Assembly (NCBI GenBank): GCA_963840225.1
Contig: CAWIYH010000002.1
Coordinates: 135,934 to 199,933, forward strand
Length of the DNA stretch: 64,000 nt
From: an uncultured Acidobacteriota bacterium
GTDB taxonomy: Bacteria; Acidobacteriota; Vicinamibacteria; Vicinamibacterales; CAVVIG01
Direction of reading: 5' to 3'
Every line of letters begins with the position of its first letter. The stretch's first letter is position 1. The notes below the pieces were generated by a model. That model did no database searches. It was not told the origin of the DNA and was given only the letters and a program-made list of their open reading frames with translations. Both the position numbers and the translations under genes were made by a program. Below, one piece after another: positions 1 through 64,000 of this stretch.

Positions 1-916
1 CGTGGTCGTAGTCGTCCTCGACGATGGCGAAGTGCGCGTCGGCCGCCAGCTGCAGCAGGGCGAGCCGCCTGGACGCGCTCAGCGTGACCGTGGTCGGGAA
101 CTGGCGGTGCGGCGTCAGGTACAACGCCCGGATCGGCTTCGCGCGTGTCGCCCGCTGCAGCGCGGCGACGTCGAGGCCGTGTTCATCGACCGGAATCGGC
201 ACGATGGCGGCTCCCGCCAGCTTGAAGGCCTCCCACGCGGGCCGATAGCCGGGATCTTCGACCGCCACGGCGTCTCCCGGGCCCATCAGCGCTCGAGCCG
301 CAAGCGCAAGCCCCATCTGGCTTCCGCGCGTCAGGAGGATGGACGCCGGGTCGACGGCGAGGCCGCGCGTGGCCGAGAGCATCGAGGCGAGTCCGCGGCG
401 CAGACCCGGAAAGCCGGCGGGGTGGGCGTAGGCGAGCAGGCTTGGCCCGTGCGTCCGAAGAGCCCGTCGATACGCTCTTCCGATCAGGTCGGCCGGCAGG
501 AGCCGGACGTCGGGGCGGGTGCCCGACATCAGAATCGTGCCGGACGGCGCCGACGCCGGGAGTTCGGGCTTCGGCGCACCGGCCAACGGAATGGCCATTC
601 GCCGCGGCATCGCATCGCGCGATCGATCGGCGCTGGCGAATCGCCGCGGTGTCGGCTCCGGCCTCTTCCGGGCGACGAAGGTTCCCGACGCCCGACGGCT
701 GATCAGCCAGCCCTCCGCGATCAGCTCTTCGACGGCCGAGACCACGGTCTGGCGGTGCACGCGCAGCGTCCTGGCGAGCGTACGCGATCCGGCGACCCGA
801 TCGCCCGGGCGCAGACGACCCCGCTCGATCTCGGCCACGATCGCCGAGGCGATCTGCCGGGCCACGGGGACGCCGCGGCGTCGCTCGAGGTCAAGCGTGA
901 ATTCCCAGCGCGCCAT
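1..916 (-). CDS. MocR/PdxR-type transcriptional regulator (GntR wHTH + aminotransferase-like PLP domain); C-terminus runs off the window
   Basis: Absent from the ORF track (no stop in window). Reverse translation from ATG 916-914 gives MARWEFTLDLERRRGVPVARQIASAIVAEIERGRLRPGDRVAGSRTLARTLRVHRQTVVSAVEELIAEGWLISRRASGTFVA. It stays open to nt 2 (...LYLTPHRQFPTTVTLSASRRLALLQLAADAHFAIVEDDYDH) and is colinear with the complete paralog at 15630-17132. Confidence 0.85.
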   Translation of the reverse strand, partial: MARWEFTLDLERRRGVPVARQIASAIVAEIERGRLRPGDRVAGSRTLARTLRVHRQTVVSAVEELIAEGWLISRRASGTFVARKRPEPTPRRFASADRSRDAMPRRMAIPLAGAPKPELPASAPSGTILMSGTRPDVRLLPADLIGRAYRRALRTHGPSLLAYAHPAGFPGLRRGLASMLSATRGLAVDPASILLTRGSQMGLALAARALMGPGDAVAVEDPGYRPAWEAFKLAGAAIVPIPVDEHGLDVAALQRATRAKPIRALYLTPHRQFPTTVTLSASRRLALLQLAADAHFAIVEDDYDH

Positions 917-1079
917 GTGCGTTCGCTCTCCTGTGCGTTCGCTCTGCGTTGAAGCGCCTCGCGCCAGTATACGTTCGAGCGTCGTCTGCCTGGCCCGGTT
1001 CGGTTTCCGGAACTGGTCGATGACGCCCGTTTGTGGCGTCGGCTACGGTACGAGAGTGATCGCGCGAGGCCTACCGCGG

Positions 1080-2090
1080 ATGGCGCTGGGGAAATGGCTT
1101 GGGGCCGCGTGTTTCGTGCTCGCACTGACCGCGGTCCCGGCCCGCGCGGAACAGTCTCCGGGGTCCTCGGCCGATCGCCAGTCGCTCGACGATGCGTGGT
1201 GGACCGGCTCCATGCTGGCAGCGTCGGCGGCGACCCTGCCGCGCGGGCATATCCTGATCGAGCCTTACGTCTACGACGTTACCGTCGGCGGACGTTATGA
1301 CCACGACGGCAAACGGCGGAGCACCCTGCGCTCGGACCGGTTCGGATCCTTGACGTACGCGCTCTACGGTTTAACCGACAGCGTGACGGTCGGGCTGATT
1401 CCCACCGCCGGCTTCAATCGAGTGAGCGAAGGGCCGAGCAGCGCCGGCCTCGGGATTGGGGACGTCACGGTGCACGCCCAGCGTCGCCTCACGCAGTTCC
1501 GCCGCGGGAGCCGGACACCTGCGACTGCTTTCGTCGTACAGGAGACGCTGCCGACCGGGAGGTACGATCGCCTCGGCGAACGGTTGAGCGACGGGCTTGG
1601 CACCGGGGCGTACACCACGACAGTGGCGCTCTTCTCACAGACGTACTTCTGGCTCCCGAACGGACGGATTCTGCGCACGAGGCTCGACGTGTCTCAGGCA
1701 TTTTCGAGCGGCGTGGAGGTCAGGGACAGCAGCGTCTATGGCACGGCGGACGGATTTCGGGGCCGCGCGGAACCAGGCCTGTCGTTTTCAGTCGATGGAT
1801 CCCTTGAGTACAGCCTCTCACGGCGCTGGGTGGCGGCCGTCGACCTCGTGTACCGGCGCGACGGCACTACGAGGGTGACGGGATTCAGCGCGCCGGGTTC
1901 ACACGGGCCGGCCGATCCGCCCGACGTCCTTCTGGATTCCGGTTCCAGCCGGGCGTTCGCCCTGGCGCCCGCCATCGAGTACAGCTGGTCCCCCAGGGTG
2001 GGCATGCTCATCGGCGCCCGCGTCATCGCGGTCGGCCGTAACACCGCCGCCACCGTTACCCCCGCAATTGCCATCAATTTCGTTCACTGA
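1080..2090 (+). CDS. secreted outer-membrane beta-barrel protein (family tentative, MetA-pathway/phenol-degradation-like OMP)
   Basis: In-frame ATG at 1080 inside ORF 519-2090 opens a signal peptide MALGKWLGAACFVLALTAVPARA. The body has an alternating beta-strand-like Gly/Tyr/Ser-rich pattern and ends ...AIAINFVH. The upstream part of the ORF is Arg-rich antisense of the MocR gene. Confidence 0.6.
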   Translation: MALGKWLGAACFVLALTAVPARAEQSPGSSADRQSLDDAWWTGSMLAASAATLPRGHILIEPYVYDVTVGGRYDHDGKRRSTLRSDRFGSLTYALYGLTDSVTVGLIPTAGFNRVSEGPSSAGLGIGDVTVHAQRRLTQFRRGSRTPATAFVVQETLPTGRYDRLGERLSDGLGTGAYTTTVALFSQTYFWLPNGRILRTRLDVSQAFSSGVEVRDSSVYGTADGFRGRAEPGLSFSVDGSLEYSLSRRWVAAVDLVYRRDGTTRVTGFSAPGSHGPADPPDVLLDSGSSRAFALAPAIEYSWSPRVGMLIGARVIAVGRNTAATVTPAIAINFVH

Positions 2091-2360
2091 CTGGCGGTGC
2101 ATCGACCGCCTGACACGTCGAGATTCGTCGAGCTCGTTCGTACGCCGATGAGCGTTCCGCGCCCTTCAGCTCCGCTCCGGTCGGCCAGCGATCTTGCGCA
2201 GTCCTCTGGGACCGACTGCGCCACTCGTCCCGTGGCGGTGCTGCGCCGCCTCCTCGCGCAAGCGGGTACATACGTTGCGAGTGTTCCTTCCATTTCGAAG
2301 AAGTGTCAATCCGGTGCTGCAGACCTGTGAATGGATCGAGAACTGAAGGAGGGACGGAAC

Positions 2361-2570
2361 ATGGCTGACACTTCACACCGCGACGACCGCAACCACCCCG
2401 ACTGGCAGCACGACGTCAAGGGCAAAGGCAACGAGCCGCGGACTCCCCCGGATCGCCGGGAGGTCGAGCGCCGTGCGTACGAGCGGTTCCAGGAGCGGGG
2501 CCGCGAAGACGGACGCGATCAGGAAGACTGGTTCGAGGCCGAACGCGAGGCCCGACAGCGCTCGAAGTAG
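2361..2570 (+). CDS. DUF2934-like small charged protein
   Basis: GGAGG RBS lies just upstream of ATG 2361. The C-terminal motif RRAYERFQERGREDGRDQEDWFEAERE is typical of DUF2934. Confidence 0.7.
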   Translation: MADTSHRDDRNHPDWQHDVKGKGNEPRTPPDRREVERRAYERFQERGREDGRDQEDWFEAEREARQRSK

Positions 2571-2592
2571 TACGGCCCACGGCTCCAGGCGG

Positions 2593-2624
2593 TCCGTCGG
2601 CGCGAGCTCAAGGGCGCCGACGGA
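2593..2624. terminator. GC-rich hairpin between convergent genes (possible bidirectional terminator)
   Basis: CCGTCGGCGC (2594-2603) pairs perfectly with GCGCCGACGG (2614-2623) around a 10-nt loop. No clear U-tract. Confidence 0.35.
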
Positions 2625-2669
2625 TCCTGCAGAGGCGGGCTCCGCACGCTGACAATGGACCTGCTCGAC

Positions 2670-2885
2670 TCAGTTGTCGGCCGGATCTGATCGATCGGGC
2701 TCGAGGGCTTCCGACAGTGCGTCGATCGCGGTCTGATGGGCCTCGACCCGGCGCGCCATCTCGGCGAGATCGAGCCCCTGAAGGTTCCCCGCACCGGCGT
2801 AAATGTCCGGCTGCATCGCGACCAGGTCGTCCCAGCTGCGCCGCGCATCGGCGAATGCGTCGAGCAGCGCGCGGTGATCGTTCAT
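2670..2885 (-). CDS. small hypothetical protein (71 aa)
   Basis: High GC3 in this frame, AGGAGA RBS upstream of ATG 2885, and a non-shadow composition (MNDHRALLDAFADARRSWDDLVAMQPDIYAGAGNLQGLDLAEM...). Confidence 0.55.
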   Translation of the reverse strand: MNDHRALLDAFADARRSWDDLVAMQPDIYAGAGNLQGLDLAEMARRVEAHQTAIDALSEALEPDRSDPADN

Positions 2886-2998
2886 CCAAGTCTCCTGTCG
2901 TGCCAGCCACTCGAGCGTGGCCAGCTGTGGCGATCCCTATCGTGCAGGACTCGTTCCGCCTGGCGCCGGGACTTCCGACGAGGGTCGAACGGTCGTGC

Positions 2999-3026
2999 TT
3001 GACAGATGCCCATATAGGCATATGAT
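2999..3026 (+). promoter_or_regulatory. sigma-70-type promoter TTGACA-N16-TATGAT with embedded inverted repeat ATGCC-N6-GGCAT
   Basis: TTGACA is at 2999-3004 and TATGAT at 3021-3026. The palindrome ATGCCcatataGGCAT (3006-3021) sits in the spacer. This is an AT-rich island in GC-rich DNA immediately upstream of the ArsR-family gene. Confidence 0.45.
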
Positions 3027-3029
3027 CGG

Positions 3030-3356
3030 ATGTCGATGCCACGCGCCGCGACACGGTCCGACGCGTTCAACGCCATCGCTGAACCCCGCCGTCGAGACAT
3101 CCTGGACTATCTCGCCGCTCGCGAGCACCCGGTCGGAGACATCGTCGAGGCGCTGGGGCTCGCTCAGCCGTCGGTCTCCAAGCACCTTCGGGTGCTTCTC
3201 GATGTCGGACTGGTCGAGGTGAGGCGCGACGGACGGCAGGCGTTCTATCGCACCAACCCGGAGCGGATCAGGCCGCTGCACGAGTGGGCCGGCCGGTTCG
3301 AGCGCTACTGGCGGCGTCAGCTCACGAGGGTGAAGGAGCGGGCCGAGCGGCCGTAG
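3030..3356 (+). CDS. ArsR/SmtB-family transcriptional regulator (contains no Cys)
   Basis: AEPRRRDILDYLAAREHPVGDIVEALGLAQPSVSKHLRVLLDVGLVEVRRDGRQAFYR is a canonical ArsR wHTH. Confidence 0.9.
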   Translation: MSMPRAATRSDAFNAIAEPRRRDILDYLAAREHPVGDIVEALGLAQPSVSKHLRVLLDVGLVEVRRDGRQAFYRTNPERIRPLHEWAGRFERYWRRQLTRVKERAERP

Positions 3357-3387
3357 CCGATCGACAAGAAGGCCAGGAGGACAGCAC

Positions 3388-3837
3388 ATGACCGCCATCG
3401 CACCACCGCTCGACAACGTGTCACTCGACGTCACCGAGGAGATTCTCGTACGCGCGCCGCTCGACGCGGCGTTCGCTGCCCTGCTCGAGGAGATGGGGCC
3501 GTCGAACGAGGGGCACAACCGCACGCCGATGCCGATGACGCTGGAGCCATGGCCCGGCGGCCGGTGGTTCCGCGACCTCGGCGAAGGCAACGGCCACCTG
3601 TGGGGCCACGTGCAGGCCATCAAGCGGCCGGCGCTGCTCGAGATCGCCGGCCCATTGATGATGTCCTTTGCCGTGGCGTCAAACCTCCAGTACCGGCTCA
3701 AGGAGACCGACGGCGGCACCTTGATCACCCTGCGTCACACGGCGCTCGGGTTGTTTCCCGACGGATACCGCGAGGCGCTCACGCAAGGCTGGACGCAACT
3801 GTTCGACCGCATCCGGAGCCGCCTCGAGACGGTCTGA
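3388..3837 (+). CDS. SRPBCC / AHSA1 (Aha1-like) domain protein
   Basis: The ArsR-SRPBCC pairing is typical. Motifs seen are EILVRAPLDAAFAAL, PWPGGRWF and GHVQAIKRPALLE. AGGAGG RBS present. Confidence 0.85.
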   Translation: MTAIAPPLDNVSLDVTEEILVRAPLDAAFAALLEEMGPSNEGHNRTPMPMTLEPWPGGRWFRDLGEGNGHLWGHVQAIKRPALLEIAGPLMMSFAVASNLQYRLKETDGGTLITLRHTALGLFPDGYREALTQGWTQLFDRIRSRLETV

Positions 3838-3868
3838 CGCGGCTCGCCGCCGCAAGAGGGAGAGAGCG

Positions 3869-4375
3869 ATGTCGATGATAGACGGGATGCTGCAGGAGCT
3901 CGACCAGGAAGCGCAGACGACGCGCCGCGTGCTCGAGCGGGTGCCGGACGACCGCCTCGACTGGCGGCCGCATGAAAAGGCGAGGACGCTTGGCCAGCTC
4001 GCACTGCACGTGGCCATCACGCCGGGCGGTGTCGCTCAACTGGCCGCCTCTCCGTCACCGGCTCAGGCGCCGGATTTCTCCGGTCCCGAACCGAGCCCGA
4101 AGCGCGCGTCAGAGCTCGTTCCCGCGCTCGAGGAGAGCATCGCCACGGCGAAGCGGACGCTCGGCGGGCTCGACGATGCCACCCTCACGGCGACCTGGCG
4201 GCTCATGCGAGGCGAGCGGGACCTGATGGCGATTCCCCGCGTGGCGTTTCTGCGGTCGATCATGCTCAATCACTGGTATCACCACCGGGGCCAGCTGACC
4301 GTGTACCTGCGGGAGCTCGGTGTGCCGATCCCGTCGATCTACGGGCCGAGCGCCGACGAGAACCCCTTCGTCTGA
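3869..4375 (+). CDS. DinB-family protein
   Basis: RRVLERVPDDRLDWRPHEKARTLGQLALHV ... MLNHWYHHRGQLTVYLRELGVPIPSIYGPS matches the DinB four-helix pattern. Confidence 0.85.
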   Translation: MSMIDGMLQELDQEAQTTRRVLERVPDDRLDWRPHEKARTLGQLALHVAITPGGVAQLAASPSPAQAPDFSGPEPSPKRASELVPALEESIATAKRTLGGLDDATLTATWRLMRGERDLMAIPRVAFLRSIMLNHWYHHRGQLTVYLRELGVPIPSIYGPSADENPFV

Positions 4376-4448
4376 CCTGGCATCGTGCAAACAGTCTGCG
4401 GGCCCTCGGCACCGGCAATCACCCTAGAATCAGCACAGGGGAGGGCGC

Positions 4449-4976
4449 ATGGCCGAGACGCACAGCCTGGTGGCCGAGATCGCGCGGCTGAACACTATTG
4501 AACGTCAGATCATCGACAGGTTCATCCACCGGCAGCGCGCGACGCGCGGTCCGTCCACCGGGGAAGCGTCGGCCGGCGACCGCGTGGCGGACCGCGTGGC
4601 CGCATTCGGGGGCAGCTGGAGCTTCATCCTGCTGGCAGTTGGCGCCATCTTCGTCTGGATGCTGATCAACGCCGCGCTGGCCAGGCCGTTCGATCCGTAT
4701 CCGTACATCCTCCTGAACCTGGTCCTGTCGTGCGTGGCGGCCCTCCAGGCGCCGATCATCATGATGAGTCAGAACCGTCAGGCGGCCCGCGATCGCCTCG
4801 ACGCGCAGCACGACTACGAGGTGAACACCAGGGCGGAGCTCGAGATCATGGCACTGCATGCAAAGCTCGACGAAATCCGCGAGCGGAAGTGGGTCGAGCT
4901 GATGAAGGTCCAGGACGAGCAGCTCGCGCTGCTGGAGCAGGTTTCGCGTCCGGGCAACACGTCGGCGGAACCGTGA
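4449..4976 (+). CDS. DUF1003 membrane protein
   Basis: Two TM helices followed by LQAPIIMMSQNRQAARDRLDAQHDYEVNTRAELEIMALHAKLDEI. Confidence 0.85.
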   Translation: MAETHSLVAEIARLNTIERQIIDRFIHRQRATRGPSTGEASAGDRVADRVAAFGGSWSFILLAVGAIFVWMLINAALARPFDPYPYILLNLVLSCVAALQAPIIMMSQNRQAARDRLDAQHDYEVNTRAELEIMALHAKLDEIRERKWVELMKVQDEQLALLEQVSRPGNTSAEP

Positions 4977-5164
4977 GGGGACCGGTCGCCGGTTCCTCCG
5001 GGCGACGGGCCGATCCTCGTGGTGCACATCGTTCGAGCCGTACGTCGGTTTCCGGCCGGAAACGTGACACACGATTCGCTCGTCGACTCGCGCGTCCGTC
5101 CCGGCCGAAGTCCTCAACGGCGTCTGGCGCGGGTTAGGGACGCGAGGTTCGTCCCGGCTGAGGC

Positions 5165-5533
5165 TCAGCGGCCCGGCTGCTGGTAAAGGCCGATCACGTT
5201 CCCGCCGGGGTCGCGGAATCTCGCGGTAATCTCCGGCGCGTCGGCGCCTATCGGCTGCACGATCTCGCCGCCGTTGGCCACGATCGCGTCCACGGTCGCG
5301 GCCACGCTGTCGACCATGATGTAGACGAGAAGGCCTGGCGTCGAGGCCGGCGGCCTGCGGAGGACCCAGGTCCCGCTCACCTCGCCGGCGCCGTCGTCAA
5401 ACGCCGTGCTGCCGTCGCCGCGGCGCCTGATGTTCCATCCGAACACCTTGACGTAGAAATCGGCCGAGCGCGCGACGTCGGTCGCGGGCATCTCGATGTA
5501 ACAGATCTTGCCATTGGCAAACGTGGGCGGCAT
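5165..5533 (-). CDS. VOC/glyoxalase-family protein
   Basis: ICYIEMPATDVARSADFYVKVFGWNI ... ARFRDPGGNVIGLYQ. Confidence 0.9.
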   Translation of the reverse strand: MPPTFANGKICYIEMPATDVARSADFYVKVFGWNIRRRGDGSTAFDDGAGEVSGTWVLRRPPASTPGLLVYIMVDSVAATVDAIVANGGEIVQPIGADAPEITARFRDPGGNVIGLYQQPGR

Positions 5534-5551
5534 TGTCGCTCCTTGCGGAAG

Positions 5552-5755
5552 TCAGGACACTCGAGCCGGACGTCGGTGCGCTCGGCCGCCGTCGGGCTTC
5601 TCTCCGGCAGCGGCGGTTCCCTGCGGCCGTCTTGGCGGACGGCTCGACTCCCGGAACTCCGACGGCGTGCAGCCGAACGCCCGGCGGAAGGCCGCTGCGA
5701 CGTGAAGGGGCACGCCTTCGACGCGCTCCACCCCACATTCTAGAACGCCGCACCC
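5552..5755 (-). pseudogene. remnant of an AraC-family regulator C-terminus (no start codon)
   Basis: The minus frame between TGA 5758-5756 and TGA 5554-5552 reads ...VLECGVERVEGVPLHVAAAFRRAFGCTPSEFRESSRP. This is the second HTH of AraC proteins. No Met is present and it is not in the ORF track. Confidence 0.45.
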
Positions 5756-5972
5756 TCATGTCCGGCCGACGGGTCGTGCCACGGGTTCCTCTGGCAAGGG
5801 GGCGCGTTGATCGATCTCGACACGCTGGTGAAGTCCGGCTACGGCCTGATCGAGACCGCCCAGGACATCAACGACGCCGGTTCACCGTCGGCCTTGAGAC
5901 GGGGTGCGGCACGGCCGGAGGAGGCCGGCCGCGCCGCGCGAGAGGCCGCGAATCCCTGCCTACGCGGATTGA

Positions 5973-7595
5973 CTAGATTCCGCCGCCCGGTCGGGTGACA
6001 ACCGACTGAGTGTCCGACGCCGACGCAGCCGCCGACGACGAGGGGCCGGCCTGCTGCACGGCCTCGAAGTCGACGAGCGCCAGGTCGTAGGCCAGGATGG
6101 CCGCCAGCTCGCTCGTCTTCGCCTGCGTCAGGTCGCGCTGAGCCTGGATCACGAGAAAGCTCGTCGACATCCCGACGTCGAAGCGCTTGCGCTCGGCGTC
6201 CAGCCGCTCTTCGGCAAGCACCCGCGCCGCGCGCGTGGTCTCGATGCGCTTGGCGTTCATGCCGATCTTCCGCCACGCATCGCGGACCTGCTGCACGGCC
6301 CTCGACGCGTCGGCCTTCAGCCGCTCGGCCGACTGCCGCTGCTCGAGGCGGGCCCGGGCGTAGTTGGCGTCCTCGGTCGCCTGGCCGAGCGGATAGTTCA
6401 CGCTGACCCCCACCGTCCACGTCGGGTAGTCGTTGCTGAAGACCTGGTTCAGCACCGACCCGAAGTCGACGCCCGGGCCGGCGCCGATCACGTTGCCGGG
6501 GAACCCGCCGTCGCGCAGCAGCTGCGTGCCGCCGAGGCCGCTGGCGAGGTAGCTGGCGTTCACCCGCACGTCGGGCAGGCGCTGATTGCGCGTGAACTTC
6601 ACGCCGATGCCCGAGCTCTCGATGTCCTTGCGGGCGCGCGCGAGGTCGGCGCGGTCGCGGAGCGCGTTGGTCACGGCGGCGTCGAGGTCGGGCGACGCGA
6701 GGCCGACGGGCGGGGAGTCCACGGGCTGGATCTGCACGTTCCAGACGCTCCGATCGCTCGTGTCGAAGATGAGCGTGCGAAGCTGGTCCTCGATCTCCTT
6801 GACGGTCGTCTCGGCGATGATGACCTGCTCCTGATCCGCGGCGGCCTCCGCCTGGGCCGACACGAGATCGAGCGGCGGCGACTGGCCGACGTCGACCTTG
6901 GCCCGGTTCACCCGCACGAGCTCCTGCGCCAGCTCGAGCGCCGACTTGCGCGCGCCCACGTTGGAAATGGCGGACACGAGGTTCCAGTACGCGCTCTTCA
7001 CGTCCGCCGTCGTGTGCACGATCGCCTCGCGCAGCCGGGTGTCGGCCACGTCGCGATCGATGCGGCTCTCGGCCACCTGCTGCCGCGCGGGGTCGATCGC
7101 CAGGTCCCGCAGGAGCGGCTGCGACACGTCCAGCTCGAGGCCCGACTGCAGAACCGGGTTGTAGCTGTTGAGGACGCTGTCGCTGTTGGTGTGGGTCGCG
7201 TTCCACGACAGGCTGTACGACGTCCCGAACCAGGGCAGCTTCTGGTCGAAGCCCACTTTCGAGGTGACCGCGTCGGTGCGCGTGGCGGTCGGGACGAGAA
7301 AGCTCGCGGGCGGCTGGAGCTGGTTGTTCCGCTGCAGGCGCGTGTTGAAGACCGGCCGGAACGCCCCGGCGGCGGCCGCCACGCTCGTGTCGCCAATCTG
7401 CGGGTCCAGGCGCGCCGCGGCAAGGTCGACGTTGTGGTCGATCGCCATCCTGACGGCGTCGTCCACCGACAGGCGCAGCGTGGCCGGCGCGGCCGATCCA
7501 GCCGGCGCCGGGGTCTGGGGCGCGGCCGGCGCCTGCCCGTGCAGGGTCGCGGCCACGCCGGCCCAGATGAGTGCGGTCAGAAGTCTTCTCTGCAT
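5973..7595 (-). CDS. TolC-like outer-membrane efflux factor
   Basis: ATG 7595 opens a signal peptide MQRRLLTALIWAGVAATLHGQ. There are two OEP repeats (LSVDDAVRMAIDHNVDLAAARLD..., LDAAVTNALRDRADLARARKD...). It lies directly downstream of the RND gene. Confidence 0.9.
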   Translation of the reverse strand: MQRRLLTALIWAGVAATLHGQAPAAPQTPAPAGSAAPATLRLSVDDAVRMAIDHNVDLAAARLDPQIGDTSVAAAAGAFRPVFNTRLQRNNQLQPPASFLVPTATRTDAVTSKVGFDQKLPWFGTSYSLSWNATHTNSDSVLNSYNPVLQSGLELDVSQPLLRDLAIDPARQQVAESRIDRDVADTRLREAIVHTTADVKSAYWNLVSAISNVGARKSALELAQELVRVNRAKVDVGQSPPLDLVSAQAEAAADQEQVIIAETTVKEIEDQLRTLIFDTSDRSVWNVQIQPVDSPPVGLASPDLDAAVTNALRDRADLARARKDIESSGIGVKFTRNQRLPDVRVNASYLASGLGGTQLLRDGGFPGNVIGAGPGVDFGSVLNQVFSNDYPTWTVGVSVNYPLGQATEDANYARARLEQRQSAERLKADASRAVQQVRDAWRKIGMNAKRIETTRAARVLAEERLDAERKRFDVGMSTSFLVIQAQRDLTQAKTSELAAILAYDLALVDFEAVQQAGPSSSAAASASDTQSVVTRPGGGI

Positions 7596-7610
7596 GTTGC
7601 CGATCCCCAA

Positions 7611-10600
7611 TCAGGAAGGAGCCCCGACCAGTTCGGGCTCCTCGGCCGCCGGCGCGGCATCCACCACCCGAGCGACGGCTCTGTGTGTCCGGGCGACGAG
7701 CACGTAGATCGACGGCACGATGAACAGGGTGAAGGCGGAGCCGATCACCATGCCCGTCACCAGCATCATGCCGATGCTGTTGCGCGCTCCGGCCCCGGGA
7801 CCCGTCGCAAAGACCAGCGGCAGATGGCCCATGACGGTCGCCGCCGTCGTCATCAGGATCGGCCGCAGCCGCGTCGAGGCGGCCTCGACGACCGCCGCCA
7901 GGCGATCCCGCCCCTGTTCCTGGAGCTTGTTGGCGAACTCCACGATCAGGATGCCGTTCTTGGACACCAGGCCGACGAGCGTGATGAGGCCGATCTGGCT
8001 GTAGATGTTGAGCGTCGTCAGCCCGAGAAACGAGAACATGAGCGCGCCCGACAGGGCGAGCGGCACCGACCCGGCCAGGATGATGAACGGGTCGCGGAAG
8101 CTCTCGAACTGGGCGGCGAGCACCAGGTAGATCAGGATGCCGGACAGGGCGAACGTGCCGAGGAAGTGGCCGCCCTCGGTCCGAAGCTGCCGCGACTGCC
8201 CGGCGTAGTCGATCGTGAAGCCCTGTCCCGGCGGCAGGATGCGGTGCGCCTCGTCTTCGAGGACGCGGAGCGCGCTGTCGAGCGAGACGGGCGGAGGGAT
8301 GACGCCCTGGATGCGGACGGCGTTCAGCTGCTGGAAGCGCTTCAGCTCCCGCGGCTGGGTCGAGGTCTGGAGCGTCGCGAACGTCGACAGCGGAACCAGC
8401 CGGTGATCCGCGCCGGTCACGTACAGGTCCTTCAGCTGATCGGGCGTCAGCCGCCCCGAGCGCTCGATCTGCGGAATCACCTTGTAGCTGCGCCCCTGCA
8501 CGCTGAAGCGGTTCACGTAGTCGCCGCCGAGGAAGGTCGAGAGGTCCTGGCCGGCCTGCGAGAGATCGACCCCCTGCGACCGCAGCTTGTCGCGATCGAA
8601 GACGACCTCGGTCTGCGGCTGGTCGAACTTGAGGTCGGCGTCGGCGAACATGAACAACCCGCTCGACATCGCCTTTTCGACGAGGTCCTTCGCGATGGGC
8701 ACCAGCCGCTCCGGTTCCGCCGTCGAGGCGACGACGAAGTCCACGGGAAAGTCTCCACCGCCGGGGAGCGCCGGAGGCACGGTCGAGATGACGCGCACGC
8801 CCGGAATCTTCGCCAGCCGCGCGGCCGCCTCCACCTGCAGCTCGTTCGTCGTCTTCGTCCGTTCGTCCCACGGCTTGGTCACCATGCCGCCGAATCCGCC
8901 GGCCGGCGAGGTGATCTGGAAGATGCTCTCCGCCTCCGGGAACGACCGGTACACGTCGTGGACCTTTGCGGCGAAGAGCTTCGTCTGGTCGAGCGTCGCG
9001 TTCGGCGCCGCCTGGACGATGCCGAACACCACGCTCTGGTCCTCGGTCGGCGCCAGCTCCTTCTGCGAGAACATGTAGAAGGGCACGATCAGCAGGGCGA
9101 CGATCGCCCACAGGACCAGCACGACCGGCCGGTAGTTCAGCGTGCCCTGGAGCAGGCGGGCGTAGCCGCGCCGCACCCGGTCGAACCGACGATTGATCCA
9201 GCCCGCGAAGCCGCGCTCGGCGTCTCCCGCGCGCAGCAGCCGGGAGGACATCATCGGCGACAGCGTCAGCGCGACGACGCCGGAGACGACGACGGCGCCG
9301 GCCAGCGTGAAGGCGAACTCCCGGAAGAGCGCGCCGGTCAGCCCGCCCTGGAGACCGATGGGCGCGTAGACGGCCGCCAGCGTGATCGTCATCGCGATGA
9401 TCGGGCCGACCAGCTCGCGGGCGGCGGCGAGGGCCGCCTGGACCGGCTTGTGCCCGAGCTCCAGGTGCCGTTCGACGTCCTCCACCACCACGATCGCGTC
9501 GTCGACGACGAGGCCGACCGACAGCACGATGGCGAGCAGCGTCAGCAGGTTGATCGTGAAGCCCGCGACCAGCATCAGGAAGACCGCGCCGACGAGCGAG
9601 ATCGGGATGGCGATTGCCGGAATGAGCACCGACCGCGGCGACCCCAGGAACAGGAAGATCACGACGATGACGATGAGAAGCGTCTCGGTCAGCGTCGAGA
9701 AGACTTCGTGGATGGCGTCCTGGATATACCGGGTCGAGTCGTACGGAATCCCCGCCGTCATGCCCGCCGGCAGCTGGGCCTGGATCTCCTTCATCGCCTC
9801 GCGGACCCGGGCGATCACGTCGAGAGAGTTCGCCGTCGGCAGCACCCAGACGCCGATGAAGGTCGAGTTCTGACCGTTGAACCGCACGTCCGAGTCGTAG
9901 TTCTCGGCTCCCAGCACGACGTCGGCGATCTCGCCCAGCCGGACCACGACCCCCTTGTCCTGCTTCACGACCAGCTGCTTGAACTCGTCGGCCGTCTGGA
10001 GGTTCGTGTTGGCAATCAGGTTCACCGACACCATCGAGCCCTTCGTCTTGCCGAGTGCGGCAAGGTAGTTGTTGTTCGACAGCGCCGCCCGCACCTCGGA
10101 GGGCGAGATCCCGAGGGCGGCCATCTTGTCGGGCTTGAGCCAGATCCGCATCGCGAAGGTGCGATCGTTGAGGATGTCCGCGCGCTGGACGCCGCTGATG
10201 GCGGAGAGCTTCGGCTGCACCACCCGGGTGAGGTAGTCGGTGATCTGGTTCTGGTCGAGATCGCTCGAGGAGAACCCGAGATAGATCGCGGCGAACTGGT
10301 TGTCCGCCGTCTCGAGCTCGATGACCGGCGCCTCGGCCTCCGGCGGCAGGTTGTTGCGCACCTGCGCGACCTTGGCCTGAATCTGCGTCAGCGCCGCGTT
10401 CGTGTCGTAGTTGAGCTTGAGGTGCACGGTAATCGTGCTCACCCCCTGTGCGCTCGACGACTCGAGGTAGTCGATGCCGTCGGCGCTCGCGATCACCCGC
10501 TCGAGCGGCGTGGTGATGAAGCCGCGCACGAGATTCGCGTTGGCGCCGACGTACGCGGTCGTCACGGTCACCACCGCGATGTCGCTGCGGGGTACTGCCG

Positions 10601-10702
10601 CACCGAGAGCGCCCGGACCGACTGGAGCCCGGCGATCAGGATGACGAGGTTGACGACGACGGCCAGAACGGGTCGTCGGATGAACAGGTCCGTCAGCTTC
10701 AT
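7611..10702 (-). CDS. RND (AcrB/MdtB-type) inner-membrane efflux pump with an apparent 1-nt frameshift near the 5' end
   Basis: The 987-aa ORF is a typical HAE1 RND protein. The true N-terminus MKLTDLFIRRPVLAVVVNLVILIAGLQSVRALSVRQYP starts at ATG 10702 in another frame. The span is 3092 nt (3n+2). Confidence 0.9.
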
Positions 10703-11826
10703 TACCGGTCCTCGACCCGCGGCGACGGGTTGTTGGAAGGCCGGACGCTATTGTTCACGAGCACCGCGGCCTTGTTGTGCAGCTTGAATACGCCGGACGT
10801 GACGACTTCCTCGCCGGCCTTGACCCCGGAGAGCACGGCGATCTGGTCGCCTCGGTTCTCTCCCACCTTGATGAACCGCTGGATGACCCCCTTGTAGCTG
10901 GCGCCCTTCGGGTCCTTCAGGCCGGTCACGACGAACACCGAATCGCCGTACGGCGCGTAGCTCACCGCCGACGCGGGCAGGGCGATGACGCTGTCGGCGT
11001 GGCCGAACATCACCGTCGTCTGGACGAACATGCCGGGGCGGAGCCTGCCGTCAGGATTCGCGAACGTCGCCTGGATGTTGACGTTCCGCGTCGCCGGATC
11101 GACCACCGAGTCGAGCGCCGAGATGTGGCCGGCCGGGCCCGCCGCCTCGCCGTCAATCGCGGCGTGCACGGGGGTCCCGACCTTCAGCCGGGCGAGCTGT
11201 TCCTGCGGAACCGCGAAGTCCACGTAGATCGGATGGAGCGACTGCAGCGAGACGATGGCGGTGCCGCCGGAGAGGTACTGGCCGAGATCGACGCGGCGGA
11301 GGCCCAGCACCCCCGAGAACGGCGCCCGAATCGTCTTGCGCGCGATCGTGGCGCGAATCTCGCCGACGTTCGCGTCGGCCTGCTTGTACGCGGCATCCGC
11401 CTGGTCGAACTCGGCCTGCGAGACGACCCGCTCGTCCTTCAGGTTCCGGATCCGCTGCAGGTTGGCGCGCGACAGATCCCGCTGTGCCTGCGCCGCCGTC
11501 AGCTGCGCCTGCTCCTGTCGCGTGTCCAACTGCACCAGCACGTCGCCCTCGTGCACCATCTTTCCGGAGTCGAAGACGATCCGCTCCACGATGCCGGGCA
11601 GATCCGCCGCGACGTCGACGCCGCGGACCGCGGCGACCGTGCCGATGGCGCCGAGCGTCGCGGGCCACCGCGCCTGGCGCGCCACGATCGTGGTCACGGC
11701 CTCGGGCGGCGGCTGGTACGACGCGTACACCGCGATCGCCGCCTTGACCTGCCGGAACTTCACGAAGCCGAGACCGGCCAGGCATAGAGCCAGCACGGTC
11801 AACATGAGGATCATCCGTTTCGCCAT
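10702..11826 (-). CDS. RND periplasmic adaptor (membrane fusion protein, HlyD family)
   Basis: ATG 11826 opens MAKRMILMLTVLALCLAGLGFV (TM anchor), followed by lipoyl/barrel-sandwich motifs. The stop TAA 10704-10702 overlaps the pump ATG (TAATG). Confidence 0.9.
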   Translation of the reverse strand: MAKRMILMLTVLALCLAGLGFVKFRQVKAAIAVYASYQPPPEAVTTIVARQARWPATLGAIGTVAAVRGVDVAADLPGIVERIVFDSGKMVHEGDVLVQLDTRQEQAQLTAAQAQRDLSRANLQRIRNLKDERVVSQAEFDQADAAYKQADANVGEIRATIARKTIRAPFSGVLGLRRVDLGQYLSGGTAIVSLQSLHPIYVDFAVPQEQLARLKVGTPVHAAIDGEAAGPAGHISALDSVVDPATRNVNIQATFANPDGRLRPGMFVQTTVMFGHADSVIALPASAVSYAPYGDSVFVVTGLKDPKGASYKGVIQRFIKVGENRGDQIAVLSGVKAGEEVVTSGVFKLHNKAAVLVNNSVRPSNNPSPRVEDR

Positions 11827-12115
11827 GGGTACCTCTTCATCGCCCGGGGGCGCTCGCGACACCGCCTGTCGCAGATGCGTCCCGCGATGCGGGATCCCTA
11901 CGGCAAATGGAGATCCACTCGGGTGGCGGCCGCCGGCAGAGTGGCCGGACGCCGGGAATACAGCGAGTTCCGGGCGGCCCGCGTCGAACCGACGAAATGC
12001 CGAGCTTGCGATCGGCTGCGTAGCCGCACGCAGGTTGCGCACCTGCGCGCAGTCGCATCAGGGCATCCGTCGGCCGGACGGCCGGCAGAGGCTCACGTCA
12101 CGGGTTTCGCGCGGC

Positions 12116-12130
12116 TGGCCCGCGCCTTGC
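12116..12130 (+). promoter_or_regulatory. sigma-54 (-24/-12) promoter candidate
   Basis: TGGCCC-GCGCC-TTGC against the consensus TGGCAC-N5-TTGC, with GG and GC separated by exactly 10 nt. It sits ~45 nt upstream of ATG 12174 and next to a sigma-54 enhancer-binding protein gene. Confidence 0.5.
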
Positions 12131-12173
12131 CCTGAACGCTGGCGCGGTGGATCGAACCGAGGAGGTCTGGGTC

Positions 12174-12377
12174 ATGTCGCGGCAGGTGGTGGAGTCGGTC
12201 ATCGACAGGCTGCTCGGCGACGAAGAGCTGCGCCTGCGGCTGCTCGAGGATCCAATCGAGGTGCTCGCTGAGCTGCACGCGCGCGGCTTCGGCCTGACGT
12301 CGCGCGAGATCGACGCCTTCATCCAGGCGGACGCGCGCATCTGGTTTCTCGAGGGAGACCACACCCGCGCGAGCTGA
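12174..12377 (+). CDS. small helical protein resembling NHLP-clan / Os1348-like proteins (67 aa)
   Basis: GAGGAGG RBS at 12160-12166. MSRQVVESVIDRLLGDEELRLRLLEDPIEVLAELHARGFGLTSREIDAFIQAD resembles, from memory, nitrile-hydratase-leader-like small proteins. Confidence 0.6.
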   Translation: MSRQVVESVIDRLLGDEELRLRLLEDPIEVLAELHARGFGLTSREIDAFIQADARIWFLEGDHTRAS

Positions 12378-12403
12378 GGCCCCGACGCCGCTGGTCGTGG
12401 GGC
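12377..12403. terminator. hairpin between convergent genes
   Basis: GGCCCCGAC (12377-12385) pairs with GTCGTGGGGCC (12393-12403) with one bulge and a 7-nt loop. Confidence 0.35.
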
Positions 12404-12443
12404 CCTCGAGCCGGTCAGCCGGACGCGACTGTCGCGCGGCGGG

Positions 12444-14474
<2,031 letters not shown>

Positions 14475-14542
14475 AGCAAGCGATCTTCCTGTGCCGGCGC
14501 CTCATGCGATCGGCATGACCCGCGCGGGCTACTAGCGTTTGA

Positions 14543-15473
14543 CTATCGCTCGGGACGAAAGGTTCCGACGACGGCCTGACTGGGCGTCTGCCAGTCGGTT
14601 ACTTGCGCGTAGCGCTCGCGCCGCCAGCGGTAGGGGAGCTCGACCACCAGGCCGGGACGCGGCGCGCCGACGGCCATCGAGAGCATGTCGTGCAGCACCG
14701 TGCGCTGCTGGGCCACGTGGCCCGGCTCGCCCAGCGCGTGGCCGAAGGGCCAGTGCAGGTACACGAACCGGGGCGCCCGCGCCGCCACGGCGACTTCCTT
14801 CACGAGCGCGACGCCGACCGTCGTCACGCCCTTCGCTTCAATCTCCCTGGCCAGCAGTCCGACGGACCGCGTGCAGATCGGTCAGGCCGGCACCAGCAGA
14901 GCCAGATCGACCTGTGCCGCCCTGATGCGCCGCGCGACGTCCTGAATCGACGGCATGAGCCGCCTGGCGCTGCCCATCAGTCCAAATCCGTAGTGGTGCT
15001 CGGCGAGACGGCCGATCACCCGTTCGGCCTCGAGCTCGCGCAGCCGCTCGAGCGGAAACACCAGGTTGATGTCCTTGAGCGCGTCGGTCCGGTCGGTACG
15101 CCTGGTGCGAGATGGCGAGGTCGCCGGCCCGTGCCGCCTTCGGAATGACCCGGAAGGTCGAATCGCCATTGAGGTTGAAGGGAGGGTCGGTGCGCAGATG
15201 GACGCCGCCGGTCGAGATCAGGACCACCTTGCAGGCCGACAGCGGCTTCTCGAGCGGCGTCCACGGCACGTTCGCGCCGGCGAGGCGCCTGAGCTGCGGA
15301 AGCGCGATGGTCCTGCTGAGCCAACGGCCGATCGCCGCGCCTTCGGCGCTGTTGGTGATCCACCGGGCGAACCATTCATTCAGCCGGCCCGCCCGCGTGC
15401 GGACCGGACCGTCATGTTCGATGCTGTGATGCGTTTGCACGACGGAGGGCGGACGCTGCAACGACGGGACCAT
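14543..15473 (-). CDS. GrdB-like (glycine/sarcosine/betaine/proline reductase component B family) protein; in-frame TGA 14884-14882 is a candidate selenocysteine codon; also has a 1-nt frameshift near 15095
   Basis: Three track ORFs concatenate into one family-typical protein: ...VVLISTGGVHLRTDPPFNLNGDSTFRVIPKAARAGDLAISHQAY / DRTDALKDINLVFPLERLRELEAERVIG...VDLALLVPA-TGA-PICTRSVGLLAREIEAKGVTTVGVALV.... The span is 931 nt (3n+1). Confidence 0.7.
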
Positions 15474-15526
15474 CCCGCAGGGTCCGATCGAATCGGCCCG
15501 CGCCGCCGCGGGCTACCCGTTCGGGC

Positions 15527-15551
15527 TGCGCAGGCGTGCGCAGAATGCGCA
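15527..15551. promoter_or_regulatory. three TGCGCA hexamers at 10- and 9-bp spacing (candidate operator)
   Basis: TGCGCA occurs at 15527-15532, 15537-15542 and 15546-15551, in the intergenic region between the MocR gene and the GrdB-like gene. Confidence 0.3.
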
Positions 15552-15629
15552 TTCGTGCCCAGACAAGTGCGGCCGACGTCGAGTTCGGCAGGCTTGGGGG
15601 TTCTGGTGAAAGGCCGCGACCGAGTGAGC

Positions 15630-17132
15630 TCAGACCGGCATGGCAGCGGCCCTCGCCAGCTTGCGGATGCCTTCGGCGATCGCCTGCTCGTCGTACGCCG
15701 CGAATCCGAGCACGAGACCGGGCCGATCGGCCGCCCTCCGCGACTGCCAGCAGCAGGACGAAAGCGCCCACGCGGAGATGCCGGCGTCGGCTGCCCGCCG
15801 GCTGAGCGCCCGATCGCTGTTCGGTTCGCTCAGCCAACCGATCGTGTGCATGCCGGCCTCCGGCAGCGTGACCGTCATCAGGCCGGCGAGGTTCTGCTCG
15901 ACGGCGCCGACGAGCGCCTCCGCGCGCTCAAGGTAGAGCGTGCGCATTCGACGGATGTGACGCCCGAAGTGCCCTTCGGCGATGAACTCGGCGAGGACGG
16001 CCTGATCCGGTGTCGGCGACTGCCGGTCGGCGATCGCCTTGGCGGCGAGAAATCGATCGACGAAGTCCGACGGGACGATCAGGTACGCGAGGCGGATGGA
16101 CGGAAAGAGCACCTTCGTGAACGTCCCGAGGTAGAAGACACGGTCGCTTCGATCGAGCGCCTGCAGCGCCGGAATCGAGCGCCCCGCGTACCGGTATTCG
16201 CTGTCGTAGTCGTCCTCGAGAATCCACGCGTCGGCGTGCGCCGCCCACTGCAGCAGCTCGAGCCGGCGGCTCAGCGTCATCGTCACGCCTCGAGGGAACT
16301 GATGGGAGGGGGTGACGTAGGCGAGCTTGGCGGTCGGCGCCAGGGCGATGCCGGTCCTGACCGACAGCCCCGATTCGTCGACGGGCACCGGGACGACGTC
16401 GGCGCCGGCGGCTCGGAGCGTTGCGACGGCGCCGGCGTAGCCCGGCTCCTCCATCCAGGCGGGGTCGCCCGGGTCGAGCAGCAAACGCGCGATCAAATCG
16501 ATTCCCTGCTGGGCCCCGCCGACGATCACCACCTGCTCCGGCTCGCCGCGGACGCCGCGGGCGATCCGCATGTAGTCGAGGATCGCGCGGCGCAGTGGCA
16601 GATACCCGGCCGGGTCGCCGTAGCTGAGCAGCGCGTTTTCGCGGGTCTTCCATCGCCGATTCGCGATCCGGCTCCAGAGGTCGAACGGAAACTGGTCGAA
16701 CGCGGGGATGCCCGGGCGGAACGGGCCCGTCACGAGCTCGCGAGAGGTCAGCCGCGGATCCGGGACGAGCAGCCTGGCCCCGAACTGCGACCAGCGGGGG
16801 TCGCGCGGCGCGCGCGGCGCGACCTTCGGCAGCGCCGGGTCGACCGACGTCGTCTGGTCGGGGAGCACGTCGGCGACGAACGTGCCGCTCTTGGCTTCGC
16901 CTTCCAGGTACCCTTCCGCGATCAGCTGCTCGATCGCGTTGAGGACGGTATTGCGCGACACGCGCAGATCGACTGCGAGCACACGCGTGGACGGGATCTG
17001 CTGGCCGGGCGCCAGCGCGCGGCTCAGGATGAGCTGACGCAGCTTCTCGTAGAGCTGACGGTACAGGGGTTCGGCCGACTGGGGATCCGGCGTGAGCGTG
17101 GCGGCGACGGCGGCGGAAGAGACCCGACCCAT
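15630..17132 (-). CDS. MocR/PdxR-type regulator (GntR wHTH + PLP aminotransferase-like domain)
   Basis: PLYRQLYEKLRQLILSRALAPGQQIPSTRVLAVDLRVSRNTVLNAIEQLIAEGYLEGEAKSGTFV, followed by an aminotransferase fold (YGDPAGYLPLRRAI..., FTKVLFPSIRLAYLIVP). Confidence 0.9.
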   Translation of the reverse strand: MGRVSSAAVAATLTPDPQSAEPLYRQLYEKLRQLILSRALAPGQQIPSTRVLAVDLRVSRNTVLNAIEQLIAEGYLEGEAKSGTFVADVLPDQTTSVDPALPKVAPRAPRDPRWSQFGARLLVPDPRLTSRELVTGPFRPGIPAFDQFPFDLWSRIANRRWKTRENALLSYGDPAGYLPLRRAILDYMRIARGVRGEPEQVVIVGGAQQGIDLIARLLLDPGDPAWMEEPGYAGAVATLRAAGADVVPVPVDESGLSVRTGIALAPTAKLAYVTPSHQFPRGVTMTLSRRLELLQWAAHADAWILEDDYDSEYRYAGRSIPALQALDRSDRVFYLGTFTKVLFPSIRLAYLIVPSDFVDRFLAAKAIADRQSPTPDQAVLAEFIAEGHFGRHIRRMRTLYLERAEALVGAVEQNLAGLMTVTLPEAGMHTIGWLSEPNSDRALSRRAADAGISAWALSSCCWQSRRAADRPGLVLGFAAYDEQAIAEGIRKLARAAAMPV

Positions 17133-17214
17133 GGCGGTGACCGCGGATGACGCGGGAGCAATCCCATTCTAGGACTTCCCCGAGGTCAAGTCACCGTCGC
17201 GCGCCGGTCGCCGT

Positions 17215-19209
<1,995 letters not shown>

Positions 19210-19410
19210 CCACGCCTCCGACCGCCGCACATAGACACCCGCTATTCCAACGGCATTCGCGGCACAACAAAAGATCCAGATGCAGTCGGACGACAGGAGC
19301 CAAGGGATGAGCGCTCGTCGAAAAGGAGGGACGGCAGACAAGGTCATCCTCTCCAGCCGCTTCTCGCGAGCGTCCGGTGTGGATTACGCTAGGTAATCGG
19401 TGCCACCGAG

Positions 19411-20112
19411 ATGATCGTCCGTCACGTCGATGACCGCCTGCAGCTGATCACCCAGCCCGACCATGCCCACCTGGCTCGGCGCATCATGGAAGCGTGTGCG
19501 CCTCTGGCGGCGCGGCCGCGGCGCGAATCGATCCTCAACGCGATCGGCGAGCACGACAACGGATGGGCGGAGGCGGACGCGGCACCGCTGGCGAGCGCCG
19601 ACACCGGCTCGGTGGTCGACTTCGTAGCGGCGCCGCTGGCCGTCCGGCACGCCGTCTGGCCGCGGGGCGTCGCGCGGCTCGCCGACGATCCCTGGGCGGC
19701 GGCGCTGGTGGCGCAGCATGCGATCACGGTGTACGGCCGGTTCCGGTCCGACGCCGCGTGGACGCCTTTCTTCGCCGAGATGGAAGAGGCGCGCGACGCG
19801 ATGCGCCGCGCGAGCGGCGTGCCGGACGACATTTCGGCCGACTATCCGTTCGTCCGGCTCGGCGACCTGATCTCGCTGGCCCTCTGCACCGGCTCGACCG
19901 ACGAGCATCGCTTCGCCGAATACAGCGTGCGGCTGTCGGGGCACCGGGTCGTCGTCTCGCCCGACGTGTTCGGCGGAGCCGCGATTCCCGTCGAGATTGC
20001 CGCCAGGGAGATCCCCGACCGGCCGTATCGATCCGATGCGGCGCTGCGCGACACCCTGCGCGATGCGCCGCCGACGACGCTTCGGGGCGAGGTCGTGGGG
20101 CAGCGCCGCTGA
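19411..20112 (+). CDS. DUF3891-like protein
   Basis: The N-terminus LQLITQPDHAHLARRIMEA...AIGEHDNGWAEAD is typical of DUF3891 (recognised from memory). Confidence 0.7.
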   Translation: MIVRHVDDRLQLITQPDHAHLARRIMEACAPLAARPRRESILNAIGEHDNGWAEADAAPLASADTGSVVDFVAAPLAVRHAVWPRGVARLADDPWAAALVAQHAITVYGRFRSDAAWTPFFAEMEEARDAMRRASGVPDDISADYPFVRLGDLISLALCTGSTDEHRFAEYSVRLSGHRVVVSPDVFGGAAIPVEIAAREIPDRPYRSDAALRDTLRDAPPTTLRGEVVGQRR

Positions 20113-20125
20113 CCGCGCCGCGAGT

Positions 20126-20674
20126 CTACACGCCGTCGCACGAGACGCGCGGATTCCAGTCGGCGAAGGTGCCGTTCGGGTTGTCGCGCCACGCCCACAC
20201 GTGCAGCTCGTAGAAGGCCGGCAGGCCGAAGCGGTTGGGGCTCCCGACGTAGTGGAACAGCTGTCCTTCGAGCGCGGGCGGATCGTTCTCGTCGTGGGTG
20301 GCGTGCCAGGCGTCGGCCAGCACGATGAACTCCACGGCCACCAGTCGCGATCGTCCGTTCCTCGGCTCGTAGATCAGCGCTTCGGGATGGGCCGCGTCGA
20401 GCGCGCCGTCGCCCACCAGCGCGCCGTTGACGTAGTGCACGCCCATTGCCCCCATCTCGGGTCCGCTCACGCAGCCGAGGACCGGCGCATAGCCGTCCGG
20501 AACGTCTCGCGCGTCCTGAAACCCTCGAGTGGCGTCCTGGACCGTCCGGACGAGGGTGGCAGTGTCTGGCGCGCGATTGCGATCGTATTCAGGGCCGACG
20601 CCGCTCGCGCCGGCTGTGACAAGCGGCACGGTCGCGGCCGCGATGGCGCCCAGAACCAGATGTGTGAGCCTCAT
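20126..20674 (-). CDS. secreted hypothetical protein
   Basis: Signal peptide MRLTHLVLGAIAAATVPLVTAGA. Coherent composition (GAMGVHYVNG, HVWAWRDNPNGTFADWNP). Confidence 0.7.
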   Translation of the reverse strand: MRLTHLVLGAIAAATVPLVTAGASGVGPEYDRNRAPDTATLVRTVQDATRGFQDARDVPDGYAPVLGCVSGPEMGAMGVHYVNGALVGDGALDAAHPEALIYEPRNGRSRLVAVEFIVLADAWHATHDENDPPALEGQLFHYVGSPNRFGLPAFYELHVWAWRDNPNGTFADWNPRVSCDGV

Positions 20675-20759
20675 GCTGTCCCTCCGCTGTGATCGGCCGG
20701 CGTCACCGATGCCGCCGATTCGGGTGACGTGAGGCTAGCACCCGGGGAGCGGGGAACCC

Positions 20760-21833
20760 ATGACCGAAACGCCGAATCTCCTGACCGGGACGCCGTTTCC
20801 CGGCGAGGCCGTGCCCGGTCCCAACGGCACGGATGTGCTTTCCGACGTGCTGCGGGTGTTCCGGGCTTCCGGCGCGGCGCTCCTGCGCGGCGACTTCCGT
20901 GCACCCTGGTCGTGGGTCACGCCGCCTGCGACCGCGATCGCCGCCATGCTGCACGGGGGCGCCTCGCGTCTCGTGATCTTTCATATCGTGGCGGAGGGGA
21001 GCTGCTGGGTCGAGATCCCGGACGGTCCGAGGATCGAGCTGCAGCAGGGCGATGTCGTGGGGTTCCCGCACGGCCAGGCCCACGCGATGGGCGCCGGCAA
21101 GGGCGCCGAGCGCGTGCCGATTGCGAGCCTGCTGCCGCCGCACCCCTGGGCCGAGCTGCCCGTGCTCTCCTACGGCGGCCACGGCGCGCTGACGCGCATC
21201 GTGTGCGTCTACCTCCAGTGCGACGACCTCGTGTTCAATCCCCTGCTCGACAGCCTGCCTGACGCGCTGGTCGCGCGTCCGCGTCAGGACGGCGCGGCAC
21301 AATGGCTGAACGTCAACCTGCAGTACCTCATCGCCGAGGCCAACCGCGGGGCCGCCGGCAGCGCCGCCCTGCTGGCGCGGATGACCGAGCTTCTCTTCAT
21401 CGAGATGCTCCGAATCCATCTGGTCACACTCGGCGACCAGGACGTCGGCTGGCTGGCGGCGCTCAAGGACCACCACGTCTCACAGGTGCTGCACCTGTTC
21501 CACAACGATCCCGGCCGGCACTGGAGCAAGGCCACGCTTGCGAGACACTCGGGCCTGTCGCGGTCCGCCCTCGACGAGCGCTTCAGGAGGCTGCTGGCGA
21601 CCTCGCCGGGCCGCTACCTCACGAAGTGGCGCCTGCAACGGGCGGCGCAGGCGCTGCGGCACACGCAGGCCGCCGTCGGTCAGATTGCGGCCGGCGTCGG
21701 ATACACCTCCGAGGAGGCGTTCAGCCGCGCGTTCAAGCGCTTCACGGGAAGCTCGCCGGCGGCCTGGCGGACGCAGCATTTGAGATCGATCGAGCGCCGC
21801 GGCGAGTCGGCGGCGAAGAACCGCGGCCCGTAG
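20760..21833 (+). CDS. AraC-family regulator with N-terminal cupin domain
   Basis: Cupin region IVAEGSCWVEIPDGPRIELQQGDVVGFPHGQAH. The C-terminus carries two HTHs (HSGLSRSALDERFRRLLATSPGRYLTKWR ... GYTSEEAFSRAFKRFTGSSPAAWR). Confidence 0.9.
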   Translation: MTETPNLLTGTPFPGEAVPGPNGTDVLSDVLRVFRASGAALLRGDFRAPWSWVTPPATAIAAMLHGGASRLVIFHIVAEGSCWVEIPDGPRIELQQGDVVGFPHGQAHAMGAGKGAERVPIASLLPPHPWAELPVLSYGGHGALTRIVCVYLQCDDLVFNPLLDSLPDALVARPRQDGAAQWLNVNLQYLIAEANRGAAGSAALLARMTELLFIEMLRIHLVTLGDQDVGWLAALKDHHVSQVLHLFHNDPGRHWSKATLARHSGLSRSALDERFRRLLATSPGRYLTKWRLQRAAQALRHTQAAVGQIAAGVGYTSEEAFSRAFKRFTGSSPAAWRTQHLRSIERRGESAAKNRGP

Positions 21834-21839
21834 GGCCGG

Positions 21840-23093
21840 CTACTGCGGCCATCCCTCCCTGGGCAGGCCGGCCGTCAGCTTGAGCGCGTTCTGGAAGTAG
21901 ACCTTCTTCAGCACGGCGTCGGGCAGGTCGATGCCGTACAGCTTCCAGAACGCATGGTACGGGCGGTAGTAGTCGAAGTACTCGTCTTTCGTCTCGAAGA
22001 CCCGCCAGTAGTACGGATATTCCTCCGGCTGGAAGGAATCCTTCCCGAAGAGGAGCCGGTCCTGGTACTTGACGAAGAAGTCGTGCGCCGCTCGAGGCTG
22101 CCGTCCGATGTCGTACAGCACGGCGCCGACCTCCGTGTAGACGTTCGGCATCGCGTCGAGCAACCGCCCGAGCTTCGCCAGGTCGTTGGCATCCCAGGCC
22201 ATGTGCGCCGCGACGAACGTCGTCTTCGGGTGTCGGCTGAACAGGTGGTCGCGCTCGGCCGTCAGCTCCTCGAAGCGTGGAAACTGGCCGGCGGGGTAGC
22301 GGCGATCGGCGAAGAGCGACAGTTCGAGCCACCGCTCGTTGTGGTTGTCAATCGCCTCGAAGAACTCCTGCGGATCGGCGGTGTGGATGAACACCGGCAG
22401 GTTCAGACGCGCGCACGCATCCCAGATCGGATCGAGCTCCGGGTCGTCGATCCGCAGTCGCGTGCCGTCGCGCTTCCTGATCCTCAGACCCAGGGCCTTC
22501 GAGATTTCGCCCACGCCGACCGCTCCGGCCTTCACGTCGGCCTCGAGCTGGCCGATGGCCCTGTCGACCCATCCCGGACCGACGTCCCTGAAGTCGATGC
22601 CGGCGAGCACGCGAACGCGATCCTTCTGCGGAGCACCCGCGATCGTCGACAACGCCTGCTGCAGCCGCGTCCCCGAGAGATTGTCGGCGCTCACCATGAC
22701 GCGCACGTTCAGGGCGTCCAGCGCCGAGACCATGCCGGCCAGTCGGTCCGGCGAGAACAGACGGCTCTGGGGATGCCCGTGGAAGTCGACCACGGGGAAC
22801 TTCGCGCGCGGCACGGGATGCGCCGCGGTGACCAATGTCGAGCGCGGCCGGTAGTCGACGATGCTCGGGGGCGGGAACTCCGGCGCGAGGCACGATCCCG
22901 GCCGCACTTCGGTCGTGCCGGGCGGACACTCCTCGCCGGGCTTGATCTCGACGCCCTGGAAGCCTCGCCCTCGACCCTGCCGGCCCTGGCCGGCCGGCGA
23001 GGCCGGGCCCGGAGCGGCCTGCTGTTGCGCGACGAGCGCGGCGCCGAGGGCCAGCGCGGCGGAAGTGACAATCGCGAGTCGTGTCGTTCGCAT
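21840..23093 (-). CDS. secreted amidohydrolase-superfamily metal hydrolase
   Basis: ATG 23093 opens MRTTRLAIVTSAALALGAALVAQQ (signal peptide). HxH motif VVDFHGHP. TIM-barrel hydrolase pattern (VFIHTADP, FVAAHMAWD). Confidence 0.85.
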   Translation of the reverse strand: MRTTRLAIVTSAALALGAALVAQQQAAPGPASPAGQGRQGRGRGFQGVEIKPGEECPPGTTEVRPGSCLAPEFPPPSIVDYRPRSTLVTAAHPVPRAKFPVVDFHGHPQSRLFSPDRLAGMVSALDALNVRVMVSADNLSGTRLQQALSTIAGAPQKDRVRVLAGIDFRDVGPGWVDRAIGQLEADVKAGAVGVGEISKALGLRIRKRDGTRLRIDDPELDPIWDACARLNLPVFIHTADPQEFFEAIDNHNERWLELSLFADRRYPAGQFPRFEELTAERDHLFSRHPKTTFVAAHMAWDANDLAKLGRLLDAMPNVYTEVGAVLYDIGRQPRAAHDFFVKYQDRLLFGKDSFQPEEYPYYWRVFETKDEYFDYYRPYHAFWKLYGIDLPDAVLKKVYFQNALKLTAGLPREGWPQ

Positions 23094-23230
23094 GCAAACC
23101 TCTGAGTCTGCGGATTCTAACAGGCAGCCCCGAAGGAGGCGCGCCGCGACGAGATCGGCGAACCGCTCGGCCGCGCCGGAGGGAGGTTGGTCTTTCACAC
23201 GTCGACGTCCCTGTGTACGATCGTCGAACC

Positions 23231-23533
23231 ATGACTCAACTCGATACCCAGGCGAGCTTCGACGTCGCCGACACGATTAGCCGTCTGGCGCAGACGCCCG
23301 CGGTGGTCGCGGCGCTGTGCGGCGGCTGGCCGTCCCCACTCTGGGACGTCAACGAAGGAAGCCCCACGTGGTCGGTGACCCTCGAGCAGTTGCTCGAGAC
23401 CTGGGTGACGCACGACTTTGCGCACGTCGTGCAGATGGCGCGAATCGCCACCAAGCACTACGGCCGATGGATCGGGCCGTGGCGTGCGTACTTCAGCCTG
23501 CTCCAGGCGCCGGCGCAGCCCGGGGCGCGGTGA
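23231..23533 (+). CDS. short DinB-like protein, possibly truncated
   Basis: Only the C-terminal DinB-like helix pair is present (SVTLEQLLETWVTHDFAHVVQMARI). 100 aa against ~160 aa typical for the family. Confidence 0.4.
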   Translation: MTQLDTQASFDVADTISRLAQTPAVVAALCGGWPSPLWDVNEGSPTWSVTLEQLLETWVTHDFAHVVQMARIATKHYGRWIGPWRAYFSLLQAPAQPGAR

Positions 23534-23561
23534 TGGCCCAGCGGCCAGACCCGGACGCGGA

Positions 23562-23990
23562 ATGAGCGGACCGTCACCGGGCCCGGATCGTCGCGTCGAG
23601 ACGCAGCGGTTCTCCGTGCTGCCCGGCGCATGGGCGGTCGTTCGGCTGGCGCCGGACGCTGCGATTCCAGGCAGGGCGATGGATACCCCGGTGTTCATGT
23701 CGATCACGCGCACGGCCCGAGAACTGTCGGTGGTGTGCCCCGAGTCGGCGGCTCCTCACGGCGTTGCCGTCGAACGGGGATGGCGGCTCCTCGAGATCCA
23801 TGGCCCGCTCGCGTTCGGCCAGATCGGCGTGCTGGCCGGCTTCCTGTCGCCGCTGGCGGCGGCCGGCGTCAGCGTGTTCGTCGTCAGCACGTTCGATACC
23901 GACTACGTGCTGGTCAAGGAGACGCACGTCGCGGCGGCGTGCGCGGCGTTGACGGCCGCCGGGCATGCGCTCGTCGAGAAGCCGGCCTGA
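23562..23990 (+). CDS. ACT-domain protein
   Basis: ELSVVCPESAAP...WRLLEIHGPLAFGQIGVLAGFLSPLAAAGVSVFVVSTFDTDYVLVKE. Confidence 0.75.
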   Translation: MSGPSPGPDRRVETQRFSVLPGAWAVVRLAPDAAIPGRAMDTPVFMSITRTARELSVVCPESAAPHGVAVERGWRLLEIHGPLAFGQIGVLAGFLSPLAAAGVSVFVVSTFDTDYVLVKETHVAAACAALTAAGHALVEKPA

Positions 23991-24292
23991 TCAGCGGCCT
24001 CTCACGACTTTCAGATTGAGATTGACGACATCGGCGGCGTCGCCGTGAGAGCCCTCCCGCCAGCGTCCGCCGATGAACAGGCGAACGTTGCTCATCCAAG
24101 CGCCCCGGCTGACAGCCGGCCGCGCGCGGCGCGCGAGCCACCGACCCGTGGACCCACCATTTTCCGATCCATCTGGTCGTGCGGATTGAGCGCCGGCGCC
24201 AGGACGAGCTCGACGATCAGCATCGCGATCTCGCGCACTTGGTGGAGCTGCTGGACCTCTTCGCCGCCGAGGCCCCGGAGACGGCCCGCGCT

Positions 24293-27200
24293 TCACTCGC
24301 GCTCGGCCCGGATGATCCGATACTCCCACGCGCCCGATCGCATCTGCTCGTAGACCATCGACCCGGGCACTGCCAGGAAGTTGTCGATCGCGCTCCCGCC
24401 GCCGAACGCCTGCGAGCGCGTGGCGGCGACCTCGTCGCACGACGCGAGGACGTTGGCCGTGATCGCGCGGTCCTGCGTGATCCGCAACCGGAGCGGCCCG
24501 AGGAGCGCGCGCACTTCCATCCACCGCGGCACCGGCAGGAGATCCGTGTAGAGGAACAGGCCGCCGCTCCTCAGCACCCGTGCGACCTCGCCGTAGAACG
24601 CGCGCAGGTTCGGATAGGTATGCGACGACTCGACGTTGGTGACCACGTCGAACGATCCGGCGTCGAACGGCAGATGCTCGGCGTCGCCGACGTCGAACCG
24701 GACGGCGGGGCGCGTGTGCGTGCGCCGGCAGAACGCGATCGCTTCGGGCGAGAGATCGACGCCCGTCACGTCGGCCTCCCAGCGTTCAGCCATCAGGGCG
24801 GCCGTGCCGCCTCGCCCGCAGCCGACGTCGAGCACCCCGCGCCGGCGCAGGTCGGCGCGGCCGATCAGCTCGAACGCCAGCCGAACCGAGCTTGGATTGA
24901 ACACGCCGGAGGGAACGTCGAATGCCGCCTCGTCGGCGCCGTCTCCGAGGGAGATGTAGCCGTAGTTCAGGAAGAACGACGCGCCGCCGACGCCGGCCCG
25001 CTCCAGCCGGCGCGTGATGTCGTCGTAGAACTCCCGATAGCTCGCCTTCGCGGCGGTCGCAGGCGCGGCGCCCTCGAGCGGAATGGGCGAGGGCGCGCGG
25101 CTCTCGGCGCCGGCCCAGGGAAGGCCGGCCGGCGCATCGTCGGCCCCGCCGGCCGCCTGCGCCTGCTCGACGAACACGGCGAGCTCGGCGATCGTCGGCG
25201 CCTGAAACAGTTTCAGCACGGGCAGCTCGATCTGGAGCCGATCCCGGATCTCGGACGCGACCTGCACGGCGAGCAGCGAGTGGCCGCCCAGATCGAAGAA
25301 GCGATCGTGGATGCCGATCGGGTCGATGGCGAGCTGGTTGCCCCAGATGTCGGCCAGTTCGCGTTCGGTCGCCGTACGCGGCTCGACGAACGCGGTCGTC
25401 AGGTTCGGGCGTGGATGCCGCTCGACCGGCGATCCCTTGGCCGGCGCCGAATCGGCGTGGCGGATCCAGGCCTTCAGCCGCGCCGCGAGGTCGCTGACGG
25501 CCACCAGCAGCCGCGGCCCGACGTCGGCGCCGAGGATCCGCAGGAACGCCTCGAGGCCCTCCGGCGGATGGATGGCGGTCGGCATCGAGGCGGCCTGGGC
25601 CTCGGCGGCGTTGTCCCACAGGTCCCAGCCGATGCTGAGCCAGCCGTCGCCGGCTGCGTCGGCCAGCGCGTCGAGGACGGCGTTCGCGGCGGAATACGCC
25701 GCGAGGCCCAGCCCGCCGAGGACGCTGGCGATCGACGAGTGGAGGACCCAGCGCCGCGGCTCGCGTCCGCGAAACGCCTCCGTCAGGTACAACAAGCCGC
25801 GCAGCTTCGGCGAGAACTGCGCTTCCATGACCTCGATGCCGGTCTCGGCCGCCGACGCGAACGCGGCCGCGTCGATTCGTGCCGCGCCGTGGATGACGAG
25901 ATCGATCCGGCCGAAGCGCTCGAACGCGAGGTCGACGGCCGTCTTCACCTGGTGGCCGTCGTTGAGATCGGCTTTCAACACGAGCACGTCGTCGCGCTCG
26001 GCCCGGAGGCGCGCCAGTCGCGCGAGCAGGTTCCGGTGCTCGGGCGGGGTGGCCGGATCCTCGCCGTGGGCGCGCCACGCCGAGGGCTCGGGCACCGCCG
26101 TGCGGCCGACCAGGATCAGCTTCGCATGCAGCCGCGAGAACATGCCCTCGGCCAGATTGATGCCCATGTGGCCGAGTCCGCCGGTCACCATCACCACCGG
26201 CTGCTCCGGCAGGCCAACGGGCGCGCGGGCCTCGCGAATCTCGACCGGCTCGTAGGTTTCGACCAGCCGCCGTCCACCCCGCAGGGCGACGGCCGGCTCC
26301 GGCGCGCCCGCGGCGAGCTCGGCGACGATCATGTCGGGCACGGCCGCGTCGTCGTCGACGTCGACGTGAGTGACGCGCAGGCCCGGATGCTCCTGCGGGA
26401 GCACTTTGGCCGACCCGATGCCGAGGGCTCTCGCCGCGTCGATCGCGTCGGCCGCCTCCACGCGGCGCGTGCCGCGAGCCACCAGGACCATCGCGAGAGG
26501 GCGAACGGTCGCCTGTCCGCTCAGCGCGTGTGCGAGTCGCATCGGGGCCAGCAGCGTCACGACGCCGGCGACGTCCAGATCGGTCGAGCCGGGCGGTTCG
26601 GCCGTCCAGCAGTCGACGATGCCGGCCAGGCGGTTGTCCCGGGTGCAGACCTGCGCAGCCAGCCGCTTGAAACCCCCGGGATCTGACGGATCGATCGTGT
26701 ACTGGTCGTCGCCGGCGCGATCGAACCGATCGCCCTGCCGCACGACAATCGCGTGAGCGCCGGCGCTCAGGAGCCGGGCGGAGACCGCCGCGCCGACTCC
26801 ACCGCCCTCGTCGAAGACGAGGATGCGCCGCCCGGCGAGCGACCCCGGTGCCCAGGCCACGGGCGCGGCCTCCCGCCAGATCGGCCGATGAAACCAGTTC
26901 GACGTGTCGCGAGCCTCGTGCGCGCGGCGCTCGACGGCGTGCCCGGGCCGCGGGCCGATCCAGTAGGTCCGCCGCTCGAAGGGGTACGTCGGCAGGCTGA
27001 CCCTCGTCCGTCGCTCCGATCGGTGGAATCCGTCCCAGTCGACGCTCGCGCCGCCGGCCCACAGCTGGCCGAGCGACGAGAGCATCACCTCGGTGCCCGA
27101 CCGGCGATCGTGCGCGCCCGGCAGCGACGTCGAACAGGGAGGCGGAGGTCCGCCGTTCCTCGCGATCTCGCTGGCGAAGGTGACCAGCGTGTTGCCAGGG

Positions 27201-29629
27201 CCGACTTCGAGGAACGCGTGGCTCTTGCCGACCGGTCCCTGGCCGGACGCGATCGTGCGCACGGCGTCGGCAAAGCGGACGGTGGATCGCAGCTGTGCAC
27301 TCCAGTACCAGGGGGACGTGACGGCGCTGCCGGCCCACTCGCCGGTCAGCGTCGCCGCGAAGGGAAGCGACGGCGGCGACAGCGGAACGGCCGCGACGAC
27401 CTCCTCGAACTCGCGCAGGATCGGGTCCATCATCGACGAATGGAAGGCGTGCGACGTGTGCAGGCGCCGCGCCGCGATCGATTCGCGCGCCAGCGCGGCC
27501 TCCACGCGATCGATGGCAGCATCCGGTCCGGAGAGCACCGAGTATCCAGGGCCGTTCACCGCGGCCAGCGAGACGTCGCCGCCCACGAAGGGCTCGAGCG
27601 CCGAGGCCGGCGCCATGGCCGCGAGCATCGATCCGCGAGGCAGGCCCGCAATCAGGCGGCCGCGGCGGGCGATGATCGAGAGCGCATCGTCCAGGCTCAT
27701 CACGCCGCCGAGCGTGGCGGCGACATATTCGCCGACGCTATGTCCCACCATCGCGGCCGGTTGAACGCCCCAGGAGCGCCACAATTCCGCGAGCGCGTAC
27801 GCGACCGTGAAGAGCGCCGGCTGCGCCCATTGCGTGTTCTTCAGCACGTCGGCCGCGTTCCGCCGGCGCCGCTCGGAGGGGAAGAGCAGCGTGCGCAGAT
27901 CGGCGCCGACCAGCGGCTTGAGAACACGGGCGCAACGGTCGATCGCCCGCCGGACCACGGGTTCGGTCTCGTAAAGGTCGCGGCCCATTCCCGGATACTG
28001 CGATCCCTGTCCCGGGAACATGAAGACGACGGCCCGTTCGGCGCCCGCGGCGGCGGCCGGCAGCCGCGCGGGATCGGCCAGCGAGTCCATCAGGCCCGAT
28101 CGATCGTCGCCGCCGACCACCACGGCTCGCCGGTGCCTGAACGCGCGGCGTCCCACGTGCAGCGTGAACGCGACGTCGGCCAGATCGAGCTCCGGGTGCG
28201 ACTGGAGGTGCCGGCCGAGCCGGGCGGTCGCCGCGTCGAGCGCCGATTCGCTCCGCGCCGACAGGACGATCAGCTGATGCGAGCGCCGCTCTTTCACCCC
28301 GGGCCGTTCCGGCGCCTCCTCGAGCACGACATGGGCGTTCGTGCCGCCCACGCCGAACGAGCTCACGCCGGCGCGCCGCGGCGTGCCGTTGCGCAGCCAG
28401 GGCTGCAGGGTCGTCGTCACATAGAACGGGCTCGTGGCGAAGTCGATGGCCGGGTTCGGGCTCTTGTAGTGCACGGTCGGCGGAATCGCGCCGTTCTCGA
28501 GCGTGAGGACCGCCTTGATCAGGCCGGCGACTCCCGCGGCGCACGACAGGTGCCCGAAGTTCGACTTCGCCGACCCGATGCCGCAGTAGCCCCGCTCACT
28601 CGAGGCGGACTTGAACACCTCGTTGAGCGCGGCCACCTCGATCGGGTCGCCGAGAATCGTCCCGGTTCCGTGCGCTTCGACGTAGCCGATCGATTCGGCG
28701 GACACGCCGGCCATTGCATGCGCGGCGCGGATGGCCGCCGCCTGGCCGCGAAAGCTCGGTGCCGTGTAGCCGACCTTGTCGTTGCCGTCGTTGTTCAACC
28801 CCGTGCCGAGGATCACGGCGCGGATCCGGTCGCCGGCCGCCAGCGCATCGCGGAGGCGCTTGAGGACCACCAGGCCGACGCCGCTCCCGACGATCGTGCC
28901 CTGAGCCTCCGCGTCGAAGGGCCGGCAGTGGCCGTCCGGCGACAGGATGGATCCGGGGGTGTAGTAGTAGCCGCCGCGCTGGGGCACGCGGACCGTGACG
29001 CCGCCGGCGAGCGCCATGTCGCACCGGCCCGCGTTCAGGCTCTCGCAGGCCAGCGACACCGCGACCAGCGACGTCGAGCACGTCGTCTGCACGACGATGC
29101 TGGGGCCGCGCAGGTTGAGGCGGTACGACGCCTGCGTGCAGAGGTGGTCCTTGTCGTTGGTCACCATCAACTGCATGCCGTCGATGTACTGGAGCGCCTC
29201 GATGTTCTGGTACAGCTGGTAGAGGTACGTGCTCATCTCGCACCCGCCATACAGGCCGATCGGTCCGGGGAAGGTGGCCGGATCGTAGCCGGCGTCCTCG
29301 AGCGCCTCCCAGCAGGTTTCGAGGAAGATGCGGTGCTGCGGATCGGTGAGCGACGCATCGCGTGCGGAGAAGCCGAAGAACTCGGCGTCGAACTCGTCCA
29401 CGTGGTCGAGCACCGGCGAGGCGTTCACGTAGCCGGGCAGGCGCGAGATGTTGTCGGGCACGCCGGCCGCCCGCATGTCCTCGGGCGTCAACGTCGCAAT
29501 CGACTCGACGCCCGCGGCCAGGTTGTGCCAGTACGCGTCGAGGTCGTTCGCGCCGGGAAACCGCCCGCGCATGCCGATAATCGCGACCGGCTCATGGCGC
29601 GGTCCGGTGCCGGCGCCGTTGCCTTTCAT
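24293..29629 (-). CDS. type I polyketide synthase, single module KS-AT-KR-ACP with C-terminal SAM methyltransferase
   Basis: KS: TTCSTSLVA, EAHGTGT, KSNFGHL. AT: FPGQGSQ, GHSVGEY, SHAFHS. KR: VTGGLGHMG ... SSIASVLGGLGLAAYSAAN. Carrier: FFDLGGHSLLAVQV. MT: VLDVGCGRGGTAALMAE ... FDVVTNVESSH. Confidence 0.95.
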   Translation of the reverse strand: MKGNGAGTGPRHEPVAIIGMRGRFPGANDLDAYWHNLAAGVESIATLTPEDMRAAGVPDNISRLPGYVNASPVLDHVDEFDAEFFGFSARDASLTDPQHRIFLETCWEALEDAGYDPATFPGPIGLYGGCEMSTYLYQLYQNIEALQYIDGMQLMVTNDKDHLCTQASYRLNLRGPSIVVQTTCSTSLVAVSLACESLNAGRCDMALAGGVTVRVPQRGGYYYTPGSILSPDGHCRPFDAEAQGTIVGSGVGLVVLKRLRDALAAGDRIRAVILGTGLNNDGNDKVGYTAPSFRGQAAAIRAAHAMAGVSAESIGYVEAHGTGTILGDPIEVAALNEVFKSASSERGYCGIGSAKSNFGHLSCAAGVAGLIKAVLTLENGAIPPTVHYKSPNPAIDFATSPFYVTTTLQPWLRNGTPRRAGVSSFGVGGTNAHVVLEEAPERPGVKERRSHQLIVLSARSESALDAATARLGRHLQSHPELDLADVAFTLHVGRRAFRHRRAVVVGGDDRSGLMDSLADPARLPAAAAGAERAVVFMFPGQGSQYPGMGRDLYETEPVVRRAIDRCARVLKPLVGADLRTLLFPSERRRRNAADVLKNTQWAQPALFTVAYALAELWRSWGVQPAAMVGHSVGEYVAATLGGVMSLDDALSIIARRGRLIAGLPRGSMLAAMAPASALEPFVGGDVSLAAVNGPGYSVLSGPDAAIDRVEAALARESIAARRLHTSHAFHSSMMDPILREFEEVVAAVPLSPPSLPFAATLTGEWAGSAVTSPWYWSAQLRSTVRFADAVRTIASGQGPVGKSHAFLEVGPGNTLVTFASEIARNGGPPPPCSTSLPGAHDRRSGTEVMLSSLGQLWAGGASVDWDGFHRSERRTRVSLPTYPFERRTYWIGPRPGHAVERRAHEARDTSNWFHRPIWREAAPVAWAPGSLAGRRILVFDEGGGVGAAVSARLLSAGAHAIVVRQGDRFDRAGDDQYTIDPSDPGGFKRLAAQVCTRDNRLAGIVDCWTAEPPGSTDLDVAGVVTLLAPMRLAHALSGQATVRPLAMVLVARGTRRVEAADAIDAARALGIGSAKVLPQEHPGLRVTHVDVDDDAAVPDMIVAELAAGAPEPAVALRGGRRLVETYEPVEIREARAPVGLPEQPVVMVTGGLGHMGINLAEGMFSRLHAKLILVGRTAVPEPSAWRAHGEDPATPPEHRNLLARLARLRAERDDVLVLKADLNDGHQVKTAVDLAFERFGRIDLVIHGAARIDAAAFASAAETGIEVMEAQFSPKLRGLLYLTEAFRGREPRRWVLHSSIASVLGGLGLAAYSAANAVLDALADAAGDGWLSIGWDLWDNAAEAQAASMPTAIHPPEGLEAFLRILGADVGPRLLVAVSDLAARLKAWIRHADSAPAKGSPVERHPRPNLTTAFVEPRTATERELADIWGNQLAIDPIGIHDRFFDLGGHSLLAVQVASEIRDRLQIELPVLKLFQAPTIAELAVFVEQAQAAGGADDAPAGLPWAGAESRAPSPIPLEGAAPATAAKASYREFYDDITRRLERAGVGGASFFLNYGYISLGDGADEAAFDVPSGVFNPSSVRLAFELIGRADLRRRGVLDVGCGRGGTAALMAERWEADVTGVDLSPEAIAFCRRTHTRPAVRFDVGDAEHLPFDAGSFDVVTNVESSHTYPNLRAFYGEVARVLRSGGLFLYTDLLPVPRWMEVRALLGPLRLRITQDRAITANVLASCDEVAATRSQAFGGGSAIDNFLAVPGSMVYEQMRSGAWEYRIIRAERE

Positions 29630-30603
29630 CGCGCGCCCTCGACCGCGGCGGGGGGAGCCTGGGGAGCGGTCGCGGCGGACGCCTCCTGGCGCGGCTCGGC
29701 GGTGGTCGCCGTGATGCGGAGCGGAATCTCCAGCCGCGGTTCCCCTTCCCGGCTGATGCGCAGTCCGGCGACGTACACGACGTCAGGCTGGTACGTCTCC
29801 CGGTCGAGCACGAGCGATACGACGAGCGTTGTCTCCTCGTTCGGGCCGAGCACGAGATCGCCAGGATCAATCTGGATCGCCGGGACGAAGGCCGGGCCGA
29901 CGCCGTCGGCGCGCCGGACATCGGTCACCTGGCACCGGATCGCCGCCGGCTCGTCGCGCGTGTTCTCGATCGTCAGCGAGAGGGCGGCGCGTTCCCCCGA
30001 GGGTCCGGCCAGGTGCAGCACGGGCGCATCCGCAACCGACGGGTGCGGGGCCGCCAGGACGGCCCGGAGGAGCTCCTCCTGGAAATCGGCCCCGAGGTCG
30101 GTGGCGCCCTGCAGCATGTCGAAGTAGAGCCGGCCCAGGTCGCGGATCTGTTCGGTCGCGCGAGCCGCATAGAAGTTCGAGAACGCGCCCTGGGTTTCCG
30201 GGGCGTCCGCGCGGCCCGCGGCGGCGCGCTCCACTTCGGCCTGATAGTCCCGGACCGCCCGGTGGTTGACCTCGTTGGCGTACTCGACGAGGCGCCGGAG
30301 CCAGGCCATTGGATCGGCGGCGTCGAAGGCCGGTGGCGGATGCGACGCGTGCCCCGCCACCTGCACCAGGCCGGCGAAGAAACACGCGCTCAACTCCGTC
30401 AATCGGGCGGAGTAGGCCGCGCCGCGGGACTCCGAGAGCGCAGACAGAAGGTCACGTACGGTGGCCGGCGACAGTTCGCCCTGGGCCACCCGTCGAAGAA
30501 CGCTGGAGTAGAGATCGAGCGCACGAACCGACCGCTGCGCCGAGCGCATGACGTAGTGCGCATAGGAAGCTGACCAGTCGGCCGATCCCTCCGTCTGCAC
30601 CAT
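29626..30603 (-). CDS. hypothetical protein: phasin-like helical N-half + beta-sandwich-like C-half; translationally coupled to the PKS
   Basis: GGGAGG RBS. Its stop overlaps the PKS ATG (ATGA at 29626-29629). It is a paralog of 32869-33882. No signal peptide or TM segment. Confidence 0.75.
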   Translation of the reverse strand: MVQTEGSADWSASYAHYVMRSAQRSVRALDLYSSVLRRVAQGELSPATVRDLLSALSESRGAAYSARLTELSACFFAGLVQVAGHASHPPPAFDAADPMAWLRRLVEYANEVNHRAVRDYQAEVERAAAGRADAPETQGAFSNFYAARATEQIRDLGRLYFDMLQGATDLGADFQEELLRAVLAAPHPSVADAPVLHLAGPSGERAALSLTIENTRDEPAAIRCQVTDVRRADGVGPAFVPAIQIDPGDLVLGPNEETTLVVSLVLDRETYQPDVVYVAGLRISREGEPRLEIPLRITATTAEPRQEASAATAPQAPPAAVEGAR

Positions 30604-30817
30604 TCCGCCTCCCTGTGAAGCGCTTCAGCATATACAAAAGCCCCGGCCGCGGGACGACGAGCTATGGATGAGTTGGCGCGATTTTTCCGCCGCCGCCGCC
30701 GCGCCCGCAGCCCGTATAATCGGCTCCGCGTGGCGGGACGTCCGAGCGCCCGGCTGCGCGCGCGGGTGCGACTGGTGTGTTCGCCGGCGATTGCCGCGCG
30801 GACGTGTGGAGGTGGTG

Positions 30818-31339
30818 ATGCCCGGTGGGGGAAAAGGCGGCGGGTCCAGCACGGTCACCGTGAACAACGGGCCGGTGACGGTCGACGCCGACAGCACCGT
30901 CGAGGTCGTGGGCCTCGACAACATCAAGCTGACGCTGCAGCCGTCGCCGCTCAAGACGGAATCGAAACAGGAGCTGGTTCTCCCGCAGCCGTTCAAGACC
31001 GAGAGCAAGGTCGACACGACCTCGGGCATCACGAGCGACAGCAAGAGCGCGATGGCGATCGACCTCAAGCCGGTCGCGCTCGACGTCTGCCTGAACACGA
31101 AGCTGCCGCAGGGCCAGATCTGCCAGCCCTTCTCGTATCACCTCGGCGTCACGTGGTTCGGCGTCGAGCTGCTCGGCCTCAATTTCGGCGGCGAGTCGCG
31201 TGTCGTGCTGCAGGATCTCCCGAAGAAGCCGTCGATCGAGTGGCCGGCCCAGCAGAATGCCGGCCCGGCGCACGATGCCGGTCGCGATCGTCCGTTCCAG
31301 GCGGCCGGCGATCGCGGCCTCCGCGTGCGGGTGAAGTAG
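30818..31339 (+). CDS. hypothetical protein (173 aa), Gly-rich N-terminus, beta-rich
   Basis: GGAGG at 30808-30812 precedes ATG 30818. MPGGGKGGGSSTVTVNNGPVTVDADSTVEVVGLDNIKLTL.... Internal near-repeat PLKTESKQE / PFKTESKVD. Confidence 0.7.
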   Translation: MPGGGKGGGSSTVTVNNGPVTVDADSTVEVVGLDNIKLTLQPSPLKTESKQELVLPQPFKTESKVDTTSGITSDSKSAMAIDLKPVALDVCLNTKLPQGQICQPFSYHLGVTWFGVELLGLNFGGESRVVLQDLPKKPSIEWPAQQNAGPAHDAGRDRPFQAAGDRGLRVRVK

Positions 31340-31347
31340 GAACCGCC

Positions 31348-32136
31348 GTGGCGGCACAGACCCCTCGGAGAATCGCGCTCCTCAACGACGCCGCGCAGCC
31401 GCTGGTCGTCGTCGGGCCGCCCCGGGCGATGCGCGGCGAGCTGCGCCTCCAGAATTCCACGGAACGGAAGGTCGTCCTCCGGCAGCTTCAGCTGCGCGCT
31501 GCCGCGCCGCCGCGGGCCAAGGGCGCTCGCGGGCCGCACCCCGTGCCGCTGCCGGGCCACGCGGTGGCGCTGCGCCGGGTCGTCGTCCGCGCCGGAGAAG
31601 CCCGGCACGTGTCGATTGCCCTCGCGCTGGATCCGGCGACGCCTCCCGGCACCTATCACGCCGAGCTCGATGTCGACGGCGATCAGCGCAACGTTCTCCT
31701 GCACGTCGTCGAAGACGTGGCGTTTTCGATGTCGCCGCGGGAGCTCGTGATCCCCAACCAGGCGGGCGCCAAGGTCGAGAAGGCGGTCGTCATCGAGAAC
31801 CTCGGCAACGTGCCGCTGACGGTGAAGACGATCGGCGCCGTGGTGCTCGACGAGGAGCTGGCGCACTGCCGGGCGCTCCGGGGCGCCCTGGCCGACGTCG
31901 GCGACACAATGAAGAACCTCGACGATTTCGCGGTCGCCCTCGGCCGTCGCTACCGCGCGATCTACGGCACCCTCGCCTTGAAGGTCCAGAACGAGAAGCT
32001 GACGGTCGAGCCCGGCAGGACGGCGACCCTCGATCTGACGATTACGCTCCCCGACAAGCTCGAGCCGCGCGGGCGCTACACCGGATACGCGGCGATCTCT
32101 ACAGGTGCTTTGACGTTCACCATCGTGCCCGACTAG
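31348..32136 (+). CDS. hypothetical protein with two beta-sandwich-like modules (262 aa)
   Basis: GTG 31348 lies 8 nt after the upstream stop. LRLQNSTERKVVLRQLQL...PGTYHAELDVDG and VVIENLGNVPLTVKTIG...LTVEPGRTATLDLTITLPD. Confidence 0.7.
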   Translation: MAAQTPRRIALLNDAAQPLVVVGPPRAMRGELRLQNSTERKVVLRQLQLRAAAPPRAKGARGPHPVPLPGHAVALRRVVVRAGEARHVSIALALDPATPPGTYHAELDVDGDQRNVLLHVVEDVAFSMSPRELVIPNQAGAKVEKAVVIENLGNVPLTVKTIGAVVLDEELAHCRALRGALADVGDTMKNLDDFAVALGRRYRAIYGTLALKVQNEKLTVEPGRTATLDLTITLPDKLEPRGRYTGYAAISTGALTFTIVPD

Positions 32137-32164
32137 ATCGGAGCGCGAGCAGGAGGGCATCGCG

Positions 32165-32860
32165 ATGCACGCCTCGCACGACGAGTGGTCCCGCCAGGAC
32201 CGCGGACCGGCCGTCTACTACGGATATTGCGGCCGGACGCGCCGGTTCCGCATGATGGATCTGCCCGACTACCTGTCCAACGCCCAGCAGGGGATGTCGC
32301 GGCTGGCCACCGATCCGCAGGGCATCTACCAGGAGATGATCCAGAGCTACTACGGGCCCTCGGCGGCCGGGGGCGGCGGCGTCCACGGCTGGGCGCTCCA
32401 CGACTGCGGGTGCCACGGCGGCCGCGACTGTCACTGCGAGTGCTGCGTCTCAGACGCCGACGTCCTCGTGCACGCCCGTTGCGGCGAGGTTCGCCGGATT
32501 CCGGTCACCTTCGAGAACGATACCCGGCGAGAGCGCAACGTCACCCTGGAGCTCGGCCAGTTCGCGGCCTCCGGCGGCACCGATCTGAAGTGGAACGCGC
32601 AGCTGTCGGAGCAGGCGTTCACCCTCGCGCCGTGCGGCGAACATACGGTCATCGTCACGGTACGCGTGGAATGCGATGGTCCAGACGTCGCCGGCGCCGT
32701 GAACGAGCGCGGCGTCGGCACCGTGGATCGATGCCGGACCGGGTACGCCACCCTGCGCGCAGAGGGCTGCCTGGTGCGGCCGGCCGTGCTCGCGGTTGCC
32801 GTGCTGCCCGACGACTGCGATTCGTATCGCCGTCCCTGCAGCTGCGGCTGCTGCAACTGA
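32165..32860 (+). CDS. Cys-rich hypothetical protein (17 Cys in 231 aa) with a central beta-sandwich-like module
   Basis: AGGAGGG RBS. HDCGCHGGRDCHCECC (aa 79-94) and C-terminal PCSCGCCN. Middle region VTFENDTRRERNVTLELGQF...FTLAPCGEHTVIVTVRV. Confidence 0.75.
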   Translation: MHASHDEWSRQDRGPAVYYGYCGRTRRFRMMDLPDYLSNAQQGMSRLATDPQGIYQEMIQSYYGPSAAGGGGVHGWALHDCGCHGGRDCHCECCVSDADVLVHARCGEVRRIPVTFENDTRRERNVTLELGQFAASGGTDLKWNAQLSEQAFTLAPCGEHTVIVTVRVECDGPDVAGAVNERGVGTVDRCRTGYATLRAEGCLVRPAVLAVAVLPDDCDSYRRPCSCGCCN

Positions 32861-32868
32861 GTGGACCG

Positions 32869-33882
32869 GTGACGCAGGCGACCGACTGGGGGCTCAGGTT
32901 CCAGGAGCTCGCCGCCGACGCCGGGCAGATGTACGCGCGCACGCTGCGCCGCTACAACGAGCTGCTCGATCGCGTCGCGCGCGCCGAGGTCAGCCCACAG
33001 GAGGTCGAGCGGCAGTTCCGCGAATACCTGCAGGAACAGGCGGCCGCGTCGACGCGTGAGCTGGTCGAGCTGAGCGTCGGTCTCCTCGCCGGCCTGCTCC
33101 ACGTCGAGGCCCGGTACCGCGAGGCGCTCCTCGACGGTCTCCTGCCGGCAGAGGGCGCTCCGCCTCCGCCTCCCTCGCCGTCGAGCATCGACGTGACGAA
33201 CTGGTTTCAGGCGCTCGCCACGTACGCGGCGGAGCAGAGCGCGCGCGGCATCGCGCGGCACCAGCAGCTCGTCGAGCGGGTCGCATCCGGCGAGATTCCA
33301 CCGTCCAGGGTGCAGGAGCAGGGACGCCGGTATCTCGAGCGGCACGCCCCCGAGTTTCTCGGCGACGTCATGAACCTGGGGCTCACCTTCGTCGGCCGGC
33401 TGCAGCGGTCGTCGGCATCCTTCGCCGACGGCCTGTACAATCGCGTGCTCGGCGCCGAGCCGGCCGGCGCCCCGTCGGGCCCCGAGCCGCCGGTCTGCGT
33501 CGACCTGCGCGGGCCGTCAGGCAGCGTGGCATCGGGGGGCATCGTCGTGGAGAACTCGCGTCCGCAGCCGGCGGACGTGGTGTGCCGCGCCTCGGAGTTC
33601 GCGCGGCGCAGCGGCGGGCGCCGTGTCCGCGCCCCGCTCGAGATCCTCCCATCGCAGTTCACGCTCGCCCCGGGCGGACAGAAGGACGTCGCCATCCGTC
33701 TGCCGCTCGACCCCGAGCAGTTCGAGACGGGAGCCGACTACGTGGCCACGCTCCTCGTCTCGGGCGCCGGCGAGCAGGATCTCGTCGTGCCGCTGATCGC
33801 ACGAGCCGAAGCCGGCGCCGCGCCGCCCGCCCCGGCGACCCCCGCCGGGCCACCGCGCGCCCGGCGCAAAGCCCGAAGCTAG
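32869..33882 (+). CDS. hypothetical protein, paralog of 29626-30603 (phasin-like helices + beta-sandwich)
   Basis: GTG 32869 lies 8 nt after the upstream stop. RVARAEVSPQEVERQF and RVASGEIPPSRVQEQG repeats. C-terminus IVVENSRPQPADVVCRASEF...FTLAPGGQKDVAIRLPLD. Confidence 0.75.
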   Translation: MTQATDWGLRFQELAADAGQMYARTLRRYNELLDRVARAEVSPQEVERQFREYLQEQAAASTRELVELSVGLLAGLLHVEARYREALLDGLLPAEGAPPPPPSPSSIDVTNWFQALATYAAEQSARGIARHQQLVERVASGEIPPSRVQEQGRRYLERHAPEFLGDVMNLGLTFVGRLQRSSASFADGLYNRVLGAEPAGAPSGPEPPVCVDLRGPSGSVASGGIVVENSRPQPADVVCRASEFARRSGGRRVRAPLEILPSQFTLAPGGQKDVAIRLPLDPEQFETGADYVATLLVSGAGEQDLVVPLIARAEAGAAPPAPATPAGPPRARRKARS

Positions 33883-33997
33883 GACTTCATCGGACCGCAG
33901 GAGCGGAGCACGCGGCATGGCCCAGGAACGCTTCGTCGAGGAGAGCGTCTCTCGCGGCACCGAGTGGGACGCATAGGCCGCTGACGCGCGGCGTGGT

Positions 33998-34023
33998 CAT
34001 ATATCTGTCTTGACAAATATATG
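33998..34023. promoter_or_regulatory. 12-2-12 inverted repeat, ArsR/SmtB-type operator candidate
   Basis: CATATATCTGTC-TT-GACAAATATATG has 11 of 12 positions complementary per arm. It overlaps the -35 box of the arsM promoter. Confidence 0.55.
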
Positions 34024-34038
34024 TCAGCGGCCTACACT
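34010..34038 (+). promoter_or_regulatory. sigma-70-type promoter TTGACA-N17-TACACT
   Basis: TTGACA at 34010-34015 and TACACT at 34033-34038, then AGGAG (34064-34068) and ATG 34077. It is an AT-rich island. Confidence 0.55.
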
Positions 34039-34076
34039 GTCACCATATTCGCGTCAGCAGATTCAGGAGCTCGCCC

Positions 34077-34928
34077 ATGTCAGACATCAAGCAGGCCGTT
34101 CAAGAGAAATATGGCGCCATCGCCGCGTCCGTCGCACAGTCCTCGGCCGCCTCCAGGGTCGGCTGCTGCGGGCCGACGGCGTGCGGAGGGGACGACCCGA
34201 TCACGTCGAAGCTGTACTCCGACGCGGAGACAACCGGCCTGCCGGCCGCGGCCGTGGCGGCGTCCCTCGGATGCGGCAACCCGACGGCGCTCATCGACCT
34301 CGAGCCCGGCGAGACCGTCCTCGACCTCGGTTCGGGCGGCGGCATCGACGTCCTGCTGTCGGCGAAGCGGGTCGGTCCCACCGGCAAGGCCTACGGGCTC
34401 GACATGACCGACGAGATGCTGGCGCTCGCGCGTGAGAATCAGCAGAAGGCCGGCGCGGCCAACGTCGAGTTCCTCAAGGGCACCATCGAGGCGATCCCGC
34501 TCCCCGACGCCTCGGTCGACGTCGTCATCTCCAACTGCGTCATCAACCTGTCGAGCGACAAGGACGCCGTGCTGCGCGAGGCGTTCCGGGTGCTGAAGCC
34601 GGGCGGCCGGTTCGCCGTGTCCGACGTGGTGGTTCGCGGCGAGGTTCCCCCCGACATCCGGCGCAACATGGAATTGTGGGTCGGCTGCATCGCCGGCGCG
34701 CTCGAAGAGCGCGAGTACACCGAGAAGCTGCGAGCGGCCGGCTTCGGCGACGTGACGGTCGAGCCGTGGCGCGTCTACCAGGTGGAGGACGCGCGGGCGT
34801 TTCTGACCGAGGCCGGCGTCGACGTCGATCGGTTCGCCCCGCAGGTCGAGGGCAGGTTCGCGAGCGCGTTCGTCCGCGCCCGCAAGCCGGACGCGGCGCC
34901 CTGCTGCGGTCCGCGCTGCTGCTCGTAG
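34077..34928 (+). CDS. arsM: arsenite S-adenosylmethionine methyltransferase
   Basis: [16 protein letters not shown]..., Cys pairs ([16 protein letters not shown]), the SAM motif [19 protein letters not shown], and a C-terminal PCCGPRCCS. Confidence 0.9.
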
Positions 34929-34937
34929 GGATCTGCC

Positions 34938-35135
34938 GTGCCGGCTGCCGCCGGCCTGCCGGCGCACCTGACTGTCGATTGCATCGCGGCGGGCCTCGAC
35001 CTGATGGTGGATCCGCCGCTCGCGAACGCGCGGTACGAGCGGCTCGGCCATGTCTTCCGCGACGTCCGGATTCTGCGGCTGCCGCTCGTCCTCAACGGGG
35101 TGGGCGGACTGCGGCGGATTGTGGGGATCCCGTGA
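34938..35135 (+). CDS. small hypothetical ORF (65 aa) between arsM and arsC
   Basis: GC3 is very high in this frame. Its stop overlaps the arsC GTG (GTGA at 35132-35135). I recognise no family. Confidence 0.4.
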   Translation: MPAAAGLPAHLTVDCIAAGLDLMVDPPLANARYERLGHVFRDVRILRLPLVLNGVGGLRRIVGIP

Positions 35136-35542
35136 GCGACGATCCGCGCACCGTGGTCTTCGCGTGCGTGCACAACGCGGGGCGGTCGCAGATGGCGGCG
35201 GCGTTCTTCAATCGCATTGCCGACGCCCGCCGGGCGCGCGCGCTGTCGGCCGGCACCGAGCCCGCCGACCACGTTCATCCGGAGGTCGTGGCGGTCATGC
35301 ACGAGGCGGGCATCGACCTGAGCGCCGCCACGCCGCGGCTGCTCACGGCCGACCTCGCCCGCTCGATCGACTGGCTCGTCACGATGGGGTGCGGCGAATC
35401 GTGCCCGGTGGTTCCGGGCGCCAGGCGCGAAGACTGGCCGCTCGCCGATCCGAAGGGTCAGCCGCCGGCCCGCGTCCGCGAGATTCGGGACGAGATCCGG
35501 CGCCACGTCGAGGACTTCATCCGTCGCGAAGGGCTCGGGTGA
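35132..35542 (+). CDS. arsC: arsenate reductase, LMW-PTPase type
   Basis: VVFACVHNAGRSQMAAAFF (CX5R P-loop), later MGCGESCP, and DPKGQ. Confidence 0.88.
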   Translation: MSDDPRTVVFACVHNAGRSQMAAAFFNRIADARRARALSAGTEPADHVHPEVVAVMHEAGIDLSAATPRLLTADLARSIDWLVTMGCGESCPVVPGARREDWPLADPKGQPPARVREIRDEIRRHVEDFIRREGLG

Positions 35543-35614
35543 GCGGGTCGATCGCGTCTCCGGAACCGGATGAGGATGTGAAGGCCGCCGCGTCGGCGGG
35601 CCCGGCCGATCGGG

Positions 35615-37510
35615 TCAGCGGATCGAATAGTCCTGCGCCAGGGGCGACGAGAGAATGGAGAGGGCCAGGAGGTTCTGCGGGTCCTTCCCGTTGACCGCCT
35701 TCGCCAGCTGGAACGCCTTCGCGTACTCCTGCTTGCGGAAGTAGTACGTCGCCAGCAGCGCCTGCAAATCGAGGTTGGAGGGGAACCACTTGCGCGCGGT
35801 GTCGGCCATCGCGCCGAGATTGTCGATGGCGCCCGACTGGAGGTACGCCCTCCCGAGCATCACGTAGGCCGCCTCCATGCGCGGATCGAGCAGCACCGCC
35901 TTCTCCAGGTACGGCGTGGCCAGGTCGGTGTCCCGTTCGGCGAGATACAGCGTGCCGAGACAGAAGTAGCCATCGGGGTTGAGCGGCTCCAGGCGCTGGG
36001 CCTTCAGGAAGGCCAGCTCGGCCTTGTCGTAGACGTGCTGCTCGGCAAACAGCTTTCCGATGTCGATCCACGCCGCCTGGAAATCCGGATAGATGCGAAT
36101 CGCCTGCGTGAAAGCCCGCATCGCGGCCGCCAGGCGTTCCTGCCGCTCGTCGGGCGACGACAGCGTAGCGCTCTCGCTCTGGAGATCGGATCCGTAGATC
36201 ACCTGCGCGGCGGCGTTGTTCTGCATGTAGCGGATCCGGTTTCGGATGAGCGTCGAGTCGTTGCGCCAGTCTCCGCTGACGACGGCCGTGCGCGCGAAGA
36301 AGGCGACGAGGACGATCGACAGAAGAGCCAGCGCCCCTCTTGCGGTTCCGCTCGCCAGCGTCGGCGCTCTCAGCGGGATGGATCCCGCCCTGAAGACACA
36401 GTAGATCGCGACCATCGACAGCCCGACCGACGGCATGAACAGATACCGATCGGCCATCGTGTCGGGCGCGTAGACCAGCAGGTTCGAGTACACCGAGTAG
36501 GTGACGACGGCCCATAGGACGCCGAAGGCGAGCGGGCTCCGCGCGGGCAGCGTCCTCCACACCAGGACGGCCAGCGCCGCCAGACCGCCGATCACGAGCC
36601 ACGTCACGGGATCGACCCAGCTGTTCAATGGAATCTGGTCGTACCCGTACAGGTGAATGAGCGGGTGAGGCACCACGAACAGGCGAACGTAGCGGGCGAT
36701 GATGACGAGCGCCGTCGGGACGATGGCATGCGGACGGGTCGTCCACAGGAAGACATTGTTCAGGACCGTCGAGTTCAGGTGCAGGACGAGGTCCGGCGAG
36801 ACCGTGTTCAACAGTTTCCGAACCGCGACGGCCAGCACGGCGCTCGAGACCGCCGCAGCGCCGATCGCGATCGCGAGCCGGCGCGAGACCCCCGGGCCCG
36901 ACGATCGATACCAGGCCACGAGGGGCACGAGAGGAAGCAGCGTGATCGCGTTCTCCTTGGACAGGCAGGCGGCGAGAAAGCAGGCCGCGCCTCCCACGAA
37001 CGACCGCCACTTCAGCCCCTCGAGTCCCTCGACCAGCAGCATGATCGACGCCAGGCCGAAGACGAGGGCGAGAATCTCGTCCCGGCTCTTGATGTTCGCC
37101 ACGACTTCGACGTGCAGCGGGTGAACCGCGAACAGCGCCGCGACGAGCAGCGCGTACAGCGGACCGAGACCGACGAAGACGAACCGCGCGAACTGGTACA
37201 CCATCACGCAGGCGGCCGCGTACCACAGGACGTTGAAGGCGTGGCCGGTGTGCGGGTTGCCCCCGAACAGCTGGTATTCGACGGCGTGCAGCGCCTGAGG
37301 CACCGGGCGGTACTCGCTCTTGAACGGCACGCTCACCCGTTTCGTGAAGATGTCGGGCAGGCCCCGGATGCCCGCCTTCGTGTAGTCGTTGGCGGTGATG
37401 GCCAGCTTGTCGTCCCAGGCGTACCCGTACGTCACCGTGCCGGCGTACTGCAGCGCCGCCAGGACGAATATCACCAGCGGCAATAGGCGGGACGCGCGCG
37501 ACAACGCCAC
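35615..37510 (-). CDS. GT-C fold glycosyltransferase of the PMT_2/TMTC/ArnT type with C-terminal TPR repeats
   Basis: N-terminal YGYAWDDKLAITAN motif and ~11 TM helices. The C-terminus carries TPRs (AFTQAIRIYPDFQAAWIDIGKLF..., LEKAVLLDPRMEAAYVMLGRAYL...). GTG start lies 6 nt after the upstream stop. Confidence 0.8.
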   Translation of the reverse strand: MALSRASRLLPLVIFVLAALQYAGTVTYGYAWDDKLAITANDYTKAGIRGLPDIFTKRVSVPFKSEYRPVPQALHAVEYQLFGGNPHTGHAFNVLWYAAACVMVYQFARFVFVGLGPLYALLVAALFAVHPLHVEVVANIKSRDEILALVFGLASIMLLVEGLEGLKWRSFVGGAACFLAACLSKENAITLLPLVPLVAWYRSSGPGVSRRLAIAIGAAAVSSAVLAVAVRKLLNTVSPDLVLHLNSTVLNNVFLWTTRPHAIVPTALVIIARYVRLFVVPHPLIHLYGYDQIPLNSWVDPVTWLVIGGLAALAVLVWRTLPARSPLAFGVLWAVVTYSVYSNLLVYAPDTMADRYLFMPSVGLSMVAIYCVFRAGSIPLRAPTLASGTARGALALLSIVLVAFFARTAVVSGDWRNDSTLIRNRIRYMQNNAAAQVIYGSDLQSESATLSSPDERQERLAAAMRAFTQAIRIYPDFQAAWIDIGKLFAEQHVYDKAELAFLKAQRLEPLNPDGYFCLGTLYLAERDTDLATPYLEKAVLLDPRMEAAYVMLGRAYLQSGAIDNLGAMADTARKWFPSNLDLQALLATYYFRKQEYAKAFQLAKAVNGKDPQNLLALSILSSPLAQDYSIR

Positions 37511-37516
37511 GGCCGC

Positions 37517-39899
37517 TCAGCGTCTCGCTGGCGTCTCGAGGACCACCTTCATGACGCCCGCGCCGCGCGTGCCGACCCAGACGTCGAAGGCGTTGGTCGA
37601 GGCGGAGAAGCGGCCCGGGCTGAAGTAGGCGAAGAGCGGCCGGGGGATGTGCGGCGAGGTCGATGTGGGATTGACAGGCGTCGAGATCGGCTGCCAGTCG
37701 GCGCCGCTGTCGAGCGACAGAAACAACCCGGCATCGACCGCGCCGGCGACGATGGTCGTCGGATCGAGCGGATCGAACTTGAACAGCGACGGCTGCCAGT
37801 AGGTGCCGAATGACAGGGTGGCCGTCAGCCTCCCCAGGTTCGTCCGATTCACGAACACGGGAGCGCCGGTGGCCGTGTTGCCGAGCATCAGGGCTCTCGA
37901 GGGCCGTCAGCCGCGTCCACGGCGCACCGAGCGCCGTCGTCATCCAGATCTCGAAGTTGTTCGACGCGGCGTTGATGCCCGAGATGATGATGCGCCGGCC
38001 GTCGGTCGGGTCCACGTCCCACGCCGTCGCGCTCGCGATGCCGGGCGGCAGCGGCACGGACACCCAGTTGGTCCCCGCCGCGCCGGTCGTGCCGACGAGC
38101 GAGGACATGAAGATGACGCCGGTCGATTCCGGATTGCCCCTGCCGGTGTGAAAGAAGACGGTCGGCTGGCCGCTCAGGGTCGCGACCTTCAGGTTGCCGG
38201 TGCCCGAGCTCGGCGCGGTGGGCGCGCTCAACCCCGTCCAGGCAATCCCGCTCGTGATGTCGTTGGTGAAGTACACGTCGCCCGACAGGTTCACCACGGC
38301 GCCCTTCGCGCCGAATGGCACGTTCTGCCGTCCGCTCTCGAACCGCGTGAAGTTGGCCGACGACGGGTAGTTCGAGATCTCGCTCCCGCCCCCGCCGTCG
38401 CGGTTGCGGAGGTTCAACCGGAACGGCCTGCCCGTGTTCGCCTGCCCCTCCAGGGACAGAATCTTGCCTGGTCCCTCGGAGTTGTGCAGGACGTCGCAGC
38501 AGGTGTAGTTGTTCCAGTTCGGCCCCGGCGGGTTGTGCCCCTCCGCGACATTGGTGGCCGCCCAGCCGCCGGCATCCTGCAGGCCGTAGGTCACGGCGTG
38601 CAGGCCGGCGCCGACGCGCGCGCCGTCCATGCCCCACAGCCACGTGGCGTGCGGGGTGATCGCCGGCTGGTCCCACTCCGGGCCCTGGCAGTCCGGATTG
38701 CTGCGCTTCGTGTTGCGGTAGACGCCGCCGTCGCTCGAGAAGAGCGACGGGCACGCGCCCGACTGGAACCGCGGATCGAACAGCACGTCGCCGACGTCCC
38801 AGTGGCCCCCGTTCTGGACGTTCGTCCAGCTGTTGAGCGGCGTGCGGGCGGCGCCGCCGGGCGCCGCGGTGGACGGCGTGATGGCGGTCGTCTTGAACAG
38901 GTTCGTGTCGCCGAACCACACGTCGAACTGCGTCGACGAGGACGTCTGGTTCGTCTTCACGAACGGGATCCGGCCCTGGGCGGCAGATTTCCCGCCGATG
39001 GTCGGCGGCGTCAATGACGTCGGCCAGGTGGCGCCGCCGTCGTCGGATTCCCAGATGCTGATGCCGGCCAGTGCCGGAGCGGGCGGCCGCTGGGTCGTGG
39101 CCGCCAGCAGCACGTAGCTTTCGGCGGGCGACACGGCAATCGTGGTCACGGGCCCGACCACGCCGGCCACCGGCCCCGGCCCGCCCAGGACCGGCGACCA
39201 GGTGGCGCCGTTGTCGGTCGACCGGAGATGACCGTTGGTGCTGATCACGTCCACGATCTGCCTTCCATGCGCGACGACGGCGAACACCTGCTCCGCCGCA
39301 TCGCCGGGTGAAGGATCGATGAACGTCCAGGTCGCTCCGCGGTCGAGGGTTCTCGCCAGGCCGCAGTTCGTGCCGACGAACACCGCGTTCGGATTGCTCG
39401 CGTTGATCGCAATCTGCCATCCCGCCGGCTCGGTCCGGGCCTGGGGAAGGGCGCAGATCAACGTGTTCAGCGAGCCGATGTTCACCGGCGTCCAGGTGGC
39501 TCCCGCATCGTCGCTGACGCTGATGCCCGATTGCGGGACCACCCGGCCGTCGAAGGACGAGGTCGCGTACACGCGCTGGTCGTTCCCCGGATCCACCTTG
39601 ACGTCCCAGGTGGCCGACGGCGCGAATGTGTTGATCCTCACCCACGTCTGGCCCTGATCGAACGACTGATACAGCCCACCCCATTCCGTGGCGGCGTAGA
39701 TCCTGCTCATGTCGCTCGCCGCACCCACGTGATTCACGCGGCCGCCGCTGGCGCCGTTCGGATCGTCGCCGTCGGTGTTGGAGCGGGAGGGGTTGACGTC
39801 AAACCAGGTGGGCGTGGCCTGCGCGCGCGCCGTACGCACGGCGAGGCCGGAGACGACGAGCAGCGACAGGACGATTCGGGCGCCGGCCTCGTACCTCAT
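37517..39899 (-). CDS. secreted BNR/Asp-box beta-propeller protein, copy 1 (frame broken at ~37891)
   Basis: Signal peptide MRYEAGARIVLSLLVVSGLAVRTARA. Asp-boxes SFDQGQTW, SDDAGATW, TLDRGATW, STDNGATW, SDDGGATW. The C-terminal 123 aa are in another frame. The span is 2383 nt (3n+1). Colinear with copy 2. Confidence 0.8.
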
Positions 39900-39927
39900 C
39901 GTCGGTCTCGTGATGCTGACGGCCCGG

Positions 39928-40665
39928 TCAGAACGACGTCGGACAGACGGGCGTCAGGAACGCGAACTGTCTGTCCTGGTTCCACGCGTTCGAACCCGGG
40001 ACGTCCATGCGGATTGTATACGACAACCCCTGATTCAGGTCGCGCAGGACGAGCGTGTGCCGCAGGAACGGCCGCGCCGTGTCCCGATCGGTGATGGGAT
40101 CCATCCGGAAGTCCATCAGCTTCGGGAACAGCGCCGGACCGGTCACCAGCACGGCCGGCTCGTCGGCGACGAGCGCGCTGGTAGAGGGGATCTTGAACCG
40201 CTGCAGCTTGTCCGACGCGAGCGCCGTGGAATAGAAGTTCCGCTGGAATCCCTGATACTGCACGGTCAGGTCGAACCGCAGTCGCGGTGTCCCGGTCTGT
40301 GCCTGGCGGGTCGCCGAGAGAGCGCCCTCAGGGGCCTGTGCCGTCGGCTCGACCCAGACCAGCGTTACCTGAGGCACCATGCCGCCGGCGTCGGCCGAGA
40401 ACACGCATTCGCTGAGGACGCGCGGCTGCCAGGCCTGGGCCGGCGGCTGCTCGGGGACGACGACCGGCCGGGTGAAGTCCGGCGACTGGCTGATGAGCTC
40501 GCGCCAGTTCTTCCTGAAGTCGACGAAGATCTTGTCCTGCGGCGGGCGCGGGGCGGCCGCATCCCGGTCCACGCCGACTCTGTCCCGGTCGCCGACCTGC
40601 GCGCGGCCGCACGCGAAGGCGGTCAGGACGCACATGGAAAGGAGCAGCGGGGGCAGCGTGCGCAT
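39928..40665 (-). CDS. small secreted protein with N-terminal Cys (possible lipoprotein), copy 1
   Basis: ATG 40665 opens MRTLPPLLLSMCVLTAFAC. It ends FLTPVCPTSF. ~50% aa identity to 43087-43806. Confidence 0.7.
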   Translation of the reverse strand: MRTLPPLLLSMCVLTAFACGRAQVGDRDRVGVDRDAAAPRPPQDKIFVDFRKNWRELISQSPDFTRPVVVPEQPPAQAWQPRVLSECVFSADAGGMVPQVTLVWVEPTAQAPEGALSATRQAQTGTPRLRFDLTVQYQGFQRNFYSTALASDKLQRFKIPSTSALVADEPAVLVTGPALFPKLMDFRMDPITDRDTARPFLRHTLVLRDLNQGLSYTIRMDVPGSNAWNQDRQFAFLTPVCPTSF

Positions 40666-40714
40666 AACAGTCCCTGTCCTCATTCGACGCGGCCGGGAAG
40701 CGGCCCGTCGCACG

Positions 40715-43060
40715 TCACGGCCGCCGCTCGAGGACCACCTTCGTAACGCCGGCACCGCGCGTGCCGACCCAGACGTCGAAGGCGTTGGTCGAGGCGGAGA
40801 AGCGGCCCGGGCTGAAGTAGGCAAAGAGCGGCCGGGGGATGTGCGGCGAGGTCGACGTGGGATTGACCGGCGTCGAGATGGCCTGCCAGCTGCCGCCGTC
40901 GTTCAGCGAGAGAAACACGCCCGCGTCGACGGCACCGGCGACGATGGTCGTCGAGTCGAGCGGGTCGAACTTGAATAGCGACGGCTGCCAGTAGGTGCCG
41001 AACCCGCCGCCCGTGGTCTTGCCTTGCGTCGTCTGGTTGAGGAACGTGGCACCGGCCGGCGTGACGCCGAGCATCAGGTTCTCGAGGGCCGTCAGCCGCG
41101 TCCACGGCGCACCGAGCGCCGTCGTCATCCAGATCTCGAAGTTGTTCGACGCGGCGTTGATACCCGAGATGATGATGCGCCGGCCGTCGGTCGGGTCCAC
41201 GTCCCACGCCGTCGCGCTCGCGATGCCGGGCGGCAGCGGCACGGACACCCAGCTGGTCCCCGCCGCGCCGGTCGTGCCGACGAGCGACGACCGGAAGATC
41301 ACACCGGTCGATTCCGGGTTGCCCGTTCCCGTGTGATAGAAGACGTTCGGCCTGCCGCCGAGGTTGGCCACCTTCAGGTTGCCGGTGCCCGAGCTCGGCG
41401 CGGTGGGCGCGCTCAACCCCGTCCAGGCAATCCCGCTCGTGATGTCGTTGGTGAAGTACACGTCGCCCGACAGGTTCACCACGGCGCCCTTCGCGCCGAA
41501 CGGCACGTTCTGCCGCCCGCTCTCGAACCGCGTGAAGTTGGCCGACGACGGGTAGTTCGAGATCTCGCCGCCGCCCCCGCCGTCGCGGTTGCGGAGGTTC
41601 AACCGGAAGGCCCGGCCCGAATTGAACTGGCCGTCGAGCGAGAGGATTCTGTCGGGTCCCTGGGAATTGTGCAGGACGTCGCAGCAGGTGTAGTTGTTCC
41701 AGTTCGGCCCCGGCGGGTTGTGCCCCTCCGCGACATTGGTGGCCGCCCAGCCGCCGGCATCCTGCAGGCCGTAGGTCACGGCGTGCAGGCCGGCGCCGAC
41801 GCGCGCGCCGTCCATGCCCCACAGCCACGTGGCGTGCGGGGTGATCGTCGGCTGGTCCCACTCCGGGCCCTGGCAGTCCGGATTGCTGCGCTTCGTATTG
41901 CGGTAGACGCCGCCGTCGCTCGAGAAGAGCGACGGGCACGCCCCCGACTGGAACCGCGGATCGAACAGCACGTCGCCGACGTCCCAGTGGCCTCCGTTCT
42001 GGACGTTCGTCCAGCTGTTGAGCGGCGTGCGGGCGGCGCCGCCGGGCGCCGCGGTGGACGGCGTGATGGCGGTCGTCTTGAACAGGTTCACGTCGCCGAA
42101 CCAGACGTCGAACTGGCTGGAGGTCGTCAGCTGATTCGTCCTGACGAATGGAATCCGCCCCTGCTGGTTCGATCCCCCGTTGATCGTCGGCAGCGTCAGG
42201 GAGGTGGGCCACGTCGTTCCGCCGTCGTCGGATTCGAAGATGTTGTTGCTGCTGGCGGCCAGGAGGACGTAGCTCTCGGCCGGCGACACTGCGATCGTGC
42301 TGCCCGGCCCGCTGTTCCCCGCAACGGGACCGGTGCCGGCCGGCACCGGCGTCCAGTTCGTGCCGTCATCGGTCGAGCGGAAGTGCCCGTCGTCGGTGAT
42401 GACGTCGACGATGCGGGCGCCGTGCGCGATGACGGCGTACACCTGCTCGGCCGAATCAGCCGGAGACGGGTCGACGAAGCTCCACACGCCGCCTCCGTTG
42501 AGCGTGACGGCGAGACCGCAATTGGTGCCGACGAACACCTTCTGCGTGTTGCCCGGGTTGACGGCGATCTGCCAGCCGGAGGGCTCGCTGCTCGCCCGGG
42601 CGAACCGGCAGTTCAGCGTGTTCAGCGTCGGGATGCTCACGGCCGTCCAGGTGGCGCCCGCGTCGTTGCTGACGCTGATGCCGGACTGCGGATTCACGCG
42701 GCCGTCGAAGAACGACGTCGCGTACACCCGCTCCTTGTTGTTGGGATCCACCTTGACATCCCAGGTCGCCGACGGAGAGAACGTGTTGATGCGGACCCAG
42801 GTATTGCCCTGATCGAAGCTCGTGTAGAGTCCGCCCCACTCCGTTGCCGCGTAGACCCTGCTGAAGTCGCTGGCGGCTCCCACGTGGTTCACGCGGCCGC
42901 CGCTCGCGCCGTTGGGATCGTCCGAGTCGGTGTTCGAGCGGGACGGATTGATGTCGAACCACCTGAAGGAGGTCCGTGACTGCGCGAACGACGGGGCCGG
43001 AACGATCGACAGCACCAGGCACAGGCGCGCGAGACGTCCGAGGGCCGCTTGACCGTGCAT
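40715..43060 (-). CDS. secreted BNR/Asp-box beta-propeller protein, copy 2 (intact, 781 aa)
   Basis: AGGAGAG RBS, then ATG 43060 opening MHGQAALGRLARLCLVLSIVPAPSFA. Asp-boxes SFDQGNTW, SNDAGATW, STDDGTNW, SDDGGTTW, LNDGGSW. Confidence 0.85.
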   Translation of the reverse strand: MHGQAALGRLARLCLVLSIVPAPSFAQSRTSFRWFDINPSRSNTDSDDPNGASGGRVNHVGAASDFSRVYAATEWGGLYTSFDQGNTWVRINTFSPSATWDVKVDPNNKERVYATSFFDGRVNPQSGISVSNDAGATWTAVSIPTLNTLNCRFARASSEPSGWQIAVNPGNTQKVFVGTNCGLAVTLNGGGVWSFVDPSPADSAEQVYAVIAHGARIVDVITDDGHFRSTDDGTNWTPVPAGTGPVAGNSGPGSTIAVSPAESYVLLAASSNNIFESDDGGTTWPTSLTLPTINGGSNQQGRIPFVRTNQLTTSSQFDVWFGDVNLFKTTAITPSTAAPGGAARTPLNSWTNVQNGGHWDVGDVLFDPRFQSGACPSLFSSDGGVYRNTKRSNPDCQGPEWDQPTITPHATWLWGMDGARVGAGLHAVTYGLQDAGGWAATNVAEGHNPPGPNWNNYTCCDVLHNSQGPDRILSLDGQFNSGRAFRLNLRNRDGGGGGEISNYPSSANFTRFESGRQNVPFGAKGAVVNLSGDVYFTNDITSGIAWTGLSAPTAPSSGTGNLKVANLGGRPNVFYHTGTGNPESTGVIFRSSLVGTTGAAGTSWVSVPLPPGIASATAWDVDPTDGRRIIISGINAASNNFEIWMTTALGAPWTRLTALENLMLGVTPAGATFLNQTTQGKTTGGGFGTYWQPSLFKFDPLDSTTIVAGAVDAGVFLSLNDGGSWQAISTPVNPTSTSPHIPRPLFAYFSPGRFSASTNAFDVWVGTRGAGVTKVVLERRP

Positions 43061-43086
43061 CGTGGCTCTCTCCTGGCTGTGTCGAG

Positions 43087-43806
43087 TCAGCGCGGGCAGA
43101 CGGGGGTGAGGAACACGAAGGAGCCGCCCGCCGTCCACTCGTCGTCGCTGCGACGGTCCTCCCGTATCGCGTACGACAACCCGGCGCTCAGATCCTGAAG
43201 CGTCAATGTGTACCGCTCGAGCCGCCGCCCCGTGTCGCGATCCTGAACGGCCTGGGCTTCGAAGCCCGCGAGCCTGGGAAACAGGCCCGGACCGGTCAAC
43301 AGCACGGCTTCCGGATTCTCGATCAAAGCGCTGTTCGACGGCAGCTCGAACCGCTCGTGCCTGTCGCTCGCCAGGGCGCTCGAGTAATAGTTGCGCCCGA
43401 ATCCGTCGTGATGCACCGCAAGGTCGAACCTGAGCGCCGGCACGTCGCGGCTCGGGTCCGCGGCGCCCGCGCTGCCCGACGGCGGGCCGCTCCACGTGAG
43501 CGTCACCTGGGGGACCAGGCCCCCGGCGCCGGGGGAAGACACGCATTCGGAAACGACCGCCGGCTCCCAGAGCGCTCCGCCGGGCGTCTTCTCCAGCGTG
43601 ACGACCGGCATGGCCAGCTCGGGAGACGCGCTGATGAACCGGCGCCAGTTCTTCTCGAAGTCGGCGAAGCTCTTGTCCTGGGGTTTGCGGTCGGTGGTGA
43701 CGTCCTGCGTCAGGTCGATGCTGTCCCGATCCCGGCGCTGGGCCCGGCTGCACGCGAACGCTGCGACGAGACACGCCGAGAAGAGCAACGGCGAGACCGC
43801 CTGCAT
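43087..43806 (-). CDS. small secreted protein with N-terminal Cys (possible lipoprotein), copy 2
   Basis: MQAVSPLLFSACLVAAFAC... It ends FLTPVCPR. An alternative TTG start lies at 43824. Confidence 0.7.
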   Translation of the reverse strand: MQAVSPLLFSACLVAAFACSRAQRRDRDSIDLTQDVTTDRKPQDKSFADFEKNWRRFISASPELAMPVVTLEKTPGGALWEPAVVSECVSSPGAGGLVPQVTLTWSGPPSGSAGAADPSRDVPALRFDLAVHHDGFGRNYYSSALASDRHERFELPSNSALIENPEAVLLTGPGLFPRLAGFEAQAVQDRDTGRRLERYTLTLQDLSAGLSYAIREDRRSDDEWTAGGSFVFLTPVCPR

Positions 43807-43833
43807 AGCCCTAGCTATACCCAATCGAAAGGC

Positions 43834-43862
43834 TTGTCAAGCAAAGCTTTGACGTTCATAAT
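43834..43862 (+). promoter_or_regulatory. sigma-70-type promoter TTGTCA-N17-CATAAT
   Basis: AT-rich divergent intergenic region. TTGTCA at 43834-43839 and CATAAT at 43857-43862, ahead of ATG 43877. A TTGACA box on the opposite strand overlaps it. Confidence 0.4.
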
Positions 43863-43876
43863 CCGCCCGGTCGGGC

Positions 43877-45070
43877 ATGAAGCCACCAACCGCCCGCGGC
43901 CGCATCGACACGGTGCTCGAGCCGGACTTCCTCACCTTCGGCGAGCCCCACATCCTCGAGGACGAAATCGACGAGGTCGTGGCCTGCCTGCGCTCGGGCT
44001 GGTGCGGCACCGGTCCGCGCGTCGCCCGGTTCGAGCGCGACTTCGCCGACTTCAAGGGCGGCGCGCACGTCGCCGCCGTCGCCTCGTGCTCCGCCGCCCT
44101 GCATCTGAGCCTGCTCGTGGCCGGCATCGAGCCGGGCGACGAGGTCATCACGTCGCCGTTGACCTTCTGCGGCGCGATCAACGCGATCATCCACGCCGGC
44201 GGACGCCCGGTCCTGGCCGACGTCGACCCGATCACGATGAACGTCGACCCGCGCGAGGTGGAAGCCCGCGTCACGCCGCGGACGCGCGCCATCCTGCCCG
44301 TGCACTTTGCCGGGCGCCCGTGCGATCTCGATGCCCTCGGCCGCATCGCGCGCCGGCACGGGCTCCGGCTCATCGAGGACTGCGCGCACGCGGTCGAAGC
44401 GCGCTACCGCGGCGCACCCGTCGGCACCCTCGGCGATTTCGGGTGCTTCAGCTTCTATGCGACCAAGAACGTGACCTCCGGCGAGGGCGGCATGGTGATC
44501 GCGCGCGACGAGCGCGACATCGCCCGGATCAGGACGCTCGCGCTGCACGGCCTGTCGAAGGACGCATGGAGCCGCGTCCGGGCGCGGCACGACACGCGCT
44601 ACCGGTGTGTGGAGATCGGCTTCAAGTACAACATGATCGACCTGCAGGCCGCGATCGGCATCCACCAGCTCCGCCGGGTCGAAGCGAGCTGGGAACGACG
44701 CCAGTCGATCTGGCAGCGATACCTGGGAGCGCTTCGGGATGTCCCCGTCGGCCTCCCCGCCGCGTCCGACCCCGACTGCCGGCACGCCCATCACCTGTTC
44801 ACGATCGCGATCGACGAGCGCAGGACCGGCGTGACGCGCGACCGGTTCCTCGACGCCATGACCGCGCTCGGCATCGGCGTCGGCGTGCACTACCCGAGCG
44901 TGCCCGAGCACCCGGCGTATCGAGAGCGTTTCGGATGGCGCCCCGAGGAGTGGCCGGTCGCCATGCGCATCGGCAGGGAGACCGCCAGCCTGCCGATCGG
45001 TCCGGCGCTCGACGATCGCGACGTCGACCGCGTCGTCGGCGCGGTCGACACCGCCCTGCGCGCGTCCTGA
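43877..45070 (+). CDS. DegT/DnrJ/EryC1/StrS-family PLP sugar aminotransferase
   Basis: ITSPLTFCGAINAI, ILPVHFAGRPCD, FSFYATKNVTSGEGG (PLP lysine). Confidence 0.92.
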   Translation: MKPPTARGRIDTVLEPDFLTFGEPHILEDEIDEVVACLRSGWCGTGPRVARFERDFADFKGGAHVAAVASCSAALHLSLLVAGIEPGDEVITSPLTFCGAINAIIHAGGRPVLADVDPITMNVDPREVEARVTPRTRAILPVHFAGRPCDLDALGRIARRHGLRLIEDCAHAVEARYRGAPVGTLGDFGCFSFYATKNVTSGEGGMVIARDERDIARIRTLALHGLSKDAWSRVRARHDTRYRCVEIGFKYNMIDLQAAIGIHQLRRVEASWERRQSIWQRYLGALRDVPVGLPAASDPDCRHAHHLFTIAIDERRTGVTRDRFLDAMTALGIGVGVHYPSVPEHPAYRERFGWRPEEWPVAMRIGRETASLPIGPALDDRDVDRVVGAVDTALRAS

Positions 45071-46038
45071 GCGGGCGCCGGCGGAGCGGCGAGGTGGTAG
45101 AGGTTCTGCAGCGACCATCGGTCCAGCCGATCCTCGACCCCGAAGACCGGCTTCACGCATCTCAGCTCGAAGAAATCGACCGGAAAGACGTAGTCGTCCC
45201 AGTTCTCGATCCGGGCGATCCCCGTCAACTCCTGGAACCGATTCGAGATCGCCAGGTCCTCGAAGCCGTCGAGCGGAAGGTCGACCGTCTTCAGGAGCGA
45301 AAGGACGAATCCCTTCCGGCGGACCACGTCGAGCACCGCGTTCAGGTCGCCGATCTCGTAGCAGTAGGCGCTGTTGATTCGGCGGATCTCGCGATCGATT
45401 GCGCCGCGATGCTCGGGCCGCGGGGGAACGCGCGCGAACAGGTCCTTGATGTACAGGCAGCCTCCGGGCCTGAGGACGTCCCAGCAGGCGTCGACGAGCC
45501 GGCTCTTGTCGCGCGAGTGTCCGAACGACTCCAGGAAGTAGACGACGTCGTAGGCGCCGCTGGCGAAGTAGTCCGTCAGGCGGTGATAGTCGCCGCAGAC
45601 GACCCGCAGGCGCTCGTGCAGCCCCTCCACGTCGACTCTGCGCCGCGCCGCCTGGTACTGCGCATTCGAGATCGTGATGCCGTCCACCCTCACCTTCGCG
45701 CACCTGACGAAGTGCGCGGCCGGCGCCGCGGTGCCGCAACCGGCGTCCAGCGCCCGTTGTCCCGGCTCGAAGCCGATGCTTCGGATCTCGTAGTTCAGCA
45801 GGTCGACGACGTTCCGGGTCCGGAGCGCCTGGATGACCTCGCCGTACACCTCCATGAACTGGTCGTGGTGGCGATCGTAGAAGCGGCCGACGCTGGCGGC
45901 GTGGCGGTCGTCATACGGCGCGGCGGGGGCGGGCGTCGCCTCGCGGCGCGAGACATTCCTCTTCTTCCACGCCGCGAGCCGCAGCGCGATTTCCGCCTTG
46001 ATGTGCCCCGGCGTGTAGGTGTCCAGGAATCGTCGCAT
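44890..46038 (-). CDS. class I SAM-dependent methyltransferase (CMAS/sterol-MT-like)
   Basis: ALDAGCGTAAPAAHF, VVYFLESFGHS, LRPGGCLYIKD. The 3' tail overlaps the DegT gene by 181 nt. Confidence 0.82.
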   Translation of the reverse strand: MRRFLDTYTPGHIKAEIALRLAAWKKRNVSRREATPAPAAPYDDRHAASVGRFYDRHHDQFMEVYGEVIQALRTRNVVDLLNYEIRSIGFEPGQRALDAGCGTAAPAAHFVRCAKVRVDGITISNAQYQAARRRVDVEGLHERLRVVCGDYHRLTDYFASGAYDVVYFLESFGHSRDKSRLVDACWDVLRPGGCLYIKDLFARVPPRPEHRGAIDREIRRINSAYCYEIGDLNAVLDVVRRKGFVLSLLKTVDLPLDGFEDLAISNRFQELTGIARIENWDDYVFPVDFFELRCVKPVFGVEDRLDRWSLQNLYHLAAPPAPAQDARRAVSTAPTTRSTSRSSSAGPIGRLAVSLPMRMATGHSSGRHPKRSRYAGCSGTLG

Positions 46039-46042
46039 GCGG

Positions 46043-47929
46043 CTACGGCCTCGTCAGACGGTATCGGATCTCCCGCACGATGTTGGCCGGCGTGTACACC
46101 TTCCACAGCGGACGGCCGTCGGCCGGACGAGGCTTGGGCCGGCCCGCCGCCGGTGTCGTCCCCGCGGCTCCCTCGATCGCGAGCGCGGCCACCCGGCTCC
46201 CGAGCGCGGCGTCTTCCCGATTGCCCGCGGCCCTGATGCGCGCCACGAGGTCCGACGTGTCGTACTGCCGGGATCGGACCGCGAACAGCCCGATGCAGTC
46301 GAGCCCGCGCGGTTTGTCCCCTCTCTGGTACAGCGCCGACAGCCGGGCGTTGTTGTAGTGGACGAAGAACTCGGGGGTCACCTCATATCCCTCGATCGCC
46401 GGCCGCGGCTGCCCGGGCAGCAGGTAGTAGTGCCTGAGGCGCGCGTCGCGATGCGTGACGCCGATGCCGAACGCGATCCTGATGCGGTCGGTGCCGTTCG
46501 GCGGCGACGCGTGCAGCGTCCGGTTGTTGAAGACGACGGCCTGACCGGCGCGCAGGTCCACCAGCTGCATGTACGGAAAGATGTCGCGCAGCTGGTCCTT
46601 GAACGGGGGCGCGTACTGCGGAGAGGGTGACGGCCGGACGTGATCGTACAGGAGGTGGCTTCCCTTGAGCAGGGCCAGCGCGCCGTTCTCCACGTTCACG
46701 TCGACGAGCGGACACCACATGGTCGCCGACCAGAATCGCGATTCGTCGACGAAGGTCCAGTCCTGGTGCGGCGGCACGACGCCCAGCGGGTTCGGGCTCT
46801 TCGTCACGAAGCTCGCGGTGAAGATCTGATGATCCGTCAGATGGCGCTCGACGCTCGGGCCCACCTCGTCGACCAGCCTCTCCGAGACGGCGCGCACGAA
46901 CCGGGAGCTCTCGTTGTCCAGGCTCACCTGAAAGCCGTTCTGCGGGACGGCGGCATTCGAGAGGCCGTCATGGAACGCCCGCAGACGATCGACCGTCCCC
47001 TGGTCGATCAGATCCAGGACGACGAAGCCGCTGGCTTCGAACTGGTGCTGAAGCGCCGAATCTCTGAACAGCTGCATCGTCGGGCACCCGCCGCCGCGCT
47101 CGCCGTCGTGCTGGCGGATCCGGGCCTCCAGTGACTGGTCGGTGACCGCAACATGGCTGTAGGGGCGTCGATTCAGCCGGCGGGTCCCCTGCGGCACCAG
47201 CCCCCTGGCCAGCCGGTCGATGTGCGTGAGGTAGAACTCCGGGCTGGCCTCGTAGACGTCGACCTCCGTGTCGCTGTGCTTGTGGAAGTATACGAGGGGC
47301 GTCTCTGGTTCCGTGATCCGGGCCGTCACCACGACGCGATCCCGCGGGCCGCTGTTCGCGTGGCTTCCGTGAAACAGCGCGTCCGAATAGACGATCGCCT
47401 CGCCCGCCCTCAGCGGCACGTCGATCACGTGGTCGTGGAGCTCCACCGGCAGCAGATACCGGTTCGAGGGATAGCTTCCCGACCGGAGAATCGACGCAAA
47501 CCAGCGATGACTGCCCGGGAGCACGAAGAGGGCACCGCTGGTGACCGAGACGTCCTCCAGCGGACACCACAGGAACATCGTCTGGCGGCGCTCTTCGTCC
47601 ACGACGCTCCAGTCCTGATGGAGCGGCAGGACGGAGGAATCCACGTGCGACTTGACCATGAAGGTGCCGCCATAGATCGTCGCCGGCAGGAAGCGACCCG
47701 CCGCGGCCTTCTCGACCTCCTGCCGGATGGCGTCGTTGATCGCACGGTTCACGTCATACGGATTGTGGCGGCTGCTCTCGTAGAGGCCGGAGACCGCGCT
47801 TCTGTCGACGTGCCGCACGTACAGCGCCATGAGCGCGTCGACCTGCGGGCAAGACAGGAGGGGCACGACGAGGTACCCGTCCCGATCGAAGCGTTCTTGC
47901 GCCGAAGGATCGCGCAGGAGGGGCTTCAT
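46043..47929 (-). CDS. tandem di-domain PhyH-type Fe(II)/2-oxoglutarate dioxygenase
   Basis: Two complete PhyH units: LPLHQDWSVVDE...LFHGSHAN and VPPHQDWTFVDE...TLHASPPN. Confidence 0.85.
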   Translation of the reverse strand: MKPLLRDPSAQERFDRDGYLVVPLLSCPQVDALMALYVRHVDRSAVSGLYESSRHNPYDVNRAINDAIRQEVEKAAAGRFLPATIYGGTFMVKSHVDSSVLPLHQDWSVVDEERRQTMFLWCPLEDVSVTSGALFVLPGSHRWFASILRSGSYPSNRYLLPVELHDHVIDVPLRAGEAIVYSDALFHGSHANSGPRDRVVVTARITEPETPLVYFHKHSDTEVDVYEASPEFYLTHIDRLARGLVPQGTRRLNRRPYSHVAVTDQSLEARIRQHDGERGGGCPTMQLFRDSALQHQFEASGFVVLDLIDQGTVDRLRAFHDGLSNAAVPQNGFQVSLDNESSRFVRAVSERLVDEVGPSVERHLTDHQIFTASFVTKSPNPLGVVPPHQDWTFVDESRFWSATMWCPLVDVNVENGALALLKGSHLLYDHVRPSPSPQYAPPFKDQLRDIFPYMQLVDLRAGQAVVFNNRTLHASPPNGTDRIRIAFGIGVTHRDARLRHYYLLPGQPRPAIEGYEVTPEFFVHYNNARLSALYQRGDKPRGLDCIGLFAVRSRQYDTSDLVARIRAAGNREDAALGSRVAALAIEGAAGTTPAAGRPKPRPADGRPLWKVYTPANIVREIRYRLTRP

Positions 47930-47932
47930 CGC

Positions 47933-49789
47933 TCAGCGCCTGAAGAGGGCATTCCACGCGCGGCTCAGTGCCGCGCCTGCCACCGCGGGGTCCCTGCGTC
48001 GAAGCCGGCCGGCCGGCGGCATCAGGCGCCGCCCGTTCTTCTTCAGGCCCGATCGCTCGCAGAGCCGACGGATTTCGTCGGCGGAGAACGGGATGAACTC
48101 GTCCTCGAAGACCGCCTCGACAGTGCAGTCTTCGGGCATCTGCGCAGCGTCGAAAGTCGTCTTGAGCGAGGCGACGGTGTTCCGCTCGAAGAACGACGGG
48201 TCGACCTTGAGCTTGGCGATCGTGCGGCGGGCGTCCTGCACGCCCGCGGGCACGAGGAAGTAATGACAGAGGTCGGCGTCACGCGGCGTCATGCCGATGG
48301 CCACCGCCAGCCTCGGCGCGGTCGTCAGGTTGGGCGGGGCGCCGTGGATGGTGCGGTTGTCGAAGACCACCGCCTGCCCGGCCTCGAGCGGCACGAACGC
48401 CAGGTACTGGTACAGAACCGCCTCGTGGCCCTGCGCGCACGTCCGGAAGTCGGGCGACGGCGAGCCGATCGGTTTGTCGAAGAACTCGTGGCTGCCGCGC
48501 ACGAAGCCGAGGCAGCCGTTGGCCTCGTCCACATCGACGAGCGCGACCCACACGGTCATCGAGCGGTACCCGGGAGCGTCGACGAACGTCCAGTCCTGGT
48601 GCGGGGAGGTGTAGCTGTCGGCTCCCGGCGCCTTGACCAGGAAGCTGCCCAGGTGCGGCTTGCAGTCCGCGAAGTGCTCGCCGAGCCTCGGCATCAGGAC
48701 GCCCGACAGGCGCTCGATGAGCGCGCGCTTGCGCGCGAGGTCCTTCTCCTCCAAACCGATGTACATACCGTAGGCGCTGTTCTCGACCACGCCGCCGGTG
48801 GACTCGACGAACAGCTCCGTCAGGCGGCGCACCTCGTCGCGCCCGAGAAGGGAGAGCGTGACGAAGCCGTTCTCCTCCATCGAGCGCTGGACGGCTGGGT
48901 CGAGAAAGACCCGCCGCGATTCGCGTTGCCGGCGGGCCGATGCGTGCTGCACGGCGAGCCCGGCGAGCGCCCGGGTCACTTCGTCCTTTGTCGGAAACGG
49001 GATGAGGTCCTGCTCGTGATCCACTGCGCGGCGGTCGAGCCGAGCGTCCCAGAGATTGTTCTCGAGCACGAAGGCCTTGTCGATGCGGTGGGCCTTCACC
49101 CGTCCCGTGCCCTGATCGAAGACGCAGTGGATCGCGGGCGCCTCGCGCGGCTTGAGGACCGACTGTACCGCCACGCGCACCTCGCCGGTGCGGTTGGGCG
49201 GCGAATAGTGAATCAGCTTGTGGTCGAAGATCGCGGCCTGACCCCTCCTGAGCGGAATCCGCCGCGCGTACCGCTTGAGCATGTCGTTGTATTCGGTGAG
49301 CGCCTTGGGCAGGTTCGGACCACGCTGCGTCCTGAAGACCTCGTGGCTGCCGGCGATCGCGCAGAGCCCGCCGTTGGTCATGTCCGTGTCGACCAGGGGG
49401 CACCACAGATTGAAGGCCGTATGGCGGTTTTCGTCGACGAAGTTGAAGTCCTGGTGGGCCTCGATCTGGCCGTCGCCAGGAAACTTGATCATGAAGTTGG
49501 AGTAGAAGACCTCGTAATCGGCCAGCAGGTCGTCGACGCGAGGCGCGACGCAACCGGAAATCAGCGCGTCGACCTCGTGTTTGTGCGCCGTGTCCCGGTC
49601 GAAAACGGAGATGTAGTACGGCAGGTCCCGGGCATAGCCGACCACCTCCCGTTTCGTGCGGAACGCCCCCGCGTAGAACGACCACAGCCCGGCGATCTCG
49701 TCGTCGCGCAGCAGATCGACGACGATGTAGCCATTCTCCCTGAACTGCCGCTCGTGGCCGTCGTCCCTGAAGATCCGGCGCATAGCCAT
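47933..49789 (-). CDS. tandem di-domain PhyH-type Fe(II)/2-oxoglutarate dioxygenase (paralog of 46043-47929)
   Basis: IEAHQDFNFVDE...LIHYSPPN and SPHQDWTFVDA...TIHGAPPN. Start set at ATG 49789 (MAMRRIFRDDGHERQFRENGYIVV). Confidence 0.85.
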   Translation of the reverse strand: MAMRRIFRDDGHERQFRENGYIVVDLLRDDEIAGLWSFYAGAFRTKREVVGYARDLPYYISVFDRDTAHKHEVDALISGCVAPRVDDLLADYEVFYSNFMIKFPGDGQIEAHQDFNFVDENRHTAFNLWCPLVDTDMTNGGLCAIAGSHEVFRTQRGPNLPKALTEYNDMLKRYARRIPLRRGQAAIFDHKLIHYSPPNRTGEVRVAVQSVLKPREAPAIHCVFDQGTGRVKAHRIDKAFVLENNLWDARLDRRAVDHEQDLIPFPTKDEVTRALAGLAVQHASARRQRESRRVFLDPAVQRSMEENGFVTLSLLGRDEVRRLTELFVESTGGVVENSAYGMYIGLEEKDLARKRALIERLSGVLMPRLGEHFADCKPHLGSFLVKAPGADSYTSPHQDWTFVDAPGYRSMTVWVALVDVDEANGCLGFVRGSHEFFDKPIGSPSPDFRTCAQGHEAVLYQYLAFVPLEAGQAVVFDNRTIHGAPPNLTTAPRLAVAIGMTPRDADLCHYFLVPAGVQDARRTIAKLKVDPSFFERNTVASLKTTFDAAQMPEDCTVEAVFEDEFIPFSADEIRRLCERSGLKKNGRRLMPPAGRLRRRDPAVAGAALSRAWNALFRR

Positions 49790-49968
49790 GTCTGTCGCGG
49801 GAGGCACGTGTGGACGCGGACGGCGAAAGGACGCCGTGGACGGGCCAAAGTCTGCTACGCTCTCGCGCAAAAGGCAACTGATTGCGGACGGCGCCGGATC
49901 GCGCCCGGCGCCGCGCGACGCCAGCCCTCGCAGCTCGGCAGTGGCCGGCGGCGGCCAGTCCCAAGCCC

Positions 49969-52185
49969 ATGCTCGATCACTGGTGGAAGCCGAAGGGAAC
50001 GAACCTGTTCGTCGTGCTCTACGCGGTCGTCCTCGTCACGGGACTGCCATTCCCGCGCGCGCTTGCTCTCGTCCTCCCGTCGGTCCTGACCATCGCGGGC
50101 ATCGGCACCTTCGGGCACCTCGTCAACGACTGGTTCGACCGCGCCGCCGATGCGGCCGTCGGCAAGGCCAACCGGCTGGCCACGCGTCCATCATGGCAGC
50201 GACGGATGCTCTTGGCCGCCGCCGGGGCACTCGCGCTCCTCCCGTGGATCGCGCTGCCATCGGACGCGAGCTCGGCGGCGCTCCTGCTCCTCGAGCTGGC
50301 GCTTCTCATTGCGTACGCGGTCCCGCCCATCCGCCTGAAAGGACGCCGGATCGCGCCGATTTCCGCCGACGCGGCCTACGCGTACGTCGTCCCCGCGATC
50401 CTGGCCGCGCACACCTTCTTCCTGGCGGCCGCACAGCCGACCGAGCCCGTGTTCGTCGCCGCGCTGACGGTGTGGCAGGCCGGTCTCGGCGTGCGCCATT
50501 TCCTGAACCACCTCGCGCTGGATCGCCGGAACGACCTCGCGACGCGGACCTCGACGCTCGCAACCCGCAAGGGCAACGCGTTTCTACACCGCGTGATTCG
50601 GCGGGTCGTCCTGCCCGTCGAGCTCGCCGGCCTCGTCGGGCTGCTGCTGGCACTCGGCAGGGCGCACTGGCTCCTGCCGGCGACCGTCGGGCTGTTGTTT
50701 CTGGCTTCGTTCGTCATTCACCTGGGCGTCACCGTGGGCCGCCGGTTTCCGCTCACGGCCTACCGGTTCAGCAGGACGGCCCTCGATCGCTTCTATCAGG
50801 AGCTTCTGCCGGTCGTGTTCCTGTCGTTCCTGATCGCGATTGACGCCCGCTTCTCCGCGCTGCTCGCCGCGCATCTGCTGCTGTTCGAGACCAGAATCCC
50901 CTATGCGCTCGCGCGCGTCGCGCTGGCCGGCCCCGCCGTGCTCACGCTGCACGCGGCGCGCGCGTCGGGGGCCCGCCCGGCCGCGGCGCCGGTCGCGTTC
51001 GTGCGCTCGTCATGCGCTGCAGGCTCGACGGTCGCCCCCGTGGCAATCGCGATCGCGAACATCAACAAGCACAAGTACACCGAGACGTTCGTGCACGGCC
51101 CGATTCCGAAGCTTCACTACGCGGTCTACTTCCTGCACGGCGGGGAGCTCCCGCGGTTCGACGACGACGACCGCCACTTCCTGTCGAACTGGCCCTCCGT
51201 CCAGGCGCTCGCCCGGCTGCTGGAGTCGCTCTTCCGCCTGGAGCCGGACTACTTCCTGAAGAACAGCATCGCCAGCTACCTCCAGGCGAAGCGCGTCCGG
51301 CTCGTCCTGGCGCACTTCGGACCCGTCGGCGCCCGAATCGCGCCGATCGCACGTGACCTCGGGATTCCGCTGATCGTGTGGTTCCACGGGTACGACGTCT
51401 TCCATCGCGAGACCCTGCGCGAGTACGCGGCGGAGTACGGGGCGCTCTTCCTCGAGGCCGATCGCATCATCGCGGTCTCGGAGCTGATGATGGCGCGCCT
51501 GGGCGAGCTGGGTGCGCCGGAGGACAAGCTCGTGCACCTTCCGGCGTTCGTCGATCTCGACCGGTTCCAGCTTCAGGATCGCCGCGCCATCGGCCCGCGA
51601 TTCCTGGCGGTCGGGCGGTTCGCCGAATCGAAGGGGCCTCACCTCACGCTCCTCGCCTTCGAGCGCGTCGTGCGCGTGGTACCCGAGGCGCGGCTGACGA
51701 TGGTGGGGAAGGGCGGAGGCGGAGAGCTGTTCGAGGCGTGCGTGATCCTCACCCGCGCGCTCGGACTGGAAGGGCAGGTCGAATTCAAAGGCGTCCTGGG
51801 GCACGACGAGGTGGCCGAAGAGATGCGCCGGGCGAGGGTGTTCGTCCAGCACTCCGTGACGACGCCCGAACACGGCGACATGGAGGGCAAGCCGGTCGCC
51901 GTGATGGAGGCGATGGCGGCCGGCCTGCCCGTCGTCTCCACCAGGCACTCCGGCATCGCCGAGCTCATCGAGGACGGCGTGACCGGGCTCCTGGTCGAAG
52001 AGCTCGACGTCGAAGCGATGGCGGAGGCGATGATCCGCCTGGCGACAGATGACGAGGCCGTGGCGCGGATCGGCCGGAGCGCGAGCGCGCGGATTCACGA
52101 CGACCCGTTGATCGGCCGTCACATCGCGGTACTGGAAGACATCATCAGCACGAGCCTGGCGCGCAGCGGAGGCGGGCCTCCGTAG
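49969..52185 (+). CDS. fusion protein: UbiA-superfamily prenyl/phosphoribosyl-transferase-like membrane domain + GT4 glycosyltransferase
   Basis: N-half: multiple TM helices with HLVNDWFDRAADAAVGKANRL (NDxxDxxxD). C-half: RFAESKGPHL, MEGKPVAVMEAMAAGLPVVSTRHSGIAELIEDGVTGLLV (GT4 EX7E). Confidence 0.8.
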   Translation: MLDHWWKPKGTNLFVVLYAVVLVTGLPFPRALALVLPSVLTIAGIGTFGHLVNDWFDRAADAAVGKANRLATRPSWQRRMLLAAAGALALLPWIALPSDASSAALLLLELALLIAYAVPPIRLKGRRIAPISADAAYAYVVPAILAAHTFFLAAAQPTEPVFVAALTVWQAGLGVRHFLNHLALDRRNDLATRTSTLATRKGNAFLHRVIRRVVLPVELAGLVGLLLALGRAHWLLPATVGLLFLASFVIHLGVTVGRRFPLTAYRFSRTALDRFYQELLPVVFLSFLIAIDARFSALLAAHLLLFETRIPYALARVALAGPAVLTLHAARASGARPAAAPVAFVRSSCAAGSTVAPVAIAIANINKHKYTETFVHGPIPKLHYAVYFLHGGELPRFDDDDRHFLSNWPSVQALARLLESLFRLEPDYFLKNSIASYLQAKRVRLVLAHFGPVGARIAPIARDLGIPLIVWFHGYDVFHRETLREYAAEYGALFLEADRIIAVSELMMARLGELGAPEDKLVHLPAFVDLDRFQLQDRRAIGPRFLAVGRFAESKGPHLTLLAFERVVRVVPEARLTMVGKGGGGELFEACVILTRALGLEGQVEFKGVLGHDEVAEEMRRARVFVQHSVTTPEHGDMEGKPVAVMEAMAAGLPVVSTRHSGIAELIEDGVTGLLVEELDVEAMAEAMIRLATDDEAVARIGRSASARIHDDPLIGRHIAVLEDIISTSLARSGGGPP

Positions 52186-53113
52186 GTCGAGCCGCGTCGA
52201 TCCGGCGCTGGAGGGCGTCGTGATCGGGCGAGCCGACCAGGTCGGCCGCGCGGAGCGCGTAGGCGTAGACGAAGGGCTCCATGAAGCCGTGCCGGCGCAG
52301 CGCGGCGATGAACCCGTTCTCGAAGCCGCCGCCGTCGCAGGGGGCCTGCATCAGCGTGGCATAGTCGCGCGCGACCGGGAGCGCGGCCTCGAGCGTTCCG
52401 TCCGGCCGGGTCAGGGCGCCGGCCATGGCGGCGCGGCACGGCGCGCTCAGGTGGGGATAGTAGAGCGACGTGTCGGGCACGAGCAGGAGCGTCGTCACCG
52501 AGCCCGGATCCATGACGACGTGCCGGTAGTCCTTCCGTTCTAATGCCGAGAGGAGATCGAAGAAATCGAGCGGCTTCCCCCGCTCGTCGCGATAGGTCAG
52601 ATCCAGATAGGCGTCCTGGACGATCAGGCGGCGGCCGTCGGGCGTGTCGACGTCGACCAGCGCGACGCTGTGGATGAAGCGCCGATCCGGAGCCGCGGTG
52701 AACCCGAAGGAATACTGATACGCCTTGTACCCCACGGCGTGCAGCAGCTTGACGTAGAAGAAGCTGGTGATGCCGCAGTCGGCCGGCAGGCGGTCGTCCT
52801 CGAACAGCGGATAGAACTCGGCCGGATCGAACGAGTCGAAGTTCAACGCTCGGTAGCGCCGCTGGGTGCCCGCGTCGAGGCGGCCGAGATCCACGAGGCG
52901 GCCGACGTATTCCCGCAGGAACGTCGTCCGCTCGATGTCCGACGGCATCGTCCTCAGGGCGGCGGCGAGCCGCCCGACTTCGGCGTCCCACCGGCGTCGG
53001 TCCGCACTGCGAGCCTCCGCCCCGGCCTGCGCGCGCGGCGCAGGCCTTCCGCACTGGAGGCAGGACAGCGCGACGAGCAGCAGCGCGGGGCGGGCGAGCC
53101 TGGTTGGCATCAT
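52145..53113 (-). CDS. secreted hypothetical protein, possibly transglutaminase-like/papain-fold
   Basis: Signal peptide MMPTRLARPALLLVALSCLQC. Candidate Cys-His-Asp arrangement: DCGITSFFYVKLLHAVG ... FIHSVALVDV ... VQDAYLD. Confidence 0.55.
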   Translation of the reverse strand: MMPTRLARPALLLVALSCLQCGRPAPRAQAGAEARSADRRRWDAEVGRLAAALRTMPSDIERTTFLREYVGRLVDLGRLDAGTQRRYRALNFDSFDPAEFYPLFEDDRLPADCGITSFFYVKLLHAVGYKAYQYSFGFTAAPDRRFIHSVALVDVDTPDGRRLIVQDAYLDLTYRDERGKPLDFFDLLSALERKDYRHVVMDPGSVTTLLLVPDTSLYYPHLSAPCRAAMAGALTRPDGTLEAALPVARDYATLMQAPCDGGGFENGFIAALRRHGFMEPFVYAYALRAADLVGSPDHDALQRRIDAARPTEARLRCAPGSC

Positions 53114-53160
53114 GAGCTTACTTGCGTCGTGCGGGCGCGTCCTGTAGATTACGCGCGCCG

Positions 53161-54003
53161 ATGAGAGCGGTCGTACGCACCTGCGATCCCGTGCTCGCCC
53201 GGCCGCGTGAGTTTGTCCGGAACCTGTGGGACGACTTCCGCCGATCGCGTCCCCTCGCCGCCGAGATGGCCAGGCGCGACATCCGCAGCCAGTATCGCGC
53301 GTCGATGCTCGGCGCGGCGATTGTGGTGCTGACGCCGCTGGCGATGACCGCCGTCGCCGTCGGGTTCCGCCGCACCGGCATCCTCGCCGTCGACTCGGCC
53401 GCGGTTCCGTACGGCCTGTTCGTCCTCGTCGGCGTCGTGCTCTGGACGACCTTCCTGGACGCGATGAACGCGCCCATCTTCGGCCTGCTCGCGGAAGCGC
53501 GGCTCCTGGCGCGGACCAGCGCCGCGCCCGAAGCGATTGTCCTCGGCAAGCTCGGCCCGGTGTTCTTCAACGCGCTGGTCCGGACCGCGCTCGTGGCCGC
53601 CGCGCTCGTGTGGTACGGAGCGACCCTGCCCGCCACCGTCGTCCTGGCGCCGGTGGGCGCGCTGGCCCTGATCGCGCTCGGGACGGCCATCGGCCTCGCC
53701 CTCGCGCCCGTGAACCTCGTGTACCGGGATACGTCGAAGATTCTCGCCACCTTCACGACCGTCTGGTTCTTCTTCTCGCCGGTGTACTTTCCCGCGCCCG
53801 CCGAAGGGCCTCTCGGCGCCCTGATGAGGCTCAATCCCGTGACGCCGCTGCTGTCCGACACGCGGGCGCTGATTCTGACCGGAATCGTCGCCGAGCCGGG
53901 CCCGAGCCTCGTGGTGGCGCTGGCGACGGCGGTCGCCCTGGCGGTCTGCTGGATCTACGTGCGCATCGCCCTTCGTGTCGCCGTCGAGCAGGTCAACGAG
54001 TAA
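53161..54003 (+). CDS. ABC-2 type polysaccharide export permease (Wzm-like)
   Basis: LAAEMARRDIRSQYRASMLGAAIVVLTPL followed by six TM helices. Confidence 0.85.
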   Translation: MRAVVRTCDPVLARPREFVRNLWDDFRRSRPLAAEMARRDIRSQYRASMLGAAIVVLTPLAMTAVAVGFRRTGILAVDSAAVPYGLFVLVGVVLWTTFLDAMNAPIFGLLAEARLLARTSAAPEAIVLGKLGPVFFNALVRTALVAAALVWYGATLPATVVLAPVGALALIALGTAIGLALAPVNLVYRDTSKILATFTTVWFFFSPVYFPAPAEGPLGALMRLNPVTPLLSDTRALILTGIVAEPGPSLVVALATAVALAVCWIYVRIALRVAVEQVNE

Positions 54004-54010
54004 CCGACGT

Positions 54011-55345
54011 GTGAATCCCGATCTGGTCGTCTCCGTGCGCGGAGCGTCGCGCAAGTTCTGCCGCGATCTGAACCGGTCGCTGCGGTATGCGGTCGCCGAC
54101 GCGATCGACGATCTGCTCGTGCGCCGCCGGAGCAGGGCGGCGCTCAGGCCCGACGAGTTCTGGGCGCTTCGCAACGTGTCATTCGAGCTCCGACGCGGCG
54201 AGAGCCTCGGCGTGATGGGGTTGAACGGCGCGGGCAAGTCGACCCTTCTCAAGCTGGTGCTCGGGTCGCTCCGGCTGACGGAAGGCGAAGCCGTCACCTG
54301 CGGCCGCGTTGCCGTGCTCAGCGAGCACGGCCTGGGCTTCGACCCGCTCCTCTCGGGCCGCGAGAACGCGTACATGACCGCGGCCGTGCTCGGCATCGAC
54401 CGCCGGCGTGTGGACGAGGCGTTCGACGACATCGTCGCGTTCGCGGGACTCGATGAGTTCATCGACTCGCCGGTCCGCGTCTACAGCACCGGCATGCGCG
54501 CGCGGCTCGGCTTTTCCGTCGCCATGCACCTCGAGCCGGATCTCCTGCTCGTGGACGAGGTGCTGGCCGTGGGCGACATCGGATTCCAGCGGCGGTGCAT
54601 CGAGCACGCGCAGCGGTTCCTTCGGGACGGGGGGTCGCTGGTGCTCGTCTCCCACGACCCGCATCTCGTGCAGTTCATCTGCGGGCGGTGCCTCGTGCTG
54701 GACCGCGGCAGAGTGGCGTTCGACGGCGACGTCGTCGGAGGCGTGGCGCGCTACCTGGAAGCCGCGCGGGCGGCGCCGTCCGGCGCCCTCCTGCTCAACG
54801 GATCGCTCGCGCCGCCCGCGGCCGTTCCGGTCGTGCCCGACAGCGGCGTGGCGGTAGACGATTTCGGCGTCGAGCCGGTGACCGGCAGCGAGGTGCGAAG
54901 CGAGGGGCCGGCTCGCGTGTTCGTGCGCTATCGCTCGCGCACGGACCTGCACGTGCGCTGGGGCTTCTCCCTGCTCACCGCCGATCTCGGCACGACGATC
55001 GCCAGCGACGGTCCGGTGCAGCCGTTCTCGATTCCGGCCGGCGCGGGCGAGCTGGCCGCTCTGGTACCGCGGCTGCCGCTCGCCGGCGGACGCTACGCGC
55101 TTCGCGTCGCGATCATGGATCCTCACACCGAGCTGCCTTTCGCGCTCGGCGGCTTCCACGAGCCGCCGCGCTACTTCACGGTCGCGATGCCGCCGAGCCG
55201 CCGCAACAACTACCGGATGTTCACCAACGATCTGGTGGCGCTCGAAGCGGTCGACTGGCAGTGCCGGCCGCTTCACCACCCGGCCAGCGCGACGAGGTCT
55301 TCCGGCCCGAGCGGGTCGACCGGACGGTCGACCGACGTGAGATAA
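54011..55345 (+). CDS. polysaccharide ABC exporter ATPase (Wzt-like) with C-terminal extension
   Basis: Walker A GLNGAGKST, signature YSTGMRARL, Walker B LLLVDEVLAVGD. The ~190-aa beta-rich C-terminal domain is as in glycan-end-binding Wzt proteins. Confidence 0.88.
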   Translation: MNPDLVVSVRGASRKFCRDLNRSLRYAVADAIDDLLVRRRSRAALRPDEFWALRNVSFELRRGESLGVMGLNGAGKSTLLKLVLGSLRLTEGEAVTCGRVAVLSEHGLGFDPLLSGRENAYMTAAVLGIDRRRVDEAFDDIVAFAGLDEFIDSPVRVYSTGMRARLGFSVAMHLEPDLLLVDEVLAVGDIGFQRRCIEHAQRFLRDGGSLVLVSHDPHLVQFICGRCLVLDRGRVAFDGDVVGGVARYLEAARAAPSGALLLNGSLAPPAAVPVVPDSGVAVDDFGVEPVTGSEVRSEGPARVFVRYRSRTDLHVRWGFSLLTADLGTTIASDGPVQPFSIPAGAGELAALVPRLPLAGGRYALRVAIMDPHTELPFALGGFHEPPRYFTVAMPPSRRNNYRMFTNDLVALEAVDWQCRPLHHPASATRSSGPSGSTGRSTDVR

Positions 55346-56106
55346 GTCACGCCCGCAGGATACGGCTTCCGGATGGGCGCGCCGCGCTCCATCTGGACCA
55401 GAAACTCCCTGGTCACCTCCAGGACGTCGAACCTCGTCGGCCGCGCGCCGTTCCACACGTAGACGAGCGGCCGGACGCCTGTGGGCAGCAGGATCGCGAC
55501 AAGCGCCGGGCGTTGGACGGTCGACCGGTTCTCTCCCGAGCCGTGAAAGAGGCGGGACTCGTACGCGAGCAGCGACCCGGCCGCCATCGGAACCGCCGTC
55601 GTGAAGTCCTTCCTCAGCACGTCCATCACGCGGCCGAACACCGGCGGGTACTCGTTCACCGCGTAGGGACTGTCGACCAGGGTGTAGCTGCCCTTCACCA
55701 CCTGGAGGCATCCGTTGGTCTCGTCCACATCGATCAACGGACACCAGAGATGGACGGCGGTGTGTCGGGCGGCGTCGGCGAAGGAATAGTCGCGGTGGAG
55801 GGGAAGGGCGCCCTGCGTGGTGTTGGGCCGCTTGGTCACGAACACGGCGAAGCACAACTCGTGGCGCGGGAAGAGGGCCGACAGGGGCGCGCTCAGGATC
55901 GAGGCGATGCCGTCGGAGACGCGGCGCCGATGGTCGGCGTCGCGGCTGAAGACCGTCGCATAGAAATCGGCCGGCGGACTGCCGGCCAGCGTCGCGTGCA
56001 GCTCGACGAGCCGGCCGACCTCCTGCTCGCCCAGAAAGGGCAGGACGACGTAGCCGTCCCGGCGGAACGTGTCCTGGGTGGTGCGGTCGTCAAACACCTG
56101 GTGCAT
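55273..56106 (-). CDS. PhyH-type Fe(II)/2-oxoglutarate dioxygenase (single domain)
   Basis: FRRDGYVVLPF, LPLHRDYSFAD, WCPLIDVDETNGCLQVVKGS, LFHGSGEN. Confidence 0.85.
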   Translation of the reverse strand: MHQVFDDRTTQDTFRRDGYVVLPFLGEQEVGRLVELHATLAGSPPADFYATVFSRDADHRRRVSDGIASILSAPLSALFPRHELCFAVFVTKRPNTTQGALPLHRDYSFADAARHTAVHLWCPLIDVDETNGCLQVVKGSYTLVDSPYAVNEYPPVFGRVMDVLRKDFTTAVPMAAGSLLAYESRLFHGSGENRSTVQRPALVAILLPTGVRPLVYVWNGARPTRFDVLEVTREFLVQMERGAPIRKPYPAGVTYLTSVDRPVDPLGPEDLVALAGW

Positions 56107-56113
56107 GCGAGGG

Positions 56114-58171
56114 TCAGGCTCGCACGGAGGCGGCGGCCAGGTCGCCGACGTGCACCTGCAGCTGCTGGAAGTTGTTCTTCGCGATCGAGTTGCGCTGCAG
56201 GACGGTCTGCCGGATCCACTGCACCCGGCGATCCTGCCGATCGCCCGAGTCCCAGTCGAGCGCGTGGACGAAGTAGGACCGCTCGCCGCAGGTCTGATCC
56301 GTGACCCTGACGACCGCGTCTGCGGCGGCCGGCTCGTCGAGCGCCTCGCCTCCCGTTCGGCCCCACGCCCGCTCGAAGTACGTCACCCAGTCGCGGTCCG
56401 TGCGGAAGACCTTGCCCGTCCGCCGGTCGTAGGTCGGCAGGATCACGACCTCCTTCTGGTAGGCGATGAGGCTCTCGAGGTGCGTCGCGCGCGGATACCG
56501 ATCGAGGAGGTAGTCCCTCAGCTCGTCGAAGAAATGGTCGATGTCCAGGCAGGCCTGGACCACCAGCCAGCGGGCCGGGTCGAGCAGCAACGTCAGACGG
56601 GGCAGCTGGTCGACTTCCATGTGATCGGTGGCGTCCTGGTTCAGCAGGAAGTCGCGATAGTGATTGACGAGCGCCCGGTACCAGCGCTGCGCCGGCAGAC
56701 GTGTGGCGAAGAAATCGTCGGCGAGGCGGTCGTAGAACGCCGCGTAGGGCAGGCCGTGCGTCAGACGCAGGTAGATCGCAATCAGCCGGGTGAGGCTGGC
56801 GTTGTGCAGGGCCTTGACCATGGTGGCGTAGGTCGCCATCGCCACCCAGTCGGCGCGCGTGTAGGTCTTCGACTGGACGATCAGGCGGCTCTTCGTGTGG
56901 CGGAGCCGGTCCACCCGGCCCTTCTCGATCGGCTGCCGCGGATCCGAGAACGTCGTCCGCTCGATGGTCCCGACCTCCCAGCCCTCGATGAACGCCCGAT
57001 CGCCGGCCGGCGCGTTCGGGAGCAGGTGGTAGAAGAAGGTGTAATACTCCTCGTGGATTCCCCATTCCATCAGGTCGGTCAGGCAGGCTCTCCAGCCCTC
57101 GAGCGTGTCGCCCGGAATGCCGAGAATCAGCTGGACGTCAATCGGGATGCGGCTGTGCATCAGGGCCTTGGCCGCGGCGATCTGCTGCGGCGCGGAGATG
57201 TTCGCGCGATCGGTCGCGGCCAGGACGGCATCGTTCGTGTGCTGGATCGACAGGCTGTGGGTCGGGCACACGCCGGTCTCGGCAAACTTGCGCGCGATCG
57301 CCACGGCTCGCTCGGGATGGTTCTTCGACGCGGTGTAAGTGAGGTACTTCGGGTATCCGTATTTCTCCCGCATCCGGTTCACGCAGTCGGCGATGTCGAG
57401 GTCCCTCGGGAGGATGCCGAAGTTGGCGTCGGCCGAAAAGAGCATCACGATGCGGTGGCGGGCGAGCCATTCGAGATCGGCTTCCACGCGCTCCATGTCG
57501 AAGCGCCTGACTTTCGACATCGTGCTGGATCCCCAGTCGCAGAAGCTGCAGCTGAACGGGCACCCGCGGTTCGTCTCCCACGTGGCGTGGAACACGTCGC
57601 CCCGCGCGAGCAGCCGCTCGTAGTAGGCCGACTGTTCCGCGTAGGGGCTGTGATCGAAGACCGCCGGCACCTCGGCGGGGCCGGTCGCGACGACGCCAAG
57701 GCCGCCGGGCCCGGGCAGGTGCAGGCCGCCGATCCCCCTGAAGTCGCGCTCGGCGGCCGCCAGCTCCGACAGGACCCGCGAGAAGGTGACCTCGCCGTCC
57801 TTGACCGCGATCAGGTCGATGTAGGGATGGCGGCGGAAGAACTGCGGGTCCTTGTAGTCCGGGTGCGGGCCGCCGGCGACGACCAGGCAGGCCGGGTTCC
57901 GCGCCTTCACGTCCCTGGCGATCGCGCACTGAATCTGCCAGTTCCACGTGTAGCAGCTGAGACCGAGCACGTCGATCGGGACGTCCCGATACGGGCGCAG
58001 CAGCGCCGCGGGCGAGTCGTTCCGGAAGATCGGATCGAGCCACTCGTACGCGTCGCGTTCCCCGTGGCGCTCCCAGTAGGATTTCAGGATGGCCCACACG
58101 TAGGGCAGGAACGGCGCCGGCGTGTCCATCGCGTTCGGTTCGCTGATGAGAACGGTCTTCCGCGGCGCCAT
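56114..58171 (-). CDS. B12-binding-domain radical SAM enzyme with a long C-terminal extension
   Basis: B12 domain LGLSCYTWNWQIQCAIARDVKARNPACLVVAGGPHP. Radical SAM motif NRGCPFSCSFCDWG. ~300 further residues of unknown fold. Alternative GTG start at 58189. Confidence 0.88.
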   Translation of the reverse strand: MAPRKTVLISEPNAMDTPAPFLPYVWAILKSYWERHGERDAYEWLDPIFRNDSPAALLRPYRDVPIDVLGLSCYTWNWQIQCAIARDVKARNPACLVVAGGPHPDYKDPQFFRRHPYIDLIAVKDGEVTFSRVLSELAAAERDFRGIGGLHLPGPGGLGVVATGPAEVPAVFDHSPYAEQSAYYERLLARGDVFHATWETNRGCPFSCSFCDWGSSTMSKVRRFDMERVEADLEWLARHRIVMLFSADANFGILPRDLDIADCVNRMREKYGYPKYLTYTASKNHPERAVAIARKFAETGVCPTHSLSIQHTNDAVLAATDRANISAPQQIAAAKALMHSRIPIDVQLILGIPGDTLEGWRACLTDLMEWGIHEEYYTFFYHLLPNAPAGDRAFIEGWEVGTIERTTFSDPRQPIEKGRVDRLRHTKSRLIVQSKTYTRADWVAMATYATMVKALHNASLTRLIAIYLRLTHGLPYAAFYDRLADDFFATRLPAQRWYRALVNHYRDFLLNQDATDHMEVDQLPRLTLLLDPARWLVVQACLDIDHFFDELRDYLLDRYPRATHLESLIAYQKEVVILPTYDRRTGKVFRTDRDWVTYFERAWGRTGGEALDEPAAADAVVRVTDQTCGERSYFVHALDWDSGDRQDRRVQWIRQTVLQRNSIAKNNFQQLQVHVGDLAAASVRA

Positions 58172-58334
58172 GTCAATCCCCTCGAACACGAGACGACGAT
58201 CTCGATGCGGCGATGGGCGGGACGGGGTCGGCGCAGTCTACCACCGCCCAGTCGATCCCGCATGTCGTCCTTGACAAGACCGCCCAACGGTGCCAAAAGA
58301 TCATCCCCACGCCGGAACGCTCAGGTGTCGCCAC

Positions 58335-58586
58335 ATGAACCGAGACCTCCTCGACATCGGGACGTTTCTGCGGAACTTCGAGGGCGAGTTCGACGGCGGC
58401 ATCCCCGGCGGACCGCAGCCCCTGACGCGGTTGCGGGACCTGCCGGACTGGACGTCGCTCCAGGCGCTGATCGTGGTTGCGGGCTTCGAGCGCGACTACG
58501 GCGTCACGATCACGGCTGATGAGCTTGGCCGCGCCGACACGCTCCAGGACCTGTTCGACGCCGTGCTCCGGCGAGTCGGCCCCTGA
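58335..58586 (+). CDS. acyl carrier protein-like protein
   Basis: Four-helix ACP pattern with LPDWTSLQALIVVAGFERDYGVTITADEL. The stop overlaps the KASIII ATG (TGATG). Confidence 0.65.
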   Translation: MNRDLLDIGTFLRNFEGEFDGGIPGGPQPLTRLRDLPDWTSLQALIVVAGFERDYGVTITADELGRADTLQDLFDAVLRRVGP

Positions 58587-59656
58587 TGCCCGCCTTCTCG
58601 GTCCCGCATCTGCGTCTCTCGGCGGTGTGCGCCGCCCTGCCGACACAGGAGGTCTCAAACGCCGCCGATCCCGCCGGTCGATCCCCGAGCCGTGACTTCG
58701 TCCGCACCGTCGGCATCAACACCCGGCGGGTCGCCCCGCCGGAGGTCTGCGCCTCGGATCTGTGCGTGAGGGCGGCCCGCGAGATCCTCGACCGATCGGG
58801 CGTCGATCCGGGAGCGATCGGCGCGCTGGTCTTCGTGACGCAGACCCCCGATTTTCCCCTGCCCGGCAACAGCGTGCTGGCCCAGCGGCGGCTCGATCTG
58901 CGGCCGTCCACGTATCTGCTCGATCTCAACCAGGGCTGCGCCGGCTACGTGTACGGCCTCTCGTCGCTCGCCGCGCTGATGGCGGCGACCGGCATCGACA
59001 AGGGCCTGCTGCTGGTTGGCGACACGATCACGCGGCTGCTGTCGTCGAACGACAGCAGCACCGTGCCCCTCTTCTCGGATGCCGGCTCGGCAACCCTCGT
59101 CGAGCGGTCGCCGGGCGCTCCGGCGATGTACTTCAACCTCGGAAGCGACGGTGCGGGCGCCGACGTGATCCAGGTGCGGGGCGGCGGCGCGCGGCAGCCG
59201 TTCGGCCCGGGGAGTCTCGTCCCCGACGAGGCCGGCGGCGGGCGGGTGCGCGCGCCGATCCACCTGTCGATGCGCGGCATCGACGTGCTGCACTACGTGC
59301 TCAAATATGTCGAGCCGAGCATCAGGGAGCTGCTCTCGGCGGCGCATGCGGACGTGCACACGCCCGACTACTACGTCTTTCACCAGGCCAACCGGATCCT
59401 GAACGCCTCGCTTCGACGGCAGCTCGGGATTCCCGAGGACAAGGCGCCCGAGACGCTGTTCGACTACGGCAACACGAGCTGCGCGAGCATCCCGGTCACG
59501 ATCTGCCGCCGGCTCGGCGAGACGCTGGCGAGCGGCCGGAAGACGCTGCTCCTGTCGGGTTTCGGCGCCGGCTTCTCCTGGGGCAGCGCCCTCTTCAGCG
59601 GCGACTCCATCTTGTGCCCCGAGCTCGTCGAGGTCGACGGGGTCCGTGACGCCTGA
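58586..59656 (+). CDS. FabH-like 3-oxoacyl-ACP synthase III
   Basis: Cys-His-Asn triad contexts NQGCAGYVYG, FHQANRIL, YGNTSCASIP. Confidence 0.9.
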   Translation: MPAFSVPHLRLSAVCAALPTQEVSNAADPAGRSPSRDFVRTVGINTRRVAPPEVCASDLCVRAAREILDRSGVDPGAIGALVFVTQTPDFPLPGNSVLAQRRLDLRPSTYLLDLNQGCAGYVYGLSSLAALMAATGIDKGLLLVGDTITRLLSSNDSSTVPLFSDAGSATLVERSPGAPAMYFNLGSDGAGADVIQVRGGGARQPFGPGSLVPDEAGGGRVRAPIHLSMRGIDVLHYVLKYVEPSIRELLSAAHADVHTPDYYVFHQANRILNASLRRQLGIPEDKAPETLFDYGNTSCASIPVTICRRLGETLASGRKTLLLSGFGAGFSWGSALFSGDSILCPELVEVDGVRDA

Positions 59657-60569
59657 ACCCGAGGTGTCGGTCGTCGTGCCCGTCTTCAACGGCGCGGCGA
59701 CCCTCCGCGTGCTGGACGCCGCGATCCGCGACGTCATCGCGTCGCTGAACCTTCGCGCCGAAGTGGTATTCGTCGACGACGGCAGCACCGACGACTCGTG
59801 GCCGGTCATCCTGGAGCTCAAGGCGCGGCACGGCGACGCGCTGCGCGGATTCCGTCTGGCGCGCAACTCGGGCCAGCAGGCGGCCACCTACTGCGGCCTG
59901 CTCGAGGCGCGCGGTCGGTGGGTGGTCACGATTGACGACGACCTCCAGCCGCACCCGCGCGAGATCCGCAAGCTCTGGGAGCACGCGCAATCGGCCTGCC
60001 GGGACGTGGTCTACGGCGTCTACGCCAGGGCACGTCACCCGCTGGCGCACCGCATCGGCGCGCGCGTGTTCCGGATGCTGCTGAGACGCGTCGCGCCGCG
60101 CTTTCCGGACGGGTCGTCGTTCCGGCTGATTCGCGGCGAGGTCGTGCGGTCGATGCCGCGGCACCTCGGCCCGTGGGTCTTCGTCGACGCCGTCCTGGCG
60201 TGGCAGACCGCCGACATCGGCTCGGTCGTCGTCGAGCACGGCGGTCGCGGGTCGGGCCGATCGGGATACACGCTTCCGGCGCTCGCGGCGGTCGTCTCGA
60301 CGCTGCTGTTCACGCACAGCACCGTGCCGCTGCGCATCATGACGGGGATCGGCCTGCTCTCGGCGGTCGGGTCGTTCGGGCTCGGCGTCTATTTCCTCAT
60401 CCAGAAGCTGACGGTCGGCGCGCAGATCGGCTTTTCCGCGCTGATCGTGACGATCTCCTTCTCCTCGGGCCTCATCCTTCTGAGCCTGGGGATCCTGGGC
60501 GAATACATCTCGCGCATCCACACCATGGTGTCGGGCGAGCCTGCGTTCGCGATCAAGACGACGGCCTGA
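59646..60569 (+). CDS. GT2 polyprenyl-phosphate glycosyltransferase (ArnC/GtrB/DPM1-like)
   Basis: VSVVVPVFNGAATL, VFVDDGSTDDS, TIDDDLQ, and two C-terminal TM helices. Confidence 0.9.
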   Translation: MTPEPEVSVVVPVFNGAATLRVLDAAIRDVIASLNLRAEVVFVDDGSTDDSWPVILELKARHGDALRGFRLARNSGQQAATYCGLLEARGRWVVTIDDDLQPHPREIRKLWEHAQSACRDVVYGVYARARHPLAHRIGARVFRMLLRRVAPRFPDGSSFRLIRGEVVRSMPRHLGPWVFVDAVLAWQTADIGSVVVEHGGRGSGRSGYTLPALAAVVSTLLFTHSTVPLRIMTGIGLLSAVGSFGLGVYFLIQKLTVGAQIGFSALIVTISFSSGLILLSLGILGEYISRIHTMVSGEPAFAIKTTA

Positions 60570-61192
60570 TGCGGTTCCTGCGGTTCGGCGTCACGCTCGA
60601 GCGGCTCGAAGCGCGGCACCTCGAGCTCGTTCGCGCGTGGCGCAACAGCGAATGGGTGCGCCCGTACATGCGGTATCGGGACCTCGTCGGCCCCGACGAT
60701 CAGGTGCGGTGGTTCGACCGGCTCGATCCGCGCCGCGACTGGTATTTCTGCGCCGACGTCGGCGGGGCGCCGTTCGGGCTCTTCCACGTCAAGGGCGCCG
60801 ACCGGGAGTCCGGAGAGGCGGGCGGCTTCGTCGGTCGTCCCGACTTCATCGGACGGCCGGAGCCGGCGCAGGCGACGCTCGCCCTGATGGACTTTGCGTT
60901 CCTGCTGCTGGAGCTCGGATCGCTCGAAGCGCAGTATCGCGCCGCGCTGACCCGGGTCGTCCGCTTCAACGGCCAGCTCGGGTACGTGGTCTTCCGGGAG
61001 GAGCCGGACGGATTCGTCCGGGCGCGGGTGTCCTCAGGCACGTACTTCGCAACCGCAGACCCGTACCGGCGGGCCGCCATGTCGCTCTGCGGCACGGGCG
61101 CGACCGTCTCCGAGCCCGATTCGTGGCTGGCGCGACGGATCGCCGAGGCGGCCGCGCGGTTCCCGCCGGGCTTCGAGCTGCAACTGACCTGA
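60569..61192 (+). CDS. GNAT-family N-acetyltransferase (PseH/RimL-like, tentative)
   Basis: LERLEARHLELVRAWRNSEWVRPYM...DDQVRWFDRL...FGLFHVKG is the pattern of aminosugar N-acetyltransferases. The ATG overlaps the upstream stop (TGATG). Confidence 0.65.
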   Translation: MRFLRFGVTLERLEARHLELVRAWRNSEWVRPYMRYRDLVGPDDQVRWFDRLDPRRDWYFCADVGGAPFGLFHVKGADRESGEAGGFVGRPDFIGRPEPAQATLALMDFAFLLLELGSLEAQYRAALTRVVRFNGQLGYVVFREEPDGFVRARVSSGTYFATADPYRRAAMSLCGTGATVSEPDSWLARRIAEAAARFPPGFELQLT

Positions 61193-61220
61193 GCTGTGAC
61201 CTCGCCGCAGGCGCGACCTG

Positions 61221-62108
61221 TCACCAGGCGCTCGGTCGCGGTCGCCAGCGCCGCGGCTCGAGCATGAGGGCCAGCCGGATCGGAATGGCTGGATGCCGGC
61301 CCCAGCGCCACATGCGGTACGCGACGTTCCGGTCGCCCCAGGGGAACCTGCGGCTGTCCATCTCCGGCCGCATCTGCCGGATCGTCTTCCAGAACTCGCC
61401 CCTGTTGTGGGCCAGGTACTCCGGATCGCGCTTCTTGAAGATCTCCATGCCGACGTGATAGGTGAGGGCGTCGCGTTCGAACAGGGCGAATCGCCGCGCC
61501 CAGCAGAACAGGTTCTGCGAGAAGAGCATCTCGACGAACGGAATGCCGATGCACACGTCACCGAGCCGGAACCTCGGGTAGAGCGATCGATCGAAGACGA
61601 AGCAGTCGAAGCCCGGATGCGGCTCGCCCTTCAGCGCCCAGATGGCCGGCAGATCCTCGACATGCCGGTACCCTGCGGGAACGCGCCGGCGGTTGATGAT
61701 GAACGCATCCAGGCCGTCCCTGATTCGAGCGACGACGGCCTCGTAGAACGAGGGGTGCAGGATGATGTCGACGTTCGTGTAGATGAGATGGGAGGCCGAC
61801 GTCGACTCGTGCAGCCGGTCCATCAGGTCGCGCAGCAGCGGCAGCTTCCGCCGGACCGAAAAGCCGTGGAGGTCGGCCACCGATCGCTCGAGATCGCGCG
61901 TCCGGCTGAAATAGGGCGGGATGACGTCGTGGTCCTCGCGAAACTGCGCTGTGAGCAGATCGACGCGCGCGACGTCCCGGGCGGCGGCCGCCGCGTGTCG
62001 CATCGACTCGAACGTCAGCGGCTCGGTCTCCGCCAGCGCGGCGTCGACGGGGGCGCGCACCGGGTTGATCAGGTGAGCCAGGTGGATTCGTTCGGCCATC
62101 AGCGTCAT
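61221..62108 (-). CDS. hypothetical protein (possibly GT-A-like)
   Basis: Coherent composition and high GC3. IYTNVDIILHPSFY and DAFIINRRR hint at a nucleotide-sugar transferase fold. No firm family assignment. Confidence 0.55.
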   Translation of the reverse strand: MTLMAERIHLAHLINPVRAPVDAALAETEPLTFESMRHAAAAARDVARVDLLTAQFREDHDVIPPYFSRTRDLERSVADLHGFSVRRKLPLLRDLMDRLHESTSASHLIYTNVDIILHPSFYEAVVARIRDGLDAFIINRRRVPAGYRHVEDLPAIWALKGEPHPGFDCFVFDRSLYPRFRLGDVCIGIPFVEMLFSQNLFCWARRFALFERDALTYHVGMEIFKKRDPEYLAHNRGEFWKTIRQMRPEMDSRRFPWGDRNVAYRMWRWGRHPAIPIRLALMLEPRRWRPRPSAW

Positions 62109-62225
62109 GCCCGGGCGCGTCTCGAATTCCGCGGCTGCCGGTTGGGCCCTGTGCTATGCTCCGCGCTTCACGGCTGCGGAAGTGACGACGGACGGACGTC
62201 GGGCGCGGCCCGACCGAGGCAGCTC

Positions 62226-63227
62226 ATGTCGCACGGCATCCCGACCGCTCCGGCGATTGCGGCCGCCTCCCGATCGGCGTCGCCACGGGCCGGCTCTGTC
62301 GATCGCACGCGCGACGCCTTGAGAGCGCGGCTGGCCGACGCGCCTGCAGGCGACATCCTCTGCGAATACTTCGAACGGGGCAAGATGCTGCGCGCGCAGC
62401 TGGTCTTCGCCTCGTCGGCGGCGGTCGGCGGCGACCCGGACGAGGTCGCGGTGGGCGCCGAGGCGATCGAGCTTCTGCACGCCGCTTCGCTGTTCCACGA
62501 CGACATCGTCGACGGCGCCGCGGAGCGTCGCGGCCTCGCGTCGCTGCACGAGCGGCTCGGCGTGGGGCGCGCGCTCGTCGTCGGCGACGACCTGCTCCTC
62601 CGCGCGTTCGCCGCGCTCGGCGACGCCCGCGCGTGCCATCCCCCGACGCGGGTGCTGGAAGCCACCGACGCGCTCAATCAGCTCGCCCGCGCGTGCTGTC
62701 GCGGTCAGTTCGCCGAGCTGTGCGCCGACCGGTGGATCTCCGAGGAACAATACCTGGCGATCGTGCGCGGCAAGACGGCGGCGCCGTTCATCGCGGCCGG
62801 TCTGCTCGGGGTGGTGCTCGGCGGCGGCACCTCCGCGCATGCGGGCCGCATCAGGGTCTACGCCGAGGAGATCGGCGTCGCGTTCCAGATCGGCGACGAC
62901 CTGCTCGACCTGATCGGCGAGCCGGGAATGCTCGGCAAGCCCGTCGGCAATTCGGTGGCGCAGGGACGGCCCATGCTGCCGCTCATCTACCTGCGGCAGG
63001 TCGACCCCGACCTTGCCGCCGGCTGGCAGGGGCGCGTCGATCGAGGCCGCCCTCAAGCAGGCGCCGCGCTGCTCGACGAACGAGGCGTGCTCACGCGGGT
63101 GCGGAACGCGCAGCGCGCGCACGTCGACGCGGCGCTTGCCGCAATCAGCCAGTTCCCGGTGCCTGCCGGCGTCCACGAGCTGCGCGCGCTCGCGGCTCGC
63201 GCCACCTCGCCGGTCGGCGTCACCTAG
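62226..63227 (+). CDS. trans-polyprenyl diphosphate synthase
   Basis: FARM LLHAASLFHDDIVD and SARM FQIGDDLLD, with GKTAAPF between them. Confidence 0.9.
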   Translation: MSHGIPTAPAIAAASRSASPRAGSVDRTRDALRARLADAPAGDILCEYFERGKMLRAQLVFASSAAVGGDPDEVAVGAEAIELLHAASLFHDDIVDGAAERRGLASLHERLGVGRALVVGDDLLLRAFAALGDARACHPPTRVLEATDALNQLARACCRGQFAELCADRWISEEQYLAIVRGKTAAPFIAAGLLGVVLGGGTSAHAGRIRVYAEEIGVAFQIGDDLLDLIGEPGMLGKPVGNSVAQGRPMLPLIYLRQVDPDLAAGWQGRVDRGRPQAGAALLDERGVLTRVRNAQRAHVDAALAAISQFPVPAGVHELRALAARATSPVGVT

Positions 63228-64000
63228 ACGACCGCGTCGGCGCGGCGGCTTTCTGCGCGACTCCGCTGCCGGCCTCGGTACTCGAACAGATCCCCGAACA
63301 GCGCCCGCACCTCGGCCACGACGCCCGGTCGTTCGTGAATGACGACGCGCCTGCCCGAGCGCGCGAGCTCGACGGCCAGCGCGAGCCTCTGTGATTCGAC
63401 CAGGATGTCCGTGCCCGGCTTGTAGCTGAGCAAGTCGACGTGAATCGGCTCGTCTTCCGGATGGGTCTTGCGCAGTTCTTCCAGCTGAAAGGCTCGATGC
63501 CGCTCGTTCATGGCATCGGTCGCTTCCGCCTGGAGCAGGCGGCACCCGCGCTCCGCGGCGAACAGGTTCAACGCCCGGTTGTCCCGCGGGAGGCAGGGCC
63601 CGCCGTAGCCGAATCCGTATCGGAGGAAGGCCGTGCCGACACGCGGGTCGGCGCCGACGGCGGCGAGCACCCGCTCCGGATCGGCGTCCGCCCGCACGGC
63701 GAGATCGCCGATCGCGTTGGCGAAGGCGATCTTCATCGTCAGGAAGGCGTTCGTCGCGAGCTTGGCGATCTCGGCGGCGAGACGCGGCATGCGGTGAACC
63801 GACGGTTGGTTCCGGCAGGTTCGCCGGTAGATCTGCTCGATCCGGGTGCCGGCCGCGGCGTCCGCCTCGCCGATGAGCACCTGCGCCGGGCACTGCTGGT
63901 CGCGCATGATGCTGCCCTGCGCGACGAAACCCGGGCTGTAGCTCAGTCGGTAGTGTCCGGCGTCGGCCTCTGGCGCCCGGCCATCGCAGTAGCCGGGCAT
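63224..64000 (-). CDS. UDP-glucose/GDP-mannose dehydrogenase-family enzyme (N-terminus off window)
   Basis: AEIAKLATNAFLTMKIAFANAIGDL, GFGYGGPCLPRD (catalytic Cys), and a C-terminal UDP-binding domain. Confidence 0.85.
   Translation of the reverse strand: MPGYCDGRAPEADAGHYRLSYSPGFVAQGSIMRDQQCPAQVLIGEADAAAGTRIEQIYRRTCRNQPSVHRMPRLAAEIAKLATNAFLTMKIAFANAIGDLAVRADADPERVLAAVGADPRVGTAFLRYGFGYGGPCLPRDNRALNLFAAERGCRLLQAEATDAMNERHRAFQLEELRKTHPEDEPIHVDLLSYKPGTDILVESQRLALAVELARSGRRVVIHERPGVVAEVRALFGDLFEYRGRQRSRAESRRADAVV

What the first reader, a model, noticed from the sequence alone, without database searches (positions are those of the whole stretch)
14543..15473. In-frame TGA at the selenocysteine position of a GrdB-like reductase, with a hairpin 11 nt downstream
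ORFs 14882-15169 and 14543-14827 are in the same frame and are separated only by TGA (14884-14882). The joined sequence reads VDLALLVPA-[TGA]-PICTRSVGLLAREIEAKGVTTVGV. This matches the region around the active-site selenocysteine of glycine reductase protein B as I recall it (...TST-U-GTCTRCGATMVKEIERAGIPVV): U-x-x-C-T-R followed by (K/R)EIE..G(I/V). On the mRNA, GCGGUCC-GUC-GGACUGC (14870-14854) can form a 6-7 bp stem that starts 11 nt after the UGA and has G/U in the loop. That is the spacing expected of a bacterial SECIS. A Sec-containing GrdB-like protein outside the classical amino-acid-fermenting anaerobes, sitting between a MocR regulator and sigma-54 activators, would be of interest.
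Basis: partly seen in the sequence, partly recalled or inferred. Interest (0 to 1): 0.65.

Follow-up and report, generated by a model that had tools for sequence, protein, structure and literature searches.

The report
Selenocysteine codon in PrdB-like gene
The in-frame TGA is a genuine selenocysteine codon, with its RNA hairpin signal, in a stand-alone PrdB-like reductase gene common in soil Acidobacteriota; this kind of selenoprotein is already known, and the copy here also carries a one-base frameshift.

Summary
TGA (14884-14882, minus strand) joins two same-frame ORFs, and a 7-bp hairpin (14870-14854) starts 11 nt after it.

The Sec reading is strongly supported:
- All 24 non-redundant homologous loci have TGA at this codon.
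- The frame downstream evolves as coding sequence.
- Residues between the TGA and any start codon are conserved.
- 15 of 24 full-length distant homologs have Cys in this column (CxxC).
- The five stem codons are frozen at synonymous sites in all 24 loci, while 69 comparable codons vary (Fisher p = 6e-8).
- The hairpin meets all four criteria of the published bacterial SECIS model.

Corrections:
- The protein is closer to D-proline reductase PrdB than to GrdB. It reaches neither family's curated cutoff, and the window encodes no PrdA.
This is either a sequencing error or a recent inactivation.
- PrdB-type UxxC selenoproteins in aerobic environments have been reported since 2005, so the novelty claim is overstated.

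No selA, selB, selC or selD lies in the 64 kb, so the Sec machinery could not be tested. In about half of the loci the gene sits near a sigma-54 activator and an RND efflux operon. Its function is unknown.

The parts
15096..15473 (-). N-terminal coding segment of the PrdB-like gene (residues 1-126, ...AISHQAY), in a different frame from the rest. The start is ATG 15473; TTG 15461 and GTG 15440 are alternatives.
   Evidence: ORF 14838-15473. Homologs read GPxRTRAGRLNE...AISHQAYDRTDAL without interruption.
15095..15095 (-). Extra C (one of the CC at 15096-15095) that shifts the frame. Either a sequencing or assembly error, or a recent inactivating insertion.
   Evidence: The window reads CAGGCGTAC-C-GACCGGACCGAC. 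The 22 homologous loci in which this site was located all read TAC/TAT-GAC/GAT.
14885..15094 (-). Middle coding segment (DRTDALKDINLVFP...VDLALLVPA), ending immediately before the Sec codon.
   Evidence: All 16 predicted homolog proteins aligned (of the best 120) end exactly at ...LLVPA, because gene callers stop at the TGA.
14882..14884 (-). UGA selenocysteine codon (residue 197 of the repaired 309-aa protein), first residue of the U-P-I-C motif.
   Evidence: TGA in 24 of 24 loci. Cys in 15 of 24 full-length distant homologs.
14854..14870 (-). Bacterial SECIS hairpin GCGGUCC-GUC-GGACUGC: 7-bp stem with one G-U pair and a 3-nt loop starting with GU. It starts 11 nt after the UGA, and the loop is 18 nt from the UGA.
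   Evidence: The hairpin appears in the MFE fold and the alignment fold. It folds at -9.4 kcal/mol alone. Stem codons ACG CGG TCC / GGA CTG are invariant in 24 loci, with one GGG that keeps a U-G pair. The loop codon varies: GTC, GTG, GTT. It meets the criteria of the bSECIS model in PMC13188914.
14543..14881 (-). C-terminal coding segment after Sec (PICTRSVGLLAREIE...FRPER) with stop TAG at 14545-14543.
   Evidence: Pairwise divergence by codon position is 0.126 / 0.080 / 0.480 downstream of the TGA and 0.153 / 0.103 / 0.498 upstream. Codons +1 to +3 (P, I, C) keep the amino acid while using 4, 3 and 2 different codons.
12444..14474 (-). Sigma-54-dependent activator with GAF domain, immediately downstream. 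Context only; proposed regulator of the neighbourhood (inferred).
   Evidence: Pfam Sigma54_activat 236.7 bits, GAF, HTH_8. Homologous activators occur near the PrdB-like gene in 7 of 23 non-redundant neighbourhoods, the window included.
17215..19347 (-). Second sigma-54/GAF activator, a paralog 60% identical to the first. Context only.
15630..17132 (-). MocR/PdxR-like GntR-aminotransferase regulator upstream. Not a recurrent neighbour in other loci, so probably unrelated.
   Evidence: NF052282 PdxR 440 bits, above its cutoff of 320. Not among the recurrent neighbour clusters.
5973..12057 (-). RND efflux operon: adaptor (about 10702-11827), multidrug-type RND permease (7611-10754) and TolC-like outer-membrane protein (5973-7610). 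A recurrent neighbour of the PrdB-like gene.
   Evidence: Pfam and NCBIfam. An RND permease lies within 10 kb in 11 of 23 non-redundant neighbourhoods, the window included.
12116..12377 (+). Small NHLP-clan-like ORF (12174-12377, 67 aa), preceded by a sigma-54-type motif TGGCCC-N5-TTGCC (12116-12131). Homologs lie between the activator and the efflux genes in other loci.
   Evidence: NF038399 E = 8e-9, below its cutoff. Sequence, motif, homologs in L001, L002 and L014.

Best explanation
The TGA at 14884-14882 is a selenocysteine codon in a roughly 309-residue, stand-alone PrdB-like protein of the GrdB/PrdB superfamily (PF07355). The protein carries a U-x-x-C redox motif.

Decoding. The hairpin at 14870-14854 on the mRNA is a bacterial SECIS. 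It would recruit SelB carrying Sec-tRNA(Sec) to the ribosome paused at UGA, so that translation continues into the conserved C-terminal 112 residues. This step is inferred from the bacterial Sec pathway, not shown here.

Distribution. The gene belongs to a subfamily found mainly in soil Acidobacteriota. Every member examined has Sec at this position.

Protein function. In a confident model of a Cys homolog, the residue equivalent to Sec is the last loop residue between a strand and a helix. The partner Cys lies in the first turn of that helix. This is the usual geometry of a redox-active CxxC pair. The most likely chemistry is therefore a selenol/thiol reductase cycle: Sec attacks the substrate, Cys resolves the intermediate to a Se-S bond, and a thiol system re-reduces it. 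This is inferred.

The protein is probably not a classical D-proline reductase, because the window encodes no PrdA pyruvoyl subunit.

In about half of the loci the gene lies next to a sigma-54/GAF activator and an RND efflux operon. Four loci have a canonical sigma-54 promoter in front of the gene. A sigma-54-controlled stress or detoxification role is plausible but speculative.

This copy. A one-base insertion at 15095/15096 breaks the frame. As written, the sequence cannot produce the full protein. This is either an assembly error or a very recent inactivation.
For: - TGA at the same codon in 24 of 24 non-redundant loci.
- All 16 predicted homolog proteins aligned, taken from the best 120, end exactly at ...LLVPA.
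- The codon-position divergence pattern downstream of the TGA equals that upstream.
- Residues P-I-C-T-R-S directly after the TGA are conserved with synonymous variation. They precede any possible start codon; in the window the first is GTG at 14827.
- Cys at the U column in 15 of 24 full-length distant homologs.
- All 5 stem codons are synonymously frozen against 0 of 69 others, p = 6e-8. The loop codon varies, and the single stem change keeps a U-G pair.
- The hairpin appears in both the single-sequence and the alignment folds.
- All four bSECIS model criteria are met: 3-nt loop, 7-bp stem, G then U at the start of the loop, 18 nt from UGA to loop, -9.4 kcal/mol.
- TGA is the commonest ordinary stop in the window (19 of 31 Pfam-supported ORFs), so there is no genome-wide reassignment.
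- Family: TIGR04483 PrdB E = 3e-47; PF07355 above its gathering score.
- Model of Cys homolog P0231: pLDDT 92.9, with the CPIC motif at the strand-loop-helix junction.
- Context.
- Sec decoding is documented in Acidobacteria (PMC1794560 Table 2; PMC12013277 Table 2).
Against: - No selA, selB, selD or tRNA-Sec lies in the 64 kb, or within the up to 10 kb of flank held on each side of the homolog genes. The decoding machinery is therefore unverified for this organism.
- The hairpin's folding energy is not better than shuffled sequence (z = 0.26).
- There is no two-sided covariation in the stem, because it never varies.
- The window copy is frameshifted.
- Scores are below the curated cutoffs of the PrdB (160.9 vs 300), GrdB and TIGR01918 (48.7 vs 65.45) models.
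- No solved structure matches by sequence or by fold, and no literature addresses function. The chemistry and the link to efflux are inference only.
- Sigma-54 promoter evidence in front of the window copy is weak. The best motif overlaps the ATG.
Confidence: 0.88

Rival explanations
1. In this particular genome the gene is a recently inactivated pseudogene. The TGA and SECIS are ancestral selenoprotein features, but the one-base insertion at 15095/15096 is real and no full-length protein is made. This could accompany loss of Sec use in this lineage.
For: The window has an extra C where the 22 homologous loci in which this site was located all read TAC/TAT-GAC/GAT. Other long genes in the window are intact: RND permease 1047 aa, PKS 1829 aa, two activators of about 700 aa. 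No other split gene was seen, so the assembly does not look riddled with indel errors.
Against: There is no other lesion. Both halves remain 72-81% identical to homologs, the TGA and SECIS are intact, and no premature stop occurs in the correct frames. Single-base indels are a common assembly artefact. Related long-read MAG loci show them too: a 2-nt deletion in the same gene in L025 and a fragmented RND gene in L002. An exact-match scan found no sister sequence for comparison.
Confidence: 0.35
2. The TGA is an ordinary stop. Two separate proteins are made, a 197-aa N-terminal protein and a roughly 95- to 110-aa C-terminal protein, as current gene callers annotate them.
For: Public annotations call the two pieces as separate genes. 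TGA is the usual stop codon in this window.
Against: The 6 to 19 codons between the TGA and the first available start codon are conserved as protein, with synonymous variation at P, I and C. The candidate internal start, the Val codon at +7, is GTC or GTT in 6 of 24 loci, including the window, so it is not a conserved start. Distant homologs are single polypeptides with Cys at this column. The frozen hairpin has no explanation under this model.
Confidence: 0.03
3. The TGA is a chance nonsense mutation of a Cys codon (TGC or TGT to TGA) in this genome, and the hairpin is a coincidence of GC-rich coding sequence.
For: The hairpin's stability is not above shuffled controls. The copy is also frameshifted.
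Against: The same TGA is present in 24 of 24 independent species-level loci, with no TGC or TGT in the close subfamily. Stem codons are frozen at p = 6e-8.
Confidence: 0.01
4. UGA is reassigned genome-wide, to Trp or Gly, in this organism.
For: One distant full-length homolog (P0149) has Trp in this column.
Against: 19 of 31 Pfam-supported ORFs in the window end in TGA at the expected protein ends. The 69% GC content and the acidobacterial affinities do not fit any known recoded lineage (my own knowledge).
Confidence: 0.01

Closest known systems
D-proline reductase subunit PrdB of Clostridium sticklandii and Clostridioides difficile (NCBIfam TIGR04483; Kabisch et al. 1999, as cited in PMC13188914)
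   Same: It is the best-scoring family model (E = 3e-47), and the alignment covers 218 of 238 profile positions across the Sec site. It shares the UxxC Sec motif (PMC13188914 table). Sec is decoded at an in-frame UGA.
   Different: The score of 160.9 bits is far below the equivalog cutoff of 300. The window protein has an N-terminal extension of about 65 residues (GPxRTRAGRLNExFARW...), conserved within the subfamily. No PrdA pyruvoyl proprotein or PrdC gene lies in the window, and none is among the recurrent neighbours. The hosts are soil Acidobacteriota rather than Stickland fermenters.
Glycine, sarcosine and betaine reductase selenoprotein B: GrdB, GrdF, GrdH (Pfam PF07355; TIGR01917)
   Same: The Pfam GRDB model matches above its gathering score, up to the residue before Sec.
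   Different: GrdB is about 430 aa and the match covers only its C-terminal third. The equivalog score is 44 bits against a cutoff of 602. GrdB's UxxCxxC motif is U-P-I-C-T-R-S here, so the third Cys is missing. No grdA, grdC, grdD or grdE is present.
'Proline reductase PrdB' UxxC selenoproteins from aerobic marine metagenomes and from Deltaproteobacteria (Zhang, Gladyshev and co-workers: PMC1088965, PMC2398784, PMC1794560)
   Same: They are short PF07355-type proteins with UxxC found outside amino-acid fermenters. Sec forms are much more frequent than Cys forms (42 to 1 in the Sargasso Sea, 235 to 110 in GOS). Their function is unknown beyond a predicted thiol-type redox role.
   Different: Those reports concern marine and deltaproteobacterial sequences. 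The present subfamily is mainly from soil Acidobacteriota, has the N-terminal extension, and recurs next to sigma-54 activators and RND efflux operons. I did not test whether the marine sequences belong to the same subfamily.
Cys-containing 'glycine/sarcosine/betaine reductase selenoprotein B family' proteins (full-length homologs P0135 to P0265)
   Same: They share the same fold family over the whole length at 26-41% identity. CxxC sits at the U-x-x-C position in 15 of 24, and the motifs DxN..P, E..G..T, PR..FP.G and W are conserved.
   Different: They carry Cys, or G/S/T/D/N/W, in place of Sec, and they lack the hairpin constraint.

Membership tests
Bacterial selenoprotein gene (general criteria) | The in-frame TGA aligns with Cys in non-selenoprotein homologs (a Sec/Cys pair). 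| tested here: met
   15 of 24 full-length distant homologs have Cys in the column. The rest have G, S, T, D, N or W.
Bacterial selenoprotein gene (general criteria) | The TGA is conserved in orthologs, and the sequence downstream is under protein-coding constraint. | tested here: met
   TGA in 24 of 24 loci. Divergence by codon position is 0.126 / 0.080 / 0.480 downstream and 0.153 / 0.103 / 0.498 upstream.
Bacterial selenoprotein gene (general criteria) | The genome encodes selA, selB, selC (tRNA-Sec) and selD. | not testable with these tools
   None is present in the 64-kb window (Pfam scans of about 50 ORFs; ARAGORN; Rfam). None lies within the up to 10 kb of flank held on each side of the homologs. 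The rest of the genome is not available. The phylum is known to include Sec users (PMC1794560, PMC12013277).
Bacterial SECIS consensus model (Zhang and Gladyshev, as given in PMC13188914 Fig. 2A) | Apical loop of 3-9 nt and upper stem of 4-16 bp. | tested here: met
   3-nt loop (GUC) and 7-bp stem.
Bacterial SECIS consensus model (Zhang and Gladyshev, as given in PMC13188914 Fig. 2A) | A G in the first two loop positions, usually followed by G or U. | tested here: met
   The loop is G-U-C/G/U in all 24 loci.
Bacterial SECIS consensus model (Zhang and Gladyshev, as given in PMC13188914 Fig. 2A) | [quoted passage not shown] | tested here: met
   11-nt spacer plus the 7-nt stem arm gives 18 nt.
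Bacterial SECIS consensus model (Zhang and Gladyshev, as given in PMC13188914 Fig. 2A) | MFE of -7.5 kcal/mol or lower. | tested here: met
   -9.4 kcal/mol for the 17-nt hairpin alone.
Pfam PF07355 GRDB (GrdB/PrdB superfamily) | Score at or above the gathering threshold. | tested here: met
   29.4 bits against a cutoff of 22. Residues 68-193 match profile positions 213-344 of 347.
D-proline reductase PrdB (TIGR04483 equivalog) | Score at or above the equivalog cutoff of 300 bits. | tested here: not met
   160.9 bits for the frame-repaired protein with X at the Sec position.
D-proline reductase PrdB (TIGR04483 equivalog) | Partner genes prdA (pyruvoyl proprotein) and prdC alongside. | tested here: not met
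   No such family appeared in any window ORF scanned or among the recurrent neighbour clusters of 23 loci. Elsewhere in the genome was not testable.
D-proline reductase PrdB (TIGR04483 equivalog) | UxxC Sec motif. | tested here: met
   U-P-I-C. The motif is as listed for PrdB in PMC13188914.
Glycine reductase GrdB (TIGR01917 equivalog) and TIGR01918 subfamily | Score at or above the cutoffs (602.2 and 65.45 bits); UxxCxxC motif. | tested here: not met
   44.3 and 48.7 bits. The motif is UPICTRS, with Ser in place of the third Cys.

The most novel reading that the evidence does not exclude
The acidobacterial PrdB-like selenoprotein would be a stand-alone selenol/thiol reductase, not an amino-acid reductase subunit. 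It would form part of a sigma-54/GAF-controlled module together with a small NHLP-clan protein and an RND efflux pump. That would give the GrdB/PrdB superfamily a new role in stress response or detoxification, in aerobic soil bacteria. No member of the fold family has a solved structure.
Probability: 0.2. Interest if true: 0.5.

Novelty: new member of a known kind. Interest (0 to 1): 0.27.

Why it matters
Gene callers truncate this gene at the TGA in every public homolog examined, so the real 300-residue selenoprotein is missing from most protein databases. Recognising it corrects the annotation of a gene present in at least 25 species-level genomes, mostly soil Acidobacteriota. It also adds a clean example of a SECIS that can be detected purely from frozen synonymous sites.

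It does not change what is known about selenium biology. PrdB-type UxxC selenoproteins in aerobic habitats have been catalogued since 2005.

The open parts are the function of these stand-alone PrdB-like proteins and the recurrent link to sigma-54 activators and RND efflux. Neither has been studied, and there is no structural precedent.

Tried and rejected
- Folding energy as evidence for the hairpin gave z = 0.26, which is uninformative in 69% GC sequence.
- Covariation: there is none, because the stem is invariant.
- PDB by sequence gave no hit at E <= 1. PDB by fold, using a pLDDT 92.9 model of a Cys homolog, gave no match at E <= 1e-3. So there is no structural lead to function.
- Identifying the window's source failed. 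The exact-protein look-up of the neighbouring activator found nothing. The genome-contig scan gave relatives at no more than 81% identity but not the genome itself. An exact-match scan of metagenome contigs across the frameshift site, allowing or omitting the extra base, found nothing. The question of error versus real mutation stays open.
It was re-run with the C-terminal segment alone.
- A strict sigma-54 regular expression upstream of the gene found nothing. A relaxed scoring gave good motifs in only four to six loci and an ambiguous one in the window.
- Programmed +1 frameshifting at UAC-C-GAC was considered and rejected. The extra base is absent from all homologs, and the Tyr tRNA could not re-pair after a +1 slip (inference).
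- A literature search for any functional study linking this family to sigma-54 or efflux found nothing relevant.
- The ARAGORN 'tRNA-Thr' at 19671-19761 was dismissed as a false positive inside a DUF3891 ORF.
Full report
**1. The observation**

Reading the minus strand base by base puts TGA at 14884-14882. ORFs 14882-15169 and 14543-14827 share a frame and are separated only by this TGA.

**2. What the gene is**

I repaired the frame and placed X at the TGA. The resulting 309-residue protein matches Pfam PF07355 (GRDB) at 29.4 bits, above its gathering score of 22.

In NCBIfam it matches best to D-proline reductase PrdB: TIGR04483, E = 3.4e-47, 160.9 bits, covering 218 of 238 profile positions across the Sec site. 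It matches far more weakly to GrdF, GrdB and GrdH and to the umbrella model TIGR01918. All of these scores are below the curated cutoffs. The protein is therefore a PrdB-like member of the GrdB/PrdB superfamily and not an equivalog of either enzyme.

The motif is U-P-I-C-T-R-S. That is UxxC, as listed for PrdB in the table of PMC13188914. It lacks the third Cys of GrdB's UxxCxxC.

**3. Homologs end at the TGA**

A search of 5.8 billion proteins gave 479 hits. The best 120 are 180-242 residues long and 68-81% identical. Sixteen of them were aligned, and all end exactly at ...DLALLVPA, the residue before the window's TGA.

I fetched the DNA of homologs from large contigs and from one genome per species. 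The second search returned 25 loci. Most are from soil Acidobacteriota MAGs: Pyrinomonadaceae, Terriglobia, Thermoanaerobaculia and Ca. Angelobacter. Single bins are labelled Methylomirabilis, Acidithiobacillales and Actinomycetota.

After removing duplicates, 24 loci including the window could be aligned at this site. All 24 have TGA at this codon, followed in frame by PICTRSVGLLAREIE.... Locus L027 did not match the motif search and was left out.

**4. Translation continues through the TGA**

- Mean pairwise divergence at codon positions 1, 2 and 3 is 0.126, 0.080 and 0.480 downstream of the TGA (codons +10 to +95). Upstream it is 0.153, 0.103 and 0.498. The coding constraint is the same on both sides.
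- Codons +1 to +3 (Pro, Ile, Cys) keep their amino acid while using 4, 3 and 2 different codons.
- These codons lie before any possible restart. The only nearby candidate start is the Val codon at +7. It is GTC or GTT in 6 of 24 loci, including the window, where the first start codon is 19 codons downstream at 14827.

This rules out the model of two separate proteins.

**5. The column is a Sec/Cys column**

An exhaustive HMMER search with the C-terminal segment found many short fragments, which are the pieces after the TGA in Sec-containing homologs. It also found a set of full-length proteins of 246-495 residues. Twenty-four of these full-length proteins were aligned with the window protein. 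Fifteen have Cys at the TGA column, giving CxxC. The others have G, S, T, D, N or W.

**6. The hairpin**

On energy alone the hairpin is unremarkable: -18.7 kcal/mol for 60 nt against -19.4 +/- 2.7 for shuffles, z = 0.26. The comparative signal is decisive.

- The five codons that form the stem (ACG, CGG, TCC, and then GGA, CTG) are identical in all 24 loci. The one exception is a single GGG, which turns a U-A pair into U-G.
- The loop codon between them varies: GTC, GTG, GTT.
- Every one of the 69 other 4- to 6-fold degenerate codons with a conserved amino acid, from codon -50 to +95, uses several codons. The contrast is 5 of 5 against 0 of 69, Fisher p = 6.2e-8.
- RNAalifold recovers the same 7-bp helix. 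It shows no double covariation, because nothing in the stem varies.

The element meets all four criteria of the published bacterial SECIS model (PMC13188914, Fig. 2A legend):

- a 3-nt loop and a 7-bp stem;
- G followed by U at the start of the loop;
- 18 nt from the UGA to the loop;
- -9.4 kcal/mol for the hairpin alone.

TGA is also the commonest ordinary stop codon in the window, ending 19 of 31 Pfam-supported ORFs. Recoding must therefore be local and dependent on the SECIS.

**7. The frameshift**

The 22 homologous loci in which this site was located all read ...CAC CAG GCx TAC/TAT GAC/GAT CGx ACx GAC... (HQAYDRTD). The window reads TAC-C-GAC, with one extra C at 15095/15096. As written, the window cannot encode the full protein.

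There is no other lesion. The flanking segments remain 72-81% identical to homologs.

Evidence on the quality of the assembly points both ways:

- Other long genes in the window are intact.
- Related long-read MAG loci do carry indels: a 2-nt deletion in the same gene in L025 and a fragmented RND gene in L002.

I cannot tell an assembly error from a very recent inactivation. An exact-match scan for a sister sequence found none. A programmed frameshift is unlikely, because the extra base is not conserved.

**8. Sec machinery**

No selA, selB, selD or tRNA-Sec is present in the 64 kb. None lies within the up to 10 kb of flank held on each side of the homolog genes.

Sec decoding is documented in Acidobacteria. 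PMC1794560 lists three selenoprotein families for the phylum. PMC12013277 lists Occallatibacter riparius among Sec-utilising bacteria.

**9. Context and likely function**

On the minus strand the window reads, in order:

- sigma-54/GAF activator (17215-19347);
- MocR/PdxR-like regulator (15630-17132);
- the PrdB-like gene;
- a second sigma-54/GAF activator (12444-14474), 60% identical to the first;
- an inverted small ORF;
- an RND adaptor, a multidrug-type RND permease and a TolC-like protein.

Across 23 non-redundant neighbourhoods, the window included, an RND permease lies within 10 kb in 11 and a homologous activator in 7.

In L001, L002 and L014, a small protein beginning MSQRxVExLLGR.LTDE.FRR lies between the activator and the pump genes. 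The window's version (12174-12377) hits the NHLP-clan model NF038399 with E = 8e-9, below its cutoff. It follows a TGGCCC-N5-TTGCC motif.

Four loci (L006, L008, L017, L019) have a TGGC-N7-TTGC motif just upstream of the PrdB-like gene. In the two examined closely, L008 and L019, it ends about 40 nt before the start codon. The best motif in the window overlaps the ATG and is ambiguous.

No PrdA- or GrdE-type partner was seen.

An AlphaFold model of a Cys homolog (pLDDT 92.9) places the Sec-equivalent Cys at the end of the loop between a strand and a helix. The second Cys lies in the first helical turn. This is the standard geometry of a redox CxxC pair (my own knowledge). The model has no significant match in the PDB by fold, and the protein has none by sequence.

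I therefore propose that the protein is a stand-alone selenol/thiol reductase, possibly under sigma-54 control and linked to an efflux or stress module. This is inference. No experiment or paper addresses it.

**10. Comparison with what is known, and verdict**

PrdB-type UxxC selenoproteins outside amino-acid fermenters are well documented:

- 42 Sec forms and 1 Cys form in the Sargasso Sea (PMC1088965);
- 235 Sec forms and 110 Cys forms in the GOS survey (PMC2398784);
- entries for Anaeromyxobacter and Geobacter (PMC1794560);

NCBI and JGI already label close homologs as selenoprotein B or PrdB.

The finding is a correct identification of a selenoprotein gene and its SECIS. It is a new, mainly acidobacterial member of a known kind. 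The one-base frameshift went unnoticed, and the Sec machinery is unverified. Interest is modest. The unexplored points are the function of the subfamily and its recurrent neighbourhood with sigma-54 activators and RND efflux genes.

Noticed in passing
window 15095-15096 (-): A one-base insertion (TAC-C-GAC against TAC-GAC in all homologs) splits the PrdB-like gene into two frames.
   Followed up: yes
window 12116-12377 (+): A 67-aa ORF (12174-12377) with a strong Shine-Dalgarno sequence and a weak hit to the NHLP-clan model NF038399. It is preceded by a sigma-54-type motif TGGCCC-N5-TTGCC. Homologous small ORFs sit between the sigma-54 activator and the RND adaptor in L001 (3659-3949), L002 (4159-4443) and L014 (about 3234-3500). 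In the window the ORF is inverted relative to the operon.
   Followed up: partly
L006:945, L008:9873, L017:64, L019:509 (+); window 15472-15457 (-): TGGC-N7-TTGC sigma-54-type motifs lie just upstream of the PrdB-like gene in four loci (about 40 nt before the start codon in L008 and L019). The window's best candidate, TGGTCCCGTCGTTGCA, overlaps the ATG at 15473. If it is real, the start codon would be GTG at 15440.
   Followed up: partly
window 12444-14474 and 17215-19347 (-): Two paralogous sigma-54 activators with GAF domains, 60% identical over 633 aligned residues, flank the MocR gene and the PrdB-like gene.
   Followed up: partly
L010:2326, 3971, 5591, 11868 (+): In a MAG labelled Methylomirabilis, four near-identical TGGCAC-N5-CTGCA promoters lie downstream of the PrdB-like gene. 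Three are followed within about 45-55 nt by an ATG.
   Followed up: no
window 24293-29782 (-) and about 43800-60600: A 1829-aa type I polyketide synthase (KS-AT-KR-ACP-methyltransferase). Further on there is a cluster of three PhyH-type dioxygenases, a B12-binding radical SAM enzyme, KAS III, glycosyltransferases, a DegT aminotransferase and an ABC-2 exporter. Together these look like a lipid or polysaccharide biosynthetic region.
   Followed up: no
window 19671-19761 (+): ARAGORN calls a 91-nt 'tRNA-Thr' inside the DUF3891 ORF 19393-20112. Rfam reports no tRNA there, so it is probably a false positive.
   Followed up: yes
L025:5818-5870; L002:5611-8710: Related long-read MAG loci carry indels. 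There is a 2-nt deletion in the PrdB-like gene of L025, just after the SECIS. The RND permease of L002 is broken into at least five pieces. This bears on how much weight the window's frameshift deserves.
   Followed up: partly
L004:9001-9993, L009, L025 (cluster C13): A conserved protein of about 330 aa, with no Pfam or NCBIfam match, lies between the RND permease and the PrdB-like gene in three loci. A fourth copy in L019 lies apart from the gene.
   Followed up: partly
model m7fcf838faa62 (P0231): A confident AlphaFold model (pLDDT 92.9, pTM 0.92) of a Cys-containing family member has no PDB fold match at E <= 1e-3. The GrdB/PrdB fold appears to have no solved structural relative.
   Followed up: yes

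What the first reader, a model, noticed from the sequence alone, without database searches (positions are those of the whole stretch)
24293..33882. Divergent PKS / unknown beta-sandwich protein cluster: best candidate for an undescribed system
A 214-bp divergent region (30604-30817) separates two units. On the minus strand, a 325-aa unknown protein has a stop that overlaps the start of a 1778-aa PKS (ATGA at 29626-29629). On the plus strand lies a four-gene operon with gaps of 8, 28 and 8 nt and strong GGAGG-type RBSs. I cannot place any of the five non-PKS proteins in a characterised family. All lack signal peptides and TM segments. All but the first plus-strand gene share one beta-sandwich-like module, with the pattern (V/I)ENxxxxP..V....F, ~25 aa, F(T/S)LxPG....V.(V/L).L..D, then Y.A.L. 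That module occurs once in each paralog, twice in 31348-32136 and once in the Cys-rich protein. The two paralogs add N-terminal helical repeats reminiscent of phasins. A private family of cytoplasmic Ig-like/phasin-like proteins that is translationally coupled to a lipid-type PKS suggests a coat or scaffold for a polyketide-lipid product or inclusion. That functional idea is speculation.
Basis: partly seen in the sequence, partly recalled or inferred. Interest (0 to 1): 0.85.

Follow-up and report, generated by a model that had tools for sequence, protein, structure and literature searches.

The report
Unknown four-protein module partnered with lipid synthases
A polyketide synthase sits in a fixed six-gene cassette with five uncharacterised, apparently non-enzymatic proteins, and four of those proteins recur in other genome contexts beside polyprenyl synthases, which points to an undescribed cytoplasmic machine that handles lipid-like chains.

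Summary
All six genes are real, with third-codon-position GC (GC3) of 0.84-0.91. The ATGA overlap, the 214-bp divergent spacer and the 8/28/8-nt gaps are as described. None of the five small proteins reaches any Pfam, NCBIfam, PADLOC or PDB-sequence threshold.

The shared beta-sandwich module survives profile-profile alignment at 95-97% probability. An AlphaFold model of p4 (pLDDT 93.8) identifies it as a PapD-like/MSP fold attached to a duplicated helical hairpin.

The cassette PKS<-g325 | p1-p2-p3-p4 is syntenic in 11 of 11 sufficiently long loci from Acidobacteriota and Gemmatimonadaceae MAGs.

The main new result is that the family is not private. p1-p2-p3-p4 is a portable module found in loci of 38-71% GC. 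There its partner is a polyprenyl synthase (8 loci), a different PKS, or a DUF362 protein.

The PKS has intact KS, malonyl-AT, KR, carrier and O-methyltransferase-like domains but no release domain. p3 carries about 17 invariant cysteines and ends in CxCxCC-X. p4 homologs often carry basic tails or a helix-hairpin-helix domain.

I commit to a non-enzymatic scaffold or coat that holds the enzyme and its hydrophobic chain (confidence about 0.35). Covalent lipidation of p3 is the most novel surviving alternative. Function remains untested.

The parts
24293..29629 (-). Single-module type I PKS, 1778 aa. Domains in window coordinates: KS 28316-29593, AT 27185-28027, KR 25613-26194, PCP-like carrier 25178-25360, C-terminal methyltransferase 24311-25048. 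It has no TE, R or C release domain.
   Evidence: Pfam domains. The NCBIfam match for the C-terminal domain is to the lipid O-methyltransferases PthPhpthDimycoMt (E 2e-41) and Mtf2 (E 1e-37). Intact motifs: TTCSTS, EAHGTG, KSNFGH, GHSVG, HAFH (malonyl-specific), GGLGHMG, S..Y..N, GGHSL and VLDVGCGRG. Orthologs are 64-78% identical.
29626..30603 (-). g325, a paralog of p4. The helical hairpin region is 30034-30603 and is variable in orthologs. The PapD-like sandwich is 29704-30033 and carries the conserved motif VRRADGVGPAF. The stop codon overlaps the PKS start (ATGA, 29626-29629).
   Evidence: The 4-nt overlap with the KS start recurs in L001, L013, L014 and L016, and in the colinear variant L058.
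30604..30817 (.). Divergent intergenic region of 214 bp. It contains TATAAT at 30715-30720 (plus-strand operon) and TATACA at 30631-30636, which reads TGTATA on the minus strand.
   Evidence: A TATAAT-like hexamer lies 39-115 nt upstream of p1 in all 8 orthologous spacers. The generic two-hexamer scan does not flag it, so the promoter assignment is weak.
30818..31339 (+). p1, 173 aa. Features: N-terminal MPGGGKGGG (30821-30844); short repeats of variable copy number, PLKTESKQELxLPQP (about 30941-31015); a conserved C-terminal domain (31034-31255); a variable linker; and a conserved tail GLRVRVK (31316-31336).
   Evidence: Alignment of 39 homologs. The tail GLR[VI]R[ILV] is conserved in variants A, A', B and C. 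GKG or GGK is found in 109 of 120 homologs. The AF2 monomer model is poor, with pLDDT 43 and only a hairpin at residues 100-130.
31348..32136 (+). p2, 262 aa, with two PapD-like sandwiches: domain 1 at 31387-31719 and domain 2 at 31720-32133. Domain 2 contains a helical insert. The TPPG[TE]Y motif is invariant.
   Evidence: hhalign against the p4 sandwich gives 96.6% and 94.9%. Ortholog alignments are. p2 is the most widely conserved member, found in 98 loci.
32165..32860 (+). p3, 231 aa. It has a Cys/His string CGCHGGRDCHCECC...H..C (32405-32482), a Cys-bearing sandwich (about 32462-32836), and the C-terminal sequence PCSCGCCN (32837-32857).
   Evidence: There are 17 Cys and 2 His at 90% conservation or more. 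Exactly one residue follows the last Cys in 116 of 120 homologs. The sandwich scores 94.9% against the p4 sandwich.
32869..33882 (+). p4, 337 aa. Features: helical hairpin 1 (32878-33129); an invariant poly-Pro linker (33145-33192); helical hairpin 2 (33193-33450); a PapD-like sandwich (33499-33810); and the basic tail PRARRKARS (33841-33879).
   Evidence: AF2 gives pLDDT 93.8 and pTM 0.71. Foldseek PDB matches Caf1M, PapD, the VAP-A MSP domain, and the CEP192 and Hydin ASH domains, at E about 1e-5 and probability 1.0, over the sandwich only. Basic tails occur in 62 of 120 homologs.

Best explanation
**What is shown.** The region is a self-contained six-gene cassette. A catalytically intact, release-domain-less, single-module PKS (KS, malonyl-AT, KR, carrier, lipid-type O-methyltransferase) is co-translated with an adaptor, g325. 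It is divergently paired with a four-protein module, p1-p4. None of the five small proteins matches an enzyme family. Four of them (g325, p2, p3, p4) are built on one PapD-like beta-sandwich. The p1-p4 module is portable, and in other genome contexts its partner is a polyprenyl synthase.

**What is inferred.** I propose that the small proteins assemble into a cytoplasmic scaffold or coat.
- The helical-hairpin plus sandwich proteins (g325, p4) dock the chain-making enzyme.
- p1 is disordered on its own. It ends in an alternating hydrophobic/basic tail that may add a strand to a sandwich edge.
- p2 and p3 form the body of the assembly. p3 probably binds metal through its Cys/His strings.
- The basic tails or HHH domains tether the assembly to nucleic acid or another polyanion, as MLDS does for lipid droplets.

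In this model the hydrophobic chain (a 3-hydroxy- or 3-methoxy-acyl chain here, a prenyl chain elsewhere) is kept on or in the assembly rather than released freely.
For: **Synteny.** The same gene order and the g325/PKS overlap are found in 11 of 11 loci with enough flank. The flanking genes differ.

**Module portability.** p1, p2, p3 and short p4 lie beside a polyprenyl synthase in L017, L018, L020, L021 and L026. More distant versions are in L075, L077 and L098. HMM E-values run from 1e-36 to 6e-61.

**Partner statistics.** Of the 8 metagenome-scan loci with at least 5 kb on both sides of p2, 6 carry a PKS or a polyprenyl synthase.

**Enzyme-adaptor adjacency.** It recurs in three arrangements:
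- g325 immediately upstream of the KS in variants A and A'.
- The polyprenyl synthase immediately upstream of short p4 in variant B.
- Two p4-like genes immediately upstream of the polyprenyl synthase in L077.

**No enzyme signature.** The five proteins match no enzyme family. The p4 model is four long helices plus a PapD-like sandwich. The sandwich is shared by p2 (twice), p3, p4 and g325.

**Polyanion-binding ends.**
- Basic tails occur in 62 of 120 p4 homologs.
- HHH_5/DUF4332 domains occur on short forms.
- In variant A', which lacks p4, the K/R-rich tail sits on p2 instead.
- MLDS binds DNA through C-terminal PAKKA motifs and links lipid droplets to DNA (PMC5504291).

**Lipid-related neighbours in variant B.** There is a weak SCP2-like protein and a weak DUF2804-like protein. 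A geranylgeranyl-reductase-like gene follows the polyprenyl synthase in L077.

**No release domain.** The PKS lacks one.
Against: No assembly, inclusion or interaction has been observed; everything about function is inferred from sequence and context.
- The cassette has no enzyme to release the chain or convert it into a neutral storage lipid. A diphosphate-bearing prenyl chain is not a droplet lipid.
- The phasin similarity is below every threshold.
- Beta-amphipathicity in p1 is no higher than in shuffled sequences.
- About 17 invariant cysteines in p3 are not explained by a simple coat.
- Some distant variants have a DUF362 protein and an epimerase as neighbours, with no lipid enzyme within reach.
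- Only p4 was modelled with confidence. p2 and p3 folds rest on profile alignment.
Confidence: 0.35

Rival explanations
1. Covalent protein lipidation. The release-less PKS (acyl-S-carrier) or the GGPP-type synthase (prenyl diphosphate) would donate its chain to the cysteine strings of p3. The strictly C-terminal CxCxCC-X would be a prime acceptor. An alternative acceptor is the conserved Gly-flanked lysine at the p1 N-terminus. The result would be a lipid-anchored protein assembly.
For: - The PKS has no TE, R or C domain. Transthioesterification to a Cys thiol would serve as a release route (my inference).
- The two alternative partner enzymes both make activated lipid donors.
- p3 ends in PC[GS]CGCC[HND], with exactly one residue after the last Cys in 116 of 120 homologs. 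It also has a CHCxCC string.
- p1 begins MPGGGKGGG in most homologs.
- From my own knowledge: Rab GTPases are geranylgeranylated on C-terminal CC/CXC motifs, and cysteine-string proteins are multiply S-acylated.
Against: - No acyl- or prenyl-transferase fold was detected in the cassette.
- In the distant variants the p3-like Cys are not C-terminal.
- Seventeen invariant Cys plus two His fit metal binding at least as well.
- A native bacterial cytoplasmic S-prenylation or S-acylation system of this type is not known to me.
Confidence: 0.17
2. A closed protein nanocompartment. p2, p3 and p4 would tile a shell built of PapD-like domains. The shell would enclose the PKS or prenyl synthase, with g325/p4 or the p1 tail acting as targeting elements, by analogy with encapsulins.
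For: - The variant-B polyprenyl synthase resembles the family 2 encapsulin cargo polyprenyl transferase (NF041169, E 2e-52, below cut-off).
- A conserved C-terminal tail follows a variable linker in p1.
- There are several non-enzymatic structural proteins.
Against: - No HK97-fold or BMC-fold protein was detected.
- I know of no precedent for Ig-like-domain shells of this kind.
- The PKS shows no recognisable targeting peptide beyond its conserved MT C-terminus.
- There is no structural evidence for oligomerisation.
Confidence: 0.12
3. A soluble carrier or chaperone complex. It would bind the hydrophobic product, or the enzyme, and hand it to the membrane or to another pathway, without forming any inclusion.
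For: - PapD and MSP domains are peptide- or subunit-binding modules, according to the annotations of the Foldseek hits.
- There is an SCP2-like neighbour in variant B.
- g325 is translationally coupled to the PKS.
Against: Four or five different non-enzymatic proteins, including a disordered repeat protein and a Cys-string protein, are more than a simple carrier needs. Basic tails and HHH domains are not explained.
Confidence: 0.15
4. A metal- or redox-centred assembly. The p3 Cys/His strings, and the His-rich linkers of some p1 homologs, would bind or store metal or a cluster. The lipid enzyme would be accessory.
For: - p3 has 17 Cys and 2 His that are nearly invariant.
- His-rich linkers occur in 14 of 120 p1 homologs.
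- A CobW/HypB/UreG GTPase lies downstream in L021, and DUF362 neighbours occur in 5 distant loci. DUF362's link to Fe-S proteins is from my own recollection of its Pfam description.
Against: - A PKS or polyprenyl synthase is the dominant conserved partner.
- No metal transporter or regulator is conserved nearby.
- p3 matches no known metalloprotein family.
Confidence: 0.1
5. An ordinary biosynthetic gene cluster whose 'hypothetical' genes are unrelated accessory, regulatory or resistance genes, with no common assembly.
For: Many PKS clusters contain unannotated small genes. No experiment links these proteins.
Against: - The order and spacing of all six genes are fixed across two phyla, while the flanks vary.
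- Four of the five small proteins share one domain.
- The four-gene module travels intact to other partner enzymes.
Confidence: 0.05

Closest known systems
Phasins and other PHA-granule-associated proteins (PhaP, PhaF, PhaM)
   Same: Both are small, non-enzymatic, helix-rich cytoplasmic proteins encoded next to the enzyme that makes a hydrophobic product. Some carry basic nucleoid-binding tails. PhaM attaches PHB granules to the nucleoid (PMC3556143, title and abstract).
   Different: - No phasin HMM is matched: TIGR01841 scores 11.5 bits against a 30.2-bit cut-off, and 4 of 66 homologs reach E <= 1 (best E 1e-3).
- No PHA synthase is present in any locus.
- The proteins here carry a PapD-like sandwich, which phasins lack.
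- The partner enzyme is a PKS or a prenyl synthase.
Rhodococcus lipid-droplet protein MLDS
   Same: A droplet-binding part is combined with a Lys-rich C-terminal tail that binds DNA (PAKKA motifs; PMC5504291). Of 120 p4 homologs, 62 have tails with a net charge of +4 or more. Others have HHH_5 domains.
   Different: There is no sequence relationship. No triacylglycerol or wax-ester synthase lies nearby. DNA binding by p4 is untested.
PapD-like / MSP / ASH beta-sandwich superfamily (chaperone-usher chaperones, VAP MSP domain, Hydin and CEP192 ASH domains)
   Same: The p4 sandwich matches this fold (Foldseek E about 1e-5, probability 1.0; target-normalised TM-score 0.32-0.58 for the named PapD/Caf1M/MSP/ASH hits, lower where the sandwich is one domain of a much longer chain). 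Members typically bind a peptide or strand from a partner (my knowledge).
   Different: - No Pfam model of that superfamily is matched.
- The proteins are cytoplasmic, with no signal peptide, usher or pilin genes.
- The sandwich is fused to duplicated helical hairpins.
Family 2 encapsulin systems with polyprenyl transferase cargo
   Same: A polyprenyl synthase of the same general type is encoded with non-enzymatic structural proteins. NF041169 scores E 2e-52 on the variant-B enzyme.
   Different: The score of 178.8 is below the 450 cut-off. No HK97-fold shell protein is present. This applies to variant B, not to the window.
Single-module lipid-type PKSs with a terminal tailoring domain (the CurM/Ols type), and the mycobacterial lipid O-methyltransferases Rv2952 and Mtf2
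   Same: The PKS has a KS-AT-KR-carrier core that extends an acyl chain by one malonyl unit and reduces it. The methyltransferase is homologous to lipid O-methyltransferases.
   Different: - The C-terminal domain is a methyltransferase with no thioesterase or sulfotransferase.
- The carrier has a PCP-like GGHSL motif.
- There is no loading or release domain.
- The PKS is invariably coupled to g325.

Membership tests
Type I polyketide synthase | KS, AT and carrier domains with intact catalytic motifs on one polypeptide | tested here: met
   Pfam E-values run from 2e-69 to 6e-15. Motifs present: C/H/H in the KS, GHSVG and HAFH in the AT, the KR triad, GGHSL in the carrier.
Type I polyketide synthase | A chain-release domain (TE, R or C) in the terminal module | tested here: not met
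   None appears in the Pfam or NCBIfam results. The C-terminus is a methyltransferase.
Phasin (TIGR01841 / Phasin_2) | A match to the family HMM above the curated cut-off | tested here: not met
   p4 scores 11.5 bits against a 30.2-bit cut-off, E 0.32. Of 66 homologs, 4 match, with best E 1e-3. g325 has no hit.
Phasin (TIGR01841 / Phasin_2) | Genomic or functional association with a PHA synthase and PHA granules | tested here: not met
   No PhaC-type gene was called in the annotated neighbourhoods. Granule localisation cannot be tested here.
PapD-like / MSP fold superfamily | A seven-stranded Ig-like sandwich that superposes on PapD, MSP or ASH structures | tested here: met
   Foldseek against the PDB gives E about 1e-5 and probability 1.0 over 105-148 aligned columns for p4. 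g325, p2 (twice) and p3 are linked to this sandwich by hhalign at 95-99%.
Chaperone-usher pilus chaperones | A periplasmic location (signal peptide) and neighbouring usher and pilin genes | tested here: not met
   There is no hydrophobic N-terminus. No usher or pilin family appears in any neighbourhood.
Encapsulin nanocompartment | An HK97-fold shell protein encoded with the cargo | tested here: not met
   There are no encapsulin Pfam or NCBIfam hits. The p4 fold is helical plus Ig-like. p1-p3 folds were not modelled with confidence.
Nucleoid-tethering granule/droplet proteins (MLDS and PhaM type) | A Lys/Arg/Ala/Pro-rich C-terminal tail that binds DNA | tested here: inconclusive
   Basic tails occur in 62 of 120 p4 homologs, including the window's PRARRKARS. 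HHH_5 domains occur on short forms. DNA binding cannot be tested with these tools.
Anti-phage defence systems (PADLOC) | A match to any PADLOC protein model | tested here: not met
   There are no hits at E <= 0.01.

The most novel reading that the evidence does not exclude
p1-p4 (with g325) would be a previously unrecognised kind of bacterial cytoplasmic lipid-protein assembly, present in loci spanning 38-71% GC and in at least two named phyla. A release-less PKS or a GGPP-type synthase would be docked by a helical-hairpin/PapD-like adaptor. It would load its chain directly onto the module, most provocatively by covalent S-acylation or S-prenylation of the invariant cysteine strings of p3. This would give a self-built lipidated protein body tethered to the nucleoid.
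Probability: 0.2. Interest if true: 0.93.

Novelty: categorically new. Interest (0 to 1): 0.8.

Why it matters
**A sizeable set of undescribed families.** Four protein families fall outside Pfam, NCBIfam and the PDB by sequence. Each has hundreds of soil-metagenome homologs. Together they form a fixed module in Acidobacteriota, Gemmatimonadaceae and other, unidentified lineages.

**A testable logic.** The module pairs either with a polyketide synthase that cannot release its product or with a polyprenyl synthase. This suggests that a lipid chain is made on, and kept by, a dedicated protein assembly.

**Consequences if true.**
- It would add a new type of bacterial subcellular structure, or a new protein-lipid modification.
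- It would explain a common 'orphan' single-module PKS that genome miners would probably score as a natural-product cluster.
- It would give PapD-like/MSP domains a cytoplasmic role in bacteria.

**Practical value even if the mechanism differs.** The cassette is compact, at about 9.6 kb and six genes, so it can be synthesised and tested directly.

Tried and rejected
- **Exact-sequence look-ups of window proteins.** The closest relatives are Vicinamibacterales MAGs.
- **AF2 on p1 with 39 homologs.** It gave pLDDT 43 and no usable fold, so no Foldseek search was run on it.
- **Foldseek of p4 against viral structures.** It returned only generic Ig-like hits.
- **Helical domain of p4.** It could not be searched separately. 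The top 50 PDB hits all cover the sandwich.
- **Narrow-profile hhalign.** It gave only 35-52% for the shared module. Broad profiles were needed.
- **Amphipathic beta-hairpin idea for p1.** It was tested and rejected: the beta hydrophobic moment does not exceed that of shuffled sequences.
- **Generic sigma-70 scan.** It did not flag the divergent spacer. The TATAAT hexamers were found only by eye and by regular-expression search.
- **Searches that found nothing.**
  - PADLOC.
  - Rfam over the whole window.
  - PDB profile searches for p1-p4 and B349.
  - Pfam on 23 p3 homologs.
- **Cluster-member name look-ups.** They returned no organism or product names.
- **Literature.** Five full-text searches found no description of this module.
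- **Hypotheses rejected.**
  - A Tat signal in p2: the RR is not conserved in orthologs.
  - A secreted pilus-like system: there is no signal peptide or usher.
  - A RiPP precursor role for p1: no maturation enzymes are present.
- **Apparent g325-KS fusions (P0417, P0427).** They degrade into frameshifted sequence, so they were not used as evidence.

Full report
**1. The observation**

The window is about 70% GC, so raw ORF lists are crowded. Coordinates, the ATGA stop/start overlap at 29626-29629, the 214-bp divergent spacer and the 8/28/8-nt gaps are all as described. GGAGG-type ribosome-binding sites are clear before g325, p1 and p3, and weaker before p2 and p4.

Pfam gives KS, AT, KR, PP-binding and a class I methyltransferase for the 1778-aa protein. 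All catalytic motifs are intact. The AT carries HAFH, which indicates malonyl specificity. The carrier has a PCP-like GGHSL motif. NCBIfam places the C-terminal domain nearest the mycobacterial lipid O-methyltransferases: phthiotriol methyltransferase at E 2e-41 and Mtf2 at E 1e-37. There is no thioesterase, reductase or condensation domain.

**2. The five small proteins match no characterised family**

They have no hit above cut-off in Pfam, NCBIfam or PADLOC. Profile searches against all PDB sequences find nothing. Scanning 23 p3 homologs and 66 p4 homologs one by one adds only marginal hits. Phasin TIGR01841 appears in 4 of 66, with best E 1e-3. No 19-residue window is hydrophobic enough for a membrane span.

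**3. The shared module is real**

g325 and p4 are paralogs over their full length. The first narrow profiles linked the putative sandwiches of p2 and p3 to p4 only weakly, at 35-52%. After I widened the family alignments with metagenomic and variant sequences, hhalign gave much stronger values:
- p2 domain 1 against the p4 sandwich: 96.6%, E 5e-10.
- p2 domain 2 against the p4 sandwich: 94.9%.
- p3 sandwich against the p4 sandwich: 94.9%.
- The two helical hairpins of p4 against each other: 99.7%.

An AlphaFold2 model of p4 built from 66 homologs is confident (pLDDT 93.8, pTM 0.71). It has four long helices forming two hairpins, joined by an invariant poly-proline linker, followed by a beta-sandwich. 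Foldseek against the PDB places that sandwich in the PapD-like/MSP/ASH fold. The matches are Caf1M, PapD, FaeE, the VAP-A MSP domain, and the CEP192 and Hydin ASH domains, at E about 1e-5 and probability 1.0. No listed hit covers the helical part.

p1 is different. With 39 homologs the monomer model is poor (pLDDT 43), and only a hairpin at residues 100-130 is predicted.

**4. Conservation of the cassette**

p4, p1 and p3 each have hundreds of homologs at 45-82% identity in soil metagenomes. All are unnamed or 'hypothetical'. A scan of one genome per species found 11 loci, all MAGs of Vicinamibacterales or other Acidobacteriota, Thermoanaerobaculia and Gemmatimonadaceae.

In every locus with enough flank the arrangement is PKS<-g325 | p1->p2->p3->p4. 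This covers 8 loci from that scan and L001, plus 3 further independent contigs, L013, L014/L015 and L016. The g325 stop overlaps the PKS start in these loci. The flanking genes differ. Clustering of all neighbouring ORFs found no further conserved gene, only shadow frames of the six.

The PKS is the best conserved member at 64-78% identity. g325 is the least conserved at 30-50%. Its helical part is variable and sometimes shortened, while its sandwich keeps a VRRADGVGPAF motif.

**5. The family is not private, and the PKS is not its only partner**

A profile search of 1.84 billion representative proteins found 665 clusters at E <= 1e-3 and 309 at E <= 1e-10. Many are short forms with one helical hairpin plus the sandwich. 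Some of these carry a C-terminal HHH_5/DUF4332 domain.

Their neighbourhoods, together with 80 loci fetched using a p2 alignment, were labelled with my family HMMs. They fall into several variants:

| Variant | Gene arrangement | Loci |
|---|---|---|
| A | PKS<-g325, divergent from p1-p2-p3-p4 | The window, L001-L016 and many metagenome loci |
| A' | Colinear p1-p2-p3-g325-like-PKS, no p4; g325 again overlaps the KS start | L036, L048, L058 |
| B | p1-p2-p3-polyprenyl synthase-short p4 (with HHH in L017/L018), then four more conserved unknown genes | L017, L018, L020, L021; rearranged in L026 |
| C | p1-p2-p3-short p4, convergent with a different PKS carrying a DH domain | L019 |
| D | More distant p1-p2-p3-like-short p4 sets in loci of 38-50% GC | L067, L077, L083, L087, L088, L099 and others |

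Among the four extra genes of variant B, one is weakly DUF2804-like and one is weakly SCP2-like.

Distant and variant-D loci have mixed neighbours. L075, L077 and L098 carry a polyprenyl synthase, and in L077 a geranylgeranyl-reductase-like gene follows it. Five other loci have a DUF362 protein, and three of these also an NAD-dependent epimerase.

The variant-B synthase scores best against short-chain and GGPP synthases, and against the family 2 encapsulin polyprenyl-transferase cargo model. All these scores are below cut-off.

Of 21 loci with at least 5 kb on both sides of p2, 15 have a PKS, 4 a polyprenyl synthase, 1 a DUF362 protein and 1 nothing recognisable. In the less biased metagenome subset, 6 of 8 have a PKS or a polyprenyl synthase.

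**6. Sequence features that constrain function**

- **p3.** It has 17 cysteines and 2 histidines conserved at 90% or more. These include a CHCxCC string and a C-terminal PC[GS]CGCC-X. Exactly one residue follows the last Cys in 116 of 120 homologs. The Cys-rich character persists in variants B and D.
- **p1, N-terminus and repeats.** It starts MPGGGKGGG in most homologs. It contains short repeats of variable copy number.
- **p1, C-terminus.** After a variable linker that is sometimes His-rich, it ends in GLR[VI]R[ILV] in variants A, A', B and C.
- **Basic tails.** Half of the p4 homologs end in tails with a net charge of +4 or more. In variant A', which lacks p4, a K/R-rich tail sits on p2 instead. 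This suggests that the system needs a polyanion-binding end somewhere.

**7. Interpretation**

The following points are shown:
- The cassette is a conserved, self-contained unit.
- A PapD-like sandwich is shared by four of the five small proteins.
- p4 and g325 contain a duplicated helical hairpin.
- The four-gene module is portable and has interchangeable partners that make lipid chains.
- An adaptor-type protein is tightly coupled to the enzyme.
- The PKS lacks any release domain.

The following points are inferred. The small proteins are structural or adaptor proteins that assemble with the enzyme and retain its hydrophobic chain. I commit to a scaffold or coat model at about 0.35. In that model g325 and p4 dock the enzyme, and p1 folds only on assembly, possibly by adding its tail as a strand to a sandwich edge. 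p2 and p3 form the body, with p3 binding metal. The basic tails or HHH domains tether the assembly, as MLDS does through PAKKA motifs for Rhodococcus lipid droplets (PMC5504291) and PhaM does for PHB granules (PMC3556143).

The model has weaknesses. Nothing in the cassette releases the chain or makes it a neutral lipid. The phasin similarity is sub-threshold. The cysteine strings are unexplained.

These weaknesses keep a second reading alive at about 0.17. In it, the chain is transferred covalently to the p3 cysteines, or to the p1 lysine. Both alternative partner enzymes make activated lipid donors. A thiol acceptor would also solve the release problem. Against this, no transferase fold is present.

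Other rivals and their confidences:
- A closed shell: 0.12.
- A soluble carrier complex: 0.15.
- A metal-centred assembly: 0.10.
- An ordinary cluster with unrelated accessory genes: 0.05. This last one is disfavoured by the synteny and the shared domain.

**8. Comparison with known systems, and novelty**

By fold the sandwich belongs with PapD, MSP and ASH domains. The proteins are not chaperone-usher chaperones, because they have no signal peptide, usher or pilin. They are not phasins by any HMM, and not encapsulins. They work most like granule- or droplet-associated proteins, but without homology and with a different enzyme.

Five full-text literature searches found no description of the module.

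I rate it categorically new as a system, with the caveat that its function is inferred. Interest is high. The module is abundant and occurs in loci of very different base composition. It is compact enough to synthesise and test. It also touches an open question: what TE-less single-module PKSs in uncultured soil phyla actually do.

Noticed in passing
window 19411-20112 (+); L013 11271-11975 (-): A DUF3891 protein (Pfam E 2e-31) lies about 4 kb beyond the PKS in the window. A DUF3891 gene lies directly after p4 in L013. This could be coincidence or a loose association.
   Followed up: partly
window 17215-19347 (-): A sigma-54 activator with GAF, AAA+ and HTH_8 domains lies 5 kb from the cassette. 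It is not conserved in orthologous loci, and no sigma-54 promoter was sought in the spacer.
   Followed up: no
window 35517-39899 (-) and 35615-37510 (-): A 1460-aa ORF with weak BNR and Sortilin-Vps10 hits overlaps a 631-aa TPR-repeat ORF in another frame. The gene call here is unresolved.
   Followed up: no
window 34077-34928 (+): A stand-alone class I methyltransferase (Methyltransf_31, E 8e-38) lies 195 nt downstream of p4. It is not conserved at that position in orthologous loci, although L016 has a similar methyltransferase 6 kb away.
   Followed up: partly
L011 (contig CAZZGM010000534.1): A 2.3-kb contig carrying p2-p3-p4 is binned in a 'Bifidobacteriaceae' MAG. Given its similarity to the Acidobacteriota and Gemmatimonadaceae loci, this is probably a mis-binned contig.
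   Followed up: no
P0417 and P0427 (profile-search hits): These predicted proteins have a g325-like sequence that runs into the KS N-terminus and then into frameshifted sequence. They are probably assembly or gene-calling artefacts at the 4-nt overlap, not true fusions.
   Followed up: partly
P0365 and P0367 (445-457 aa); P0399; P0491: These are natural domain rearrangements in the superfamily. P0365 and P0367 are p4 plus an extra g325-type sandwich on one chain. P0399 has a multi-span hydrophobic N-terminus fused to a g325-like protein. P0491 is a short form fused to DUF4474.
   Followed up: partly
P0152 (p1 homolog): One JGI record names a p1 homolog 'predicted component of type VI protein secretion system'. 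No Pfam or NCBIfam T6SS model matches p1, so this looks like a weak automatic assignment.
   Followed up: partly
L069 12172-14067 (+): In one distant variant the p4-like gene is followed by a 631-aa protein with CsgG (E 1e-25) and OmpA (E 4e-22) domains. This envelope protein is out of keeping with the otherwise cytoplasmic set.
   Followed up: no
L021 15921-17003 (+): A CobW/HypB/UreG-family GTPase, a metallochaperone type, lies directly downstream of the variant-B operon. This is of interest given the Cys/His strings of p3 and the His-rich p1 linkers.
   Followed up: no
window PKS against L001 (Gemmatimonadaceae): The PKS is 69% identical over 1771 aligned residues between what appear to be different phyla. 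This suggests either lateral transfer of the cassette or unusually strong constraint.
   Followed up: no

What the first reader, a model, noticed from the sequence alone, without database searches (positions are those of the whole stretch)
32165..32860. Cytoplasmic protein with 17 cysteines in two dense clusters
Six Cys and three His sit in HDCGCHGGRDCHCECC (aa 79-94, nt ~32399-32446), and four Cys sit in the C-terminal PCSCGCCN. Seven more are spread through a beta-sandwich-like core. There is no signal peptide, so these are unlikely to be structural disulfides. The pattern suggests a metal, metalloid or Fe-S binding site. The arsM gene 1.2 kb downstream ends in a similar Cys-pair tail (PCCGPRCCS), but a functional link to arsenic is only a guess.
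Basis: partly seen in the sequence, partly recalled or inferred. Interest (0 to 1): 0.65.

Follow-up and report, generated by a model that had tools for sequence, protein, structure and literature searches.

The report
Conserved cysteine-rich probable metalloprotein family
This is a real, strongly conserved but completely unannotated bacterial protein in which 11-14 invariant cysteines flank an immunoglobulin-like domain and most likely hold metal ions; it belongs to a small gene set that sits beside lipid-making enzymes in five phyla, and is not tied to the arsenic genes next to it here.

Summary
It is a real gene: more than 300 close homologues and 237 clusters at 50% identity, none annotated. 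It has no Pfam, NCBIfam, PADLOC or PDB sequence match.

Across 239 non-redundant members, C91 and C93 are invariant. C94, C157, C89, C190 and C202 are at least 97% conserved, and C81, C83, C218, C225, C229 and C230 are 92-95% conserved.

The core is a confidently predicted PapD/MSP-like beta-sandwich. The Cys clusters lie in low-confidence segments on either side of it. Many relatives carry extreme His/Cys-rich inserts just before the CxCC motif. The protein nearly always ends C-x-C-x-C-C followed by H, C, D or nothing.

The gene is the third in a tightly packed operon, X2-X3-X4-X5. This operon is syntenic in Acidobacteriota, Gemmatimonadota, Actinomycetota, Chloroflexota and Pseudomonadota. 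It usually sits beside a KS-AT-KR-ACP-MT polyketide synthase or a polyprenyl synthase. arsM accompanies it only in this window.

Best reading (about 0.5): a polynuclear metal-thiolate protein that is a subunit of an uncharacterised cytoplasmic assembly linked to lipid synthesis. The metal, the stoichiometry and the function of the module are not shown.

The parts
32165..32860 (+). X4: the Cys-rich protein of the finding (231 aa, 17 Cys)
   Evidence: ORF with RBS. 314 homologues and 237 clusters at 50% identity. No Pfam, NCBIfam or PDB sequence match.
32216..32311 (+). X4 N-terminal conserved motif, YYGYCGRTxRYRMMDLPDYxSNxQQGMSR (aa 18-49). Predicted as a beta-hairpin plus helix; possibly a docking element.
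   Evidence: Conserved in alignment A1 and in the Ruegeria/Hoeflea and P0128-type members. AF2 secondary structure. Absent from the polyprenyl/SDR-type subfamily.
32399..32446 (+). X4 N-proximal Cys/His cluster, HDCGCHGGRDCHCECC (aa 79-94), immediately before beta-strand A
   Evidence: C91 and C93 100%, C94 99%, C89 97%, C83 95%, C81 92% conserved in 239 members. AF2 pLDDT below 50. This is the site where relatives carry long His/Cys-rich inserts.
32462..32815 (+). X4 PapD/MSP/ASH-like beta-sandwich core (aa ~100-217) with loop cysteines C106, C157, C170, C190 and C202
   Evidence: AF2 pLDDT above 90 over most of the core. Foldseek PDB hits to Caf1M, FaeE, PapD, VAP-MSP and CEP192 ASH, E about 1e-5, probability 1.0. 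C157 99.6%, C190 and C202 97% conserved. C106 and C170 co-occur: 134 members have both, 101 have neither, 4 have one.
32816..32857 (+). X4 C-terminal Cys tail, C218 ... PCSCGCCN (aa 218-231)
   Evidence: C218 and C225 95%, C227 87%, C229 and C230 93-94% conserved. 194 of 239 members end C-x-C-x-C-C plus 0-6 residues, and in 186 of these at most one residue follows: H 87, none 58, C 24, D 9.
30818..31339 (+). X2: first gene of the operon (173 aa). Gly-rich N-terminus, short PxKTE-like repeats, conserved C-terminal GLRVRVK strand.
   Evidence: RBS plus ATG. Syntenic in nearly all related loci. His-rich tails in some lineages. No family match.
31348..32136 (+). X3: second gene (262 aa), with two Ig-like segments
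   Evidence: GTG start 8 nt after the X2 stop. Weak fn3_5 hit, 9.7e-5. Syntenic across phyla. 31% identical to the L010 counterpart.
32869..33882 (+). X5: fourth gene (337 aa), with four long helices and a C-terminal PapD-like beta-sandwich
   Evidence: Starts 8 nt after the X4 stop. 149 homologues, all hypothetical. AF2 mean pLDDT 88.5. Foldseek gives the same PapD/MSP hits as X4. Paralogue of X1.
29626..30603 (-). X1: paralogue of X5 (325 aa), divergently transcribed, with a 4-nt overlap onto the PKS start
   Evidence: BLASTP X1 vs X5: 29% identity, E 1e-28. Conserved upstream of the PKS in L001-L008, L058 and L078.
24293..29629 (-). Type I PKS (1778 aa): KS-AT-KR-ACP plus a C-terminal O-methyltransferase-like domain, with no TE
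   Evidence: Pfam domains. MT domain is nearest to phthiotriol/phenolphthiotriol dimycocerosates MT (3.6e-43) and fatty-acid O-MT Mtf2 (4.7e-39), both below cutoff. Linked to the module in Acidobacteriota, Gemmatimonadota, Actinomycetota and Alphaproteobacteria.

Best explanation
X4 is a soluble cytoplasmic protein. A rigid PapD/MSP-type beta-sandwich carries about 11-14 invariant cysteines at its N-terminal edge, in its loops and at its extreme C-terminus. These cysteines wrap one or more polynuclear metal-thiolate clusters (Zn(II), Cu(I), Ni(II) or Co(II) type, as in metallothioneins and the Cys/His tails of Ni/Zn metallochaperones).

The invariant cysteines form a fixed site. The variable His/Cys-rich insert before CxCC adds capture or storage capacity in some lineages. 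X4 does not act alone. It is one subunit of a conserved module, X2-X3-X4 with or without X1/X5, built from PapD-like sandwiches and long helical hairpins. This module is genetically coupled to an enzyme that makes a lipid (a polyketide or an isoprenoid).

Shown: the gene, its conservation, the fold of the core, the synteny and the lack of export signals. Inferred: metal binding, the type of metal, physical assembly of the X proteins, and any role in handling the lipid product.
For: (1) 14 Cys positions are 87-100% conserved over 239 non-redundant members from five phyla.
(2) The motif grammar is CxC, CC and CxCxCC with no CxxCxxC. By established knowledge this is typical of metallothionein and Cu(I)/Zn-thiolate clusters, not of ferredoxin-type Fe-S sites.
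(3) Relatives insert strongly metal-chelating low-complexity sequence exactly at the N-proximal cluster. P0194 has 22 His and 15 Cys in 60 aa, and L027 has four RHHDCDECGG-type repeats. The partner X2 carries (D/H)-rich tails in several lineages.
(4) The residue after the terminal CC is a potential ligand or is absent: H 87, none 58, C 24, D 9 of 194. The E. coli SlyD metal-binding tail ends ...GGCGCH (2kfw_A).
(5) The Cys segments have pLDDT below 50 while the sandwich is above 90. This is expected for sites that fold only around a metal.
(6) There is no signal peptide or TM segment, so structural disulfides are unlikely.
(7) The operon packing (8, 28 and 8 nt gaps) and the cross-phylum X2-X3-X4 synteny indicate a multi-protein unit. 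PKS or polyprenyl synthase adjacency is seen in at least 20 loci.
Against: There is no experimental or structural evidence of a bound metal. His90 and the other His residues of the window protein are not conserved outside its clade. No metal transporter, metal-responsive regulator or riboswitch is consistently nearby. His content of the X2 tail and the X4 linker is uncorrelated (rho 0.004). Nothing explains why a lipid-synthesis module would need a metal-thiolate protein.
Confidence: 0.5

Rival explanations
1. X4 is an iron-sulfur protein. The clusters bind [4Fe-4S] or [2Fe-2S] centres, and X4 serves as a redox partner for a lipid-modifying step.
For: There are many invariant Cys in a cytoplasmic protein. 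A DUF362 protein, from a family that Pfam associates with Fe-S proteins, follows the module in some lineages.
Against: There is no CxxCxxCxxxC-type spacing. Adjacent CC and CxC ligands are uncommon for one Fe-S cluster (established knowledge). The minimal module (TE-II/PKS plus X2-X3-X4 in Ruegeria) contains no oxidoreductase. The His/Asp-rich expansions look like divalent-cation chelators.
Confidence: 0.13
2. The cysteines are cross-linking sites. X4 polymerises with the other PapD-like proteins into a robust intracellular lattice or coat through intermolecular disulfides, as in the Cys-rich spore-coat and exosporium proteins CotY, ExsY and CdeC.
For: The module has several MSP/PapD-like domains, a fold known to polymerise or to bind partner strands. 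X2 has a conserved terminal beta-strand after a flexible linker. C106 and C170 behave as a covarying pair.
Against: The cytoplasm is reducing and there is no export signal. The host taxa are not known to sporulate. The His-rich inserts are not explained. The minimal invariant set has an odd number of Cys (11).
Confidence: 0.1
3. The terminal Cys clusters are lipidation sites. The neighbouring enzyme supplies an activated lipid (acyl-S-ACP from the PKS, or prenyl diphosphate from the polyprenyl synthase), which is attached to X4 thiols. This would anchor the assembly to a membrane or a lipid body, as with Rab C-terminal CC/CXC geranylgeranylation, cysteine-string protein palmitoylation, and ComQ, a polyprenyl-synthase homologue that prenylates ComX.
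For: CxCxCC sits strictly at the extreme C-terminus. The module alternates between two chemically unrelated lipid-activating enzymes. In several phyla the polyprenyl synthase is inserted directly after X4 (L016, L031, L035, L043, L044, L046). The acidobacterial PKS has no TE domain.
Against: Ruegeria has a type II thioesterase next to the PKS, which implies hydrolytic release. A third context type (SDR/SRPBCC/DUF362) has no lipid-activating enzyme within reach. No protein prenyl- or acyl-transferase is present. The His-rich inserts and the H/C/D terminal residue fit metal binding better.
Confidence: 0.08
4. X4 handles arsenic or another metalloid together with the adjacent arsM/arsC genes.
For: arsM lies 1.2 kb downstream and has Cys-pair tails. 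Vicinal thiols bind As(III) (established knowledge).
Against: arsM is absent from all 80 related loci and from the five independent 20-kb contexts examined. There is a 195-nt gap with a promoter-like site before arsM. The module travels with PKS or isoprenoid genes instead.
Confidence: 0.03

Closest known systems
Metallothioneins (bacterial SmtA/BmtA, mycobacterial MymT; the eukaryotic M3Cys9 and M4Cys11 domains)
   Same: Dense CxC and CC motifs. About 9-12 thiols are available for a polynuclear cluster. The segments are predicted disordered without metal. The location is cytoplasmic.
   Different: There is no sequence homology: no Pfam metallothionein model hits. X4 is 231 aa with a large folded Ig-like core that supplies some of the Cys. 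It is embedded in a conserved multi-gene module and is not a stand-alone stress gene.
His/Cys-rich tails of Ni/Zn metallochaperones (E. coli SlyD residues 151-196, the HypB CxxCGC site, Hpn/Hpn-like, UreE, CooJ)
   Same: Composition of the variable insert (runs of H, D, C, G). The ending ...CGC(C)H resembles the SlyD ending ...GGCGCH. The length varies between lineages.
   Different: There is no FKBP or GTPase domain, and no hydrogenase or urease genes are nearby. The invariant Cys set is much larger and partly sits on a beta-sandwich.
PapD-like / MSP / ASH immunoglobulin-like domains (pilus chaperones, major sperm protein, VAP, CEP192, HYDIN)
   Same: The fold of residues ~100-215: Foldseek E 1e-5, probability 1.0, TM up to 0.56 on the target. 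X5 has the same fold.
   Different: There is no sequence-family membership. X4 is cytoplasmic and bacterial. The Cys clusters have no counterpart. The Foldseek alignments show 6-21% identity.
Cu(I)-thiolate Cys motifs of Cox17 (CCxC) and of Ace1/Mac1 (CxCx4CxC...)
   Same: The local motif grammar, CxCx5CHCxCC.
   Different: These are eukaryotic proteins with unrelated folds and no homology. The resemblance is recalled from knowledge and is not a test.
Rab-type C-terminal CC/CXC prenylation motifs and the cysteine-string protein
   Same: A Cys cluster at the very C-terminus, with lipid-synthesis genes adjacent.
   Different: No bacterial protein prenyl- or palmitoyl-transferase is present. The His-rich inserts are unexplained. 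Nothing has been tested.

Membership tests
Metallothionein (for example Pfam Metallothio_Pro, SmtA/BmtA) | Sequence match to a curated metallothionein model | tested here: not met
   No Pfam or NCBIfam hit for the window protein or for any of 19 diverse members.
Metallothionein (operational definition) | Small size (under ~10 kDa), 15-30% Cys, no stable fold without metal | tested here: not met
   X4 is 231 aa and 7.4% Cys overall, with a confident beta-sandwich core. Only the two flanking segments are metallothionein-like.
Metallothionein (operational definition) | Stoichiometric binding of d10 metals in thiolate clusters | not testable with these tools
   This needs ICP-MS, native MS and UV-vis on purified protein.
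PapD-like / MSP / ASH beta-sandwich superfamily | Seven- or eight-stranded s-type Ig-like sandwich | tested here: met
   The AF2 core has pLDDT above 90. Foldseek PDB finds 122 hits at E<=1e-3, led by Caf1M, FaeE, PapD, VAP-MSP and CEP192 ASH.
PapD-like / MSP / ASH beta-sandwich superfamily | Sequence-profile membership (PF00345 PapD_N, PF00635 Motile_Sperm) | tested here: not met
   X4 has no hit. A distant X5 homologue gives PapD_N E 0.052 and Cep192_D3 E 0.01, both below cutoff.
Ferredoxin-type Fe-S proteins | CxxCxxCxxxC(P) or an equivalent spaced four-Cys motif | tested here: not met
   Direct reading of the sequence and of the family alignment shows only CxC, CC, CxCC and CxCxCC.
ars (arsenic resistance/methylation) operon component | Conserved linkage with arsM, arsC or arsR across genomes | tested here: not met
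   tblastn of ArsM against 80 loci (700 kb) hits only the PKS methyltransferase domains. arsM has a separate promoter-like site.
SlyD/HypB-type Ni metallochaperone | His/Cys-rich tail attached to an FKBP or GTPase domain, with hydrogenase or urease context | tested here: not met
   The tail composition is similar, but no such domain or gene context is present.
Phasin (for the partners X1 and X5) | Match to TIGR01841 / Pfam phasin models | tested here: not met
   TIGR01841 gives E 0.33 and 11 bits against a cutoff of 30. Foldseek of X5 is dominated by the sandwich, and no helical-domain match was found.
Anti-phage defence systems | Match to PADLOC models | tested here: not met
   No significant hit for X1-X5.

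The most novel reading that the evidence does not exclude
X2-X3-X4 (with or without X1/X5) is an undescribed kind of cytoplasmic protein assembly that is widespread in soil and marine bacteria. In this reading it is built from PapD/MSP-like sandwiches joined by strand complementation and metal-thiolate bridges. It packages, templates or is covalently loaded with the lipid made by the adjacent PKS or polyprenyl synthase, for example as a metal-cross-linked coat of a lipid body, or as a bacterial case of Cys-lipidated proteins.
Probability: 0.2. Interest if true: 0.85.

Novelty: new variant of a known kind. Interest (0 to 1): 0.62.

Why it matters
If the reading is right, this is a new metalloprotein architecture: a metallothionein-like thiolate site grafted onto an Ig-like scaffold. 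It also marks a conserved four- to six-gene module of entirely unknown function. The module is present in at least five phyla, including cultured Terrabacter, Pedococcus, Knoellia, Phycicoccus and Ruegeria isolates (Phenylobacterium and Hoeflea are represented only by MAGs), and it is repeatedly coupled to lipid biosynthesis.

The result gives an experimentally tractable entry point into a block of 'hypothetical' genes that antiSMASH-type mining would simply list as tailoring genes of a T1PKS or terpene cluster. It also corrects the tempting but unsupported link to arsenic.

Tried and rejected
- **Family and structure searches.** Pfam, NCBIfam, PADLOC and PDB sequence or profile searches of X4 and its partners found nothing above threshold.
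- **Common origin of the X4 and X5 sandwiches.** hhalign of the X4 and X5 profiles is only suggestive (E 0.004, probability 8.6%). Pairwise BLASTP gives E 0.001. A common origin is plausible but not established.
- **Locus retrieval.** The search for related loci on diverse alignments failed because no conserved 7-10 column stretch was available. I replaced it with a hand-built degenerate DNA pattern.
- **Regulatory features.** Rfam found no riboswitch in the region. The divergent promoter region has no conserved operator.
- **Shared His-richness.** His-richness of the X2 tail and of the X4 linker do not correlate.
- **Selenocysteine.** No variants were seen at the checked positions.
- **Literature.** Full-text searches for the motifs and for context keywords found nothing relevant.
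- **Other ideas dropped.** A Tat signal (the TRRFR motif is followed by no hydrophobic region). A GvpA-like X2 (no Pfam support). An encapsulin link (the polyprenyl synthase's best NCBIfam hit is a family-2 encapsulin cargo model, but at 154 bits against a 450-bit cutoff).
- **Not possible here.** Cys-Cys distances in the AF2 model could not be measured because coordinates are not exposed.

Full report
**1.

The ORF 32165..32860 (+) encodes 231 aa and has an AGGAGGG ribosome-binding site 8 nt upstream of the ATG. It has 17 Cys, at positions 22, 81, 83, 89, 91, 93, 94, 106, 157, 170, 190, 202, 218, 225, 227, 229 and 230. HDCGCHGGRDCHCECC is residues 79-94, and the protein ends PCSCGCCN. arsM (34077..34928; NF008823, 1.4e-109) ends PCCGPRCCS.

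Cys makes up 1.3% of the high-GC3 frames in the window. Seventeen Cys in 231 residues therefore has a probability of about 2e-8. None of the five module proteins has a hydrophobic segment that could be a signal peptide or a membrane helix.

**2. It is a real, conserved and unannotated family**

A protein search returned 314 homologues (46-67% identity among the 119 listed). All are 'hypothetical', and the named ones come from Vicinamibacterales MAGs. A profile search of 1.8 billion cluster representatives found 237 clusters. No Pfam, NCBIfam or PDB sequence match exists for the window protein or for 19 diverse members.

A degenerate DNA pattern built on the CxCC(V/I)xDAD...R..E.R motif retrieved 67 loci from GTDB species genomes, and all of them are true members. 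The taxa are:
- Acidobacteriota (Vicinamibacterales, Thermoanaerobaculia)
- Gemmatimonadota
- Actinomycetota (cultured Terrabacter, Pedococcus, Knoellia and Phycicoccus; Acidimicrobiia)
- Chloroflexota (Anaerolineae)
- Pseudomonadota (Phenylobacterium, Ruegeria, Hoeflea, Marinibacterium, and one Burkholderiaceae genome)

**3. Anatomy of X4**

In 239 non-redundant members the conservation is as follows:

| Position | Conserved |
|---|---|
| C91, C93 | 100% |
| C157 | 99.6% |
| C94 | 99% |
| C89, C190, C202 | 97% |
| C83, C218, C225 | 95% |
| C229, C230 | 93-94% |
| C81 | 92% |
| C227 | 87% |

Part of the shortfall comes from truncated or frameshifted entries.

C106 and C170 are present together in 134 members, absent together in 101, and split in only 4. 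The pair is present in all 6 aligned PKS-context loci and in none of the 8 polyprenyl-synthase loci. This defines two subfamilies.

AlphaFold2 with the family alignment gives a confident beta-sandwich (pLDDT above 90 for about residues 100-170 and 190-215). Residues 50-89 and 224-231, which hold the Cys clusters, have pLDDT below 50. Foldseek places the core among PapD-type pilus chaperones, MSP/VAP domains and ASH domains (E about 1e-5, probability 1.0).

**4. Evidence bearing on metal binding**

The region just before the invariant CxCC varies in length and in many lineages is extremely rich in His, Cys, Asp and Gly:
- P0194 has 22 His and 15 Cys in 60 residues.
- L027 has four RHHDCDECGG-type repeats.
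- The Terrabacter and Pedococcus members have (HD)n runs interleaved with CGC motifs.

194 of 239 members end C-x-C-x-C-C plus 0-6 residues, and in 186 of these at most one residue follows. That residue is H (87), absent (58), C (24) or D (9). The Ni/Zn-binding tail of E. coli SlyD ends ...GGCGCH (2kfw_A). That this tail binds metal is established knowledge, not tested here.

The CxC/CC grammar is typical of polynuclear thiolate clusters and differs from the CxxC-spaced ligands of ferredoxin-type Fe-S sites (established knowledge). The partner X2 also carries His/Asp-rich tails in some lineages (L010, L023, L053, L041, L030). His content of X2 and X4 does not correlate, however.

None of this demonstrates metal binding. 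It is why I rank metal binding first, at about 0.5.

**5. Genomic context**

X4 is the third gene of a tightly packed operon:

| Gene | Coordinates | Gap to next gene |
|---|---|---|
| X2 | 30818-31339 | 8 nt |
| X3 | 31348-32136 | 28 nt |
| X4 | 32165-32860 | 8 nt |
| X5 | 32869-33882 | (last gene) |

Divergently transcribed from this operon are X1 (29626-30603) and, overlapping X1 by 4 nt, a 1778-aa type I PKS. The PKS has KS-AT-KR-ACP plus a methyltransferase and no thioesterase. Its MT domain is nearest to lipid O-methyltransferases.

- X1 and X5 are paralogues (E 1e-28).
- X5 is predicted, at mean pLDDT 88.5, as four 31-50-residue helices followed by the same PapD-like sandwich.
- X2-X3-X4 synteny is essentially universal in the loci with enough flank.

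The partner genes fall into three types:
- **PKS type.** The PKS is found in Acidobacteriota, Gemmatimonadota, Acidimicrobiia, Jiangellales and Alphaproteobacteria. In Ruegeria a type II thioesterase replaces X1, and X5 is absent.
- **Polyprenyl type.** A polyprenyl diphosphate synthase, sometimes inserted between X4 and X5, is accompanied in L010 by a DUF2804-like protein, a 175-aa protein that resembles an SCP2 sterol-carrier domain by eye only (no family hit) and a WS/DGAT wax-ester synthase.
- **SDR/SRPBCC type.** A DUF362-containing ~711-732-aa protein with an SRPBCC-like C-terminal region (likeness by eye), a 3beta-HSD/epimerase-type SDR, a DUF2505 protein and a 428-aa unknown protein are found in Phenylobacterium, in Intrasporangiaceae and in other lineages.

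In the first two types the partner makes a lipid, but the module's function is not known. In the third type the only lipid-related hints are an SDR and weak or by-eye SRPBCC-family (DUF2505-type) matches.

**6. arsM is a neighbour only in this window**

The five independent 20-kb contexts do not carry it. tblastn of ArsM against all 80 loci hits only the PKS MT domains. A sigma-70-like site (TTGACA-17-TACACT) lies in the 195-nt gap before arsM.

**7. Rival readings**

- **Fe-S protein.** Disfavoured by the motif spacing and by the absence of a redox enzyme in the minimal module.
- **Disulfide cross-linked structural protein.** Disfavoured by the cytoplasmic location, though the polymerisation-prone fold and the covarying Cys pair keep it open.
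- **Lipidated Cys.** This would neatly explain the strictly C-terminal cluster and the alternation between two lipid-activating enzymes. It is weakened by the TE-II in Ruegeria, by the third context type and by the His-rich inserts.
- **Arsenic handling.** Essentially excluded by synteny.

**8. Comparison with known systems and verdict**

X4 works most like a metallothionein or metallochaperone tail grafted onto an Ig-like scaffold. It is not a member of any metallothionein, PapD/MSP, ferredoxin, ars, SlyD/HypB or phasin family by the tests run here (see the membership table). No publication mentioning the motifs or the cluster was found.

I rate it a new variant of a known kind: a new architecture and context for Cys-thiolate metal binding. 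There is roughly a 0.2 chance that the whole module is a categorically new lipid-associated cytoplasmic assembly. Interest is 0.62.

Noticed in passing
window 34077-35542 (+): arsM (NF008823, 1.4e-109) is followed by an ORF containing a low-molecular-weight-phosphatase-type ArsC motif (VVFACVHNAGRSQMAAAFF). A sigma-70-like promoter site lies at 34010-34038. This is an independent ars unit abutting the module.
   Followed up: partly
window 31316-31336 (X2 C-terminus), and the X2 orthologues in L012-L078: X2 ends in a conserved short beta-strand-like motif (GLRVRVK, GVKIRIK, PFVVRLG or PVVIDL). It follows a variable linker that is sometimes His/Asp-rich. The motif could be a donor strand for one of the PapD-like domains.
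   Followed up: partly
window 24293-29629 (-), and 29626-29629: The PKS has no thioesterase domain. Its C-terminal methyltransferase is closest to the mycobacterial phthiotriol and Mtf2 lipid O-methyltransferases, below cutoff. The PKS start overlaps the X1 stop by 4 nt, which suggests translational coupling. In L006-L008 a PPTase gene follows the PKS.
   Followed up: partly
L010 7125-8183 (-): The module-linked polyprenyl synthase has as its best NCBIfam match the 'family 2 encapsulin cargo polyprenyl transferase' model (4.5e-45, 154 bits against a 450-bit cutoff). It is not a member, and no encapsulin shell gene was seen.
   Followed up: no
L027 (Acidimicrobiaceae) X4 linker; P0194: These X4 relatives carry tandem repeats of RHHDCDECGG-type units, or (H)n/(CDCC)n runs, upstream of the invariant CxCC. 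The metal-chelating low-complexity segment appears to evolve by repeat expansion.
   Followed up: partly
L010 10001-10936 (P0195): One X4 homologue has a Rho_N/SAP-like helix-extended-helix insertion (Pfam Rho_N, 1.1e-4) in the variable loop between the last strands of the sandwich.
   Followed up: no
P0258 (590 aa), P0231 (361 aa): These database 'proteins' look like frameshifted read-throughs that fuse X4 to the downstream X5-like gene. They are assembly or gene-calling artefacts, but they confirm X4-X5 adjacency in that lineage.
   Followed up: no
window 37517-39899 (-) and 40715-43810 (-): Two large tandem paralogous genes with Asp-box/BNR-like repeats (SxDxGxTW) have nearly identical C-terminal ends (...NAFDVWVGTRGAGV(M/T)KVVLE...). 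One hits Sortilin-Vps10 (1.6e-12). Between them and arsC lies a 631-aa multi-pass membrane protein with C-terminal TPR repeats (35615-37510).
   Followed up: partly
window 5973-12057 (-), 12444-14501 (-), 17215-19383 (-): A three-gene RND efflux operon (outer-membrane factor, AcrB-family pump, and a CusB/HlyD-type adaptor) lies next to two GAF-domain sigma-54 activators. No link to the Cys-rich module is evident.
   Followed up: no
L075 1636-2922 (+); L080 3-1283; L060 7413-8003; L034 6812-7999: A conserved protein of about 428 aa with no family match (YPYAFH[IV]ALDGNG[LV]NGLEG...) sits immediately upstream of X2 in Intrasporangiaceae and in several Actinomycetota and Acidimicrobiia genomes. 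It is another candidate module component.
   Followed up: partly
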